Of a stretch of 51,022 bases of DNA, positions 1 through 51,022 are shown one piece after another. The notes below the pieces were generated by a model. That model saw nothing but the letters and a program-made list of their open reading frames with translations, was not told the DNA's origin and ran no database searches. A program made the translations under genes and the position numbers. Origin of the DNA: Polyangia bacterium (GTDB taxonomy: Bacteria; Myxococcota_A; Polyangia; Fen-1088); the NCBI GenBank assembly GCA_038325725.1, contig JBBQJG010000003.1:1-51022 (forward strand), written 5' to 3'. Position 1 is the stretch's first letter. Each line of letters starts with the position of its first letter.

Positions 1-1581
1 CTCGCGGCGCTGTGGATGATGGGCCTGCGCGTCCTACGCTCGCCCGCGACGCTCGCGGAGCACCTGGCGCACTTCGTACCGATCATCGGCTTCACGCCGG
101 GGCCGCTCATTGTCGGACCGCTCGGCGCGCTCGCGCGCCACAGCGTGAGCGGCATGTTCGGCGCGCTCGCGGCGCTCGGGGGCACGGTCCTCGCGACGAC
201 GGCCTTCGCCGCCTTTGTAGCCCGCCGCGCCGGCATGTCTGGGTGGGAAGAGGCGGGCGCGACCTGGACCGACGCGAGCGTGCGCCCGCGCCGAGCCTCG
301 GCCCGGCCCCTCACGGCCGCGACGAAGGACCTCACGCTCATCACGCGCGATCGCGCCCAGCTCGTCGCGCTCGTGTCGATGCCGGTCATCTTCGTGGGCG
401 TTCAGCTCGTGGGCGCCGCCGGGTGGTCGTGGTCGACGGCCAACCTCGATCGCATCTCGCACCTCGCGTTTTCGCTCACGCTGTACATGGCCACGATCGG
501 CCCGCTCGCGCACATGCAGGCCGAGCGCCGCGCCTTCTGGATCCTGCGCACTGTGCCGGTGTCGATGGGGCGCCTGCTCGCGGCCAAGGCGAAGGCCTGG
601 TCGCTCGTCGTCGGCGGCACGGCCTTCGTCGCCTTCGCGACGCTCTCGCTCGGCCTTCCGCGCGTCGGCCTCGTCGACTGGCTGGGCGCCGCGGTGGTCG
701 TCGTCGCGGGCGCCGTCGCCGTGACCTGGCTGGCGATCCCGCTCGCAGCGGGCGCCGCCGATCTCTCCGACGAGCAGCGCCCCGTGATCGGCCCCGCGAC
801 GATCTACACGTTTCTTTTTATCGGAGGCCTCTACAACGTCGTCGTCGCGGGCAATGGCGTGCAGCGTACCGCCGGCTTCGGCCTCTACGCGCTCGCGATC
901 GCCGCCACCTGGCGAGAGGGCGTCGCGCGCGCGAACGTCTGCTTCGACGCCGAGGCCGTGCGCGCGCGCCGGCTCACGCTCGGCGACGCCGCCGCCTTCG
1001 TCATCGCGCTTTCGATCGGCCAGCGCGCGGCCGCCATGGGCGCGGAGCTCGCCGCGCTCGCGGGCCCCATCGGGACGTTCGTCGGGCAGGTCATCGTCGC
1101 AGTCGGTGTCGGGCTCGTCGCCGCCATCTACCTCGCGCGCCGCCCCGACACCGGGCCTCGCCTCGGCCTGCCGTCATCGCTCGCGCGCGCTCTCCTGGTG
1201 GGCGCCCTCGGCGGCGCGCTCGCTCAGCTCGGCGGAGGTCACGCGCTCCTCTCGTCGCCGCGAGGGCTCCTCGCCGCGCTCCCGATCTTCCTGTGCGAAG
1301 AGCTCGTCTTTCGCGGCATCGTCCAGCGGGGCCTCGCCGAGGCGCGGCTCCTGCGCTCGGACGACCACAACCGCGCGCTGGCCGCCGTCGGGAGCGTGAC
1401 GCTCGCCGTTATGGCGACGATCGCCGCGGGGGCCACCGACGCCACCTCGCTGAGATTTTTGATTGTTTCCCACGCGGTCGCGGCCCTCACGAAAGCCAAG
1501 ACCGGACGAACCCTCGCGGCCGTGCTCGCGCGCGCCGGCGCGGCGGGGGCCGCGTTGGCCTTGCACCGCCTGTTTTTCTAG
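1..1581 (+). CDS. Polytopic membrane protein (5'-truncated): ABC-2/permease-like N-terminal part fused to a degenerate CPBP/Abi (CAAX protease-like) domain
   Basis: Frame is open from base 1 (first ATG at 16). Many TM segments; ERRAFWILRTVPVSMGRLLAAK resembles the ABC-permease E...W.L...P.....L..K motif; EELVFRG is CPBP motif 1. Confidence 0.6.
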   Translation, partial: LAALWMMGLRVLRSPATLAEHLAHFVPIIGFTPGPLIVGPLGALARHSVSGMFGALAALGGTVLATTAFAAFVARRAGMSGWEEAGATWTDASVRPRRASARPLTAATKDLTLITRDRAQLVALVSMPVIFVGVQLVGAAGWSWSTANLDRISHLAFSLTLYMATIGPLAHMQAERRAFWILRTVPVSMGRLLAAKAKAWSLVVGGTAFVAFATLSLGLPRVGLVDWLGAAVVVVAGAVAVTWLAIPLAAGAADLSDEQRPVIGPATIYTFLFIGGLYNVVVAGNGVQRTAGFGLYALAIAATWREGVARANVCFDAEAVRARRLTLGDAAAFVIALSIGQRAAAMGAELAALAGPIGTFVGQVIVAVGVGLVAAIYLARRPDTGPRLGLPSSLARALLVGALGGALAQLGGGHALLSSPRGLLAALPIFLCEELVFRGIVQRGLAEARLLRSDDHNRALAAVGSVTLAVMATIAAGATDATSLRFLIVSHAVAALTKAKTGRTLAAVLARAGAAGAALALHRLFF

Positions 1582-1594
1582 AAATGCGGCTAAA

Positions 1595-2791
1595 ATGAAC
1601 CTCGTGACCCTTCGCTTAAGCTCACTGCACTTATTGGTATTTTGTTCGCTCGCCCTCGGCGCCTGCAAGGTGGACGAAAGCGGGCTCTCGGCGCAGACCA
1701 AGCTCCAACGCGACGGCAGCGCGCCAGCGCCCGACGTCGGCGGCGCCGCGGGGAGGACAGGGACGGCGGGAGAGACGGGCGGCGCCGGCTCCGGCGTCGC
1801 GGGAATGACGACGGGCAATGGCGGGACGGCCGGTGACTCGAGCGTCGCGGGCGGCACGGGCACGGGCGGCGGCGGGATGGCCGGCGAGACCTCGTCCGGC
1901 GGCGGCACGACGGGGACCGCCGGCAGCAGCACCACCGGCGGGGCGTCGGTCTGCTCCGGCACCACCGGGGCCGCGGGCGCGTCCGGCGGCACGGGCGGCA
2001 CCCAGACCGGAGGGACCGGCGGCGTCGTCGCCACGGGTGGCACGGGCGGCATCGTCGCCACCGGCGGCACGGGCGGCGTCGCCGCCACCGGCGGGACCGG
2101 CGGCGTCGTCGCCACCGGCGGCACGGGCGGCATCGTCGCCACCGGCGGCACGGGCGGGGGCGGCTCGACGGGCGCCGCCGGCTCTACGGCCCCGTCCTGC
2201 GGTCCCGGAAACTGCTCGAACGGATGCTGCAGCGGCACGACGTGCGTGCACACGCGGTCGGCGACCTTCTGCGGAAACGGCGGACTCGCCTGCAAGGCCT
2301 GCGCGCCGTGCGAAATGTGCACGGGCGCTTTCGCCTGCGACATCGACCCGAGCTCTGATTGGACCGTCGTCGCCATCTCGGCCTCGGTCGATTCGTCGCC
2401 TCCGCGAGGCGGCACCTGGGATCCGAAGTCAGGCATGATCGGTGGGACGGGGCCCGATCTCTTCTGCGAGTTCGAGCAACCGCCTCACATGGTCAACGCC
2501 GCCTCCGCCGGCGTCACCGACACGATCACGGACCAGACCGCGGCGACCTGGAACACGGTCATCTCGCCCGCCGGCCGGTTCATCAAGGCATCCGATCTGA
2601 TGACGACGACGAAGCCCTGGCGCATCTGGGTCGGCGACGACGACGGGTGCGGGCTGAACGGGTGCAGCGGTGAGCCGCTGTGCGAGATCGATCCGCCGCT
2701 GACGGCGGCCGTCCTGCGCGCGGGGACGCTGTCGAAGGACAACTACATGCTCTGCAAGACGTTGGTCCTGAAGTTCCTCTGCCAGGACTGA
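1595..2791 (+). CDS. Putative lipoprotein with Gly/Thr-rich repeat linker, Cys-rich module and C-terminal C2-like domain
   Basis: Signal peptide with lipobox LGAC; TGGTGG(V/I)VA repeats; CGPGNCSNGCC...C cluster; WDP..PDLF and IWVGDDD motifs. Start is ATG 1595 or GTG 1604; the ORF-track start at 1463 overlaps the upstream gene. Confidence 0.7.
   Translation: MNLVTLRLSSLHLLVFCSLALGACKVDESGLSAQTKLQRDGSAPAPDVGGAAGRTGTAGETGGAGSGVAGMTTGNGGTAGDSSVAGGTGTGGGGMAGETSSGGGTTGTAGSSTTGGASVCSGTTGAAGASGGTGGTQTGGTGGVVATGGTGGIVATGGTGGVAATGGTGGVVATGGTGGIVATGGTGGGGSTGAAGSTAPSCGPGNCSNGCCSGTTCVHTRSATFCGNGGLACKACAPCEMCTGAFACDIDPSSDWTVVAISASVDSSPPRGGTWDPKSGMIGGTGPDLFCEFEQPPHMVNAASAGVTDTITDQTAATWNTVISPAGRFIKASDLMTTTKPWRIWVGDDDGCGLNGCSGEPLCEIDPPLTAAVLRAGTLSKDNYMLCKTLVLKFLCQD
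2006..2158 (+). repeat. 27-bp in-frame tandem repeat, about 5.7 copies (TGGTGG[V/I][V/A]A)
   Basis: Read directly from DNA and translation. Confidence 0.9.
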
Positions 2792-2803
2792 GCGAGAGCG
2801 CCT

Positions 2804-4312
2804 TCAGGCGAGGGCGAGGCGGCGGGGGGCCGGCGCCTCGGGCGCGCGCGTCTCGGGCAGCGGGACCGCCGACAGGGCGGCCCGCCAGTCCGCAAAGCGG
2901 CCGCCCGCGCGCGTGGCCACGGCCGCCGCGCGTCCCGCCGCGAAGCCGCCCTGCGCGAGTCGGTATTCGACCCAGGCCCACTTCGGCGACGTCGGCCGAA
3001 TCTCGACGCGGCCGCGCAAGGCGGCACGCAGGCGGGCCAACCGGTGTTCGATGACCTCGATCTCCTCGAAGGGGGTCTGATCGAGCGGCGTGTTGCGCTT
3101 GGCGACGAACGGCGCGATGCCGTACGACAGCCTCGGCGCGACGGCCGCGAGCTCGAGGCCGAAGCGGGCGAGCTCGTCGATGTCGGCGTCCGTCTCACCG
3201 GGCAACCCGACCATCATGTAGAGCTTTAACTCTCGCAGCCCATGGTCGCGACACAGCTGCGCGGCGCGCAGCAGGTGCCGCTCCTTCGTCTTGCGCTGAA
3301 TGATGTCGCGCATGCGTTCGGAGGCGCCGTCCGAGGCCGTCGTCAGCGTCTGGTAGCCGCCGCGCTTGAGCAGGCCGACGATCTCATCGTCGAGCCGGTC
3401 GGCTCGCAGGCTGGAGATGCCGACCTGGCGGCCCGTGTCGACGACGTGGCGGAGGATCTCGGGCAGGCCGGGGTGGTCGGTCACGGCGGCGCCCACGAGG
3501 CCCACGCGGCGCGCGTCGTCGGGGATGAGGCTCTTGACCTTCGCGGGCGAGACGAGCCGCATGCCGCCGTTCGTCGACCGGCGCATCACGCAGTAGGTGC
3601 AGCCGCGGTGGCAGCCGCGCTCGGGCTCGATGAGGAACATGTCGCGCAGCTCGGTGTTGGGCGTGCGGATCTGCGAGTAGGCCGGCAGGTCGTCGTCGGG
3701 CGTTTTTGCGATGGCAGGCAGCGTCTCGCCGTGGAGCGACGGTACGTAGAAGCCGGGGCGCGCCGCGAGGTCGGCGAGCAGGGTCGCGCGCTCGCTCGTG
3801 CCGCGAATCGCGTCGACGAGGACGGGCAGCAACGTCTCGGCCTCGCCCATGAGGATGACGTCGGCGAACGGGCCCGCCGGCACGGGGTTCGAGAAGGTGA
3901 GCGGGCCGCCGATGACAATGAGGGGGTGACGCTCCGGGTGCTCGGCGCGTTCATCGGCGAACGCCGGGATGCCACACAGGTCGAGGCAATCGCACAGCCC
4001 CGCGAGCTCGAGCTCGTAGGCGAGCGAGAAGGCGAGCACGGGGAAGTCGCCCACGCGACGCTCGGACTCGTAGGTGCAGAGCGGCTCGCGGGAAAGACGC
4101 GCGGCGCGCGCGTCGTCGGGCAGGAAGGCGCGCTCGGCGGCGACGTTGGGCAGCGCGTTCAGGAGGCGGTAGACCGTCTGATAGCCCAGCGACGACATGC
4201 CGACCGTGTAAGGGCTCGGGTAGACGAGGGCGATGCCCAGCTCGCCTTGCTTGCGAATGGTGCCGACCTCGGACTCGAGGCGCTCCCAGCGGATCTCACG
4301 AAAAGACTGCAT
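2804..4312 (-). CDS. Radical SAM protein (COG1032-like, B12-binding-type N-terminus)
   Basis: CxxxCxxC motif (RGCHRGCTYC); N-terminal YPSPYTVGMSSLG and ERAFLP; LKLYMMVGLPGETDAD. Confidence 0.85.
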   Translation of the reverse strand: MQSFREIRWERLESEVGTIRKQGELGIALVYPSPYTVGMSSLGYQTVYRLLNALPNVAAERAFLPDDARAARLSREPLCTYESERRVGDFPVLAFSLAYELELAGLCDCLDLCGIPAFADERAEHPERHPLIVIGGPLTFSNPVPAGPFADVILMGEAETLLPVLVDAIRGTSERATLLADLAARPGFYVPSLHGETLPAIAKTPDDDLPAYSQIRTPNTELRDMFLIEPERGCHRGCTYCVMRRSTNGGMRLVSPAKVKSLIPDDARRVGLVGAAVTDHPGLPEILRHVVDTGRQVGISSLRADRLDDEIVGLLKRGGYQTLTTASDGASERMRDIIQRKTKERHLLRAAQLCRDHGLRELKLYMMVGLPGETDADIDELARFGLELAAVAPRLSYGIAPFVAKRNTPLDQTPFEEIEVIEHRLARLRAALRGRVEIRPTSPKWAWVEYRLAQGGFAAGRAAAVATRAGGRFADWRAALSAVPLPETRAPEAPAPRRLALA

Positions 4313-4345
4313 TTTGCTGCCCCCAGCGGGGCCGCCCACTATACG

Positions 4346-6286
4346 TTAGATCGGGGACCCTGAGAGGGTCCCCGGGCCCCCCGACGGCGGCTCGGACGAG
4401 CGAAGGTCGTCCTCCGCGGGACTCTGCTGAGTGGCGTGCCCCGTCATCTGAAGCCGGTACAGGCGCGCGTAGTGCCCGCCGTGGGCGAGGAGCTGCTCGT
4501 GCGTGCCTTCCTCTTCGATGCGGCCTTGGTGAATGACGAGGATGCGAGAGGCGCGCTTGATCGTCGACAGGCGGTGGGCGATCACGATCGACGTCCGGCC
4601 GCGCATGAGCTCCGCGATGCCGCGCTCGATGATGCGCTCCGTCTCGGGATCGACGCTCGCGGTCGCCTCGTCAAGGACGAGGATCTCGGGGTCGCGGGCC
4701 AGCGCGCGCGCGAACGCGACGAGCTGGCGCTCGCCCGCCGAGAAGTTCGCACCGCGCTCGACGACGGCGGCGTCGAGGCCGCCCGTGCGCGCCGTGATGA
4801 CGCGGTCGGCGCCGACCCGGCGGGCCGCCTCGAGGATGCGGGCGTCGGTGACCTCGGGATCGCCGAGGCCCAGGTTGTCGCGGAGCGTGCCCGAGAACAT
4901 GAACACGTCCTGGCTCACGACGACGATGCGGCGGCGCAGCGCCTTGCGCTCGAGCGCGCGCGCGTCGACGCCCCCGAGGCGGATCACGCCGCCCGTCGCG
5001 TCGTACAGGCGCGGCAACAGCTTGATGATCGTCGACTTGCCGGCGCCCGTCGCGCCGACGATGGCGAGAGTCTCGCCCCGGGCGATGCGGAGCGAAACGT
5101 CCGAGAGCACAGGGCGGTCTTCGCGATAGCCGAAGGTCACGTGGTCGAGCTCGATCAAGGGGGGCGTCTCGCCCGTCGGCGGGCGGGGAGGGACCTCGAC
5201 GAGCGGGGCGTCCGGGTGGTCGGTGTCGAGGAGGGCGAAGACCCGCTCGGCCGCCGCCATCGCCTGCTGCATCACCGTGTACTTCGTCGAGAGATCACGA
5301 ATGGGCGCGAAGAACTTGTTCAAGTATTCGATGAAGGCCACGAGCACGCCGAAGGTGAGCGTTCCGCCCGCGATGCGCGCGCCGCCGTGCCATAGCAGCC
5401 CCGCGACGGCGATCGCGCCGACGGCCTCGACGATCGAGTACAGCGAGGCGTCGGCGAAGATCGCGCGCGAGTTGGCCTCGCGGTACTCGACGTTGATGAC
5501 GTCGAACTCGGCCGCGACGCGCGCCTCGCGCGCGAACACCTGCACGACCTTGATGCCCGACAGGTGCTCTTGGAGGAAGGCGTTGAGGCGGGCGGCCTTC
5601 GCGCGGATCTCGCGGAAGGCGTCGCGCACCCAGCCGCGGAACGACGCGGCGACGCCGTAGAGGATCGGGGCGCTGCCCAGCGAGAAGAGCGCGAGCTTCC
5701 AGTCGAGGCCGAAGATCACGACGAGGATGAAGGAGAGCCGCACGACGTCTCCGAGGAGGCTCACGAGCCCCGAGGCGAACATCTCGGTGAGCGCCTCGAC
5801 GTCGCTCGTGAGGCGGGTCATGAGCCGGCCGAGCGGTGTGCGATCGAAGAACGCCGCCGCGAGCGCGAGGACGTGGGCGTGGACCTCGACGCGGAGATCG
5901 TTCATGGCCCTTTGACCAATGAGCTGCGTGAAATAAGTCTGCGCGAAGGACGCCCCGTACTGGCCGAGCAGCGCCAGCAGGTAGAGGAAGCCGAGCTTGT
6001 CGAGGCCGGCCAGCTGGCGGATCGAGATGTGCTCGTCGATGGCCTTCTTGAGCAGGTACGGCTGCGCGAGCTCGAAGGCCGCCGCGATGGGCAGCAGCGC
6101 GACGGCGAGGAACAGCCCGGTCCGGTACGGCCACGTGTACGCGAAGATCCGGCGCAGCAGCGCACCGTCCAATGCCTTCCCGACGGTCGTGTCCTCGGTT
6201 TTATCGGGGACCCTGAGAGGGTCCCCGCGCCCCCCGGTGCTCGCTCCGCGCGGCGAAGCCGCGCTGCGCTCGGGTTTACCTTTCAC
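4346..6286 (-). CDS. ABC exporter ATP-binding/permease subunit B (MdlB/YheH-like)
   Basis: TMD plus Walker A GATGAGKS, signature FSAGERQ, Walker B ILVLDEAT, H-loop IAHRLST. GTG at 6286 has GAGGAA upstream; the ORF-track extension to 6748 overlaps the upstream gene. Confidence 0.9.
   Translation of the reverse strand: MKGKPERSAASPRGASTGGRGDPLRVPDKTEDTTVGKALDGALLRRIFAYTWPYRTGLFLAVALLPIAAAFELAQPYLLKKAIDEHISIRQLAGLDKLGFLYLLALLGQYGASFAQTYFTQLIGQRAMNDLRVEVHAHVLALAAAFFDRTPLGRLMTRLTSDVEALTEMFASGLVSLLGDVVRLSFILVVIFGLDWKLALFSLGSAPILYGVAASFRGWVRDAFREIRAKAARLNAFLQEHLSGIKVVQVFAREARVAAEFDVINVEYREANSRAIFADASLYSIVEAVGAIAVAGLLWHGGARIAGGTLTFGVLVAFIEYLNKFFAPIRDLSTKYTVMQQAMAAAERVFALLDTDHPDAPLVEVPPRPPTGETPPLIELDHVTFGYREDRPVLSDVSLRIARGETLAIVGATGAGKSTIIKLLPRLYDATGGVIRLGGVDARALERKALRRRIVVVSQDVFMFSGTLRDNLGLGDPEVTDARILEAARRVGADRVITARTGGLDAAVVERGANFSAGERQLVAFARALARDPEILVLDEATASVDPETERIIERGIAELMRGRTSIVIAHRLSTIKRASRILVIHQGRIEEEGTHEQLLAHGGHYARLYRLQMTGHATQQSPAEDDLRSSEPPSGGPGTLSGSPI
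4350..4383. repeat. Palindromic element copy A (GGGGACCCT-GAG-AGGGTCCCC core) in the ABC-B C-terminus
   Basis: 33/34 identical to 6203-6236; perfect 9-bp stem. Confidence 0.85.
6203..6236. repeat. Palindromic element copy B in the ABC-B N-terminus
   Basis: 33/34 identical to 4350-4383, same orientation. Confidence 0.85.
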
Positions 6287-6422
6287 GCGGCTTCCTCGAC
6301 GCTCGCTCCGCGCGGCGAAGCCGCGCTGCGCTCGGGTTTGCCTTTCACGCGGCTTCCTCGGTGCTCGCTCCGCGGCGAAGCCGCGCTGCGCTCGGGGTTG
6401 CCTTTCACGCGGCCTCCTCGGC
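6239..6422. repeat. Tandem triplication (62+62+60 bp) of the ABC-A stop / ABC-B start junction, each unit with a CGCGGC-GAA-GCCGCG hairpin
   Basis: Units 6239-6300, 6301-6362 and 6363-6422 aligned by eye; each carries GAGGA[A/G]GCCGCGTGA on the minus strand. Confidence 0.95.
6283..6408 (-). CDS. 41-aa repeat-derived mini-ORF linking ABC-A and ABC-B by two GTGA overlaps
   Basis: MKGNPERSAASPRSEHRGSRVKGKPERSAASPRGASVEEAA*; its start overlaps the ABC-A stop and its stop overlaps the ABC-B start; SD-like GAGGAG 5 nt upstream. Confidence 0.45.
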   Translation of the reverse strand: MKGNPERSAASPRSEHRGSRVKGKPERSAASPRGASVEEAA

Positions 6423-8210
6423 CAGGGCCTCGGCGGCGAGCTGCTCGCGGTAGAGCGACGCGTAGAGGCCGCCCTTGCCGAGCAGCTCGGGGTGCGTGCC
6501 GCGCTCGGAGACGCGCCCGGCGTCGAGGACCAGGATCTGGTCGGCCTCCTTGACGGCGGCCACGCGGTGCGAGACGAGGATCGACGTGCGTTCGCGTAGG
6601 ATGGGGCGCAGGCGCGTGAGGATCTCGCGCTCGGTCTGCGCGTCGACGGACGACAGCGTGTCGTCGAGGATGAGGAGGCGCGGGTCGGAGGCGAGGGCGC
6701 GCGCGAGGGCGACGCGCTGCCGCTGGCCGCCCGACAGGGTGATGCCACGCTCGCCGACGAGCGTGTCGTAGCCGTCGGGCAACGCGGCGATGTCGGGGCC
6801 GAGGCCGGCTGCCTCAGCGGCGCGCACGACGCGCGCGCGCAGCTCGTCCGGCGCCTCTTCGACGCCGAAGGCGATGTTCTCGGCGACGGTCGCGGAGAAC
6901 AGGAACGCGTCCTGCGGCGCGTAGCCGACGAGCGCGCGCAACGTCGCGAGCGGCAGCGTCGTGACGTCGTGGCCGCCCACGCTCACGCTGCCGGGCGCGA
7001 CGTCCTGCAGCCGCACGAGCGCGTCGACGAGCGTCGTCTTGCCCGCGCCCGTCGGCCCGACGATCGCGAGCGTCGAGCCCGCGGGGACCGAGAACGACAC
7101 GCCGTCGAGCAAGACGCGCGCGTCCGACGAACCTTCATTGACCGCCACGCGCAGGTCGCGCACGGCGATCTCGGGACGCAGCGCCTCGGCCGGAGCGACG
7201 ACGCCGGGTGCGTCGCGAATCGCCGGGGGCATCGCGAGCAGCTCGCGCACGCGCGTCCAGCCGGCGATGCCGCGCTGCCAGATGCTGATGATCCACCCGA
7301 GCGCGATCGTGGGCCACGACAGCTGCACGAGCAGGGCGTTGAACGCGATGAGCGCGCCGATCGTCATGCGCCCCGCGATGACATCGCGCCCGCCCGCCCA
7401 CAGGACGATGAGCGTCCCCGCGCCGCCGAGCATCGCGAACAGCGGCCCCAGCATGCCGCGCGACTTCACGAGACGCAGCGTGCGCGCGAGGTAGTCGTCG
7501 TTGAGCGCGCGGAACCGCGCGTGGCGCCGCTCCTCGAGCGTGTAGTGCTTGACGACCGAGATGCCGGCCAGGTCCTCCTGGATCGACGTCGACATCTTGC
7601 CGAGTTGTTCCTGGATCTCGCGACTCGCCTTGTACATGAGGCGGCTCGACAGTCGCGCGCCGAAGAGCAGGAGCGGGTAGGGCACGAGCGCGAACAGCGT
7701 CAGCCGCGGCGACAGATGAAAGAGCAGCCACAGCGTCCCGCTGTAGACGAGCGTCGTGTTGACGAGGTTGAGCAGCCCCGGCCCGAACAGCATGCGCACG
7801 GCGCCCAGGTCGTTCGTGAGGCGCGACATGACGTCGCCCGTGGCGTTGCGGCGAAAAAAGGCCGCGTCCTGGCGCAACAGGTGCGCGAAGAGATCGCGCC
7901 GCAGCGAGTACTCGACGTTGCGGCCCGCGTTGAAGATGAGCACGCGCGACGTGGTTCGGATCGCCGCCTGGAGGATCGCGAACAGCGCGATGAGCCCGGC
8001 GTCGCGCACGACGAGGCCGCGCGCGGCCGGTCCCGCCTGCCCGAGGGCGTCGATGGCGTTCTTGAGCAACAGGGGGTTGGCGATCGCGAACCCGTTCGTC
8101 GCGAGCAGGCAGGCCGTCCCCGCACCGATGCGTCCCAGCTCGGGTGAAAGGCGCGCAAACAGCGACGGCGCGCGCTCTGGGGCGAGGCTCGGGGGCGGGG
8201 CGGGCGGCAC
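6405..8210 (-). CDS. ABC exporter ATP-binding/permease subunit A (MdlA/YheI-like)
   Basis: TGDVMSRLTND in the TMD; Walker A GPTGAGKT; LSGGQRQR; degenerate Walker B LILDDTLSSVD and VSHR, typical of the MdlA-type half of a heterodimer. Confidence 0.92.
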   Translation of the reverse strand: MPPAPPPSLAPERAPSLFARLSPELGRIGAGTACLLATNGFAIANPLLLKNAIDALGQAGPAARGLVVRDAGLIALFAILQAAIRTTSRVLIFNAGRNVEYSLRRDLFAHLLRQDAAFFRRNATGDVMSRLTNDLGAVRMLFGPGLLNLVNTTLVYSGTLWLLFHLSPRLTLFALVPYPLLLFGARLSSRLMYKASREIQEQLGKMSTSIQEDLAGISVVKHYTLEERRHARFRALNDDYLARTLRLVKSRGMLGPLFAMLGGAGTLIVLWAGGRDVIAGRMTIGALIAFNALLVQLSWPTIALGWIISIWQRGIAGWTRVRELLAMPPAIRDAPGVVAPAEALRPEIAVRDLRVAVNEGSSDARVLLDGVSFSVPAGSTLAIVGPTGAGKTTLVDALVRLQDVAPGSVSVGGHDVTTLPLATLRALVGYAPQDAFLFSATVAENIAFGVEEAPDELRARVVRAAEAAGLGPDIAALPDGYDTLVGERGITLSGGQRQRVALARALASDPRLLILDDTLSSVDAQTEREILTRLRPILRERTSILVSHRVAAVKEADQILVLDAGRVSERGTHPELLGKGGLYASLYREQLAAEALAEEAA

Positions 8211-8349
8211 GGCGGCAAGTATTCAACACGAAACCGGTTCCGCCCGTCACCCTCGACGGGATCTTCGCGATTGAACCCTCGAAACCCAAGGGTCTATAGT
8301 CGAACGCCTCGATCCCCGCGGGCACCCCTACGTCAGACCCTCGAACGCC

Positions 8350-11300
8350 ATGAACATAGACGTCTCGAACGCCCTCGCGACCCTCCAGCTGGATCCCGAC
8401 AACGCGCCGGCGCGGAAGACGCTGGCCGCCGCGCGCGCCACGGGGGCCGACACGGACCTCGACGTCGAGGCGCTGACCCTCGCGCTCGGGGACGCCCGGC
8501 GCTGGCACCGCGAGCGCGGCTCGTTCGAGCTCGCCCTCCAGCTCATCGACATCGAGCTGCCGTGGATCAAGGACGCGGGCCGACGCGCCGACCTGCTGCA
8601 CGAAAAGGGGCGCATCCTCAGCGACGACCTGCTGCGCGGCGACGCCGGCCTCGTCGCCGTCCAAGAGGCCCTCGCCGTGCGCGCCGACCACGCCCCCTCC
8701 AAGGAGTCCTTGGCGCAGATGTCCCTGCTCAAGGGCAACTGGCAGCCGATCTCGAAGCGCTACCTCCAGCAGGCCGAGGCAGCCACCGACAAGCCGCACG
8801 CGGCGAGCCTCTACGTCTCGGTCGCCGAGCTCGTCCTCAAATACGGCGGCGCCGCGGGCGCGGCCGACGGCGAGGCGCACCTGCGCAAGAGCCTCGAGCT
8901 CGACCCCGGCAGCCGCCGGTCCAGCATTCATCTCGAGCGCCTGCTGCGCGAGGGCTCGCGCTACGACGAGCTGCTCGCGCTCTACGCCCGGCGCGCCGAC
9001 GCGGCGCCCACGCGCGAGGAGCGCGCCCTCGCCGAGATCCTCGCGGGCGAGACGTCTGCAAAAGTCGGTAAGGAAGCCGAGGCGCTCGCCCACTTCCGCA
9101 AGGCCCTCGACGCGACGCCGTTCGAAGCGCGCGCGCTGCGCCCCGTGCGCGACGCGCTCACGAAGCGCGCCGGGCAGGGCGATGGCACCGCGTGGGGCGA
9201 GCTCGCCAAGGTGCTCGAGACGGCCGTGCGCACGAAGCGCGGCGAACAAGACATCCCGCTCCAGGTCGAGCTCGCGTTGGTCCTCGCGACGCGCCTCGAT
9301 CAGGCGGACGCCGCCGAGGTGTTCTTCCGCCGCGTGCGCAAGCTCGAGCCCGCCAACCACGACATGATCGAGTTCTACCGCGGCTACCTCGGCGCGAAGA
9401 ACGACCCGGGGCAGCTGCTGCAGATTCTGGCTCAGGCGCAGAAGAGCGAGACGGACGTCGATCGCCGGATCGAGATGGGCGCCGAGATGGCGCGCGCCGC
9501 CGAGGCGCGCCCGCAGAGCGCCGAGAAGGCCATCGAGATCTGGAAGGGCCTGCTGCGCCTGCGTCCCCGCCTGCCCGAGGCCGTCGCCTCGCTCAAGCGG
9601 CTCTACGCCAAGACCGAAAAGTGGAACGCGCTGCTCGAGATCCTCAAGGACGACCTCGAGTCCTTGCCGGCCACGGCCCAGGGGAATGACGATAGGGTCG
9701 CGCGCCTCTTGGAGGTCGTCGCGATCTACCGCGACCGCCTGAACCTCGACGTCATGGTGGTCAACACGTACTTGAGCGTCCTCGCGCTCAAGCCCGACCA
9801 CCCCGACGCCCTGACGGCGCTGTCGGCGCGCTACGAGGCGCAGGGGCGCTGGAACGATCTCATCACGGTGCTCGGCAAGCAGGCCGACGTCGCCACCGAG
9901 CCGGCGCAGCGGCTCGCGCTTCACCGGCGCATCGCGGGCCTCTGGGCCGACAAGCTCGGCAAGCACGCGAACGCCGTCGCGAGCCTCGAGAAGATCCTCG
10001 AGGCCGAGCCTCAGGACGCCGAGACGAGCGCGCGCCTCAAGGACCTCTACGCGAAGGGCCGCCAGTGGCGCCCGTTGCTCGACGTCTACCGGCGCGAGCT
10101 GCCCCAGCTCGCGGGGCAAGCGCGCCGTCCGCGCCTCATCGAGATGGCGCGCGTCGCGGGCGATCGCCTCAACGACGTGCGCGAGGCGCTCAACCTGTGG
10201 AACCAGGTCCTCGCCCTCGCGCCGCTCGACCCGGACGCGCTCGCCGGCTTGGCCACGCTCTACGAACGCGAGCGACGCTGGCCGGCGCTCGTCGAGATCC
10301 TCGAGCGCCAGCGCCAGAACGTCGAGGGCAACGCCGCGGCCGAGCTCGTGCTGCTCGAGCGGCGCGGCGTGCTGCTGTACGAAAAGCTCGGCGCGACCGA
10401 CGGCGCCATCGACGTCTTCCGTCGCATTCAGGTCCTGCAGCCGCAGAACCCGCGGGCCGCGCGCGCCTTGCGCGAGATCTACGCGCAGTCGGGCGACATC
10501 GCGTCGCTCGAGGCGATGTACGTCCAGCAGGGGGCCTTCACCGACCTGTGCGATCAGCTCACGTCGCTCGCGGACCGCACGGCCGACGTCGCGGCGCGCA
10601 CGCGCCTGCTCGAGCGCGTCGCCGATCTGTCGCTCACGAAGCTCAACCAGCCCGAGCGCGCGCTCAAGGCCTACGAGCGCATCCTCACGACCGACCCGAA
10701 CAACCGGCGCGCGGCGCTCGCGCTCGTGCCTCTCTACCGCCAGGCGCAAAAGTGGCCGCGCCTGCTCGCGACGTACGAGGTGCTCCTGGGCTCGTCCACG
10801 GCCGGCGAGGCCGTGGGCCTCACCGAGCGCCTCGAGCTGCTCACCGAGGCGCGCGCCATCTGCGAGCAACGCCTCGGATCGAAGAGCCTCGCGTTCCAGT
10901 GGGCGGGCCGCGCCTTCGAGGCCGCGCCGAAAAACGACACCGTGCGCGCCGACATCGAGCGGCTCGCCGGCGAGGCGGACGAGTGGGGCGCGCTCGCGGG
11001 CCTGTACGCCAAGCGCGCCGACGCGACGACCGACGCCGAGGAGCGGCTGTGGCTCCTGCGCCACGCGCTCCGCGTCAACCTCACGAAGCTGTACAAGCCC
11101 GTCGAAGCGCGCGCCTTCGCCGAGCGCATCGTCGCCGAGGTCGGCTACGACGAAGAAGCCGACGGTGCGCTCGAGCAGATCCTCACGCAGACGAAGGCGT
11201 GGCCCGATCTCGCGAAGCTGCTGCGCGTGCGCGCCGATCGCGCGCCCGACATCGCCGAGCGTGTGCGGCAGCTCTTCCGCATCGCCCAGCTCGAAGAAGA

Positions 11301-14300
11301 GCGCGTGGGCGACGTGGGGGCCGCGGCCGCGACCCTCGAAGCCATCACAGAGGCCGATCCCGTCAACGAAAAGGCGTTGAAGGCGCTCCAGCGTGTCTCC
11401 GAGGCGCGCCAGGACTGGCCGGGGCTCGTCGAGGCGCTTCGCCGCGAGCTCGCCGTGCGCGCGTCGGGCGGAACGCCCGCGCAAGAGACCGCGCGCGAGG
11501 AACTGCTCCTGCGCATCGGTCAGATTCAAGAGACGCGCCTGCCCGACCAGGCGACGCCCAACGTGGATGACGGGGCGCTCGCGACCTACCGCGAAGTGCT
11601 CGTCGCGAACCCGCAGAGCGCCGCCGCCGTCGCCGGCTTGGAACGGCTGCTGTCGTCGGGGCGCGCGAACGATGCGTTCGCTGAAATCGCCCAGCTCTCC
11701 CTGCCGTACTACGAGAAGACGGGAGACGCCGCCAAGCTCGCGGGCGCGCATGAGGCGCTGCTGACGGCGGCCGACACGCGCGGCGAGCGCGTCGATCGCC
11801 TCGAGCGCCTGCGCGCGCTGTACGCGGGGCCGCTCGCCGACGCGGGCGCCGCCTACCGGACCAGCCTCGCGCTGTTCGAGATCGATCCGTCCGACGCCGC
11901 GAACCGCGCGCAGCTCGTCGCGTTCGCGGGCGCCGCGAAGAAAACGGGGGAGCTCGTCGACAAGACGCGCGCGCTCGCGACGGCGAGCGAAGACGCGATC
12001 CTGCGCCGCGATCTCCTCATCACGATCGCCGAGCTCCAGGAGCGGAGCGCGGGCTCGGTGGGCGGCATTCGGGCCGACGTCGAGACGGCGTACGCCGACA
12101 TCATCGCCGTCGAGCCCCTCAACGACGCCGCGTTCAAGGCGCTGTCGCGCCTGTACCGCGAAGGCCCCCCTCCACGTTGGGCCGACCTGCGCGCGCTCTA
12201 CGAGGCGCGCCAGAACGCTTCACTCGATCCCCGCGAGCGGCTCGATCTGCTCGCGCAGACCGCCGAGCTCGACGAGACGTCGCTCAACGACGCCGCGCAC
12301 GCCGTCGCGACCTACGAAAAGATGCTCGAGCTCGATCCGGCGGACATGCGGGCCCACCGCGCGCTCGACCGTCACTACGCCGCCGCCGAGCGCTGGCGCG
12401 ATCTCGAAGAGCTGCTCGGGACGCGCGTCGCCTTCGCGTCGCCGGCCGAAGTCTCCGAGCTCGAGTTCCGGCGCGCCGACCTGCGCGCCACGCGCTTCGG
12501 CGACGTCGAGGGCGCGCTCGATCTCCTCGAGGAGATCGTCGCCAAGGCCCCGAGTCACGAGGGCGTGCGACGTCTGCTCGAGCGCCTGCTCGCGGGGACC
12601 GAGCACCGCCAGCGCGTCGCGCGCGTGCTGGAGCCGCTCTACGAGGCGGGCGGCGCGTGGGCGCGGCTCGTCACCGTCCTCGAGGTGCGCCGCGAGGCGC
12701 TCGGGCCGAGCGGCCCGGAGGTCGCCGCGCTGCTCGCGCGCATCGCCGATCTCCAGGAGAACAAGCTGCAGGCGCGCCCGGCCGCGCTCGCGACCTGGCG
12801 CCAGGTCCTCGAGGCCGACGCCGAGAACCCGGACGCGCTCGTCGAGATTGAACGGCTCGCGACGGCGCTCGAACGCTTCTCCGAGCTCGTCGAGGTCTAC
12901 CAGGAGCTCGCGGCACGCCGGGAGCAGAGCGACATCAGCGGGCGTGCCGACCTCCTCGGACGCGCCGCCAAGCTCCACGCGGGGCGCCTCGGCAACCGCC
13001 GCGCCGCGATCGAGTCGTGGAACCAGGTTCTCAACCTGGACGTCGAGAACTTCGAGACGGCGCGCCCGGCCGTCGCCGCGCTCGAGGCGCTGTACACCGA
13101 GACGGGCGACGTCGCGGCGCTCGTGAAGATCCTGCGCCTGCAGGCCGGGTGGGCCGACGGCGACGCCGACCGGAAGGCGATCCTGTTCCGCATCGCGAGC
13201 CTCGAGGACAAGTCGCTCGGCGACGCGCAGGCCGCCGTCGCGACGCTGCGCTCGATCCTCGAGATCGATCCTCAGGACCAGGCCGCCATCAGCGCGCTCG
13301 AGAAGATCTTCGAGGCGGGGTCGCAGCACACACAGCGGGTCGAGATGCTGCGCAAGCGCATCGACCTCGCGCAGGATCCGGCGGCGCGGCAAGAGCTGTG
13401 GCGACGCGTCGCGGGTCTGCTCGAGAACGATGTCGGCAACGTCGACGAGGCGATCTCGGCGTGCGTCGCGATCCTCGAAGAGAACCCCGAGGACGCGAAC
13501 GCGCTCGAGACGCTTGCGCGCTTGTATGAACAGCAGAACCGTCATCAGGATCGCCTCGAGATCCTCGAGCGTCGCCTCGCGCTCGCGCAGTCGCCCGCCG
13601 TCGCGCCCGCGCGCGCCGAGCTGCTGCGCCAAACGGCGTTGCTCTTCGAAGGCCCGCTCGGCGATCCCGCGAACGCGCTCGAACGGTGGCGCGAGGTGCT
13701 CGCCATCGTGCCGTCGGACGCGCAGGCGCTCACGGCGCTCGAGCGCTTCCTGCAGCCGGCCGTCGACGCCAACCTGCGCCTCGCCGCCGCGCACGCCCTC
13801 GAGCCGATCTACGAGCGCGCCGGCCGAAACGCCGAGCTCGCCGCCGTCGTCCAGGTCTACGTCGACGCCGAAGACGACGCCCGCGCGCGCCTCGAACAGC
13901 TGATCCGCCTCGCGGCGCTGCAAGAGACGAAGCTGCGCGACGCCGAGGCCGCCTTCCGCACGACGGCGCTCGCCGTGCGCGCTGGTTTGTCCGAGCCCGA
14001 GCTGCCGAGCTTGCTCGACAGCTACGAGCGCCTCGCGGGCGCGGCGCGCGCCGCCGACGTCGGCAGCTTCTATCGAGAGATCAGCCCCGACGTGCTCGAC
14101 GAAGAGGTCAAGCTGCGGCTCGATCGCTTCATCGCCGACGCGGCCCGCACGACCGGCGATCGCGAGACGGCGGCCGACTACTACCGCCGCGTCCTCGACC
14201 GCCTGCCCGAGGACGAGGCCGCGCTCGCGGCGCTCGACAAGCTCACCCGCGAGACGAACGACGTCCCGGCGCTGTGCGAGATCCTCGCGCGCCGCGCCGA

Positions 14301-17300
14301 CATCGCCCGCGACGTCCGCGTCGACCCGACGGCCGAGCACCGCTTCCGCTCGCAGCTCGGCCAGCTCTCGGAGCTGCCGCTCGGCCGCCTCGAAGACGCC
14401 ATCGGCGCCCACGAGCGCGTCATCGAGCTGCAGCCGCAGGATCGCGAGTCGCGCGAGGCGCTCGATCGCCTCTACACGCAGACCGAGCGCTGGGCTGACC
14501 TCACGCGCTTCCTCGAGGACACGCTCACGCGCGGCGGGCTCGCCGAGCGCGACCTCGTCGGCATCCGCTTCCGCCTCGCGCAGATCGAAAACGACCGTCA
14601 GTCCGATCGCGAGGCCGCGCTCGGCCACCTGCGCGTCGTGCTGCAGGGCGATCCCGACCACCCGGGCACGATCACGATGCTCGAGGGCATGCTCGACGAC
14701 GTCGGCGTGCAGAGCGCCGCCGCCCAGCTGCTCGAGCCCGTGTACGCGGGCCGGGCCGACTGGAAGCAGCTCATTAAAATAGGCGAGATCCGCCTCCTGC
14801 AGGTCGACGACCCCGCGGAGCGCGTCGGCTGGACGAAGCGCATCGCGCGCCTTTATGAAGAGCAGCTCGAGGACTACGAGAATGCGCTTCGCTGGTATGG
14901 CAAGGTGTTCCAAGAGGCGCCGACTGAGCGCCAGAGCGCCGAGCCGCTGTTGCGCCTCGCCGATCGCCTGAACCGCTGGCAAGAGGTCGGCGCGCTGTTC
15001 GCCGGGTACGCCGCCGACGAGCTGTCCGATGAACCCGTCGTGCTCGAGATCGTCCGCCGTGCCGCGGAGATCTACGACCTGCGCCTCTCGGATCGCGACG
15101 AAGCGCGCAAGCACTACCGGCGTCTTTTCGACGCGCTCCCCGACGACAAGGCCGTCGTGGCCCTTTACGAAGGCGCCCTCGAACGCTGGGAGGCCTGGCT
15201 CGACCTGCGTGAGCTCGTCGACGAGCAAGCGGGGCGCGCCCTCGACCCGGCGACGAAGCTCAAGCTCCTGCGCCGCAGCGCCAAGCTCGACGAGGAGAAG
15301 CTCGACAACCGCAGCCGCGCCATCGGCACGCTCCAGGAAGCGATTGAGCTCGACCCGACGAACCGACTGACGGGCGAGCCCGCGACAGACGCCGAGCTCG
15401 AACGCCTGCTCGGCGCCGAGGAGCTCTGGTACGACTTGGGCGATCACCTCGCCGCCGTGCTCGGACGCGTCACGGAGCCCGCCGAGCGCGACGCCGTGAC
15501 GTTCCGGCTCGCGGAGGTGCTCGAGAAGAAGGTGGGCGACGTCGCGGGCGGCGTCGATCGCTACGCCGAGATCGTCGAGCGCTCGCCGCGCCACCGCGAG
15601 GCCGTCGCCGCGCTCGAGCGCATCGCCGCCGATCCCGATCACCGCCACCGCGTCGCCGTCGTGCTCGAGCCCGTGTACCGGAGCGCGGGCGACTGGGGCA
15701 AGCTCGTGGGCGCGCTCGAGGCGCAGCTCGACACCGTCGAGGATCCCACCCAGCGGGTCACGATCCTGCGCGAGATGGCCGACATCTATCAGCGACTCGG
15801 CCGCCTCGACCTATCATTCGAGGCGCGCAGCCGCGCGTGGCTCGTCGACGTCAGCTCGGCGGAGACCCTCGGTGAGATGGAGGCGCTCGCCGTGTCGGCG
15901 CGCCAGTTCGCGCCGCTCGTGGCGACGCTGCAGACGGGCGCCGTCGAGGCGAACGATCCGGATCTTCAGGCCCAGCTGTGGGGCCTGTCGGCGCGGCTTC
16001 TCGAAGAGAACGTCGGCGACGTCGCCCAGTCGATAGAGGCGTGGCGTTCGGCCTTGAGCGCGCGGCCCGACGACCTCGACGCCTTCTCGGCGCTCGAGCG
16101 CCTGCTCTCGCAGGCGGCGCGTCCCGCGGAGCTCGTCGACGTCCTCGAGAAGCACTTCGAGGTCACACCCGACGCCAGTGTCGAAGAGAAGAAACTCATC
16201 GGCAAGCGCATCGCCGTTCTCCACGAGGACGCGCTCCGCCAGCCCGAGCAGGCCCAGCGCGCGTGGGAGACCGTCCTCGACATCGACGCCAATGACATGG
16301 AGGCGCTCGAGGCGCTCGGCCGCCTGCACGCGGCGGCGGGCAACCACCGTGACCTCGCCGAGATCTCCGAGCGCAAGCTCGCGCTCATCGAGGTGCCGTC
16401 GCAGCGGCGCATCGCGCGCCTCGAAGCAGCCCGCCTGTACGACGAGCACCTCGGCGAGGCGGACCTCGCCGTCGGGCACCTGCGCGCCGTCCTGGACGAA
16501 AGCTCGGACGACGCCGCGGATCCGCAGGCGCTGGCGCACCTCGACGCGATCTTCACGCGCGACGAGCGGCACGCCGATTTGCTCGAGGTGCTCGACGCGC
16601 GCGCCGGCGCGGCGCCGACACCGGCGGCGCGCGACGAGCTCGCGCTGCGCGCGGCGCACGTCACCGAGACGGATCTCTCCGACGTCGAGGCCGCGATCGG
16701 CCGCTATCAGAAGATCCTCGACGCGTCGCCGGGCCAGCCGGGCGCGATCGAGGCGCTGTGGACGATCGCGCGCGGCGCCGACTACCGCATGCCGGCCATC
16801 GCCGCCTTGGAGCCCGTGTTGCGCGCCGCGCGCGACTGGGCGGGCGTCGTCGACCTGCTCGAGCTGCGCCTCGCGGCCGAGGACACGCCGCCCACGCGCA
16901 TCGCGACCCTCGCCGAGATCGCGGCGATCGAAGAGCGCGAGCGCCGCGACACGAAGGGCGCCTTCGCGGCCTGGGCGCGCGCCCTCACGGAGGACGCGAC
17001 CGAGGACGCGCCGCGCGCCGCGCTCGAGCGCCTCGCGACGGCGACGGGCGACTACGCGGGCCTCGCGAGCGTCTACGCCGAGCGCATGGACGCGACCTTC
17101 GACGCGTCCCTCCAGCGCAGCCTCGCGCTGCGCCTCGCGGAGCTCCACGAGACGCAGCTCGCCGATCCGGCGCGCGCGGGCGAGTACCTCCGCCAGGCGC
17201 TCAACCTGCCCGGCGACGAGGCCCCCGTGCTGGCCTCGCTCGAACGCGTGCTGCGCGCGCAGGACGCCCACGCCGACCTCGCCGAGATCCTCGCGCGGCA

Positions 17301-19725
17301 GGCCGAGATCGCCGTCGATCCCGTCGCGCAGGCCGACTTCCTCACGGCGCTCGGCGAGACACGGCTGCGCGCGCTCGACGACGCCGAGGGCGCGCTCGGC
17401 GCCTACCGCGACGCGCTCGAGCGGAACCCCGCGCAGGCCGCGGCGCGCGGCGCGCTCGCCGAGTTGCTCGACCGCGACGAGACGCGCGAGAGCGCCCTCG
17501 AGATCCTCGAGCCGATGGCCGAGGCGCGCGGCGACTACGAAGAGCTGCTGGGCCTGTACGAGGTCCGCGTGGGCCTGCGCGACGATCGCACCGAGCGCGC
17601 GCACTGGCTGCGCAAGATCGCCGAGATCTGCGACGCGAACCTGGGCGACGCGCGGCGGGCCCTCGACGCCCTCGGCCGCGCGCTCGAGGCGGAGCCCATG
17701 CCCGGCGGCGCCGTCGACGATCTCGAGCGCATCGCGGGCGCGGCGAAGCTGACGCCGCTCGCGGCCCAGAAGATCGAGGCCGTGCTCGATGCCGCTGAGC
17801 CCGACGCCGCCAAGGACCTTTCCTTGCGCGCCGCGCGCTTGTACGAGACGGCTCCCGCGGATCTCGCGTCAGCCGAGCGGCTCTACTCGCGCGTCCTCGA
17901 GGCGGACGCCGAGAACGTCGACGCGCTCACGGCGCTCGAGAATCTGTACCGCGGCGTCGGCGCCTCGGGGACGGCGCACCTCGCGGCGATCCTCGAGCAG
18001 CGGGGCGCGATCGATCTCGACCCGCAGGCGCGCAAGCGTCGGCTCGCCGAGGCGGCCAAGCTGCATGAACAGCGCGGAGACACCCCCGCCGCGCTCGCGA
18101 CCTGGCAGAAGCTGCGCACGAGCGAAGAGGGCGACGCGGACGCGCTCGACAACCTCGCGCGCCTCCACGAGGCGTCTGGCCAAGCGGCCGAGCTCGTCGA
18201 CGTGCTCGCCGAGCGGGCGCGGTTCAGCGAGAGCCCCGTCGAACGGGCGGCGCTGTGGGCGCGCGTCGGGGCCTTGCGCCTCGGGCCGCTCGGCGACGTC
18301 GACGGCGCCGCGGACGCGTACCGCGAGGCGCTCGAGGGCGCGCCCGACGACGCGACGTCGCTCGGCGCGCTCGAAACGATCGAGGAGCGTCGCGAGGATT
18401 GGTCGGCGCTCCAGGAGGTGCTGCAGCGCCGCCTCGGCACGACCGAGGGCGCCGCGCAGATCCCCGTGCTGCTCAAGCTCGCGAAGAACGCCGAGGCGCG
18501 CCTGTCCGACACGGACCAGGCGAGCGGCTACCTGCGCCAGGTGCTCGACGTCGACGCCGCGAACGGGCTCGCGTATCTGGAGCTCGAGCGTCTTCTTCGC
18601 GCGGGGGAGCGCTGGTACGACCTCGTCGAAGTGCTCGCCAAGCACGCGGACGTCGAGGCGACCGCGGGCCGCAAGCCGACGGAGCTCGCGCTGCGCGTCG
18701 CCGTCGCCGACGTCTGGGAGCAGCAGCTTTCGTCGCCCGAGAGCGCGGTGGAGGCGCTCGAGAAGGTCCTCGAGGTCGCGCCGACGAACGCGCCGGCGCT
18801 CCTGTCGATGGCCCGCATTCACGAGGGCGCCGAGCGGTGGGACGAGGCGAGCGCCGCGCTCGCGCGCGCCGCCGAAACAGCGACGGGGGGCCCCGAGCTC
18901 GCCGAGATCCACTACCGCGGCGCCCAAATCTTGAAGGCCAAGGACGCGCCCGCCGACGAGGTCGAGGCGCTGCTCCTGCGCGCGCTCGACGCCTCGACCG
19001 AGCACCTGCCGACGCTCGAAGCGCTCGAAAAATCGGCGCGCGCCGTCAAGGACGACGAACGGCTCGTGCAGATCCTCGAGCTGAAGCTCGAGGTCGTCAC
19101 GGCGCGGGACACGAATGCCAAGAAAGACGACGAGCGCAAGCTGCTGTCCGAGATCGCGGGGCTGCAGAAGAAGCTCAAGCGTCAATCGCGCGCCGTGCCC
19201 GTCCTCGAACGGCTCGTCGCGCTCTCGCCGACGGAGATCGAAGGCCGCGGCGATCTCGCCGACGCGCTCATCGCCGCGGGCCGCACGGGCGAAGCCGTCG
19301 GCATCGCGCGCGAGCTCATTGAGCAGCTCACGAAGGCGCGCCGGGGCAAGGAGGCGTCGTCGTGGTACCAGCGCCTCGGCGCGATCGCGGTCGCCGACGG
19401 TGACCTCGTGGTCGCGGGCGAGCACTTCAACGCCGCCTACAAGCTAGACCCGGGGCACCCGCTCACGCTGTCGTCGCTGGGGCGCCTGTCCTTCGAGCGC
19501 GGCGACTTTGACAGCGCGCGCAAGTTCTACCGGTCGTTGTTGCTACAAACGTTCGACGAGTCGTCGACGGGGGTCTCGAAGGCCGAGATCTACTTGATGC
19601 TGGGGCGCATGCACGTCTCGGCCAAGGAGATCCCGAAGGCGCGCAACATGTTCGAGCGCGGCCTCGAGACCGACCCGAAGAACGAGCTGCTCAAGCAGGC
19701 GCTCGCGCAGCTGCCGAGAAATTGA
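8350..19725 (+). CDS. Giant (3791 aa) tetratricopeptide-repeat protein, AgmK/GltI-like gliding-motility family
   Basis: Uninterrupted 11.4-kb ORF with host codon usage. Dozens of degenerate TPRs (L..DP....AL..LERLY.....W..L), the architecture of myxobacterial AgmK-type proteins; orthology not established. Confidence 0.75.
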   Translation: MNIDVSNALATLQLDPDNAPARKTLAAARATGADTDLDVEALTLALGDARRWHRERGSFELALQLIDIELPWIKDAGRRADLLHEKGRILSDDLLRGDAGLVAVQEALAVRADHAPSKESLAQMSLLKGNWQPISKRYLQQAEAATDKPHAASLYVSVAELVLKYGGAAGAADGEAHLRKSLELDPGSRRSSIHLERLLREGSRYDELLALYARRADAAPTREERALAEILAGETSAKVGKEAEALAHFRKALDATPFEARALRPVRDALTKRAGQGDGTAWGELAKVLETAVRTKRGEQDIPLQVELALVLATRLDQADAAEVFFRRVRKLEPANHDMIEFYRGYLGAKNDPGQLLQILAQAQKSETDVDRRIEMGAEMARAAEARPQSAEKAIEIWKGLLRLRPRLPEAVASLKRLYAKTEKWNALLEILKDDLESLPATAQGNDDRVARLLEVVAIYRDRLNLDVMVVNTYLSVLALKPDHPDALTALSARYEAQGRWNDLITVLGKQADVATEPAQRLALHRRIAGLWADKLGKHANAVASLEKILEAEPQDAETSARLKDLYAKGRQWRPLLDVYRRELPQLAGQARRPRLIEMARVAGDRLNDVREALNLWNQVLALAPLDPDALAGLATLYERERRWPALVEILERQRQNVEGNAAAELVLLERRGVLLYEKLGATDGAIDVFRRIQVLQPQNPRAARALREIYAQSGDIASLEAMYVQQGAFTDLCDQLTSLADRTADVAARTRLLERVADLSLTKLNQPERALKAYERILTTDPNNRRAALALVPLYRQAQKWPRLLATYEVLLGSSTAGEAVGLTERLELLTEARAICEQRLGSKSLAFQWAGRAFEAAPKNDTVRADIERLAGEADEWGALAGLYAKRADATTDAEERLWLLRHALRVNLTKLYKPVEARAFAERIVAEVGYDEEADGALEQILTQTKAWPDLAKLLRVRADRAPDIAERVRQLFRIAQLEEERVGDVGAAAATLEAITEADPVNEKALKALQRVSEARQDWPGLVEALRRELAVRASGGTPAQETAREELLLRIGQIQETRLPDQATPNVDDGALATYREVLVANPQSAAAVAGLERLLSSGRANDAFAEIAQLSLPYYEKTGDAAKLAGAHEALLTAADTRGERVDRLERLRALYAGPLADAGAAYRTSLALFEIDPSDAANRAQLVAFAGAAKKTGELVDKTRALATASEDAILRRDLLITIAELQERSAGSVGGIRADVETAYADIIAVEPLNDAAFKALSRLYREGPPPRWADLRALYEARQNASLDPRERLDLLAQTAELDETSLNDAAHAVATYEKMLELDPADMRAHRALDRHYAAAERWRDLEELLGTRVAFASPAEVSELEFRRADLRATRFGDVEGALDLLEEIVAKAPSHEGVRRLLERLLAGTEHRQRVARVLEPLYEAGGAWARLVTVLEVRREALGPSGPEVAALLARIADLQENKLQARPAALATWRQVLEADAENPDALVEIERLATALERFSELVEVYQELAARREQSDISGRADLLGRAAKLHAGRLGNRRAAIESWNQVLNLDVENFETARPAVAALEALYTETGDVAALVKILRLQAGWADGDADRKAILFRIASLEDKSLGDAQAAVATLRSILEIDPQDQAAISALEKIFEAGSQHTQRVEMLRKRIDLAQDPAARQELWRRVAGLLENDVGNVDEAISACVAILEENPEDANALETLARLYEQQNRHQDRLEILERRLALAQSPAVAPARAELLRQTALLFEGPLGDPANALERWREVLAIVPSDAQALTALERFLQPAVDANLRLAAAHALEPIYERAGRNAELAAVVQVYVDAEDDARARLEQLIRLAALQETKLRDAEAAFRTTALAVRAGLSEPELPSLLDSYERLAGAARAADVGSFYREISPDVLDEEVKLRLDRFIADAARTTGDRETAADYYRRVLDRLPEDEAALAALDKLTRETNDVPALCEILARRADIARDVRVDPTAEHRFRSQLGQLSELPLGRLEDAIGAHERVIELQPQDRESREALDRLYTQTERWADLTRFLEDTLTRGGLAERDLVGIRFRLAQIENDRQSDREAALGHLRVVLQGDPDHPGTITMLEGMLDDVGVQSAAAQLLEPVYAGRADWKQLIKIGEIRLLQVDDPAERVGWTKRIARLYEEQLEDYENALRWYGKVFQEAPTERQSAEPLLRLADRLNRWQEVGALFAGYAADELSDEPVVLEIVRRAAEIYDLRLSDRDEARKHYRRLFDALPDDKAVVALYEGALERWEAWLDLRELVDEQAGRALDPATKLKLLRRSAKLDEEKLDNRSRAIGTLQEAIELDPTNRLTGEPATDAELERLLGAEELWYDLGDHLAAVLGRVTEPAERDAVTFRLAEVLEKKVGDVAGGVDRYAEIVERSPRHREAVAALERIAADPDHRHRVAVVLEPVYRSAGDWGKLVGALEAQLDTVEDPTQRVTILREMADIYQRLGRLDLSFEARSRAWLVDVSSAETLGEMEALAVSARQFAPLVATLQTGAVEANDPDLQAQLWGLSARLLEENVGDVAQSIEAWRSALSARPDDLDAFSALERLLSQAARPAELVDVLEKHFEVTPDASVEEKKLIGKRIAVLHEDALRQPEQAQRAWETVLDIDANDMEALEALGRLHAAAGNHRDLAEISERKLALIEVPSQRRIARLEAARLYDEHLGEADLAVGHLRAVLDESSDDAADPQALAHLDAIFTRDERHADLLEVLDARAGAAPTPAARDELALRAAHVTETDLSDVEAAIGRYQKILDASPGQPGAIEALWTIARGADYRMPAIAALEPVLRAARDWAGVVDLLELRLAAEDTPPTRIATLAEIAAIEERERRDTKGAFAAWARALTEDATEDAPRAALERLATATGDYAGLASVYAERMDATFDASLQRSLALRLAELHETQLADPARAGEYLRQALNLPGDEAPVLASLERVLRAQDAHADLAEILARQAEIAVDPVAQADFLTALGETRLRALDDAEGALGAYRDALERNPAQAAARGALAELLDRDETRESALEILEPMAEARGDYEELLGLYEVRVGLRDDRTERAHWLRKIAEICDANLGDARRALDALGRALEAEPMPGGAVDDLERIAGAAKLTPLAAQKIEAVLDAAEPDAAKDLSLRAARLYETAPADLASAERLYSRVLEADAENVDALTALENLYRGVGASGTAHLAAILEQRGAIDLDPQARKRRLAEAAKLHEQRGDTPAALATWQKLRTSEEGDADALDNLARLHEASGQAAELVDVLAERARFSESPVERAALWARVGALRLGPLGDVDGAADAYREALEGAPDDATSLGALETIEERREDWSALQEVLQRRLGTTEGAAQIPVLLKLAKNAEARLSDTDQASGYLRQVLDVDAANGLAYLELERLLRAGERWYDLVEVLAKHADVEATAGRKPTELALRVAVADVWEQQLSSPESAVEALEKVLEVAPTNAPALLSMARIHEGAERWDEASAALARAAETATGGPELAEIHYRGAQILKAKDAPADEVEALLLRALDASTEHLPTLEALEKSARAVKDDERLVQILELKLEVVTARDTNAKKDDERKLLSEIAGLQKKLKRQSRAVPVLERLVALSPTEIEGRGDLADALIAAGRTGEAVGIARELIEQLTKARRGKEASSWYQRLGAIAVADGDLVVAGEHFNAAYKLDPGHPLTLSSLGRLSFERGDFDSARKFYRSLLLQTFDESSTGVSKAEIYLMLGRMHVSAKEIPKARNMFERGLETDPKNELLKQALAQLPRN

Positions 19726-19741
19726 GCGAGGCAACGCGTCG

Positions 19742-20341
19742 GTGAATTTGTACGGCGCACCGACGTCGCCGTACGTGCGCAAGGCGCGCATCCTCGTGCG
19801 CGCCGCGGGGCTCGACGTCACGTTCGTCGACACACGGACCGAGGCGGGCGCGTCGGCGCTCTCGCGCATCGCGCCCGTCGGCAAGGTCCCCGTCCTCGAG
19901 CGCGACGAGGGCGCGACGCCGCGCGTGCTCGCGGATTCGGGCGTCCTCGCCGCGTGGCTCTGGGTCAACCACGCGCCCGCGCTGCGTGCCGCCGGCTTCG
20001 TGCTCGTCCCCGACGACTGGGCCGAGCGCGAGCGCACCATCCTCGTCGAAGGCGCGCTCGACGCCGCCATCAATCGTCTCTACTTGTTGCGTGATGGGCT
20101 GCCCGATCAGGGGTACGTCACGCGTCAGGGCGCGCGCGTCGTGACGATCCTCGCGGCCCTCGAGGCAAGCCTGCCTGTATTTTCGCGTCCGCTGACGACG
20201 AGCGCGTTGACGCTCGGCTGCGCGTTCGACTGGATGGTCTTCCGCAAGGTCACTGATCCCCGACGAACGCCGCGCCTCGCTGCGTTCTATGATGCCTGGT
20301 TGGCGTCTGGCGTCGGCGCCGGCACCGAACCGGCTTCCTGA
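19742..20341 (+). CDS. Glutathione S-transferase family protein
   Basis: LYGAPTSPYVRKARI, PVGKVPVL and LADSGV motifs of the GST N-domain. Confidence 0.85.
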   Translation: MNLYGAPTSPYVRKARILVRAAGLDVTFVDTRTEAGASALSRIAPVGKVPVLERDEGATPRVLADSGVLAAWLWVNHAPALRAAGFVLVPDDWAERERTILVEGALDAAINRLYLLRDGLPDQGYVTRQGARVVTILAALEASLPVFSRPLTTSALTLGCAFDWMVFRKVTDPRRTPRLAAFYDAWLASGVGAGTEPAS

Positions 20342-20342
20342 C

Positions 20343-22931
20343 TCAGGGGCGACTGGCGCAGCGGCGGTGGGCCGCCTGCGCGGCCGCGGCGAGCTGGGAA
20401 TCGGATCCCGCCTCGAGCGTCCGCAGCGTCGCCGCGCCGGCGCCCGCGTCGCACAGCGTCCCGAGCGCTTCGACGGCGTCGCGGCGGAACGGGTGGTGGG
20501 TGTCGTTCGCGAGCGAAACGGCGACGCGCGTCGCCTCGGGGCCACCGAGGTGCGCGAGCGCGCGCAAGGTCGCCCCGGCGACGCCTTCGACCGACAGGTC
20601 TTCCTCGGACTCGGAGACTTGGCGTTCGAGCGCGGCCGCCATCGGGGCCGCGGCCGCGTGATCGCCAAGCTCGCCGAGCAGCCCCGCCGCGAGCGCACGC
20701 AGCGTCGACGCCTCATTGCGACGGCCGAGCGCGTGCAACAACGTGTCGCGCGCGCGGGCGTCCTTGCACCGCGCGAGCCCCACGAGCGCCGCGCGCCGGA
20801 CCTCCTCGACGTCGCGCTCGACGGCGCGCGCGAACAGGTCGCCCGTTCCCGGCGCGCAGATCGTGCCGAGCGCCTCGAGCTCGGCGCGGCGCACGAACGG
20901 CCACGGCTCCTGCTTCGCGCCGGCGACGAGCGCGGCCGCCGCGCCGCCGTCTCGGTCCTGGCCGAGCCCCTGGGCAGCCGTCTCACGAACACGCGGATCG
21001 CCGTCGCCGAGCGCGCCTCGCAGCGCCGCCAGCGACGAGGCGCCGCCGCGTCCAGCGAGCTCTCGCGCGGCGAGGTGCCGCAGCACGGGCTCGTCGGCGT
21101 GGCGCGCGAGCGCGACCACGTCGTCGAGGCCGCTCTCGCCCAGCCCCCCGAGCGCGACGACGGCCCGCGCGCGAACCTCGAACGGACGCTCCGCGGTCGC
21201 CGCAGCTCTCAAAATGCCGAGGGCCGTGGAAGACGTGGTCGGCGCCCGACGCACGACGGCCGGCACGACGCGCAAGAGATCGCCTTGCCGAGACCCGCTC
21301 TGTCCTCGTGCGCCCTCGATCGCCGCGAAGAGCGCCGCCGGCGCGAGAGAGGACGACGCTCCGAGCGCGCTCACGACCGCGAGTCGCAACTCGGGCGTCC
21401 CGCTCCCGGCGGCGGCGAGCAGCGCCAGCGCGGCGTGCGCGTCGTCGAGCGCGCCGAGCACGCGCGCCGCGCGGGCACGATCAGCCGCGGGCACGGCCTC
21501 GGTGACCAGAAGCTTTTCGACGGCGCCCACGGGAGGCGACGCGCTCTTGCGCAGCATCGCCGTCACGAGGCGCTCCTCCTTTTCGGTCGCGCCCCCGAGC
21601 GCCGTCGTGAAGGCCTCGGTCGCGAGCGCGTTCTTGCCGTCCGGATCGAGGCGGGAGAGGGCCTCGACGAGGCACTCGCGCCGCGCCCCGCGCGCGCCCG
21701 ACGTCATGAGCGCCTGAGCGACCGGCGACAGCGCGGCAGGCCCGACGCTCACGAGCGCCGAGACGCGCGTGGCGCAGTCGGCCGAACGAACGATGTCGGC
21801 GACGAGGCGCGCGACGGCGTCGGGGCCGTCGAGGTCCGTGAAGATCGTCAGCTCGGACATCGCCGTCGTCCCGAACGTCTTGGGCGGCGCCGCCTCGGTG
21901 CCCGGCGTGACCTCCGTGAGGATCACCGTCGCGCACGACGCGACGACGGGGTGGGGGAGCGCGACCCAATACGGCTCGCGAAAGTGCGCGGCGTCGGCCG
22001 CGGAATCCTCGGGGACGACGACGTCGAAGCGCTGATCCGCCTTCGGCCCGAGCGCGAGCTGAAACCGTCTCACACGATTGCGCGCGCGGAAGGACGCCGC
22101 GCTCGACGCGTCGCCGGGCACGAAGCGCAGGCCGCGCACGGCGGTGCCGCTCGACGCCGCGCGCGCCGTGAGCCACTCGCCGCGTCCGTCGCCGCCCAGG
22201 CCTTCGGCCCACGCCGTCGCGACGTCACCGTCATCGAGCGCCGTGGGCGCTCCCAAGGAACGCGCGTCGTCGCCCGCGCCGAGGGTCGTCGACGCGCCCG
22301 TGAAATGAAACGCTCCGAGCGATCGCCCAACGGGCATCCCTGAATCTCCGCGCCGCGCCGTCAACGTCACCGCGGCTGGGGCGGGCAGGGTGGAGCGCAC
22401 GGCGCGGAACTTCCCCGTCGCGAAGTCGAACGCGCGCGGGAAGAGCCGCGCGGGCGCGCCATCGCAGCGCGAAACGAGGCTCGCCGTCTGGTACTGGACG
22501 ACGCCTTCCGAAGACAGGTCGACGCCGAGCCCGGTCTCGGCGTCGGCGTCGCGCGGACCCGAAAACCCGCTCCACACGACGCGCGTCCCGCCAGAGCGCA
22601 GCTCGCCCAGCCACACCTCGGCGCGCGACGACCCACGTACGGGCACGCGCACCTCGACGACGCGGTGGCCCTCGACGTCGACTTCGCGGAGCGTCGCGGC
22701 GCCGCGGCGAAGGGGCGGCGTCGTCAGGGGCACGCCCGCGACGACGGTGGCGCCCGCGTGGACCTCGACGCCGTTGGCGGCGGGCGCGAGCGTGAGCGCC
22801 GCGTCGGCGGTGGGCGCGAGCGGCGCGTCGGCGAACACCGAGCGAGACGCGGCGAGCGAGAGGATTCCCCCTACGAAGATTCTCACGAAGATTCTGACGA
22901 AGAACGGCACGCGGTGGCCGACCGAGCGCAT
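20343..22931 (-). CDS. Exported protein with a discoidin/NADase-type glycan-binding-like domain and C-terminal HEAT repeats
   Basis: Signal peptide ending VFA-DA; DGDVATAWAEG..GDGRGEW motif; HEAT-like repeats (DGDPRVRETAAQGLG, PFVRRAELEALG). Confidence 0.65.
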   Translation of the reverse strand: MRSVGHRVPFFVRIFVRIFVGGILSLAASRSVFADAPLAPTADAALTLAPAANGVEVHAGATVVAGVPLTTPPLRRGAATLREVDVEGHRVVEVRVPVRGSSRAEVWLGELRSGGTRVVWSGFSGPRDADAETGLGVDLSSEGVVQYQTASLVSRCDGAPARLFPRAFDFATGKFRAVRSTLPAPAAVTLTARRGDSGMPVGRSLGAFHFTGASTTLGAGDDARSLGAPTALDDGDVATAWAEGLGGDGRGEWLTARAASSGTAVRGLRFVPGDASSAASFRARNRVRRFQLALGPKADQRFDVVVPEDSAADAAHFREPYWVALPHPVVASCATVILTEVTPGTEAAPPKTFGTTAMSELTIFTDLDGPDAVARLVADIVRSADCATRVSALVSVGPAALSPVAQALMTSGARGARRECLVEALSRLDPDGKNALATEAFTTALGGATEKEERLVTAMLRKSASPPVGAVEKLLVTEAVPAADRARAARVLGALDDAHAALALLAAAGSGTPELRLAVVSALGASSSLAPAALFAAIEGARGQSGSRQGDLLRVVPAVVRRAPTTSSTALGILRAAATAERPFEVRARAVVALGGLGESGLDDVVALARHADEPVLRHLAARELAGRGGASSLAALRGALGDGDPRVRETAAQGLGQDRDGGAAAALVAGAKQEPWPFVRRAELEALGTICAPGTGDLFARAVERDVEEVRRAALVGLARCKDARARDTLLHALGRRNEASTLRALAAGLLGELGDHAAAAPMAAALERQVSESEEDLSVEGVAGATLRALAHLGGPEATRVAVSLANDTHHPFRRDAVEALGTLCDAGAGAATLRTLEAGSDSQLAAAAQAAHRRCASRP

Positions 22932-22972
22932 GTCTCCGGATATCACGACATCTGGGCTATATAGAAGCCCGC

Positions 22973-23950
22973 ATGAAGTCCAAGAAGTCTGTCGGCGACG
23001 CAGATTCGTCGCCGACCGCCGAGAGTCCCGACGTCACGACCGTTGCGGGCACCGTTGCGGGCACCGTTGCGATCTTGGGTCGTCCCAACGTCGGCAAGTC
23101 GACGCTGCTCAACCTGCTCGTCGGCGAGAAGCTCGCGATCGTGACGCCCAAGCCCCAGACGACCCGCAACCGCATCGTCGGCGTGTGGAACGGCCCCGCG
23201 GGGCAGATCGTCTTCGTCGACACGCCCGGCGTGCACGGCTCGAAAAAGGCGCTCAACCGCTTCATGAACCAGGAGGCCCTAGGGACGATCGAAGAGGTCG
23301 ACGCCGCGCTCCTCGTCGTCGACGCGGGCGAGCGGCGCCCTGGAAATGAGGAGCGCGAGATCCTCCGCAACCTCGCCGCCGCACGGAAGCCGACGGTGCT
23401 CGCCATCAACAAGGTCGACCGGGTCAAGGACAAGGGCGCGCTGCTGCCGCTGCTCATCGACTGGGAACAGACGGCGCCGTTCAAGGCCCTCGTGCCCGTC
23501 TCGGCGCTCAAGAACAAGAACATCGAGCCGCTCGTCGCCGAGCTGTGCAAGCTCCTGCCGCGCGGCGAGCCGCTGTACGGCCCCGACATGCTCACCGATC
23601 GCACGGAGCGCTTCCTGGCGTCCGAGCTCATCCGCGAGCAGATCTTCCTCAAGACGCGCCAAGAGCTGCCGTACGCCGTCGCCGTCGACATCGAGACGTG
23701 GGAAGAGCGCAAGCGCCCCGACGGCTCCGAGGACGTCGTCATCGAAGCGACGATCCTCGTCGAGCGCGATTCGCAAAAGGCCATCGTGGTCGGCGCCGGC
23801 GGCTCGATGATCAAAGACGTTGGGACGATCGCCCGCGCCGAGATCTCCGCGCTCCTCGGGCGCCCGGCGCACATCAAGCTGCACGTGAAGGTCGACTCCG
23901 AGTGGACGACGTCACCCGCCGCCCTCAACCGCCTGGGGTACCGCCCATGA
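22973..23950 (+). CDS. era: GTPase Era
   Basis: GRPNVGKSTL, KPQTTR, DTPG, NKVD; ELPY and a KH domain (QKAIVVGAGG). Confidence 0.97.
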   Translation: MKSKKSVGDADSSPTAESPDVTTVAGTVAGTVAILGRPNVGKSTLLNLLVGEKLAIVTPKPQTTRNRIVGVWNGPAGQIVFVDTPGVHGSKKALNRFMNQEALGTIEEVDAALLVVDAGERRPGNEEREILRNLAAARKPTVLAINKVDRVKDKGALLPLLIDWEQTAPFKALVPVSALKNKNIEPLVAELCKLLPRGEPLYGPDMLTDRTERFLASELIREQIFLKTRQELPYAVAVDIETWEERKRPDGSEDVVIEATILVERDSQKAIVVGAGGSMIKDVGTIARAEISALLGRPAHIKLHVKVDSEWTTSPAALNRLGYRP

Positions 23951-25530
23951 GCCGCGGGTATCGCGGCGAGAGCCGCGGCGGCGAGAAGGCGCGCCGCGCG
24001 GCCGACGACGCGCTGCCGCTGTGCGCGCTCGTGGGCCGTCCCAACGTCGGCAAGTCGTCGCTCTTCAACCGGCTCGTCGGTGGGCGGCCTGCGCTCGTCG
24101 AGGACATGCCGGGCGTGACGCGCGATCGGCGCTACGGCGTCGCCGAGTGGATCGGCGCGCGCTTCCGCGTCGTCGACACGGGCGGCCTCGATCCGTCGGC
24201 AGAGGGCATCCTCAAGGCCATGCGCAAGCAGACGCTCGTCGCCGTCGACGAGGCCGACGTCGTCGTCTTCGTCCTCGACGCGAAAGAGGGCGTCACGTCC
24301 GTCGACAGCGATGTCGCGCGCCTCCTGCGCCGCGCCGGCAAGACCGTCATCATCGCCGCGAACAAGGTCGACAACGCGGGGCGCGAGGCCGCCTCGTCCG
24401 AGATCTTCGCGCTCGGGTTCCCCAACGTTTTTCTCATCTCAGCGTCGCACGGCCGCGGCGTGGGCGACCTCCTCGACGCCGTCGTCGAGGCCCTCGGCCC
24501 CGCGACGCGCGCCGAGCGCCCGGTCGAAGCGCCCCCGCCCCCGCGCCGCACCAAGAAGGCCGTCGTCGTCAAGTCAGAGGACCGCGACGAGGACGCCACC
24601 GACGAAGACACGACCGAAGAAGACGAAGCCGCAGACGAAGCCGCCGCCGAGATCGAAGCCGCCCGCGAGGCCGCGCGCGGGCCGCTGCGCCTCGCCTTCA
24701 TCGGCAAGCCCAACGTTGGCAAGTCGTCGCTCGTGAACCGGCTGCTCGGCGCCGAGCGCGTGCTCGTCCATGACTCACCCGGCACGACGCGTGACCCGAT
24801 CGACACGCCGTTCTCGTTCGCGGGCCGCGAGTACGTCCTCGTCGACACAGCCGGCCTGCGCCGCCGCCGCTCGATCGAGACGCTCACCGAGCACGTCGCC
24901 GCCAAGATGACGCGCGACCAGCTCGAGCGCTGCGACGTCGCCGCGCTCGTCATCGACGCGCGCGAGGGCGCGACGGCCGAGGATGCACGCCTCGCGGGCC
25001 TCATCGAGGAGGCGGGGCGCGCCGCCGTCGTCATCCTCAACAAGAAGGATCTCGTCTCGCGCGCTGAAATTGACAAGCGCCTCGAGGCCACGCGCGACCA
25101 GCTCACGTTCATCAGCTACGCGCCCATCCTGCTGTCGTCGGCATCGACGGGCGCGGGCGTCACCGCGATCCCCTCGGCGGCGACCAAGGTGCTCACGGCG
25201 GCTTCGCGCCGCATCCCGACGGGCCAGCTCAATAAGTTTTTCCAGCAGGTCGTCACGACCCAGCCGCCGCCCAGCGGCGCGCACGGCCGCCACGTGAAGC
25301 TCTTCTACGTGACCGAGACGAGCGTCTGCCCGCCCACCTTCGTCGTCAGCACGAACCACCCGACGGACATCGGCCAATCGTACCGACGCTTCCTCGTGAA
25401 CCAGCTGCGCAAGGCCTACGGCTTCGAGGGCACCCCCATACGCGTCGTGTTCCGCGCCCGCAAGCAGAAGGACGACAGCGCGCGCAAGGGCGCGCGCAAG
25501 GAAGCCCGCCGCGAGCAGGACGAGCACTGA
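23947..25530 (+). CDS. der: Ribosome biogenesis GTPase Der (EngA)
   Basis: Two G domains (GRPNVGKS/PGVTRDR/DTGG and GKPNVGKS/PGTTRD/DTAG), acidic linker, C-terminal GFEGTPIR; ATGA overlap with era. Confidence 0.97.
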   Translation: MSRGYRGESRGGEKARRAADDALPLCALVGRPNVGKSSLFNRLVGGRPALVEDMPGVTRDRRYGVAEWIGARFRVVDTGGLDPSAEGILKAMRKQTLVAVDEADVVVFVLDAKEGVTSVDSDVARLLRRAGKTVIIAANKVDNAGREAASSEIFALGFPNVFLISASHGRGVGDLLDAVVEALGPATRAERPVEAPPPPRRTKKAVVVKSEDRDEDATDEDTTEEDEAADEAAAEIEAAREAARGPLRLAFIGKPNVGKSSLVNRLLGAERVLVHDSPGTTRDPIDTPFSFAGREYVLVDTAGLRRRRSIETLTEHVAAKMTRDQLERCDVAALVIDAREGATAEDARLAGLIEEAGRAAVVILNKKDLVSRAEIDKRLEATRDQLTFISYAPILLSSASTGAGVTAIPSAATKVLTAASRRIPTGQLNKFFQQVVTTQPPPSGAHGRHVKLFYVTETSVCPPTFVVSTNHPTDIGQSYRRFLVNQLRKAYGFEGTPIRVVFRARKQKDDSARKGARKEARREQDEH

Positions 25531-25536
25531 CCGCGG

Positions 25537-26121
25537 TCAGAAGACCCGCGAGACGCGCAGCGTGAGCGAGAAGGCCAGGGCCCGCCCGCCGAACGACATC
25601 GCGTTGTTCACGAGCTCGCCCGGCGTAAAGAGGTACTGGGCGCTCGCGCCGCACGACCAGCGCGGCGTCAGCAGGTAGTCACCGCCCAGGCCGGTCTCGA
25701 CGGCGAGCGACGTTCGCGAGGGCTCTCCCGCGCCGCTCCAGCGCACGGCGCCCACGCCCGCCTCGATGTACGGGACGAGCCGCAAGACGTCGAACGTGTA
25801 CGTGGCCCCGACCAGCGCCGCGGTGGCCTGCAGCGTCCCGCCCGGCGATCCGTTCTTCACGGGCGCGACGGGGTGGCGGAGCAGAGAGAACGACGCGCGC
25901 GCCGACCACGCGTCGTTCAGCCCGTACTCGACGTCGACGGCCGCCGCCGGCCCCCACGACGCGAACGGATCCCCGTTGGCGTTGGCGCCGCCGAGGCGCG
26001 CCGACACCTGCAGCTCATCGTCGCCCGCGCCCCACGCGGGCGCAGCCGTCGAGCTGGCCAGCAACAGCGCCAGAAAAGCGATCGGGGCCCGGGCGCGCCT
26101 CACGAGGCGCAGACTATACAC
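25537..26121 (-). CDS. Small outer-membrane beta-barrel protein
   Basis: Signal peptide, alternating beta strands (YTFDVLRLVPYIEAGVG), C-terminal Phe (RVSRVF). Confidence 0.7.
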   Translation of the reverse strand: MYSLRLVRRARAPIAFLALLLASSTAAPAWGAGDDELQVSARLGGANANGDPFASWGPAAAVDVEYGLNDAWSARASFSLLRHPVAPVKNGSPGGTLQATAALVGATYTFDVLRLVPYIEAGVGAVRWSGAGEPSRTSLAVETGLGGDYLLTPRWSCGASAQYLFTPGELVNNAMSFGGRALAFSLTLRVSRVF

Positions 26122-26132
26122 GACGCCGTCAA

Positions 26133-26161
26133 TTGACCGTGGTGCGGCCCTCTGTTATCTC
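26133..26161 (+). promoter_or_regulatory. Putative sigma70 promoter of the yfgM-like gene (leaderless geometry)
   Basis: TTGACC-17 bp-TATCTC with a TG extension; GTG start 6 nt after the -10. Confidence 0.5.
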
Positions 26162-26167
26162 CAGCGC

Positions 26168-26941
26168 GTGAGCAAAGGCATCTCGAAGAAGGAGCTCCGG
26201 CAGCCGGACGAGTTCGTGAGCTTCTGGACGCACGCGGCCGAGTGGTCGGCCAAGTTCGCGAAAGAGCGGCGCCAGCCCCTCATCGTTGGCGCGACGATGC
26301 TCGGCACGGTCATCGTCGGGTCCATTGTTTTCTCGGTCGTCTCCGAGGGCCGCGCCGCGCGCGCCACCGAGGCGCTGTCGCGCATCGAGCACATCGCGAC
26401 GGCCGACCTGCGCCCCGACGGCGCCCCGGCGCCGGGCGCCGAAGGCGCGCCGCCCGACGACGGGCTGCCGCACTACAAGACGGAGAAGGAGCGCAACGAG
26501 GCCACGCTCAAGGAGCTCGACGCCTTCCTCGCCGGCCCGCGCAATGCGCTGACGACGGACGCCCGCCTCGAGCGCGGTCCGATCCTGCTCGCCCTCGGCC
26601 GCGCCCCCGAGGCGATCACGACGTACGAGGCCGTGCTCGCCGACAAGCCCGACGAGCGGCTGAGATTCCTCGCGCGAGAGGGACTCGGCTACGCGCAGGA
26701 ACAAAAGGGCGACCTCGAGGCCGCCAGCGCGACGTTCGCGAAGCTCTCCGACGACGTCGCCGTCTTCAAGAACGGCGAGTTCTACAAGGACCGCGCTCTT
26801 TTTCACAAAGCGCGAATCTCGGCCGAGCGAGGCAACGCGGATGAGGCCCGGAAGCTCTACAAAGAGGTGCTGGAAAAGAACCCCACCACCTCGCTGCGGG
26901 ACGAGATCACGAATCGCCTCGCCGTCCTCGAGCTGAAGTGA
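26168..26941 (+). CDS. YfgM-like membrane-anchored TPR protein (TPR_21)
   Basis: KKELRQPDEF N-terminus, a single TM segment, TPRs; adjacent to a BamB-like gene and near der. Confidence 0.75.
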   Translation: MSKGISKKELRQPDEFVSFWTHAAEWSAKFAKERRQPLIVGATMLGTVIVGSIVFSVVSEGRAARATEALSRIEHIATADLRPDGAPAPGAEGAPPDDGLPHYKTEKERNEATLKELDAFLAGPRNALTTDARLERGPILLALGRAPEAITTYEAVLADKPDERLRFLAREGLGYAQEQKGDLEAASATFAKLSDDVAVFKNGEFYKDRALFHKARISAERGNADEARKLYKEVLEKNPTTSLRDEITNRLAVLELK

Positions 26942-28149
26942 CGCCGCCCCGCGCGCGCGCTGCGCCGTTGACGAAGCTCGCTCTGGTGCTCACGTTCGCG
27001 CTGCCGCTCGCCGGCGCGCTGTCCTGTAGGGCGTCCGTGCGCACGCAAGATCCCGCTGACGCGCAATCGCATCCGGCCGGCGTCCTTCATCAGCGATGGC
27101 GCACGACGCTGCACGACCACGGCTTCTTCGAGGCCGAGCCCGAGGAGTGCGCGACGGGCACCATGGCGTCCGGTCGCATCGTCATCGGCTCGCGCGCCGG
27201 CACCGTCGTCGCCGTCGACCCGACGCAGGGCCACGTCGACTGGACGGTCTCCGTCTCGGGCGGCGTGGACAGCCAGGCGCGCTATGACGCCGCCCGCGGC
27301 CAGGTCTACGTGGGCGCCGATGACGGTTCCTTCGCCGCGCTCGACGCCGCCAAGGGCAACGTGCGGTGGAGCTACCGCGGCAAGGGCGCCGTCGAGCGGG
27401 CCGCCGACTTCGGCGCGGGCGATCTCGTTTATTTTTCGACCGCGTCGGATCGCGTGTACGCGCTCGAGGCCGGCACGGGCAAGTGGCGCTGGCAGTACGA
27501 GCGCGAGACACCCGAGGGCTTCACGATCCACGGCAACGCCGGGCCGCGCCTGCGTGGGGATCGCGTCCTCGGCGGCTTCGCCGACGGTTACCTCGTGTCG
27601 CTCGCGGCCGCCACGGGCGAGGTCCAGTGGGCGCGCTCGCTCGCCGCCGCCTCTGACCAGTTCGTCGACGTCGACTCGACGCCCGCGATTGTCGACCCTT
27701 CTGGCACCACGGACGGAGCCAAGGACGCCAGCGCCTTCGTCCTCGCGTCGTCGTACTCGGGCGGCCTCTACGCGCTCGATCCACGCGACGGCGTCGTGCG
27801 CTGGCACCTGGGCATCGAGGGCGTCGGCACGGTGACGCCGTTCGAGGATCGGCTCTACTTCGCGGCGCCACGCCGGGGTCTGCACGCGCTCGACCGCGCC
27901 GGGCGCGTGATCTGGCGCCAGGGCCTCACGGCCGCGGGCGACCTGACGCCACCGATTGTCATCGGCCCGTACCTCGTCTTCACGGGCAGCCGCGCGGGGC
28001 TCTTCGTCGTCGACCGCGCCACGGGCGCGCTGCTCGAGACGTTCAACCCGGGCCGCGGCATCTGTGGCGCGCCGACCCTCGATCTTCAGAACGGACGCGT
28101 GTACGTCCTGTCGAACGGCGGCGCGCTTTACGCGCTGGATCTGGGCTGA
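26938..28149 (+). CDS. BamB-like PQQ-type beta-propeller lipoprotein
   Basis: Lipobox-like ALSC; repeated YALD..TG...W blades; GTGA overlap with the yfgM-like gene. Confidence 0.75.
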   Translation: MTPPRARAAPLTKLALVLTFALPLAGALSCRASVRTQDPADAQSHPAGVLHQRWRTTLHDHGFFEAEPEECATGTMASGRIVIGSRAGTVVAVDPTQGHVDWTVSVSGGVDSQARYDAARGQVYVGADDGSFAALDAAKGNVRWSYRGKGAVERAADFGAGDLVYFSTASDRVYALEAGTGKWRWQYERETPEGFTIHGNAGPRLRGDRVLGGFADGYLVSLAAATGEVQWARSLAAASDQFVDVDSTPAIVDPSGTTDGAKDASAFVLASSYSGGLYALDPRDGVVRWHLGIEGVGTVTPFEDRLYFAAPRRGLHALDRAGRVIWRQGLTAAGDLTPPIVIGPYLVFTGSRAGLFVVDRATGALLETFNPGRGICGAPTLDLQNGRVYVLSNGGALYALDLG

Positions 28150-28826
28150 GCGCCGAACGCGAGCGCGCGGCCGTAGACGCTGTCGCCCATGGCCTCGATG
28201 CGGCGCACGAGCTCCTTGATGCGTCGGTTGCCGCCGGCATCGCGCGCCTTCCACTCGACGCCGAAGCCCTTTTCGCCCTCGAGACCGCCCGCGGGGTGGC
28301 CGCGCCACGCCACGCGCGCCGACAGCGGCATCGCGATCTCGGCGCCCGGCGGCGACACCATGAGGACGACGTCTGCGTCGTCTGGCAGCGGCTGCGTCGT
28401 GCGCACGAACGCGCCGCCGCGCCCAATGTCGAGCAGGGTGCCGCTGTTGTCGCGCAGCGCGCCCGGCACCTGCCAGGTCACGGGCAGCTCGACCGGCAGA
28501 CGCTGATGGCGGCGCGAAAGCATCTCGGACGAATCCCCGCGCGCGACCGACAGCAGGTAATCCCGCGTCTGCGTCTCGGTGGGGAGCAACTCGATGCCGA
28601 TGCCGGCCTTCGTCTTGGTGCTGTGCTTCCCAGGACGGCGCCAGGCGACGAGCCCACGCAGCAGCATCGGGCTGCGGCGCTTGCCGAGGCGAACCGAAAT
28701 GACGACCGCTTCGCCGAGCGCCAGCGGTTTCCGGGTCGCAAAGAAAATGCCGCCGTTCGCCAGATCAGCCAGGTAGCTGTCCAGAAACGCGCTTCCGGTC
28801 GCGAAATGGGCCTTGAGAATCGTCAT
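28128..28826 (-). CDS. Tandem PilZ-domain protein (myxobacterial type)
   Basis: N-domain DLANGGIFFAT..PL..GE.V; C-domain RRHQR...DIGRGGAFV. Confidence 0.8.
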   Translation of the reverse strand: MTILKAHFATGSAFLDSYLADLANGGIFFATRKPLALGEAVVISVRLGKRRSPMLLRGLVAWRRPGKHSTKTKAGIGIELLPTETQTRDYLLSVARGDSSEMLSRRHQRLPVELPVTWQVPGALRDNSGTLLDIGRGGAFVRTTQPLPDDADVVLMVSPPGAEIAMPLSARVAWRGHPAGGLEGEKGFGVEWKARDAGGNRRIKELVRRIEAMGDSVYGRALAFGAQPRSSA

Positions 28827-28890
28827 GTGGGGAAGTGAAGGAGACTGTACTATAGAGATGTCAGTATTTGTAAAGCAGATTGCGACAGAC

Positions 28891-30000
28891 TTGCTCACCG
28901 CTGACTTTCACTATGACCTGCCGCCCGAGTGCATCGCCTCGGCGCCAACCGCCGCGCGAGACGAATCCCGCCTTTTGGTCATGCGGCGCGCCGGCGAGAC
29001 TCCGAACGACCACGCACACTTTCGCGACATTGGCGGTTACCTTCCGCCCCGGTCGCTGCTGGTGGTCAACGATACGCGCGTCATCGCGGCGCGGCTCCGG
29101 GGACGAAAATCGACGGGCGGCGGCTTCGAGCTCCTCCTGACGCGGAAGATCTCGGACGAGAGCCCGCCAGCGGCCGACTGCCAGGGAGACATCTTCGAGG
29201 AGACCTGGGAAGCGCTGGGACGTAGCCTCGGGAACGTCGCGCTCGGGGCCACCCTGGAGGTCGGGGAGTTGCGGGCGACGCTCGTCGAGCGGGGCGCCGA
29301 AGGGCGGGTCACGGTGCGGCTCCGCGGGCGGGGCGCGCCGACGTTGGTCGGGCTGCTCGAGGCCGTGGGCGAGGTGCCGCTGCCACCGTACATCGAGACG
29401 GCCCGGCGCGAGGCCGGCGCGGCGGCGCCCGCCGTCGACGATCGGATCCGCTATCAGACGGTCTACGCCGACGCACCTGGCGCCGTGGCGGCGCCGACGG
29501 CGGGGCTGCACTTCACGCCGGCGCTGCTCGAGCGGCTGAGCGCCGCGGGACACGAGCTCGCGCGCGTCACGCTGCACGTCGGTCCGGGCACGTTCCGCCC
29601 CGTCAAGACGCCCGACGCGCGCGCGCACGAGATGGACGAGGAGCGCTACGCGATCCCCGAGGCGACGGCGGTGGCCATCGCGCGGGCGCGCGCCGAGGGC
29701 CGGCCCGTCATCGCCGTGGGCACGACGGTCGTACGGACGCTCGAGGCGTCCGCGCGCGAGCACGGCGTCGTGCGCGCCGGGGAGGGCGCGACGCGGTTGT
29801 TCATCTTGCCGGGCGATCCGTTCGCCGTCGTCGACGGGCTCATCACGAACTTCCACCTGCCCGAGTCGACGCTGCTCATGCTCGTGTGCGCGTTCGCGGG
29901 AACCCCGCGCGTGCTGGCGACCTACCGCGAGGCCGTCGCGCGCGGGTATCGTTTCTACAGCTATGGCGACGCGATGCTGATCTTGCCGGGACAGGCATGA
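28891..30000 (+). CDS. queA: S-adenosylmethionine:tRNA ribosyltransferase-isomerase
   Basis: DFHYDLP, NDTRVIAAR, PLPPYI, RYQTVYA, AAPTAGLHF, LHVGPGTF, TNFHLP, YRFYSYGDAM; start TTG 28891 or ATG 28858. Confidence 0.97.
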   Translation: MLTADFHYDLPPECIASAPTAARDESRLLVMRRAGETPNDHAHFRDIGGYLPPRSLLVVNDTRVIAARLRGRKSTGGGFELLLTRKISDESPPAADCQGDIFEETWEALGRSLGNVALGATLEVGELRATLVERGAEGRVTVRLRGRGAPTLVGLLEAVGEVPLPPYIETARREAGAAAPAVDDRIRYQTVYADAPGAVAAPTAGLHFTPALLERLSAAGHELARVTLHVGPGTFRPVKTPDARAHEMDEERYAIPEATAVAIARARAEGRPVIAVGTTVVRTLEASAREHGVVRAGEGATRLFILPGDPFAVVDGLITNFHLPESTLLMLVCAFAGTPRVLATYREAVARGYRFYSYGDAMLILPGQA

Positions 30001-31073
30001 GCGCCTTTCGCGTCGAGGCGCGCGCGGGCAGAGCGCGCGCGGGAGTCCTCGAAACGGCGCACGGTCCCGTCGAGACGCCCGTGTTCATGCCCGTCGGCAC
30101 GCAGGCGACGGTCAAGGCGCTGTCGTCGGCTGATCTGGCCCGCCTCGGGCCGCAGATCATCCTGGGCAACACGTACCACCTCGCGCTGCGGCCCGGCGCC
30201 GAGCGCATCGCCGCGCTGGGCGGGCTGCACAAGTTCATGGCGTGGCCGGGCGCGATCCTCACGGACTCCGGCGGCTACCAGGTCTTCAGCCTGCGCGACC
30301 GCGCGAAGATCGACGACGACGGGGTCACGTTCCGCTCGCACCTCGACGGCTCCGCGCAGCGCCTCACGCCGGCGCGCGCGATGGAGATCCAGCGGCTGCT
30401 CGGCAGCGACGTCGCGATGGCGTTCGATCACTGCCCGCCATCGGACGCGCCGCGCGCGTCGATCGAAGACGCCATGGCACGCACGACGACGTGGGCCGCG
30501 CGCTGCGTGGACACGCCGCGCGCCGAGGGCCAGCTTCGCTTCGGGATCGTGCAGGGCGGGGTGCACCTCGATTTGCGGCGGCGACACTTGGGCGAGCTCA
30601 CGTCGATGCCTTTTGATGGCTACGCGCTCGGCGGCCTCGGCGTCGGCGAGGCGCCCGCCGTCATGTACGACGTCATCGCGGCCGTCGCGCCCGAGATGCC
30701 CGAGGACAAGCCGCGCTACCTCATGGGCGTCGGCACGCCCAAGGACATCTGGACGTCCATCGGCGCTGGGATAGACATGTTCGACTGCGTGATGCCGACG
30801 CGCAACGCGCGCAACGGCCAGCTCTTCACGCGCGCGGGACGCGTCAACGTCGCGAACGCGCGCTACCGCGACGATCCGGCGCCCGTAGAAGCCGGTTGCC
30901 CGTGCGAGTGCTGCAGCACTTACAGCCGCGCGTACCTGTCGCATCTTTACCGCGCCGAGGAGCTGCTCTTCTACCGACTCGCGACGGCGCACAACCTTCA
31001 GCACTACCTGGATCTCGCCCGGCGCGCGCGTGAGGCGATCCGCGCGGGCGCATTCCCCGCCGAGCCGTGGTAA
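29997..31073 (+). CDS. tgt: Queuine tRNA-ribosyltransferase
   Basis: TPVFMPVGT, NTYHL, TDSGGYQVFSL, PRYLMGVG, DMFDCVMPTRNAR, Zn motif CPCECC...H. Confidence 0.97.
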   Translation: MSAFRVEARAGRARAGVLETAHGPVETPVFMPVGTQATVKALSSADLARLGPQIILGNTYHLALRPGAERIAALGGLHKFMAWPGAILTDSGGYQVFSLRDRAKIDDDGVTFRSHLDGSAQRLTPARAMEIQRLLGSDVAMAFDHCPPSDAPRASIEDAMARTTTWAARCVDTPRAEGQLRFGIVQGGVHLDLRRRHLGELTSMPFDGYALGGLGVGEAPAVMYDVIAAVAPEMPEDKPRYLMGVGTPKDIWTSIGAGIDMFDCVMPTRNARNGQLFTRAGRVNVANARYRDDPAPVEAGCPCECCSTYSRAYLSHLYRAEELLFYRLATAHNLQHYLDLARRAREAIRAGAFPAEPW

Positions 31074-31083
31074 ACGAACGCGC

Positions 31084-31890
31084 ATGGCGCGACGGGTAGC
31101 GGTCATCCTCTCCGGTTGCGGGCATCGCGACGGCAGCGACGTCGCCGAGACGATGCTGGCGTTCCTCATGCTCGACCGTGCGGGCGCTCAAGTCGTCTGC
31201 GCGGCGCCCGACGTCGAGCAGCGCGAGGTCGTCGACCACCTGCACGATCTGACGGCCGGCGCGATCACGACGCCGACGGCGTCGGCGATGCTCGGCCCCG
31301 CGCGCAACGCGCGCGTCGAAGCGGCGCGCCTCGCGCCCGGCGACGTGCTGCCGCTGTCGGCGCTCGATCCCAATCGCCTCGAGGGCCTCTTCATCCCGTC
31401 GGGCCGCGGCGTCGCGACGACGCTGTCCGACTATGCCGGCAAGGGCGCGCTCTGCGCCGTCGACCCCGACCTCGCGCGCGTCATGAAGGCGCTCCTCGGC
31501 GCCAAGAAGCCGATGGGCTTCGTCGGTCTCGCGGCCGTGCTCGCGGCGCGGGTGCTCGGCCCCGTCGCGGGCGTGCGCCTCACGCTCGGCTCGAAGGCCG
31601 TCGTCGCGGCGAAGCACGCGGCCATCATGGGCGGCGACGTACGCCCCGGCTCGATCGACGACGTCATCGTCGACGAGAAGAACCGCATCTACTCGACGCC
31701 CGGGCTCGAGGCCGAGGGCGCGCGCCTCGCGCAGGTCGCGAAGGCCATCGAAAAAATGGCGCGCGCGCTGACGTCGGCGCCGCGCCAGCAGCCGCGCCGC
31801 GAAGGACCGCCGTCGCGGCCCGTCCCCGATCGTCCTCGCTTCGAGCCGAAGCCCTCGGGCGTCGACCCGCTGCGACGCCCCCGCTCGTAG
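31084..31890 (+). CDS. ElbB-like (DJ-1/PfpI superfamily) protein lacking the catalytic Cys
   Basis: VAVILSGCG..DGS, RN..VEAARLA.G, VIVDEKNRIYSTP; KPMGFVGLA in place of KP.G..CIAP. Confidence 0.75.
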   Translation: MARRVAVILSGCGHRDGSDVAETMLAFLMLDRAGAQVVCAAPDVEQREVVDHLHDLTAGAITTPTASAMLGPARNARVEAARLAPGDVLPLSALDPNRLEGLFIPSGRGVATTLSDYAGKGALCAVDPDLARVMKALLGAKKPMGFVGLAAVLAARVLGPVAGVRLTLGSKAVVAAKHAAIMGGDVRPGSIDDVIVDEKNRIYSTPGLEAEGARLAQVAKAIEKMARALTSAPRQQPRREGPPSRPVPDRPRFEPKPSGVDPLRRPRS

Positions 31891-31924
31891 GGGCCGTTCT
31901 TCGCCCTTGCTCACCCCTTGGGGG

Positions 31925-32443
31925 CTACGGGGTCCCGATGCCGCGGTTGCGCTTGATCTGATCGAGGACCTTGCCGTACTCGACCTCCCAGGTGGACGTT
32001 CCCTCCTGGAGATTCTTGATGCGGCGGCGAACTTCTTCGTCGAGCTCGTCGTCGACCTGCATGTGCTTCTTGAGCACGTCGGCCATGCGCTTCCGCATGA
32101 CGCTGTCCTCGGCGAAGATCTCGGCGACGTGCGGCGACTGCATGAAAGACTCGAGCATCTGAGTGGTCATCCACTCGAGCGCTTCGTCGCCGAGCCCGAA
32201 GGCCTTCTCGCCGGCGAGCGTTCGCTTGATCTTGCCGAACTGCTCGTAGGGCAGGTTCTTCGTCTGAAGGATGTCCTTGGCCTTGTCGGTGATCTCCCGA
32301 TCGAGCCTCAAGTACTCCTTGAGCACGGCCTGGACGTCCATCTCGGCCTCGGCCTTGTCGTCGACCTCGATGTCGCCCGCCTCGATGAGGGCCTTGACAA
32401 TCTCGGTGCCGACCGACGGAATCTTTGCACTGTAAAGACGCAT
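31925..32443 (-). CDS. DUF507 family protein
   Basis: MRLYSAKIP N-terminus, FGKIKRTLA, DEEVRRRIKNLQEGT..WEVEY pattern of the myxobacterial DUF507 proteins. Confidence 0.75.
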   Translation of the reverse strand: MRLYSAKIPSVGTEIVKALIEAGDIEVDDKAEAEMDVQAVLKEYLRLDREITDKAKDILQTKNLPYEQFGKIKRTLAGEKAFGLGDEALEWMTTQMLESFMQSPHVAEIFAEDSVMRKRMADVLKKHMQVDDELDEEVRRRIKNLQEGTSTWEVEYGKVLDQIKRNRGIGTP

Positions 32444-32454
32444 TGCCTACGCGC

Positions 32455-32483
32455 CTTATAGGGGCGCCCTGGAGTCCAGTCAA
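32455..32483 (-). promoter_or_regulatory. Putative sigma70 promoter of the DUF507 gene
   Basis: TTGACT-17 bp-TATAAG, 11 nt before the ATG. Confidence 0.55.
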
Positions 32484-32545
32484 GCCGTGTAACGCGACGC
32501 GGATGCGGGCGCGGCCCGGGCCATTCGTGGCATGCTGCCCGACGC

Positions 32546-33259
32546 GTGTTCCTTCCGATTCGCGATCACAATCCGCGAGAGCGTTTCCCCGCCGTCACGC
32601 TCGCCCTCGTCGCGCTCAACGTCGTCGTGTTCCTTTACGAGCTGCTGCAGGGACAGGCGTACCTGACGAGGACGGCCGGCGCGATTCCCTTCGAGATCGT
32701 GAACCACGTCGATCTGCGCCCGGCCAACCTCGTGCCGTGGCCGGCGACGATCTGGACGTCGATGTTCCTGCACGGCGGGTTCATGCACCTCATCGGCAAC
32801 ATGTGGTTCCTCTGGCTCTTCGGCGACAACGTCGAGGACGCGCTCGGGCGCGGGCGCTACCTCGTCTTCTACTTCGTCGTCGGCACGGTGGGAGCGCTCG
32901 CGCAGATCTTCACGCTGCCTCAGTCGACGGCGCCGATGATCGGCGCCTCGGGCGCCGTCGCGGGCGCGCTCGGCGCGTACGTCATGCTGTATCCGCACGC
33001 GCGCGTCGAGACGCTCATCATGATTCCGTTCCTGTGGCCCGTGGTTCAGGTGAGGGCGTGGGTGTTCCTTGGGCTGTGGTTCCTCGGGCAGTTCTTGCTG
33101 TCGACGGGCTCGGGGATCGCGTGGATGGCGCACGTGGGCGGGTTCATCGCGGGCGCGGGGCTCGCCCGCCTGCTCGCGGTGTCACGCGACGTGCACAGGG
33201 GCGCAGCCACCGAGTTGGTCGAGGCCGAATACATTCCGCCGCCGCGTCGACGCTCTTGA
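32546..33259 (+). CDS. Rhomboid family intramembrane serine protease
   Basis: SMFLHGG.MHLIGNM, FGDNVED, catalytic GASGA and AHVGGF. Confidence 0.93.
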   Translation: MFLPIRDHNPRERFPAVTLALVALNVVVFLYELLQGQAYLTRTAGAIPFEIVNHVDLRPANLVPWPATIWTSMFLHGGFMHLIGNMWFLWLFGDNVEDALGRGRYLVFYFVVGTVGALAQIFTLPQSTAPMIGASGAVAGALGAYVMLYPHARVETLIMIPFLWPVVQVRAWVFLGLWFLGQFLLSTGSGIAWMAHVGGFIAGAGLARLLAVSRDVHRGAATELVEAEYIPPPRRRS

Positions 33260-33313
33260 GTCGCATCCCGCTTGACACCTGTCGCGCGACCGGCAAAATC
33301 ACGCGCCAAATCA

Positions 33314-33387
33314 GGCGGCTTAGCTCAGCTGGTTAGAGCAGGCGTTTCATACGCGCCGGGTCCGGGGTTCGAGTCCCTGAGCCGCCA
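33314..33387 (+). tRNA. tRNA-Met(CAT), elongator type; CCA not encoded
   Basis: Acceptor GGCGGCT/AGCCGCC plus A; D arm GCTC/GAGC; anticodon stem GGCGT/GCGCC with loop TTCATAC; T loop GTTCGAGTC. G1-C72 pair and no GGG/CCC anticodon stem argue against the initiator. TTGACA...CAAAAT upstream. Confidence 0.93.
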
Positions 33388-33396
33388 CAGAACAAC

Positions 33397-33753
33397 ATGA
33401 AGAGAGTCGAGAAACCTTGGGGTCACGAGCTCATCTGGGCGGTGACCGACCGCTACGTCGGCAAGGTGCTGCACATCAAGGCGGGCCACCAGCTCTCGCT
33501 GCAGTACCACGTCGAGAAGGACGAGACGGTCATGGTCTGGACGGGGCGCATGCGCTTCGAGCACTTCCCCGAAGGCCAGGAGCCGCAGATCACCGAGATG
33601 GGCCCCGGCGACGCGTTCCACGTCACGCCCGGCCTGCGTCACCGCATGATCGCCGTCGAGGACACCGAGGTGTTCGAAGTGTCGACGACCGAGCTCGACG
33701 ACGTCGTGCGTTTGCAGGACTCGTATGGCCGCGAAGGCACCTCGAAAGCGTGA
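33397..33753 (+). CDS. Cupin-domain protein (mannose-6-phosphate isomerase C-terminal-like)
   Basis: VEKPWGHE, LSLQYH..KDET, PG..HRM, EVSTTELDDVVRLQDSYGR. Confidence 0.85.
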   Translation: MKRVEKPWGHELIWAVTDRYVGKVLHIKAGHQLSLQYHVEKDETVMVWTGRMRFEHFPEGQEPQITEMGPGDAFHVTPGLRHRMIAVEDTEVFEVSTTELDDVVRLQDSYGREGTSKA

Positions 33754-33852
33754 CCGCGTAAGGCGAGACCCGCGAAAGCGCGACCGGGAAGGCATAGATT
33801 CCGCGTACGCCGCTTGACGGCGCGGAGGGCGCCGGGCTAAATCCCAGCCCTC

Positions 33853-34419
33853 ATGTACGACACGTCGGATATCCGCAAGGGGCTGAAGATCATGCTGGAT
33901 GGATCGCCGTACACGGTGGTCGAGTTCCAGTTCGTCAAGCCCGGTAAGGGCGCCGCGTTCACGCGCACGAAGATGAAGAACCTGCTCTCGGGCGGGGTCA
34001 TCGAGCGCAACCTGCGATCGGGCGACAAGCTCGAGCCGGCGAACGTCGAGGTCAAGACGATGCAGTACCTCTACAAGGACGCCGACTCGTGCGTGTTCAT
34101 GGACACGACGACGTACGACCAGGTCAACATCCCGCAGACCACCGTGGGCGATTCTCAGCCGTTCATGCCGGAGAACATCAACGTCGAGGTGTTGTTCTTC
34201 AACGACCGCGCCGTCGGAGTGACGTTGCCGAACTTCATCGAGCAGGCCATCACGGAGACGGAGCCCGGCTTCAAGGGCGACACGTCGACGGGCGCCACGA
34301 AGCCGGCGAAGATCAGCACGGGCGCGACGGTCAACGTCCCGCTGTTCATCAACGCGGGCGACGTCGTCAAGATCGACACGCGAACGGGCGACTACATCGA
34401 GCGCCTCTCGCGCGCCTAG
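33853..34419 (+). CDS. efp: Elongation factor P (Lys-type PGKG loop)
   Basis: FVKPGKGAAF, TEPGFKGDT, KPA, VPLFI, IDTRTGDY. Confidence 0.98.
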   Translation: MYDTSDIRKGLKIMLDGSPYTVVEFQFVKPGKGAAFTRTKMKNLLSGGVIERNLRSGDKLEPANVEVKTMQYLYKDADSCVFMDTTTYDQVNIPQTTVGDSQPFMPENINVEVLFFNDRAVGVTLPNFIEQAITETEPGFKGDTSTGATKPAKISTGATVNVPLFINAGDVVKIDTRTGDYIERLSRA

Positions 34420-34426
34420 AGCTCGC

Positions 34427-35413
34427 ATGAACGAGCGCGAGCGCCTCGCGGCCCGGCGCGCCGCGCTCGAGGCCCGCTCGCGCATCCTGCGCGGCGCGCG
34501 GGCATGGTTCGAGGGGCAGGGGTTCCTCGAGGTCGAGACGCCCGCGCGCGTGCGCGCGCCCGGCCAGGAAATTCACCTCGACGCGATCCCGAGCGGGCAG
34601 GGCGCCGCCGGTGACCCGCGCTGGCTCATCACGTCGCCCGAGTACCACATGAAGCGGCTGCTCGGCGCCGGCTTCCCGCGCATCGTGCAAATCGGCAAGG
34701 CGTGGCGGGCAGGGGAGGTCGGGCCGCACCACCAGCCCGAGTTCCTCATGGCCGAGTGGTACCGCGCCGACGCGCCGCTGTCGGCGATCGCCGACGACTG
34801 CGAGGCGCTCGTCCGCGTCGCGGCGGAGGCGGCGCTGGCCATCCCCGCGGGGCTCGACCTCGGGGGCCCGTTCGAGCGGACGACTGTGCGCGAGGTGCTG
34901 CGCCGGTATGCGGGCCTCGAGCTCGACGGAGACGAGACGACGGCCGCGCTCGCCGACAAGGCGCGCGCCGTGGGCGTCGCGACGAGCGCACAGGCGAGCT
35001 GGGACGACGTCTTCTTTCAGGTGTTCCTCGACAAGGTCGAGCCGGAGCTCGGACGCGGGCGCCCGACGTTCGTCTTCGATTGGCCCGCGCCGCTCGGCGC
35101 GCTCGCGCGCCGGCGCAACGATGATCCGCGCCTTGTCGAACGCTTCGAGCTCTACGCGAACGGCCTCGAGCTCGCGAATGCCTTTGGCGAGCTGACCGAC
35201 GCCACCGAACAGCGCGCGCGCTTCGTCGAGGAATCCGCGACGCGCGCGCGCCTCGGCAAGACGGTCTACGCGCTCGACGAGAAGCTGCTGGCGGCGCTAC
35301 CCCACATGCGTCCCTCGGCGGGCGTGGCCCTCGGCCTCGATCGCCTCGTCATGCTGGTCACGGGCGCGCCCGAAATCCGCGACGTCATCGCGTTCGCCGA
35401 CGACGAGGTGTAG
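34427..35413 (+). CDS. epmA: EF-P lysine beta-lysylase EpmA (GenX/PoxA)
   Basis: FLEVETP, TSPEYHMKRLL, H.PEF.M.EWYR, ERFELY..GLELANAFGEL, GVALGLDRLVM; no anticodon domain; adjacent to efp. Confidence 0.95.
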   Translation: MNERERLAARRAALEARSRILRGARAWFEGQGFLEVETPARVRAPGQEIHLDAIPSGQGAAGDPRWLITSPEYHMKRLLGAGFPRIVQIGKAWRAGEVGPHHQPEFLMAEWYRADAPLSAIADDCEALVRVAAEAALAIPAGLDLGGPFERTTVREVLRRYAGLELDGDETTAALADKARAVGVATSAQASWDDVFFQVFLDKVEPELGRGRPTFVFDWPAPLGALARRRNDDPRLVERFELYANGLELANAFGELTDATEQRARFVEESATRARLGKTVYALDEKLLAALPHMRPSAGVALGLDRLVMLVTGAPEIRDVIAFADDEV

Positions 35414-35443
35414 CAACGACAGGACTCGATCGCCGAGTCGTTG
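35413..35443. terminator. Hairpin directly after the epmA stop (possible terminator or stabiliser)
   Basis: GCAAC...GACTCG-ATCGC-CGAGTC-GTTGC; no U tract. Confidence 0.3.
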
Positions 35444-35611
35444 CGGCGGTCCCCTCAGGCGAGGGACGATGGACCCGCCAGCCTCATCCATTGCGCAAGG
35501 CTCTCGGCGTGCTGCGGGGTCGGCGTCGAGGTCGGCTTGATCGCCAGGCCGTAGACCACGCGCTCCGGTGGTGCGGCAGGAGCAAGTCCGGCCCGGCGGA
35601 CCGGCTGCTTC

Positions 35612-35644
35612 ATGCAAATCTAAAATTCAATATTGGTTTTGCAT
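35612..35644. promoter_or_regulatory. 33-bp AT-rich imperfect palindrome (operator-like)
   Basis: ATGCAAATCTAAAATT-C-AATATTGGTTTTGCAT, 13/16 arm positions complementary. Confidence 0.5.
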
Positions 35645-35713
35645 CAGGTCGACGTTGTCGCTCGCATCTCCCTGGCTTCAGGCTCATGCGGTCTGTAGGC
35701 CCGCTCGCAGCTC

Positions 35714-35777
35714 CTGGTCATGCTCGTGCGTGCGCGACACCCGCGACGGCGTCGCGTTCGCTGACAACGAGGTCTGA
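35714..35777 (+). pseudogene. Displaced epmA 3'-end copy 2
   Basis: LVML(V) / frameshift / VRDTRDGVAFADNEV* versus epmA LVMLVTGAPEIRDVIAFADDEV*. Confidence 0.8.
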
Positions 35778-35931
35778 TCCGCGACACCAATGTCATGGCA
35801 CGGTTGGTCTCAGCGTCACGTTTTTGCGATAGCACGCTAGGACAGCCGGCCTCACTTAGGGACAGGGAGGCGCGTACCTTGCACCGGCAAAAGTCATGCT
35901 GACCCCAGTGATCGTGTCCGTCCGTGTCGTG

Positions 35932-36627
35932 ATGCGAGCTTGTTGCGTGTTCACTATCGCTCTACTCGGCCTCGTGCTGGCCGTGGATTGCGGCGGCACT
36001 GAGGCGAAGACGTGCAGGGACCCAGGCGGGGTCGTTCATCCAAGCGGCCAGACCTGGATGCAGGACTGCGCGGTGTGTTCCTGCGGTGATCTGGGCGACG
36101 GGAAGCTCACAGCGATATGTGGCCACGTTGCATGTCTGCTCGACGCATCGGCGGAGGGCGCAGATGCAAAACGCATGGACGCCGCAGAAACCAGCGATCA
36201 CCCCACAGAAGACCATCCTCCGGCAGATGCCCACCCGCCAGAAGACTCCGCGACCACGGACGCTACGGGAACCAGCGATCACCCCGCAGAAGACCATCCT
36301 CCGGCGGATGCCCACCCGGCAGAGGACTCCGCACTGTGCCAGTCGCTCGCGATGGCCTATTACCAGGCCATCGCGGCGTCGAGCGTGTGTCAGCCCGACG
36401 CGGGGGCCGATCAATGCAAGGTTACGATCACAGAGCCGTCGAGCTGCCACTGCAAGGTGTTCGTGAACGGCGCGGCAGCCATTGATCAGCTGAATGCTGC
36501 CGCCAAGGAGTGGAACGATTCCGGGTGCGTTCACCAATGCCTGGGCGCCTGCGGCTTGCCCACCGGCGCGACATGCACGGCGAACTCCAACAGCCCGGCG
36601 ACCGGTACCTGCATCAATTCGATGTAG
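35932..36627 (+). CDS. Exported Cys-rich protein (possible lipoprotein) with a pacifastin/VWC-like N-module, duplicated His/Pro/Asp linker and Cys-rich C-domain
   Basis: Hydrophobic signal then DCGG; C-x17-C-xx-C-x-C-x11-C-x4-C with G.TW..DC; more A/T-ending codons than neighbouring genes; start 35932 or 35896. Confidence 0.65.
   Translation: MRACCVFTIALLGLVLAVDCGGTEAKTCRDPGGVVHPSGQTWMQDCAVCSCGDLGDGKLTAICGHVACLLDASAEGADAKRMDAAETSDHPTEDHPPADAHPPEDSATTDATGTSDHPAEDHPPADAHPAEDSALCQSLAMAYYQAIAASSVCQPDAGADQCKVTITEPSSCHCKVFVNGAAAIDQLNAAAKEWNDSGCVHQCLGACGLPTGATCTANSNSPATGTCINSM
36190..36332 (+). repeat. About 62-bp direct repeat, 81-bp period (TSDHP[T/A]EDHPPADAHP[P/A]EDSA x2)
   Basis: Read directly from DNA and translation. 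Confidence 0.9.
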
Positions 36628-36644
36628 GGCTTTCGATTCGTCGA

Positions 36645-36704
36645 CTCGTGCTCGGGGCGCAGGAGATCCGCGACTTCATCGCTTTCGCCGACGACGAAGT
36701 CTGC
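36645..36704 (+). pseudogene. Displaced epmA 3'-end copy 3
   Basis: LVLGAQEIRDFIAFADDEV-tgc versus LVTGAPEIRDVIAFADDEV-tag (16/19 aa identical); abuts the stop of the convergent TPR gene. Confidence 0.88.
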
Positions 36705-37118
36705 CTACGCCCGGTCGCGAACCCAGACCGCCTCTTTGCCCGTGAGCTTGTCGATCCACTTGGGCACGTCGTCGACGTGGCGGCCCGCGGGGAGGATCTC
36801 CAAGTAGCGGCCGATGGCGCTCACGGCGGCGACCCGATCGGCCGAAAGGCGCTCGGCCTGGCGCCGCAGGGCGAAGAAGAGCTCGTCGTCGATCGCCTCG
36901 GGATCGACGGCGCTCGCGCTCGAATCGAGGGCGAGCGCCCGCTCGTAGGCGGCGGCCGCCTCCTCGAAGCGCTCGAGCCCCGCGAGGGCTTGGCCCTGGT
37001 TGAAACACGCCTCAGGCTCGCGCGGATCAGCGCTGCTCTCCGCGACCGCGGCGTCGAGGGCCTCCTCGAATCGGCCTTCACCGCAGAGCTTCGTCGACCG
37101 CAACTGACCGTAAGCCAT
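36705..37118 (-). CDS. Small TPR protein
   Basis: GRFEEAL...DPREPEACFNQGQALAGLERFEEAAAAYERALALD; ATG 37118 preceded by TATGCT. Confidence 0.75.
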   Translation of the reverse strand: MAYGQLRSTKLCGEGRFEEALDAAVAESSADPREPEACFNQGQALAGLERFEEAAAAYERALALDSSASAVDPEAIDDELFFALRRQAERLSADRVAAVSAIGRYLEILPAGRHVDDVPKWIDKLTGKEAVWVRDRA

Positions 37119-37140
37119 GGGGGCGCAGCATAGCCCAACC

Positions 37141-37169
37141 TTGACCCCCGATCCCCTTCCTGCTATGCG
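37141..37169 (+). promoter_or_regulatory. Putative sigma70 promoter of yajC-secDF
   Basis: TTGACC-17 bp-TATGCG with a TG extension. Confidence 0.45.
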
Positions 37170-37194
37170 TTTGCGCGGCTGGGAGGCCTGATTC

Positions 37195-37560
37195 TTGAAC
37201 TCTATCCTCAATGCTCTCGCGCAAGCCGCGCCCGCTGGTGGCTCGCAGTCGTTTCTCACGAGCCAGCTGCCGCTGCTCCTGATTTTCTTCGCCATCTTCT
37301 ACTTCCTCGTTCTGCGCCCGCAGTCGAAGAAGGCGAAGGAGCACCAGGCGATGCTCTCCGAGCTCAAGAAGGGCGACGAAGTCGTCACGACGAGCGGCAT
37401 CATCGGCAAGATCAGCGGCCTGACCGACTCCGAGCTGACGTTGCAGGTTCAAGAAGGCGTCCGCCTCCGCGTGACCCGCGCTTCCGTGCAGGGTCGCTAC
37501 GGGGCGACGGCCGCCAAGGCCGAGAAGGCCGCCGACAAGTCCGACACGAAGGCGTCCTGA
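37195..37560 (+). CDS. yajC: Preprotein translocase subunit YajC
   Basis: IFYFLVLRPQ.KK.KEHQ, LKKGDEVVTTSGIIG. Confidence 0.96.
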   Translation: MNSILNALAQAAPAGGSQSFLTSQLPLLLIFFAIFYFLVLRPQSKKAKEHQAMLSELKKGDEVVTTSGIIGKISGLTDSELTLQVQEGVRLRVTRASVQGRYGATAAKAEKAADKSDTKAS

Positions 37561-37614
37561 GCGCGCGTCCCGACGCCCCCTCCTTCAAACTCGCAACCGA
37601 ACGAGAGATCTTCT

Positions 37615-39405
37615 ATGGAACGCTCCTGGTGGTGGAAGGCGGCCCTCTACGCAATCCTGACCGTTCTGGCCGGCCTCTACCTCGTACCGACCGTCGTCAA
37701 AGACGAGGCGCAGCCGGCCTTCTTGAAGAAATACTTCACGAAGAAGATTCAGCTCGGCCTCGACTTGCAGGGCGGCCTGCACATCGTCTACGAGGTCAAC
37801 ATCGACAAGGCGGTGGCCAGCAAGGTCGACCGCATCGCCACCGACATCGAAGACAAGCTGCGCAAGGACAAGGGCATCACGGCCCTCGTCGTGAACCGCG
37901 AAGGGCGCGACGACATCACGTTCGCGTTCACGCCGCCCGGCGACGCCAGCAAGCTCGACGACACGCTCCTGCGTGACCGCCGCAAAGAGCTCGACGTCAT
38001 CGAGCGCAGCACGTCGACGGGCATGGTCCGCCTGCGACTCGATCCCGATCAGGTCGAAGAGGTGCGCGACTACGCGCTCCGCCAGGCCATCGAGACGATC
38101 CGCCAGCGCGTCGATAAGTTCGGCCTCGCCGAGGCGACGATCATCAAGAAGGGCACCGACATCATCGTCGAGCTGCCCGGCCTCAAAGAGGCGGACTTCG
38201 AGCGCATCAAGTCGATCATCGGCAAGACGGCGCAGCTCGAGTTCAAGATCGTCGACGACGGCGCGGAGTACATGACGAAGAAGCTCGCGCCGGCCGTCAC
38301 GCCGGACTCGGGCATCGAGGTCAAGGTCGACTTCTGGCAGGAGAAGGACTCGGGCAAGCAGCACGAGGACACCTACCTGCTCGCGAAGAACCGAGACACG
38401 CTCGAGAAGTTCATCGGCGGTCTCAAGGGCGACCTCGCCGTGCCGAATGACCACGAGATCGGCTACGAGGAGCTCCAGTCGCGCAACGACGCGGGGGAGG
38501 TCACGCCCGACAAGAAGTGGCGCACGTACTACCTGCACAAGCGCGTGCAGCTCACGGGCGAGTACCTCACGAACGCCGACCAGACCTGGGACCAGCAGAC
38601 GGGCCGCCCCGAGATCTCGTACGAAATGGACCGCCAGGGCGGTGAGATCAACGAGCGCCTCACGGGCGAGAACGTCGGCCGCAAGATGGCCATCGTCCTC
38701 GACGAGAAGATCAACAGCGCGCCCGTCATCGAGGGCCGCATCGGCGCGCGCGGCCGCATCACGCTGGGGGGCTTCGGCGATCCCTTCGCGCAGCAGAACG
38801 AAGCGAAGGACCTCGTCGGCGTGCTCCGCTCGGGCGCGCTGCCCGCGCCGCTGCGCAAGACCTTCGAGACGCAGGTCGGACCGACGATGGGCGCCGATTC
38901 CATCGAGAAGGCGAAGTTCTCGATGTACATCGGCGCCGTCGCCGTCGTGCTCTTCATGCTCATTTACTACCGGCTCGCCGGCCTGCTCGCGAATATCGCC
39001 ATGATCCTGAACATGCTGTTCATGGTGGCGATCCTCGCGGCCTTCGAGGCGTCGCTGACGCTGCCGGGCATCGCGGGCCTCGTGCTCACGGTCGGCATGG
39101 CCGTCGACGCGAACATCATCATTTACGAACGCATTCGAGAGGAACTGCGGCTCGGCAAGTCGGTGCGCACGGCCGTCGACTCGGGCTTCCAGCGCGCCTT
39201 CTGGACGGTGTTCGACGCCCACGTCACGAACTTCGTCGCGGGCGTCGTCCTTTACTCCTACGGGTCGGGGCCCATCCGCGGCTTCGCCGTCACGCTGCTC
39301 GTCGGCATCGTGACGAACCTCTTCACTTCCTATTGGCTGTCGCACTGGATGTTCGACGCCGTCGTCGGTCGCCGGGGCGTCGCACGCGCGACGCTGTCGA
39401 TCTAA
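37615..39405 (+). CDS. secD: Protein translocase subunit SecD
   Basis: LGLDLQGG, IIVELPG, AIVLD, LRSGALPA, VGPTMG, LTLPGIAG, GMAVDANIIIYERIREE. Confidence 0.97.
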   Translation: MERSWWWKAALYAILTVLAGLYLVPTVVKDEAQPAFLKKYFTKKIQLGLDLQGGLHIVYEVNIDKAVASKVDRIATDIEDKLRKDKGITALVVNREGRDDITFAFTPPGDASKLDDTLLRDRRKELDVIERSTSTGMVRLRLDPDQVEEVRDYALRQAIETIRQRVDKFGLAEATIIKKGTDIIVELPGLKEADFERIKSIIGKTAQLEFKIVDDGAEYMTKKLAPAVTPDSGIEVKVDFWQEKDSGKQHEDTYLLAKNRDTLEKFIGGLKGDLAVPNDHEIGYEELQSRNDAGEVTPDKKWRTYYLHKRVQLTGEYLTNADQTWDQQTGRPEISYEMDRQGGEINERLTGENVGRKMAIVLDEKINSAPVIEGRIGARGRITLGGFGDPFAQQNEAKDLVGVLRSGALPAPLRKTFETQVGPTMGADSIEKAKFSMYIGAVAVVLFMLIYYRLAGLLANIAMILNMLFMVAILAAFEASLTLPGIAGLVLTVGMAVDANIIIYERIREELRLGKSVRTAVDSGFQRAFWTVFDAHVTNFVAGVVLYSYGSGPIRGFAVTLLVGIVTNLFTSYWLSHWMFDAVVGRRGVARATLSI

Positions 39406-39426
39406 CTGTAGTTTTTGGAGAACGTC

Positions 39427-40677
39427 ATGGCGGCCCAGAACCCCAATCAGAAGTTCTTCGAGATCATCCACCCGGGTGCGAAGTACGAATTCATCGGCAA
39501 GACCAAATACTGGGTCGCGCTGTCGATCTTCCTGACGTTGCTGACGATCGTCATGCTCCCGATCAACGTCGCGCGCCACGGGCACATGCTCAACTGGGGC
39601 GTCGACTTCCGCGGCGGCAGCGAGATCGTGATCCAGTTCTCGAAGCCGGTGGACGCGGGCGACGTCCGCAAGGCGCTCGCCGACATCCAGCTCAACGACG
39701 CCGACGTCGTGAAGTACGAGGATCCGTCCGGAAAGCACGCGTTCACCTTCATGATCCGCGCGGGCGCCGTCTCGGCGATCTCCGAGCCGCAGGCCAAGCA
39801 GCTCAAGGAAGCGATCGCCAAGGTCGGCGACGCCTCGCTCAAGCACTTCGAGTGGAACGAGGGCGGCGACAAGATCTACCTGCGCTTCGACAAGAACGTC
39901 GAGCCGACGACCCTCCAGACGTCGATCAAGGCGATCGGCGTCAACACGAACCAGGTGCAGCCGTTCGGCCGCTCCGAGGACCACACCTACGAGGTCACGC
40001 TCGTCGGCCTCGACACCGAGGTCCGCCGCGCCCTCGACGCACGCCTGGGGCCCGGCTCGGTCTCGGCGATCCCGCAGGTCGAGTCCGTTGGCGCCAAGGC
40101 CGGTAAGCAGCTGCAGTACGACGCGGCACGCTCGCTGATCTTCGCGATTCTCCTCATCATGGTGTACATCGCCTTCCGGTTCGACTTCCGGTATGGCCCG
40201 GGCACGGTGGTCGCGCTGTTGCACGACGCCGTCCTCGTCGTCGGAGCGTTCGCCGTCACGTACAAGGAGTTCTCGCTCACGACGGTGGCGGCGGTCTTGA
40301 CGATCATCGGCTTCTCGATGAACGACACGATCGTCGTCTTCGACCGCATCAGAGAGAACGCGGCGCGCCTGCGCGACCGCAAGTTCGACCGCGTCGTCAA
40401 TCAGTCAATCAATGAGACGCTGTCCCGCACGATCCTCACGAGCGCGACGGTCTTCTTCGTGACGCTCGCCATGAACGTGTTCGGCGTGGGCGTCATCCGC
40501 GACTTCGCCTTCGCGATGAACGTCGGCGTCATCGTCGGCACGTACTCGTCGATCTTCGTCGCGAGCCCGATCCTCATTTGGCTCAACGAGAAGTTCCTCG
40601 AGAGCCAGCGCCGCGCGCCGCTGCCGGGCAAGCCGAACCGCCGCAAGGCGGGCGACCTGCAGGCCGAAGAGCCATAG
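39427..40677 (+). CDS. secF: Protein translocase subunit SecF
   Basis: GVDFRGG, ALLHD, GFSMNDTIVVFDRIREN, TLSRTILTS, GTYSSIFVASP. Confidence 0.97.
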   Translation: MAAQNPNQKFFEIIHPGAKYEFIGKTKYWVALSIFLTLLTIVMLPINVARHGHMLNWGVDFRGGSEIVIQFSKPVDAGDVRKALADIQLNDADVVKYEDPSGKHAFTFMIRAGAVSAISEPQAKQLKEAIAKVGDASLKHFEWNEGGDKIYLRFDKNVEPTTLQTSIKAIGVNTNQVQPFGRSEDHTYEVTLVGLDTEVRRALDARLGPGSVSAIPQVESVGAKAGKQLQYDAARSLIFAILLIMVYIAFRFDFRYGPGTVVALLHDAVLVVGAFAVTYKEFSLTTVAAVLTIIGFSMNDTIVVFDRIRENAARLRDRKFDRVVNQSINETLSRTILTSATVFFVTLAMNVFGVGVIRDFAFAMNVGVIVGTYSSIFVASPILIWLNEKFLESQRRAPLPGKPNRRKAGDLQAEEP

Positions 40678-40756
40678 CGCGCCGCGACGGTCGTCGTCCG
40701 TCGCCGTGTGTTCGCTTCGCCTGTGACCCCTTCGGCGCGTGATAGTGTCGCCGCCG

Positions 40757-42454
40757 ATGCCGCGCACCGAGTGGGAGGCGATCGCCGTCGATGATGGGAT
40801 CGCCGCCGCCCTCGCGCTCGCGCTGAAGATTCGACCGCTCACGGCGCGCATCCTCGTCGGCCGCGGCCTCGGGGATTCGACGCGGGCCGGCCGCTTCCTC
40901 TCGCCGAAGCTGGCGGACATGCGGCCGCCCACGGGGATGGCTGACCTCGACAAGGCACTCGACCGCCTCGTCGCGGCCTTCACGGCGGGCGAGACGATCG
41001 GCGTCTTCGGGGACTACGACGTGGACGGCGTCACGACGGCGGCCGTGCTCGCGACGACGTTTCGCGCGTTCGGCGCCACCGTGATCCCACGGTGCGCCAG
41101 CCGCGACGCCGGCTACGGGCTCGGAGAGGCCGATGTAGCTCGCTTCGTCGCCGACGGCTGCCGCGTCCTCGTCACGGGTGATCTCGGCACGAGCGACCAC
41201 GACGCCCTGCGCGCCGCCCGCGCGGCCGGCCTCGACGTCATCGTCATCGACCACCACCAGATCCCCGAGGGCGAGTCGCCGGCCTTCGCGCTCATCAACC
41301 CGCGCCGCGCCGACGACGGCTTCCCCTTCAAGGGGCTCGCCTCGTGCGGCGTCGCGTTCTACCTCGCGGCGGCGCTGCGCTCGCGCTTGCGAGACGATCC
41401 CACGCGCGGCGTCGGCTTCGATCCGCGCGACCTGCTCGATCTCGTGGCGCTCGGCACGATCGCCGACGTCGTGCCGCTCGTCGACGAGAACCGCATCCTC
41501 GTGACGCACGGGCTGCGCGTGCTGACGGCGCGCAAGCGCCCGGCCATCGGCGCGCTCGCGAAGGTCTCTGAAATCGACGAGCGTCCCTTCACGGCCCACG
41601 ACGTCGGCTTTCGCCTCGCGCCGCGCCTCAACGCCGCGGGGCGACTCGGCGAGGCTCAGCTCTCCCTCGATCTGCTGCTCGCGCCCGACGCGGCCACGGC
41701 GGCGCGCCTCGCCGAGGAGTTGCAAGAGCGCAACCTGCAGCGCCAGCGGCTCCAGGAGATCATCTGGACCGAGGCGCTCGTGGCCGCCGCCGAGCAACAA
41801 CACGAGCCCGCGATCGTCGTCGGCGCCGAGGGCTGGCACGCGGGGATCGTCGGTATCATCGCGGCGCGCCTCGTCGACCGCTACGCGCGGCCCGTCGTCG
41901 TCGTCGGCTTTCGCGCCGGCGAGGGCCGCGGCTCGGCGCGCACGGTGCCGGGCTTCGATCTCTTCGCGGCGCTCTCGAGCTGTGCCGCGCACCTCGATCG
42001 CTTCGGCGGCCACGCCGCCGCCGCCGGCATGAGCGTGCGCGCGCCCGCGCTCGACGACTTTCGGCGCGCGTTCCTCGGCGCCGTCGCGGACCAGGCGCGG
42101 GGCCGCGTCGCGCCGCCCCTTCACGTGGACGCCGTCGTGGGCCTCGGCGAGCTCGACGTGTCCTTCGCCGAAGAGCTCGGGCGGCTCGCCCCCTTCGGCG
42201 CCGCGAACGCCGAGCCCGTCTTCGCCCTGTGCGGCCTCACGACCTATGGGACGAGGCTCGTGGGGCAGGGGCACCTGCAGCTCACGCTCGAGTCCGACGG
42301 CGCCATCGGTGAGGCGATCGCTTTCGGCATGGCCGCGCGCGATCCCGGCACGGGCGCGAGCCTCGACGTGCTCGCGACGGCCGAGCTCGACACGTTCCGC
42401 GGCAACCGCCGCGCGCGCCTCAAAGTCCGTGAGCTCTTCCCACGCGCGCAATGA
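40757..42454 (+). CDS. recJ: Single-stranded-DNA exonuclease RecJ
   Basis: GDYDVDG, IDHH, LVALGTIADVVPL..ENR, PRLNAAGR, GRGSAR, FGGHAAAAG. Confidence 0.96.
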   Translation: MPRTEWEAIAVDDGIAAALALALKIRPLTARILVGRGLGDSTRAGRFLSPKLADMRPPTGMADLDKALDRLVAAFTAGETIGVFGDYDVDGVTTAAVLATTFRAFGATVIPRCASRDAGYGLGEADVARFVADGCRVLVTGDLGTSDHDALRAARAAGLDVIVIDHHQIPEGESPAFALINPRRADDGFPFKGLASCGVAFYLAAALRSRLRDDPTRGVGFDPRDLLDLVALGTIADVVPLVDENRILVTHGLRVLTARKRPAIGALAKVSEIDERPFTAHDVGFRLAPRLNAAGRLGEAQLSLDLLLAPDAATAARLAEELQERNLQRQRLQEIIWTEALVAAAEQQHEPAIVVGAEGWHAGIVGIIAARLVDRYARPVVVVGFRAGEGRGSARTVPGFDLFAALSSCAAHLDRFGGHAAAAGMSVRAPALDDFRRAFLGAVADQARGRVAPPLHVDAVVGLGELDVSFAEELGRLAPFGAANAEPVFALCGLTTYGTRLVGQGHLQLTLESDGAIGEAIAFGMAARDPGTGASLDVLATAELDTFRGNRRARLKVRELFPRAQ

Positions 42455-42479
42455 CCTGGCGCTAGACTCCACGCGACCG

Positions 42480-42767
42480 ATGCCCCTTTACCGTCACACG
42501 AAGCTGCCACCGCCCCCCGAGCTGGGCACCAAGACCCTGTGGCAGTACCTGCCGCGGCAGAGCGTCCGGCGCGTTTTCTTCCTCCTGCTCGCGCTCGGCG
42601 CCGTGCTCGTCATTCGGGCCACGGGCGGCTTCTCGAAGTTCGGCACGCTCTTCGACGCGATCGGCGCGAGCCCCGCGCCACCGCGCCCCGGCGACGCTCC
42701 CGCGGCGCCCGTCTATCACATCAAGGTGACGCGCCCCGAGGGCACGCCGGCGACGGGCGCTCCGTGA
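42480..42767 (+). CDS. Small hypothetical single-TM protein
   Basis: 95-aa ORF filling the recJ-TerC gap, TM segment VFFLLLALGAVLVI, GTGA overlap with TerC. Confidence 0.6.
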   Translation: MPLYRHTKLPPPPELGTKTLWQYLPRQSVRRVFFLLLALGAVLVIRATGGFSKFGTLFDAIGASPAPPRPGDAPAAPVYHIKVTRPEGTPATGAP

Positions 42768-43711
42768 CGAGCCTCGGCGGTGTCGGCGGCACGTTCGGGT
42801 GGGCGGTCTTCGCGATCGTCGTCGTCACGATGTTGGCGCTCGACCTGGGCGTCTTTCACCGCAAGGCGCGCGCGCCGACCTTCCGCGAGGCGGCCCTATG
42901 GTCGGTCATCTGGATCTCGATCGCGCTCGCCTTCAACGGCTTCGTGCTCGTGCGCTTCGGCCAAGATCGCGCCCTCGAGTTCTTTCAAGCGTGGCTCATC
43001 GAGAAGGCGCTCTCGGTCGACAACCTCTTCGTGTTTCTCGCCGCGTTTTCGTACTTCGCCGTGCCCGCGCACCTGCAACACCGCGTGCTGTTCTGGGGCA
43101 TCCTCGGCGCGCTCCTCACGCGCGGCGTGTTCATCGCGCTGGGCGCCGCGCTGCTCGCGACCTTTCACTGGGTCATGTACATCTTCGGCGCGATCCTCGT
43201 CATCACGGCCCTGCGCCTCGTCTTCGGCGGCGACGAGGACCCACACCCCGAGCGAAACCCCGTCCTCAAGCTCTTCCGCAAGGTCTTCCGGGTCACGAAG
43301 GAGTACGAGGGCACGCACTTCATCACGAAGCGCGACGGCGTCTGGTTCGCGACGCCGCTGCTCATGGTCCTCGTCGTCATCGAGGCCTCCGACGTCGTCT
43401 TCGCCGTCGACTCGATCCCGGCGGTGTTCGGCATCACCCGCGACGTGTTCATCGTCTACACGTCCAACATCTTCGCGATCTTCGGGCTACGCGCGCTCGT
43501 CTTCGTCGTCGCGAGCCTCGTCCAGCGCCTCCACTACCTCAAGCCGGGCCTCGCGGGCATCCTCGCCTTCGTCGGCGTCAAGATGATCATCGCCGACTAC
43601 TACGCAATTTCTGACCTCGTCTCGCTCGCCGTCGTGGGCGGCATCCTCGCCTTGTCGGCGCTCGCCTCCCTCATGTTTGGGCCCGACAAGTCGACCGAGA
43701 AGTCAGCCTGA
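42764..43711 (+). CDS. TerC/Alx family membrane protein
   Basis: EKALSVDNLFVF, QHRVLFWGI, DVVFAVDSIPA, IVYTSNIFAI.GLR. Confidence 0.93.
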   Translation: MTSLGGVGGTFGWAVFAIVVVTMLALDLGVFHRKARAPTFREAALWSVIWISIALAFNGFVLVRFGQDRALEFFQAWLIEKALSVDNLFVFLAAFSYFAVPAHLQHRVLFWGILGALLTRGVFIALGAALLATFHWVMYIFGAILVITALRLVFGGDEDPHPERNPVLKLFRKVFRVTKEYEGTHFITKRDGVWFATPLLMVLVVIEASDVVFAVDSIPAVFGITRDVFIVYTSNIFAIFGLRALVFVVASLVQRLHYLKPGLAGILAFVGVKMIIADYYAISDLVSLAVVGGILALSALASLMFGPDKSTEKSA

Positions 43712-45157
43712 CGCGTTGGCCGCCGCGACGCGCTTCGCGACCCGACCGAGGCCGTCGTAGGCCGCGTACTTGTAGAGCTCGGCGAGCGTCGGAAAGTTGA
43801 AGACGCTGTCGATGAAGACGTCGATGCCGCCGCCCGTCGTCATCACCATCTGACCGATGTGCACGAGCTCGGTCGCGCGGTCGCCGATGATGTGAACGCC
43901 GAGCAGCTTCTTCGTCGTCGGATCGAAGAGGAGCTTCAACGTCCCGTCCGACTCGCCGATGATCTGTCCCCGCGCGTTCTGTTCGTAGCGCGCGCGCCCG
44001 ACCTCGTAGGGCGTGCCCTTGGCCTTGAGCTCCTCTTCGGTCGCGCCGACCTGCGAGATCTCGGGAATTGTATAAACGCCAAACGGCGTGAGCGGCGCGA
44101 CGTGCGTCTTGTAGGGCAGGCCGAACGCGTGGCAGGCGGCGACGCGCCCTTGCTCCATCGACACCGACGCGAGCGCGGGATTGCCGATGACGTCGCCCGC
44201 GGCGTAGATGTGCGGCTGCGACGTCTGGAACTGCGCGTTCACGGGGATGCGCCCGCGCGCGTCGACGGTGAGCCCGGCGCGGTCGAGCGCGAGGCCCGCC
44301 GTGTTGCCCGCGCGGCCCGCCGAGTACAGGACCTTGTCGACTTGCAACACCTTGCCGCTCTTGAGCACGATGCGCAGCGGCCCGCCCGGGACGCGCGCGA
44401 TCGACTCGACGGCGTCGCCGAGCATGACCTCGTGGCCGTTGCGCTCGAGCGACATCTTCATGCCTGACGACATCTCGCCGTCGAGCCCGCCGAGCAGCGC
44501 GCCGCGCCCCTCGATGATGATGATCGCCGTGCCGAGCGCGCCGAAGAGGCACGCGTATTCGCACCCGATGACGCCACCGCCGACGACGGCGAGCGACAGC
44601 GGAATCCGATCCAGGTCGAGGATCGTGTCGCTGTCTTCTACATCGGGATCGTCGAAGGGCACGCCGGCCGGCCGGTGCGGCGAGCTGCCGGGCGCGAGCA
44701 GGAAGTAAGGCGCGCGCAGCGTGCGCGTCGCCTTGTCGCCGGAGACGACCTGGATCTCGTTCGGCCCCGTGAACGACGCCTCGCCCTTGACGATGGTGAC
44801 GCCGTGGCGCTCCATGTTGCGATCGATCTGCGCGACCTGCTGCTCGGTGACGACGCGGATGCGCCCCATGAGCTGCCGCAAGCTCGCGTCGCGATCGACC
44901 TCGAGCGACATGCCATACAGGCGTCGGCGCTGAAATCCCGTCATGTAGAGCGCCGTCTCACGCAGCGTCTTGCTCGGGAGCGTGCCCGTGTGGACGCTCG
45001 CGCCGCCGAGCGCGGGCGCGCGCTCGACGAGCGCGACGCGCTTGCCGAAGTACGCCGCCTGCGCCGCGCCTTTTTCACCGGCGGGCCCGGAACCAATGAC
45101 GACGAGATCGAATTCGTCGCCGTTGCCCCCGGGCGCGTTCGCGACAGGCTCGCTCAC
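43703..45157 (-). CDS. sthA: Soluble pyridine nucleotide transhydrogenase
   Basis: GSGPAGEKGA.QAA, HTGTLPSKTLRE, AGDVIG.P.LAS.SMEQGR, FNFPTLAELYK.AA.DGL. Confidence 0.9.
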   Translation of the reverse strand: MSEPVANAPGGNGDEFDLVVIGSGPAGEKGAAQAAYFGKRVALVERAPALGGASVHTGTLPSKTLRETALYMTGFQRRRLYGMSLEVDRDASLRQLMGRIRVVTEQQVAQIDRNMERHGVTIVKGEASFTGPNEIQVVSGDKATRTLRAPYFLLAPGSSPHRPAGVPFDDPDVEDSDTILDLDRIPLSLAVVGGGVIGCEYACLFGALGTAIIIIEGRGALLGGLDGEMSSGMKMSLERNGHEVMLGDAVESIARVPGGPLRIVLKSGKVLQVDKVLYSAGRAGNTAGLALDRAGLTVDARGRIPVNAQFQTSQPHIYAAGDVIGNPALASVSMEQGRVAACHAFGLPYKTHVAPLTPFGVYTIPEISQVGATEEELKAKGTPYEVGRARYEQNARGQIIGESDGTLKLLFDPTTKKLLGVHIIGDRATELVHIGQMVMTTGGGIDVFIDSVFNFPTLAELYKYAAYDGLGRVAKRVAAANASG

Positions 45158-45999
45158 GAGTCGGTCACCCGCCGGTGCGTGAGGCAGGGCAGGTTGGCGC
45201 GCACGCGGTCCTGGTAGGCGAAGTCCAACCGCGCGAGCGCGTAGCCTTCATGATCGCCGCACTCGGCGAGGACGGCGCCCCACGGATCGACGACGAGCGC
45301 GTGGCCGTAGCTGCGGCGCTTGCCGCCGTGCGCGCCGAACTGCGCGGGCGCGAAAATATAGAGCTGGTTCTCGACGGCGCGGGCGCGCAGCAACAGGTGC
45401 CAGTGATCCTTGCCCGTCTCGAGCGTGAACGCGGAGGGCACGGCGACGATCCGCGCGTCGCGCGTCCCGAGCGCGCGGTACAGCTCCGGAAAGCGGAGGT
45501 CGTAGCAGATCGTGAGGCCGAGCCCGCCCCACGGCGTGTCGGCGACGACGATGTCTTCGCCGCGCTCGACCGACTCGGACTCGCGGAACCGGAGGCCGCC
45601 CGGGACGTCGACGTCGAACAAGTGAATCTTCCGATACAACGCGGCAATCTCACCGTCGGGCCGCAACAGGACCGACGTGTTGCGGATGTGCGTCGGGGCC
45701 TCACCGCGCTCGGGGAACCCACCGAGCAGCAACCACGCATCCGCCTCGCGGGCGACCGTCTGCATCGCGCTCAGTATCGGACCGGGGGCGGGGCCCTTGA
45801 GCCGGGTCTCCGGCAAGTCCTCGGCGATCGACAACCGGTGATCCCGGTCGGCGCCGAGGTGAGCAAAGTTTTCCGGCAGCCCGATGAGCTCGGCACCGGC
45901 GCGCGCGGCGTCGCGCACGAGAGCGGCGCAGCGCGCGAGATTCGCCCCGACATCCTCGGTAGACGTCACCTGAACGGCCGCGACGGCGAGGGCGGACAT
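45154..45999 (-). CDS. Carbon-nitrogen hydrolase, Nit1/deaminated-glutathione-amidase-like
   Basis: E-K-C triad: LPENF, YRKIHLFDV, ICYDLRFPE; TGKDHW.LLLRARAVENQ. Confidence 0.9.
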   Translation of the reverse strand: MSALAVAAVQVTSTEDVGANLARCAALVRDAARAGAELIGLPENFAHLGADRDHRLSIAEDLPETRLKGPAPGPILSAMQTVAREADAWLLLGGFPERGEAPTHIRNTSVLLRPDGEIAALYRKIHLFDVDVPGGLRFRESESVERGEDIVVADTPWGGLGLTICYDLRFPELYRALGTRDARIVAVPSAFTLETGKDHWHLLLRARAVENQLYIFAPAQFGAHGGKRRSYGHALVVDPWGAVLAECGDHEGYALARLDFAYQDRVRANLPCLTHRRVTDS

Positions 46000-46113
46000 G
46001 GGGCGGCAAGTTAACACGCCCACCCGATCAGCGGCGATCAGCCGGAACGACGCCGCGCGGGTCCCGTGCCAAAACCCCTCGCGAATCCGCGCCGTTACGC
46101 CAGATTGCCATCC

Positions 46114-46142
46114 TTGCGCCCTCCAGATCACCATGTTATAAG
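46114..46142 (+). promoter_or_regulatory. Putative sigma70 promoter of the rimP operon
   Basis: TTGCGC-17 bp-TATAAG with a TG extension. Confidence 0.5.
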
Positions 46143-46176
46143 CCACTCCCTAAAACTTACGTTGCCTCCTGAAAGC

Positions 46177-46206
46177 AGGGTGGGCCGCGTGCCTGCCCTT
46201 TTTTTT
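46177..46206 (+). terminator. Leader intrinsic terminator/attenuator upstream of rimP
   Basis: AGGGTGGGC-CGCGT-GCCTGCCCT stem (two G-U pairs) running into T8. Confidence 0.75.
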
Positions 46207-46289
46207 GTCCAAAGCACGACCTTTACGACCGCGAAACAGAACCTTCCGACAACGCGAAACCGGAGCAAAAGTCGCCTCAAAGCCCGCCC

Positions 46290-46795
46290 ATGCGAAAGGA
46301 CCTCAAAGATTTGTGGCTGCTCGCCGAGCCCTACGTCCGCGATGCGGGCTTCGAGCTCATCGAAGCCACGTCGGGCCGTGAGGCCACGGGGTGGGTCCTG
46401 CGTCTCTTCATCGACGTGTCCGAGGACGCGTCGAAGGCGGGGGCGGCCGTTTCGCACGAAGACTGTGCGCGCGTGAGCCGAGATGTTTCGGCCGCGCTCG
46501 ACGTCGCAAATTTGATGACTCACGCGTACCAGCTCGAAGTGAGCTCGCCAGGGCTTGATCGGCCCCTTCGGCGAGAGGGAGATTTTGCGCGGTTTGCGGG
46601 GCAGAACGCCCGCATCCGTCTAGGTGATGGGGGCGGGGTAGAGGGTCGGCGCAACTTCTCTGGAGTGATCCGCGGGGCCAAGGATGGCCGCGTCGAGATC
46701 GAGTGTGATGGCCGGTCTTACCAGCTTCCGATCGACGAGATCGGTAAAGCGAACCTCGTTCCCGACTGGGAGCAAGAATTCCACCGGAGCGCTTC

Positions 46796-46799
<4 letters not shown>
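46290..46799 (+). CDS. rimP: Ribosome maturation factor RimP
   Basis: [41 protein letters not shown]. Confidence 0.95.
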
Positions 46800-48262
<1,463 letters not shown>

Positions 48263-48330
48263 AGAGATGGCGAAATTCGCGCTCATCAGCCGGCGCGTCC
48301 CCGGCCACGTCGAAGGCGCCGCCCCTCGTT

Positions 48331-48723
48331 TTGGGGGGCTCGCTGCGAACGTGCGTCGGGTGCCGTCGGCGCGATGTGCGCGCGGCGCTCGTGCGGCTCG
48401 CGATCGCCGAAGTGGCGGACGCAGCGTCGGACGCAGCGTCAGAAGCAGCGTCGGAAGCAGCTTCGGACGCAGCGCAGTCTCGCATAGTGGTCTGGGGACC
48501 CAGGGCCAAGCGGCCGCATGGCAGGGGAGCCTCGGTTCATCCGGAGGCGAGCTGTCTGCGCGCGGCCATCGCTTCGAATGCGTTCGCTCGTGCGTTCCGT
48601 GGAAAGTTGGGGAAGTCGGGGAAGTCGGAGAAGTTGGGAACGTTGGGGCGGGCGGGGCAGGTCGACAGCAACAGCACCATGAACGAAGCACAGCTTCTCA
48701 GCCTGATTCTCAAGGGCTCCTGA
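48331..48723 (+). CDS. ylxR: YlxR/DUF448 (RnpM-like) protein with repeat insertions
   Basis: RTCVGCR, LVRL, GRGA.VH....C...A......RAF; canonical position between nusA and infB; start codon uncertain. Confidence 0.75.
48415..48474 (+). repeat. 12-bp in-frame tandem repeat x5 (S[D/E]AA)
   Basis: tcggacgcagcg-type units. Confidence 0.85.
48601..48645 (+). repeat. 9-bp in-frame tandem repeat x5 (GK[L/S])
   Basis: gggaagtcg/ggaaagttg-type units. Confidence 0.75.
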
Positions 48724-48736
48724 ATAGGAAGAGGTC

Positions 48737-51022
48737 ATGATCGGAAGCGGATATTCCACGCCCGAAACTGCCGCCGCCGGCCCGCGCGTTCGCATTTATG
48801 AGCTCGCGAAAGAGCTCGCCCTCGGTCACCGCGAAATGGTCGCCAAGGTACGCTCGCTCGGCATCGAGGTCGCCAATCACATGTCGCACCTCGAGGCGAT
48901 GGACGTCGATCGCGTCCGCCGCGCCGTCGATCGCGAACGCAAGGAGAGCACGGTCGAAGAGCGGATCACCGCCGACGGCACCGTCATCCGCCGCCGTTCG
49001 AAGACGGTCGCCGCGCCGCCCCCGCCTCCCGCCGCCAAAGCCGCTCCGGTGGTCGCCAAGCCGGCGCCCGCGCCGCGGGAAGAAGCCCCCGCGCCGCGCC
49101 CGCGCGTCGTCGTCCCGACGATCGAGGTCGAGGAAGCGCCCGCGCCCGTCGTCGCCAAGGCGCCCAGCGCCCCCGTCGTCGTCGAGGCGCCGCGCGAAGC
49201 CCCCGCCATCGTCGAAGCCCCGCGGCCCACGCCGCCACCCAAGCGGGTCGAGGCTGTCATTGTCGAGCGTTCGGTCGAGCGTTCGGTCGAACGTTCGGTC
49301 GAGCGTTCGGTCGAGCGTTCGGTCGAGCCGTTGGCCGTCGCGCCCGCCGTCGTCCAGGCGCCGACCGCACCCGTGGTCCCAGCCGGACCGACGTTGCGCA
49401 CGATTCCGCAACCCGTCGTCACCGGCTCGGCCGCGACCGGCGCGTTCATCCACCTGCCCGGCATCACGAACCGCGGCGCCGGCGATGCGCCGGGCACGCC
49501 GCGCATCGAGATCCGCGACCGCGACGCCGAGCAGCGCGCGCTCGGCCGCACGGGTCTCGTCACCCGTCCGCCCGCGGGCCGCGATCGTTTTGGTCGTCCG
49601 GCGCCCGCCGGCGGCGGCCCCGGCGGCAATCGCTACGGCGGCCCGCCGCGCAAGCGCGTCGCGGCCGCGGGCAAGAAGCTCAAGCAGACGCAGATCACGA
49701 CGCCCGCCGAGCACAAGCGCGTCATCCGCATGGGCGACACGATCGCCGTCTCCGATCTCGCCCAGGGAATGGCGATCAAGGGCAAGGAGATCATCAAGAA
49801 GCTCTGGGCGCTCGGCATGATGGGCGTCAACATCAACCAGGACATCGATCTCGACACGGCGACGCTCATCGCCACCGAGTTCGGGTACCAGGTCGAATCG
49901 ACCGCGTTCAACGAGGACGAGATCCTCACGGGCAGCGAGACGCCGGACGCGCCGGAGGATCTGGTCCCGCGCGCCCCGGTCGTCACGATCATGGGCCACG
50001 TCGACCACGGCAAGACGTCGCTGCTCGACGCCATCCGCAAGGCGAACGTCGCCGCGGGCGAGGCCGGCGGCATCACGCAGCACATCGGTGCCTACAAGGT
50101 CTCGAGCGAGCGCGGCGACGTCGTGTTCCTCGATACGCCGGGCCACGAGGCCTTCACGGCGATGCGCGCGCGCGGCGCCCAGATGACGGACATCGTCGTC
50201 CTCGTCGTCGCGGCCGATGACGGTCCGATGCCGCAGACGATTGAAGCGATCAACCACGCGAAGGAAGCCGGCGTGCCCATCGTCGTGGCCATCAACAAGA
50301 TCGACAAGCCGGGCGCGAACGTCGAGCAGATCCGCAACAAGCTCTCGGAGCACGGCCTCGTCTCGGAAGAATGGGGCGGCGACACGATCTTCGTGAACGT
50401 CTCGGCTAAGACGAAAGAGGGCGTCGACAAGCTGCTCGAGATGCTCGCGCTACAGACGGAAGTCCTCGAGCTGCGCGCCAACCCGAACAAGGGCGGCAAG
50501 GGCCACGTCGTCGAGGCGCGCCTCGACCGCGCGCGCGGGCCGGTCTCGACGGTCCTCGTCGAGGACGGAACGCTCAAGCTCGGCGATCTGCTCGTCGCCG
50601 GCGAATACTCGGGCAAGATCCGCGCGATGATCGGCGACAAGGGGCAGCCCCTCACGACGGCGGGCCCGTCGACGCCCGTCGAGGTCCTCGGCCTCGATGG
50701 CGTTCCGGACGCCGGCGAGCTCTTCAACGTCGTCGACGACGAGAAGGCCGCCAAGTCGCTCGTCGAGCACCGTCACGACGCGCGCCGCAAGAAGGAGCTC
50801 GCGGGCACGAGCAACCGCGTCTCGCTCGAGAACGTCCTCGCCAAGATCAAGTCGGGCGACGTCAAGGAAGTGAAGATCGTCCTCAAGGCCGACGTTCAGG
50901 GGTCGATCGAGGCCATCGCCACGGCGCTCACGAAGCTTTCGACGGAGTCGGTCGGCGTCAACGTGATCTCGACGGGCGTGGGCGGCATCACCGAGTCAGA
51001 CGTCAGCCTCGCGAAGGCGTCC
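48737..51022 (+). CDS. infB: Translation initiation factor IF-2 (3'-truncated by the window; absent from the ORF track)
   Basis: Manual translation from ATG 48737: [72 protein letters not shown]. Confidence 0.97.
49262..49328 (+). repeat. 12-bp in-frame tandem repeat x5.5 (VERS) in the IF-2 linker
   Basis: gtcgagcgttcg units with one substitution. Confidence 0.95.

Follow-up and report, generated by a model that had tools for sequence, protein, structure and literature searches.

Three copies of the epmA 3' end in a Polyangia bacterium: possible decayed scars of tandem integrations

Tandem integration at the 3' ends of genes, followed by decay to integrase-less remnants flanked by att sites, has been described, and in the ICE/IME literature this state is called a CIME, as for the elements related to ICESt1/ICESt3 (PMC5704250). 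As far as that account goes, the locus presented here, the 3' end of epmA in a Polyangia bacterium, resembles CIMEs in that direct repeats of the 3' end of a target gene flank DNA without integration or transfer genes, and resembles tandem ICE/IME accretion in having three att-like repeats (attL, attI and attR), two units and an intact target gene. It differs from CIMEs in that neither a related intact ICE, IME or prophage with the same att site nor an integrase of epmA specificity was found (about 110 related loci, its own genome, viral contigs and a phage collection), in that its two units measure 0.3 and 0.85 kb, much less than theirs, one of them being pure debris, and in that its repeats are only 77-82% alike and decayed, which makes mobilisation in cis unlikely today.

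Four other systems also invite comparison. The e14 and phage 21 elements in the 3' end of E. coli icd are prophages with an integrase; the epmA locus shares with them the diverged, largely synonymous replacement codons and an original gene end that survives as a pseudo-tail on the far side, but nothing phage-like is left at epmA, where two tandem events would have taken place. As in integron cassette arrays, short repeats separate small units after a fixed point and in one orientation. A first-pass annotation of this DNA had proposed an integron-like or orphan-module-like cassette array. This proposal was not supported: the epmA array is without intI, attI and Pc, its repeats are ends of a coding gene and not recognisable attC hairpins, no variation of the array is seen among relatives, and one of its units is geneless, holding a 31-codon gene fragment and not a cassette. 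The displaced ends of rhs and cdiA encode variable toxin domains with immunity genes and are under diversifying selection, and in their orphan modules, as here, new 3' ends displace old ones, which accumulate downstream; here, however, the main gene product is EpmA, and the ends pushed downstream are dead copies of a conserved housekeeping tail. Homology-facilitated illegitimate recombination during natural transformation likewise has a one-sided anchor and lets foreign DNA enter without the enzyme of an element, but it usually deletes or replaces recipient DNA, whereas at epmA about 70 nt were duplicated with a reproducible boundary.

The window (the whole stretch of 51,022 nt that was analysed) contains an intact epmA gene (EF-P lysine aminoacylase, 34427-35413, plus strand) of 328 aa, which matches the TIGR00462 equivalog over residues 14-323 (340.4 bits, cut-off 286.9), aligns over its full length with its relatives, keeps the conserved ...AFADDEV* end and has efp directly upstream. 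The last ~70 nt of epmA recur twice downstream in direct orientation, at 35712-35777 and 36628-36704. A repeat search returned a single three-copy family of 49 nt (35361-35409, 35725-35773 and 36652-36700), which is the largest direct-repeat family within 34000-38000, both extra copies having 82% identity to the functional one. With a profile made from the last 240 nt of epmA in 19 relatives and this genome, copy 3 (36634-36702, E 2.5e-12) and copy 2 (35712-35776, E 4.6e-11) were recovered from the whole 51-kb window, and local alignment of the tail with the downstream DNA gave a score of 61, compared with a mean of 19.2 (sd 2.1, maximum 25) for 200 shuffles. The next-best profile match (E 5.8e-6) lies within secF and is a chance resemblance, not a tail. 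A lysS paralogue on contig C6 matches the epmA tail about equally well by blastn (75% over 73 nt), because motif 3 of class II synthetases is conserved, and since this is about as good as the extra copies a specificity control was needed: the extra copies end in the EpmA-specific ...AFADDEV or ...AFADNEV. No further epmA tail copy was found elsewhere in the genome. The three copies and their arrangement as gene tail, segment, tail, segment and tail are therefore as the first-pass annotation had reported them, with corrections of detail given below.

Copy 1, the functional and attL-like tail (35342-35413, plus strand, profile positions 172-242), reads TGAPEIRDVI where the genus has LGAxDIRDVV. 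Copy 2, attI-like (35712-35777, plus strand), is a dead tail that retains its TGA; the small deletion noticed earlier is present and breaks the frame; it comes to 1 nt in our own alignment and to 5 nt in that of the profile. Copy 3, attR-like (36628-36704, plus strand), lies at the site given previously, with its start now moved back to about 36628 and small indels in its 5' part, and has TGC at the former stop position. Both extra copies are thus dead, copy 2 being frameshifted and copy 3 having indels and no stop. The left starts of copies 2 and 3 are at profile positions 172 and 173 of 243, or within about 15 nt of each other by eye, and the longest exact stretch common to copies 1 and 3 is 14 nt (also by eye, from the alignments). 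There is no recognisable core site in the tail copies, and a general search for palindromes found only short inverted repeats (arms of 10-14 nt) within copies 2 and 3. A possible extension of copies 1 and 2 beyond the stop into TPR-like DNA was rejected, as it came to ~20 nt at low posterior for copy 1 and to nothing for copy 2.

Copy 3 ends at 36704 and directly adjoins the stop (36705-36707, CTA on the plus strand) of a convergent TPR gene (36705-37121, minus strand, 138 aa, Pfam TPR_2 and TPR_1), orthologues of which (51-76% identical) adjoin epmA in relatives. Because functional epmA tails abut the TPR gene in 6/17 genus-level loci, with a gap of 2-13 nt, the comparison supports the earlier proposal that copy 3 marks the position of the ancestral epmA end. 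In other relatives the epmA-TPR gap is occupied by a single gene for an unknown ~270-aa protein in eight genus-level loci, by one 409-aa ORF in G007, and in L062 by an ORF which, from its sequence, is presumably HigA-like. Small tandem duplications are present at the epmA end of L061 (14 nt, 5.1 copies, 98% matches) and of G006, L046 and L059 (13 nt, three copies each), and this gene end may simply be duplication-prone.

The DNA inserted between the tails (1.29 kb) has a GC content of 63.8%, where the genome median is 69.6%, which places it in the lowest 3% of 4423 windows, and it looks foreign by composition. Segment 1 (35414-35711, ~300 nt) is debris without an intact gene and is unique in its own genome. 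It contains an internal remnant of 31 codons (35473-35565, minus strand) of a DUF4143/AAA_14 ATPase gene, identified by tblastn, with 16/31 residues identical to P0001 (E 1e-9) and 17/31 to an ORF of G318, the latter matching DUF4143 at 29.6 bits (cut-off 28.1); full-length relatives of the remnant have both PF13173 and PF13635. As the remnant corresponds to residues 350-380 of a 410-aa relative, and this is all that is retained of a protein of ~400 aa, more than 1 kb has been deleted around it. Segment 1 also includes an AT-rich 33-nt near-palindrome (35612-35644, arms of 16 nt, 81% complementary), where the GC content falls to 58.5%.

Segment 2 (35778-36627, plus strand, ~850 nt) has one gene, ORF243 (35896-36627, plus strand), encoding a Cys-rich protein with a hydrophobic N-terminus that is predicted to be secreted, and with a GC3 of 0.73 vs 0.88-0.92 in the neighbouring genes. 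Within it are two 78-nt direct repeats (36174-36332, plus strand, 81 nt apart, 88% identical), which encode an acidic His/Pro-rich linker. ORF243 has no NCBIfam match and only a weak match to Pacifastin_I, below the cut-off, and no relatives were found in a search of 5.8 billion proteins or in viral contigs; ESM Atlas gave weak leads only (up to 0.84, hypothetical proteins of Myxococcota), and relatives of the C-terminal domain were found in 10/300 other genomes of the class (E 2e-7 to 5e-4). A DNA search of the insert in 88 genomes of the family returned only the matches of copy 2 with epmA and a 67-nt match to G318, neither segment has a copy elsewhere in its own genome, and promoter and terminator scans gave nothing above shuffle level.

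The genome is a MAG of 470 contigs with 6% contamination, and the locus was compared with Logan contigs of run X1, which is probably the sample of origin, so that agreement checks the assembler and not the biology. These contigs reproduce 35453-36093 (segment 1, copy 2 and segment 2) and 36417-37008 (cargo, copy 3 and the TPR gene) with 0 differences; among the listed pieces none spans the junction of the epmA stop with segment 1 (35269-35452, depth 2.3) and none covers 36367-36416. Depth was 4.6-8.5 across the insert and 6.3 and 10.6 in the flanks, and the Logan contigs, which can miss rare forms, gave no joint bridging the insert. A depth like that of the flanks, together with listed pieces that have no differences, suggests that the insert had reached fixation in the population sampled.

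Divergence among the copies bears on where they came from. A recount of the codon changes between copies 1 and 3 again gave 7 synonymous and 3 non-synonymous ones over 19 codons, while copy 2 differs from copy 1 by 9 non-synonymous and 2 synonymous changes. From the first count it had been argued that different coding alleles gave rise to the copies, for which the data are suggestive only: the 7:3 excess has P = 0.004 on the assumption that just a decaying copy changed, but P = 0.06 under local duplication with the functional copy still evolving synonymously. Copies 1 and 3 have in common the states E and I, which are rare among the tails of 30 relatives, whereas copy 2 has the genus-typical D and V at these positions and resembles the tails of G004 and L051 a little more closely than it does copies 1 or 3, with the G004 epmA tail as its best outside match (81% over 65-70 nt, E 1.3e-11). 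The synonymous excess and the genus-type states of copy 2 fit tails with a coding history in separate lineages or elements; the E and I common to copies 1 and 3 would suit a local origin as well.

We also searched for second tails, for elements and for recombinases. A second tail downstream of epmA was present in 0 of about 110 related loci, among which the closest EpmA found was 84% identical, and this speaks against the hotspot with variable, tail-bounded cargo that had been envisaged, and in the related loci examined no DUF4143 gene or ORF243 relative adjoins epmA. Weak second profile matches did appear in 16/40 further loci of the family, all but one ~3.2-3.8 kb downstream; the two that were checked (L145 and L150) are in secF, as is the match at 40355-40515 of the window, and those of L133 and L062 cover profile positions 81-134, not the tail end. 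Second tblastn 'tail' matches in L080 and L082 (E 0.51, 39% identity) were not confirmed by the profile. No intact element was found at epmA in the 20-kb downstream stretches of six relatives without the TPR and yajC neighbours, the sole extra profile match there (L125) being in a long ORF, which we take to be IF-2, and not in a gene tail. The epmA tail was absent from viral contigs; 32 records of a phage collection matched, and each of the 15 listed aligns with 93% or more of the 80-aa query, the annotated ones among them being whole genX/yjeA/lysU genes in bacterial-looking records.

In agreement with the first-pass annotation, no recombinase was detected among the 28 window ORFs scanned, a set outside which the 3791-aa ORF at 8350-19725 lies, nor was there a recombinase match in the insert (ORF243 and an ORF of 52 aa that covers the DUF4143 fragment); the seven Phage_integrase matches of the genome are all on other contigs, with tyrosine recombinases on C183, C168 and C113, and no intI adjoins the array. 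A genome-wide scan for displaced gene ends, a check that had been suggested for other housekeeping genes, gave 10 repeat pairs at gene ends and confirmed none besides epmA in the loci inspected. At these six loci (C225, C195, C333, C242, C82 and C86, seven of the pairs) the second copy is at the end of another ORF or within one, and we read these as paralogues or repeat proteins; further pairs were at C18 and C61 (180-331 nt at 68%).

The anatomy fits the earlier suggestion of a Campbell-type insertion into a gene 3' end, which restores the gene and displaces its old end. As in CIMEs, repeats of the target-gene 3' end border the insert on either side, epmA is restored by the element-side copy, and there are no integration or transfer genes among the ORFs of the insert that were tested. 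Our best reading, at about even odds, is that the array is inert and is what decay has left of two integrations, Campbell-type and probably site-specific, comparable to tandem CIME remnants. In the ancestor epmA ended at the site of copy 3, its stop meeting that of the convergent TPR gene, and foreign DNA would then have integrated in Campbell fashion within the last ~70-80 nt of epmA, probably twice. Each incoming piece would have brought its own copy of the epmA end, and for that reason the gene would have stayed whole, now using copy 1, with the earlier ends (copies 2 and 3) displaced downstream, where they decayed. The likeliest agents would be integrative elements with an attachment site in the epmA 3' end, in the tandem order attL - element A - attI - element B - attR; later internal deletions would have removed the recombination genes and most of the cargo, leaving the 31-codon gene fragment of segment 1 and the orphan secreted-protein gene of segment 2. 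What we infer here is the site-specificity, how many events there were and in which order, and that an integrase was once present; a fixed attachment site would give both pseudo-tails a similar left start, which random illegitimate joins would not be expected to do. Against elements as the agents, the searches above turned up neither an intact element nor an integrase nor an att-bearing relative at epmA, the tails lack a recognisable core site, and this reading needs two independent deletions, each stopping near a tail start.

It is possible, if rather unlikely, that no mobile element was ever involved and that chromosome fragments of relatives, starting in the epmA tail, were inserted by host recombination independently of a recombinase, either by a single RecA crossover of a circularised fragment or by homology-facilitated illegitimate recombination anchored on epmA, each event duplicating the tail. 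There is no trace of recombinase or element genes, each unit resembles a piece of chromosome (a tail, a short spacer and a neighbouring gene), copy 2 resembles ordinary epmA tails of the genus, and the differing single genes in the epmA-TPR gap of relatives are possible donors, all of which agree with such capture. Copies 2 and 3 begin, however, at a similar point of the tail, which would be unexpected for illegitimate joins, and RecA needs far more than ~70 nt at 77-82% identity, so that tails as short and diverged as those of today would not serve unless they were near-identical at insertion. Nor was a plausible donor arrangement seen in the related loci examined, given that neither a DUF4143 gene nor an ORF243 relative adjoins epmA there.

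Improbable, in our view, is an origin in local duplication, in which ~70-100 nt of the epmA/TPR junction would first have been duplicated in tandem by slippage or template switching, with unrelated DNA arriving later between the copies. The small tandem duplications at the same gene end in L061, G006, L046 and L059, the rare E and I of copies 1 and 3, and a synonymous excess that reaches only P = 0.06 against it are in its favour, but it requires at least four events, including two insertions exactly between copies, a simple vertical series cannot explain a middle copy with D and V between outer copies with E and I, and TRF found no tandem array in the window.

We are more doubtful that the array is an instance of a wider, undescribed route of gene acquisition by recombinase-less modules of 0.3-4 kb with a host-gene tail, two of which would be stacked here through an enzyme in trans or through host recombination or repair. 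An active platform, on which an integrase acting in trans would let the epmA tail dock and release small circles of tail plus cargo, is very unlikely: three tails with similar boundaries do delimit two small units, and tyrosine recombinases are encoded on the other contigs (the Phage_integrase matches above), but both docking copies are decayed (frameshift, indels or lost stop), segment 1 is a gene fragment and not cargo, neither segment is copied elsewhere in the genome, the contigs gave no joint bridging the insert, about 110 relatives have no second tail, and no other array was confirmed in the genome. That the metagenome assembly joined DNA from several organisms where the epmA tail is conserved is scarcely credible despite the fragmented, partly contaminated MAG and the thin stretch at 35269-35452, as copies 2 and 3 are pseudogenes and not the ends of other organisms' genes, an independent assembler gives both copy-2/copy-3 junctions with 0 differences, and k-mer joins are implausible between copies with at most 14 exact nt in common.

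Read as tandem integration remnants, the locus is a scar of a known kind, and epmA as its target is, as the first-pass annotation had supposed, without a report found in a limited literature search, which likewise found nothing tying epmA to an integrase or attB site. It offers a clean example of how a housekeeping gene takes in foreign DNA at its own end and remains unbroken, and of how insertions of this kind pile up and are later worn down to next to nothing, and with it epmA joins the protein-coding genes that bear 3'-end insertion scars. For annotation it is a caution that a short 'extra' gene end, or an orphan gene that follows a conserved one, can be the scar of a lost element.

The MAG (5.66 Mb, 470 contigs, 69.6% GC) contributes the window as its complete 51-kb contig C3, in which gene names were assigned by Pfam and NCBIfam matches. 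The epmA gene (34427-35413, plus strand) encodes a full-length EF-P lysine aminoacylase (TIGR00462, 340 bits vs a cut-off of 286.9) and is set in a housekeeping gene order of era, der, bamB, queA, tgt, rhomboid, efp, epmA, yajC, secD, secF, recJ and later nusA, with a 138-aa TPR gene downstream on the opposite strand (36705-37121); the synteny of efp-epmA, the convergent TPR gene and yajC is conserved among relatives. Elsewhere, a 3791-aa open reading frame (8350-19725, GC3 0.93) takes up one fifth of the window length. The last ~70 nt of epmA have two further direct-orientation copies between epmA and the TPR gene, confirming the three tail copies seen in the first-pass annotation: a repeat search gave a 49-nt family of three copies, the extra ones each sharing 82% identity with the functional tail, a profile built on the final 240 nt of epmA in 19 relatives and the present genome, searched against the whole window, matched at 36634-36702 (E 2.5e-12) and 35712-35776 (E 4.6e-11), and the local alignment of the tail with its downstream DNA scored 61 vs at most 25 in 200 shuffles. 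The lysS paralogue has a blastn similarity to the epmA tail about equal to that of the extra copies, owing to conservation of the class II synthetase motif 3, but the extra copies end in the EpmA-specific AFADDEV and AFADNEV. The profile also matched secF DNA (40355-40515, E 5.8e-6; peptide ...GVIRDFAFA...), a chance match which is also present in relatives and could be mistaken for a distant tail copy.

Copy 1 (35342-35413) is the working epmA end. Copy 2 (35712-35777) has a frame-breaking deletion and retains its TGA, with nine non-synonymous and two synonymous changes over 17 codons vs copy 1; copy 3 (36628-36704) has small indels toward its 5' side, and its stop is replaced by TGC. The left boundaries of these two pseudo-tails nearly coincide (profile positions 172 and 173 of 243; by eye within ~15 nt). 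The 1.2 kb at 35414-36627 has a GC content of 63.8%, in the lowest 3% of 4423 same-size genome windows. Segment 1 (35414-35711), between copies 1 and 2, is without an intact gene and holds a minus-strand remnant (35473-35565) whose 31 residues align to positions 350-380 of AAA_14 + DUF4143 ATPases 399-411 aa long (16/31 identical to the related protein P0001, E 1e-9), so that more than 1 kb of the 5' part and ~90 nt of the 3' part of the ATPase gene are missing. GC content in the region is lowest at an AT-rich near-palindrome of 33 nt (35612-35644; 16-nt arms, 81% complementary), which lies directly upstream of a 52-aa minus-strand ORF. The right half of the near-palindrome resembles, by eye, DNA upstream of a DUF4143 fragment in G318, a genome from another genus of the family; that fragment (L118:1408-1665), with an AT-rich stretch ahead of it, comprises only the C-terminal 85 aa of the same ATPase subfamily and shares 90% identity with a metagenome protein of 410 aa. 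The single gene of segment 2 (35778-36627) is ORF243 (35896-36627), with a GC3 of 0.73 vs 0.92 for epmA and 0.88 for the TPR gene. Its Cys-rich product is hydrophobic at the N-terminus, and an internal repeat (36174-36332; two 78-nt units spaced 81 nt apart, 88% identical) encodes an acidic His/Pro-rich linker joining two Cys-rich parts. No close relative was found in the protein index, and weak relatives of the C-terminal domain turned up in 10 of the 300 other class genomes searched. Neither segment has a further copy in its own genome.

We compared the epmA-TPR gap in 17 genus-level loci (seven genomes and ten metagenome contigs, EpmA 74-84% identical). The two genes abut in six (G003, G004, G005, L045, L047 and L060; 2-13 nt), short gaps are found in two (L050, 76 nt; L061, 99 nt), and nine have an intervening gene. 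Copy 3 ends one base ahead of the TPR stop, matching the functional tails of the six abutting relatives, and its earlier designation as the ancestral epmA end is upheld. In eight loci a ~270-aa gene without Pfam family lies on the TPR (minus) strand in the gap (L026:2092-2913 in G001; same place in G002, G006, L046, L049, L059, L048 and L051), while G007 has a 409-aa ORF and L062 an ORF which we take to be HigA-like; none of these gap genes is accompanied by tail copies. A second tail was likewise absent from the whole-genome loci of 29 relatives, from six downstream stretches of 3-20 kb and from 40 further family genomes. Among 70 metagenome loci only L080 and L082 gave a second match (E 0.51), which was rejected as the profile gave no confirmation, and weak second matches ~3.2-3.8 kb downstream in many loci were secF in both loci checked, the window having the same match. 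The evidence speaks against the proposal that epmA is a hotspot or a system: downstream of relatives' epmA there was no confirmed tail copy, and gap content varies without tails. A whole-genome scan for gene ends with a downstream copy gave ten repeat pairs, and in the six loci inspected the second copy was the end of, or inside, another ORF, leaving no confirmed displaced end besides epmA. It is very unlikely that the epmA array is one case of a wider acquisition route, in which small tail-carrying modules without their own recombinase are inserted at gene ends.

The anatomy of the locus is that of a Campbell-type insertion into a gene 3' end, whereby incoming DNA would bring a replacement end, epmA would survive and the old end would be displaced. 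The three copies probably reflect two such events, or one event with a donor already carrying an internal copy. We favour a reading in which elements whose attachment site lay in the epmA tail would have come to lie in tandem and would then have lost nearly everything by deletion; the grounds are that the pseudo-tails start at similar points on the left, that the insert has a foreign composition and that segment 1 is eroded. An account of ICEs and IMEs that target gene 3' ends (PMC5704250) describes such a course: after integration an element erodes into a CIME, a remnant with flanking att sites but no integration genes, and a further element accretes at its site. Several points weaken the tandem-element reading. 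No intact element or integrase of epmA-tail specificity was found in the searched relatives' loci, phage collection and viral contigs; comparison of the tail copies gave no clear core sequence; and the codon argument is only suggestive. In line with the first-pass annotation, no recombinase domain was found among the 28 window ORFs scanned, and all seven Phage_integrase matches of the genome are on other contigs. Recombinase-independent capture of chromosomal fragments from relatives is an unlikely, if possible, alternative. The states E and I are common to copies 1 and 3 and rare among 30 relatives' tails, and at those sites copy 2 carries D and V, as is typical of the genus; going by these residues, the mixed pattern would fit lineage-adapted elements, and other histories are also possible.

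A duplication that came first, locally, is distinctly unlikely. The separate coding histories proposed for the tails stood in so far as the count for the last 19 codons of copy 3 vs copy 1 was reproduced (seven synonymous and three non-synonymous changes; P = 0.004 if the decaying copy took all change), but the excess is only suggestive, with P = 0.06 under a model of local duplication in which the duplicate decays and the functional copy undergoes synonymous drift. The epmA end also duplicates at small scale in relatives: in L061, which is the closest of the relatives found (84% EpmA identity over the available part), its last 14 nt including the stop stand in tandem (L061:482-552; 5.1 copies, 98% matches), followed by a GC-rich hairpin and the TPR stop, and in G006 (L027), L046 and L059 a 13-nt unit holding the epmA end and stop codon occurs three times in tandem, in diverged form, directly past the epmA stop, the unit being single-copy in the sister genomes G001 and G002. 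An active docking site at the epmA tail, served in trans by a recombinase encoded elsewhere, is highly improbable, as the docking copies are decayed, segment 1 is debris and relatives show no variation. Finally, an assembly artefact is barely credible, since the longest exact stretch common to the copies (at most 14 bases, read from alignments) is too short for a k-mer misjoin. Independent Logan contigs from the one run holding the stretch, probably the source sample, reproduced 35453-36093 and 36417-37008 without difference, and therefore both pseudo-tail junctions hold; among the Logan pieces listed, none bridged the epmA stop and segment 1. Other contigs of this run (X1) align with the window from 36647, at the beginning of copy 3, or from 35318, just before copy 1, and have unlike sequence earlier; they may stem from relatives or paralogues present in the sample.

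Judged by its layout, the array is comparable to stacked element remnants bounded by att sites. It has the gene-end direct repeats, restored gene and lack of integration genes of a CIME, but differs in that its parent element is not identifiable in the collections searched. The insertion logic resembles that of e14 and phage 21 in icd. The comparisons made earlier with an integron and with an orphan toxin-module array did not hold, as the array lacks an intI and its repeats consist of gene ends, and the gene at the array encodes EpmA, not a toxin. Since none of the papers listed in the literature search connects epmA to an integrase or attB site, epmA appears to be a new target gene for a kind of event that is already known.
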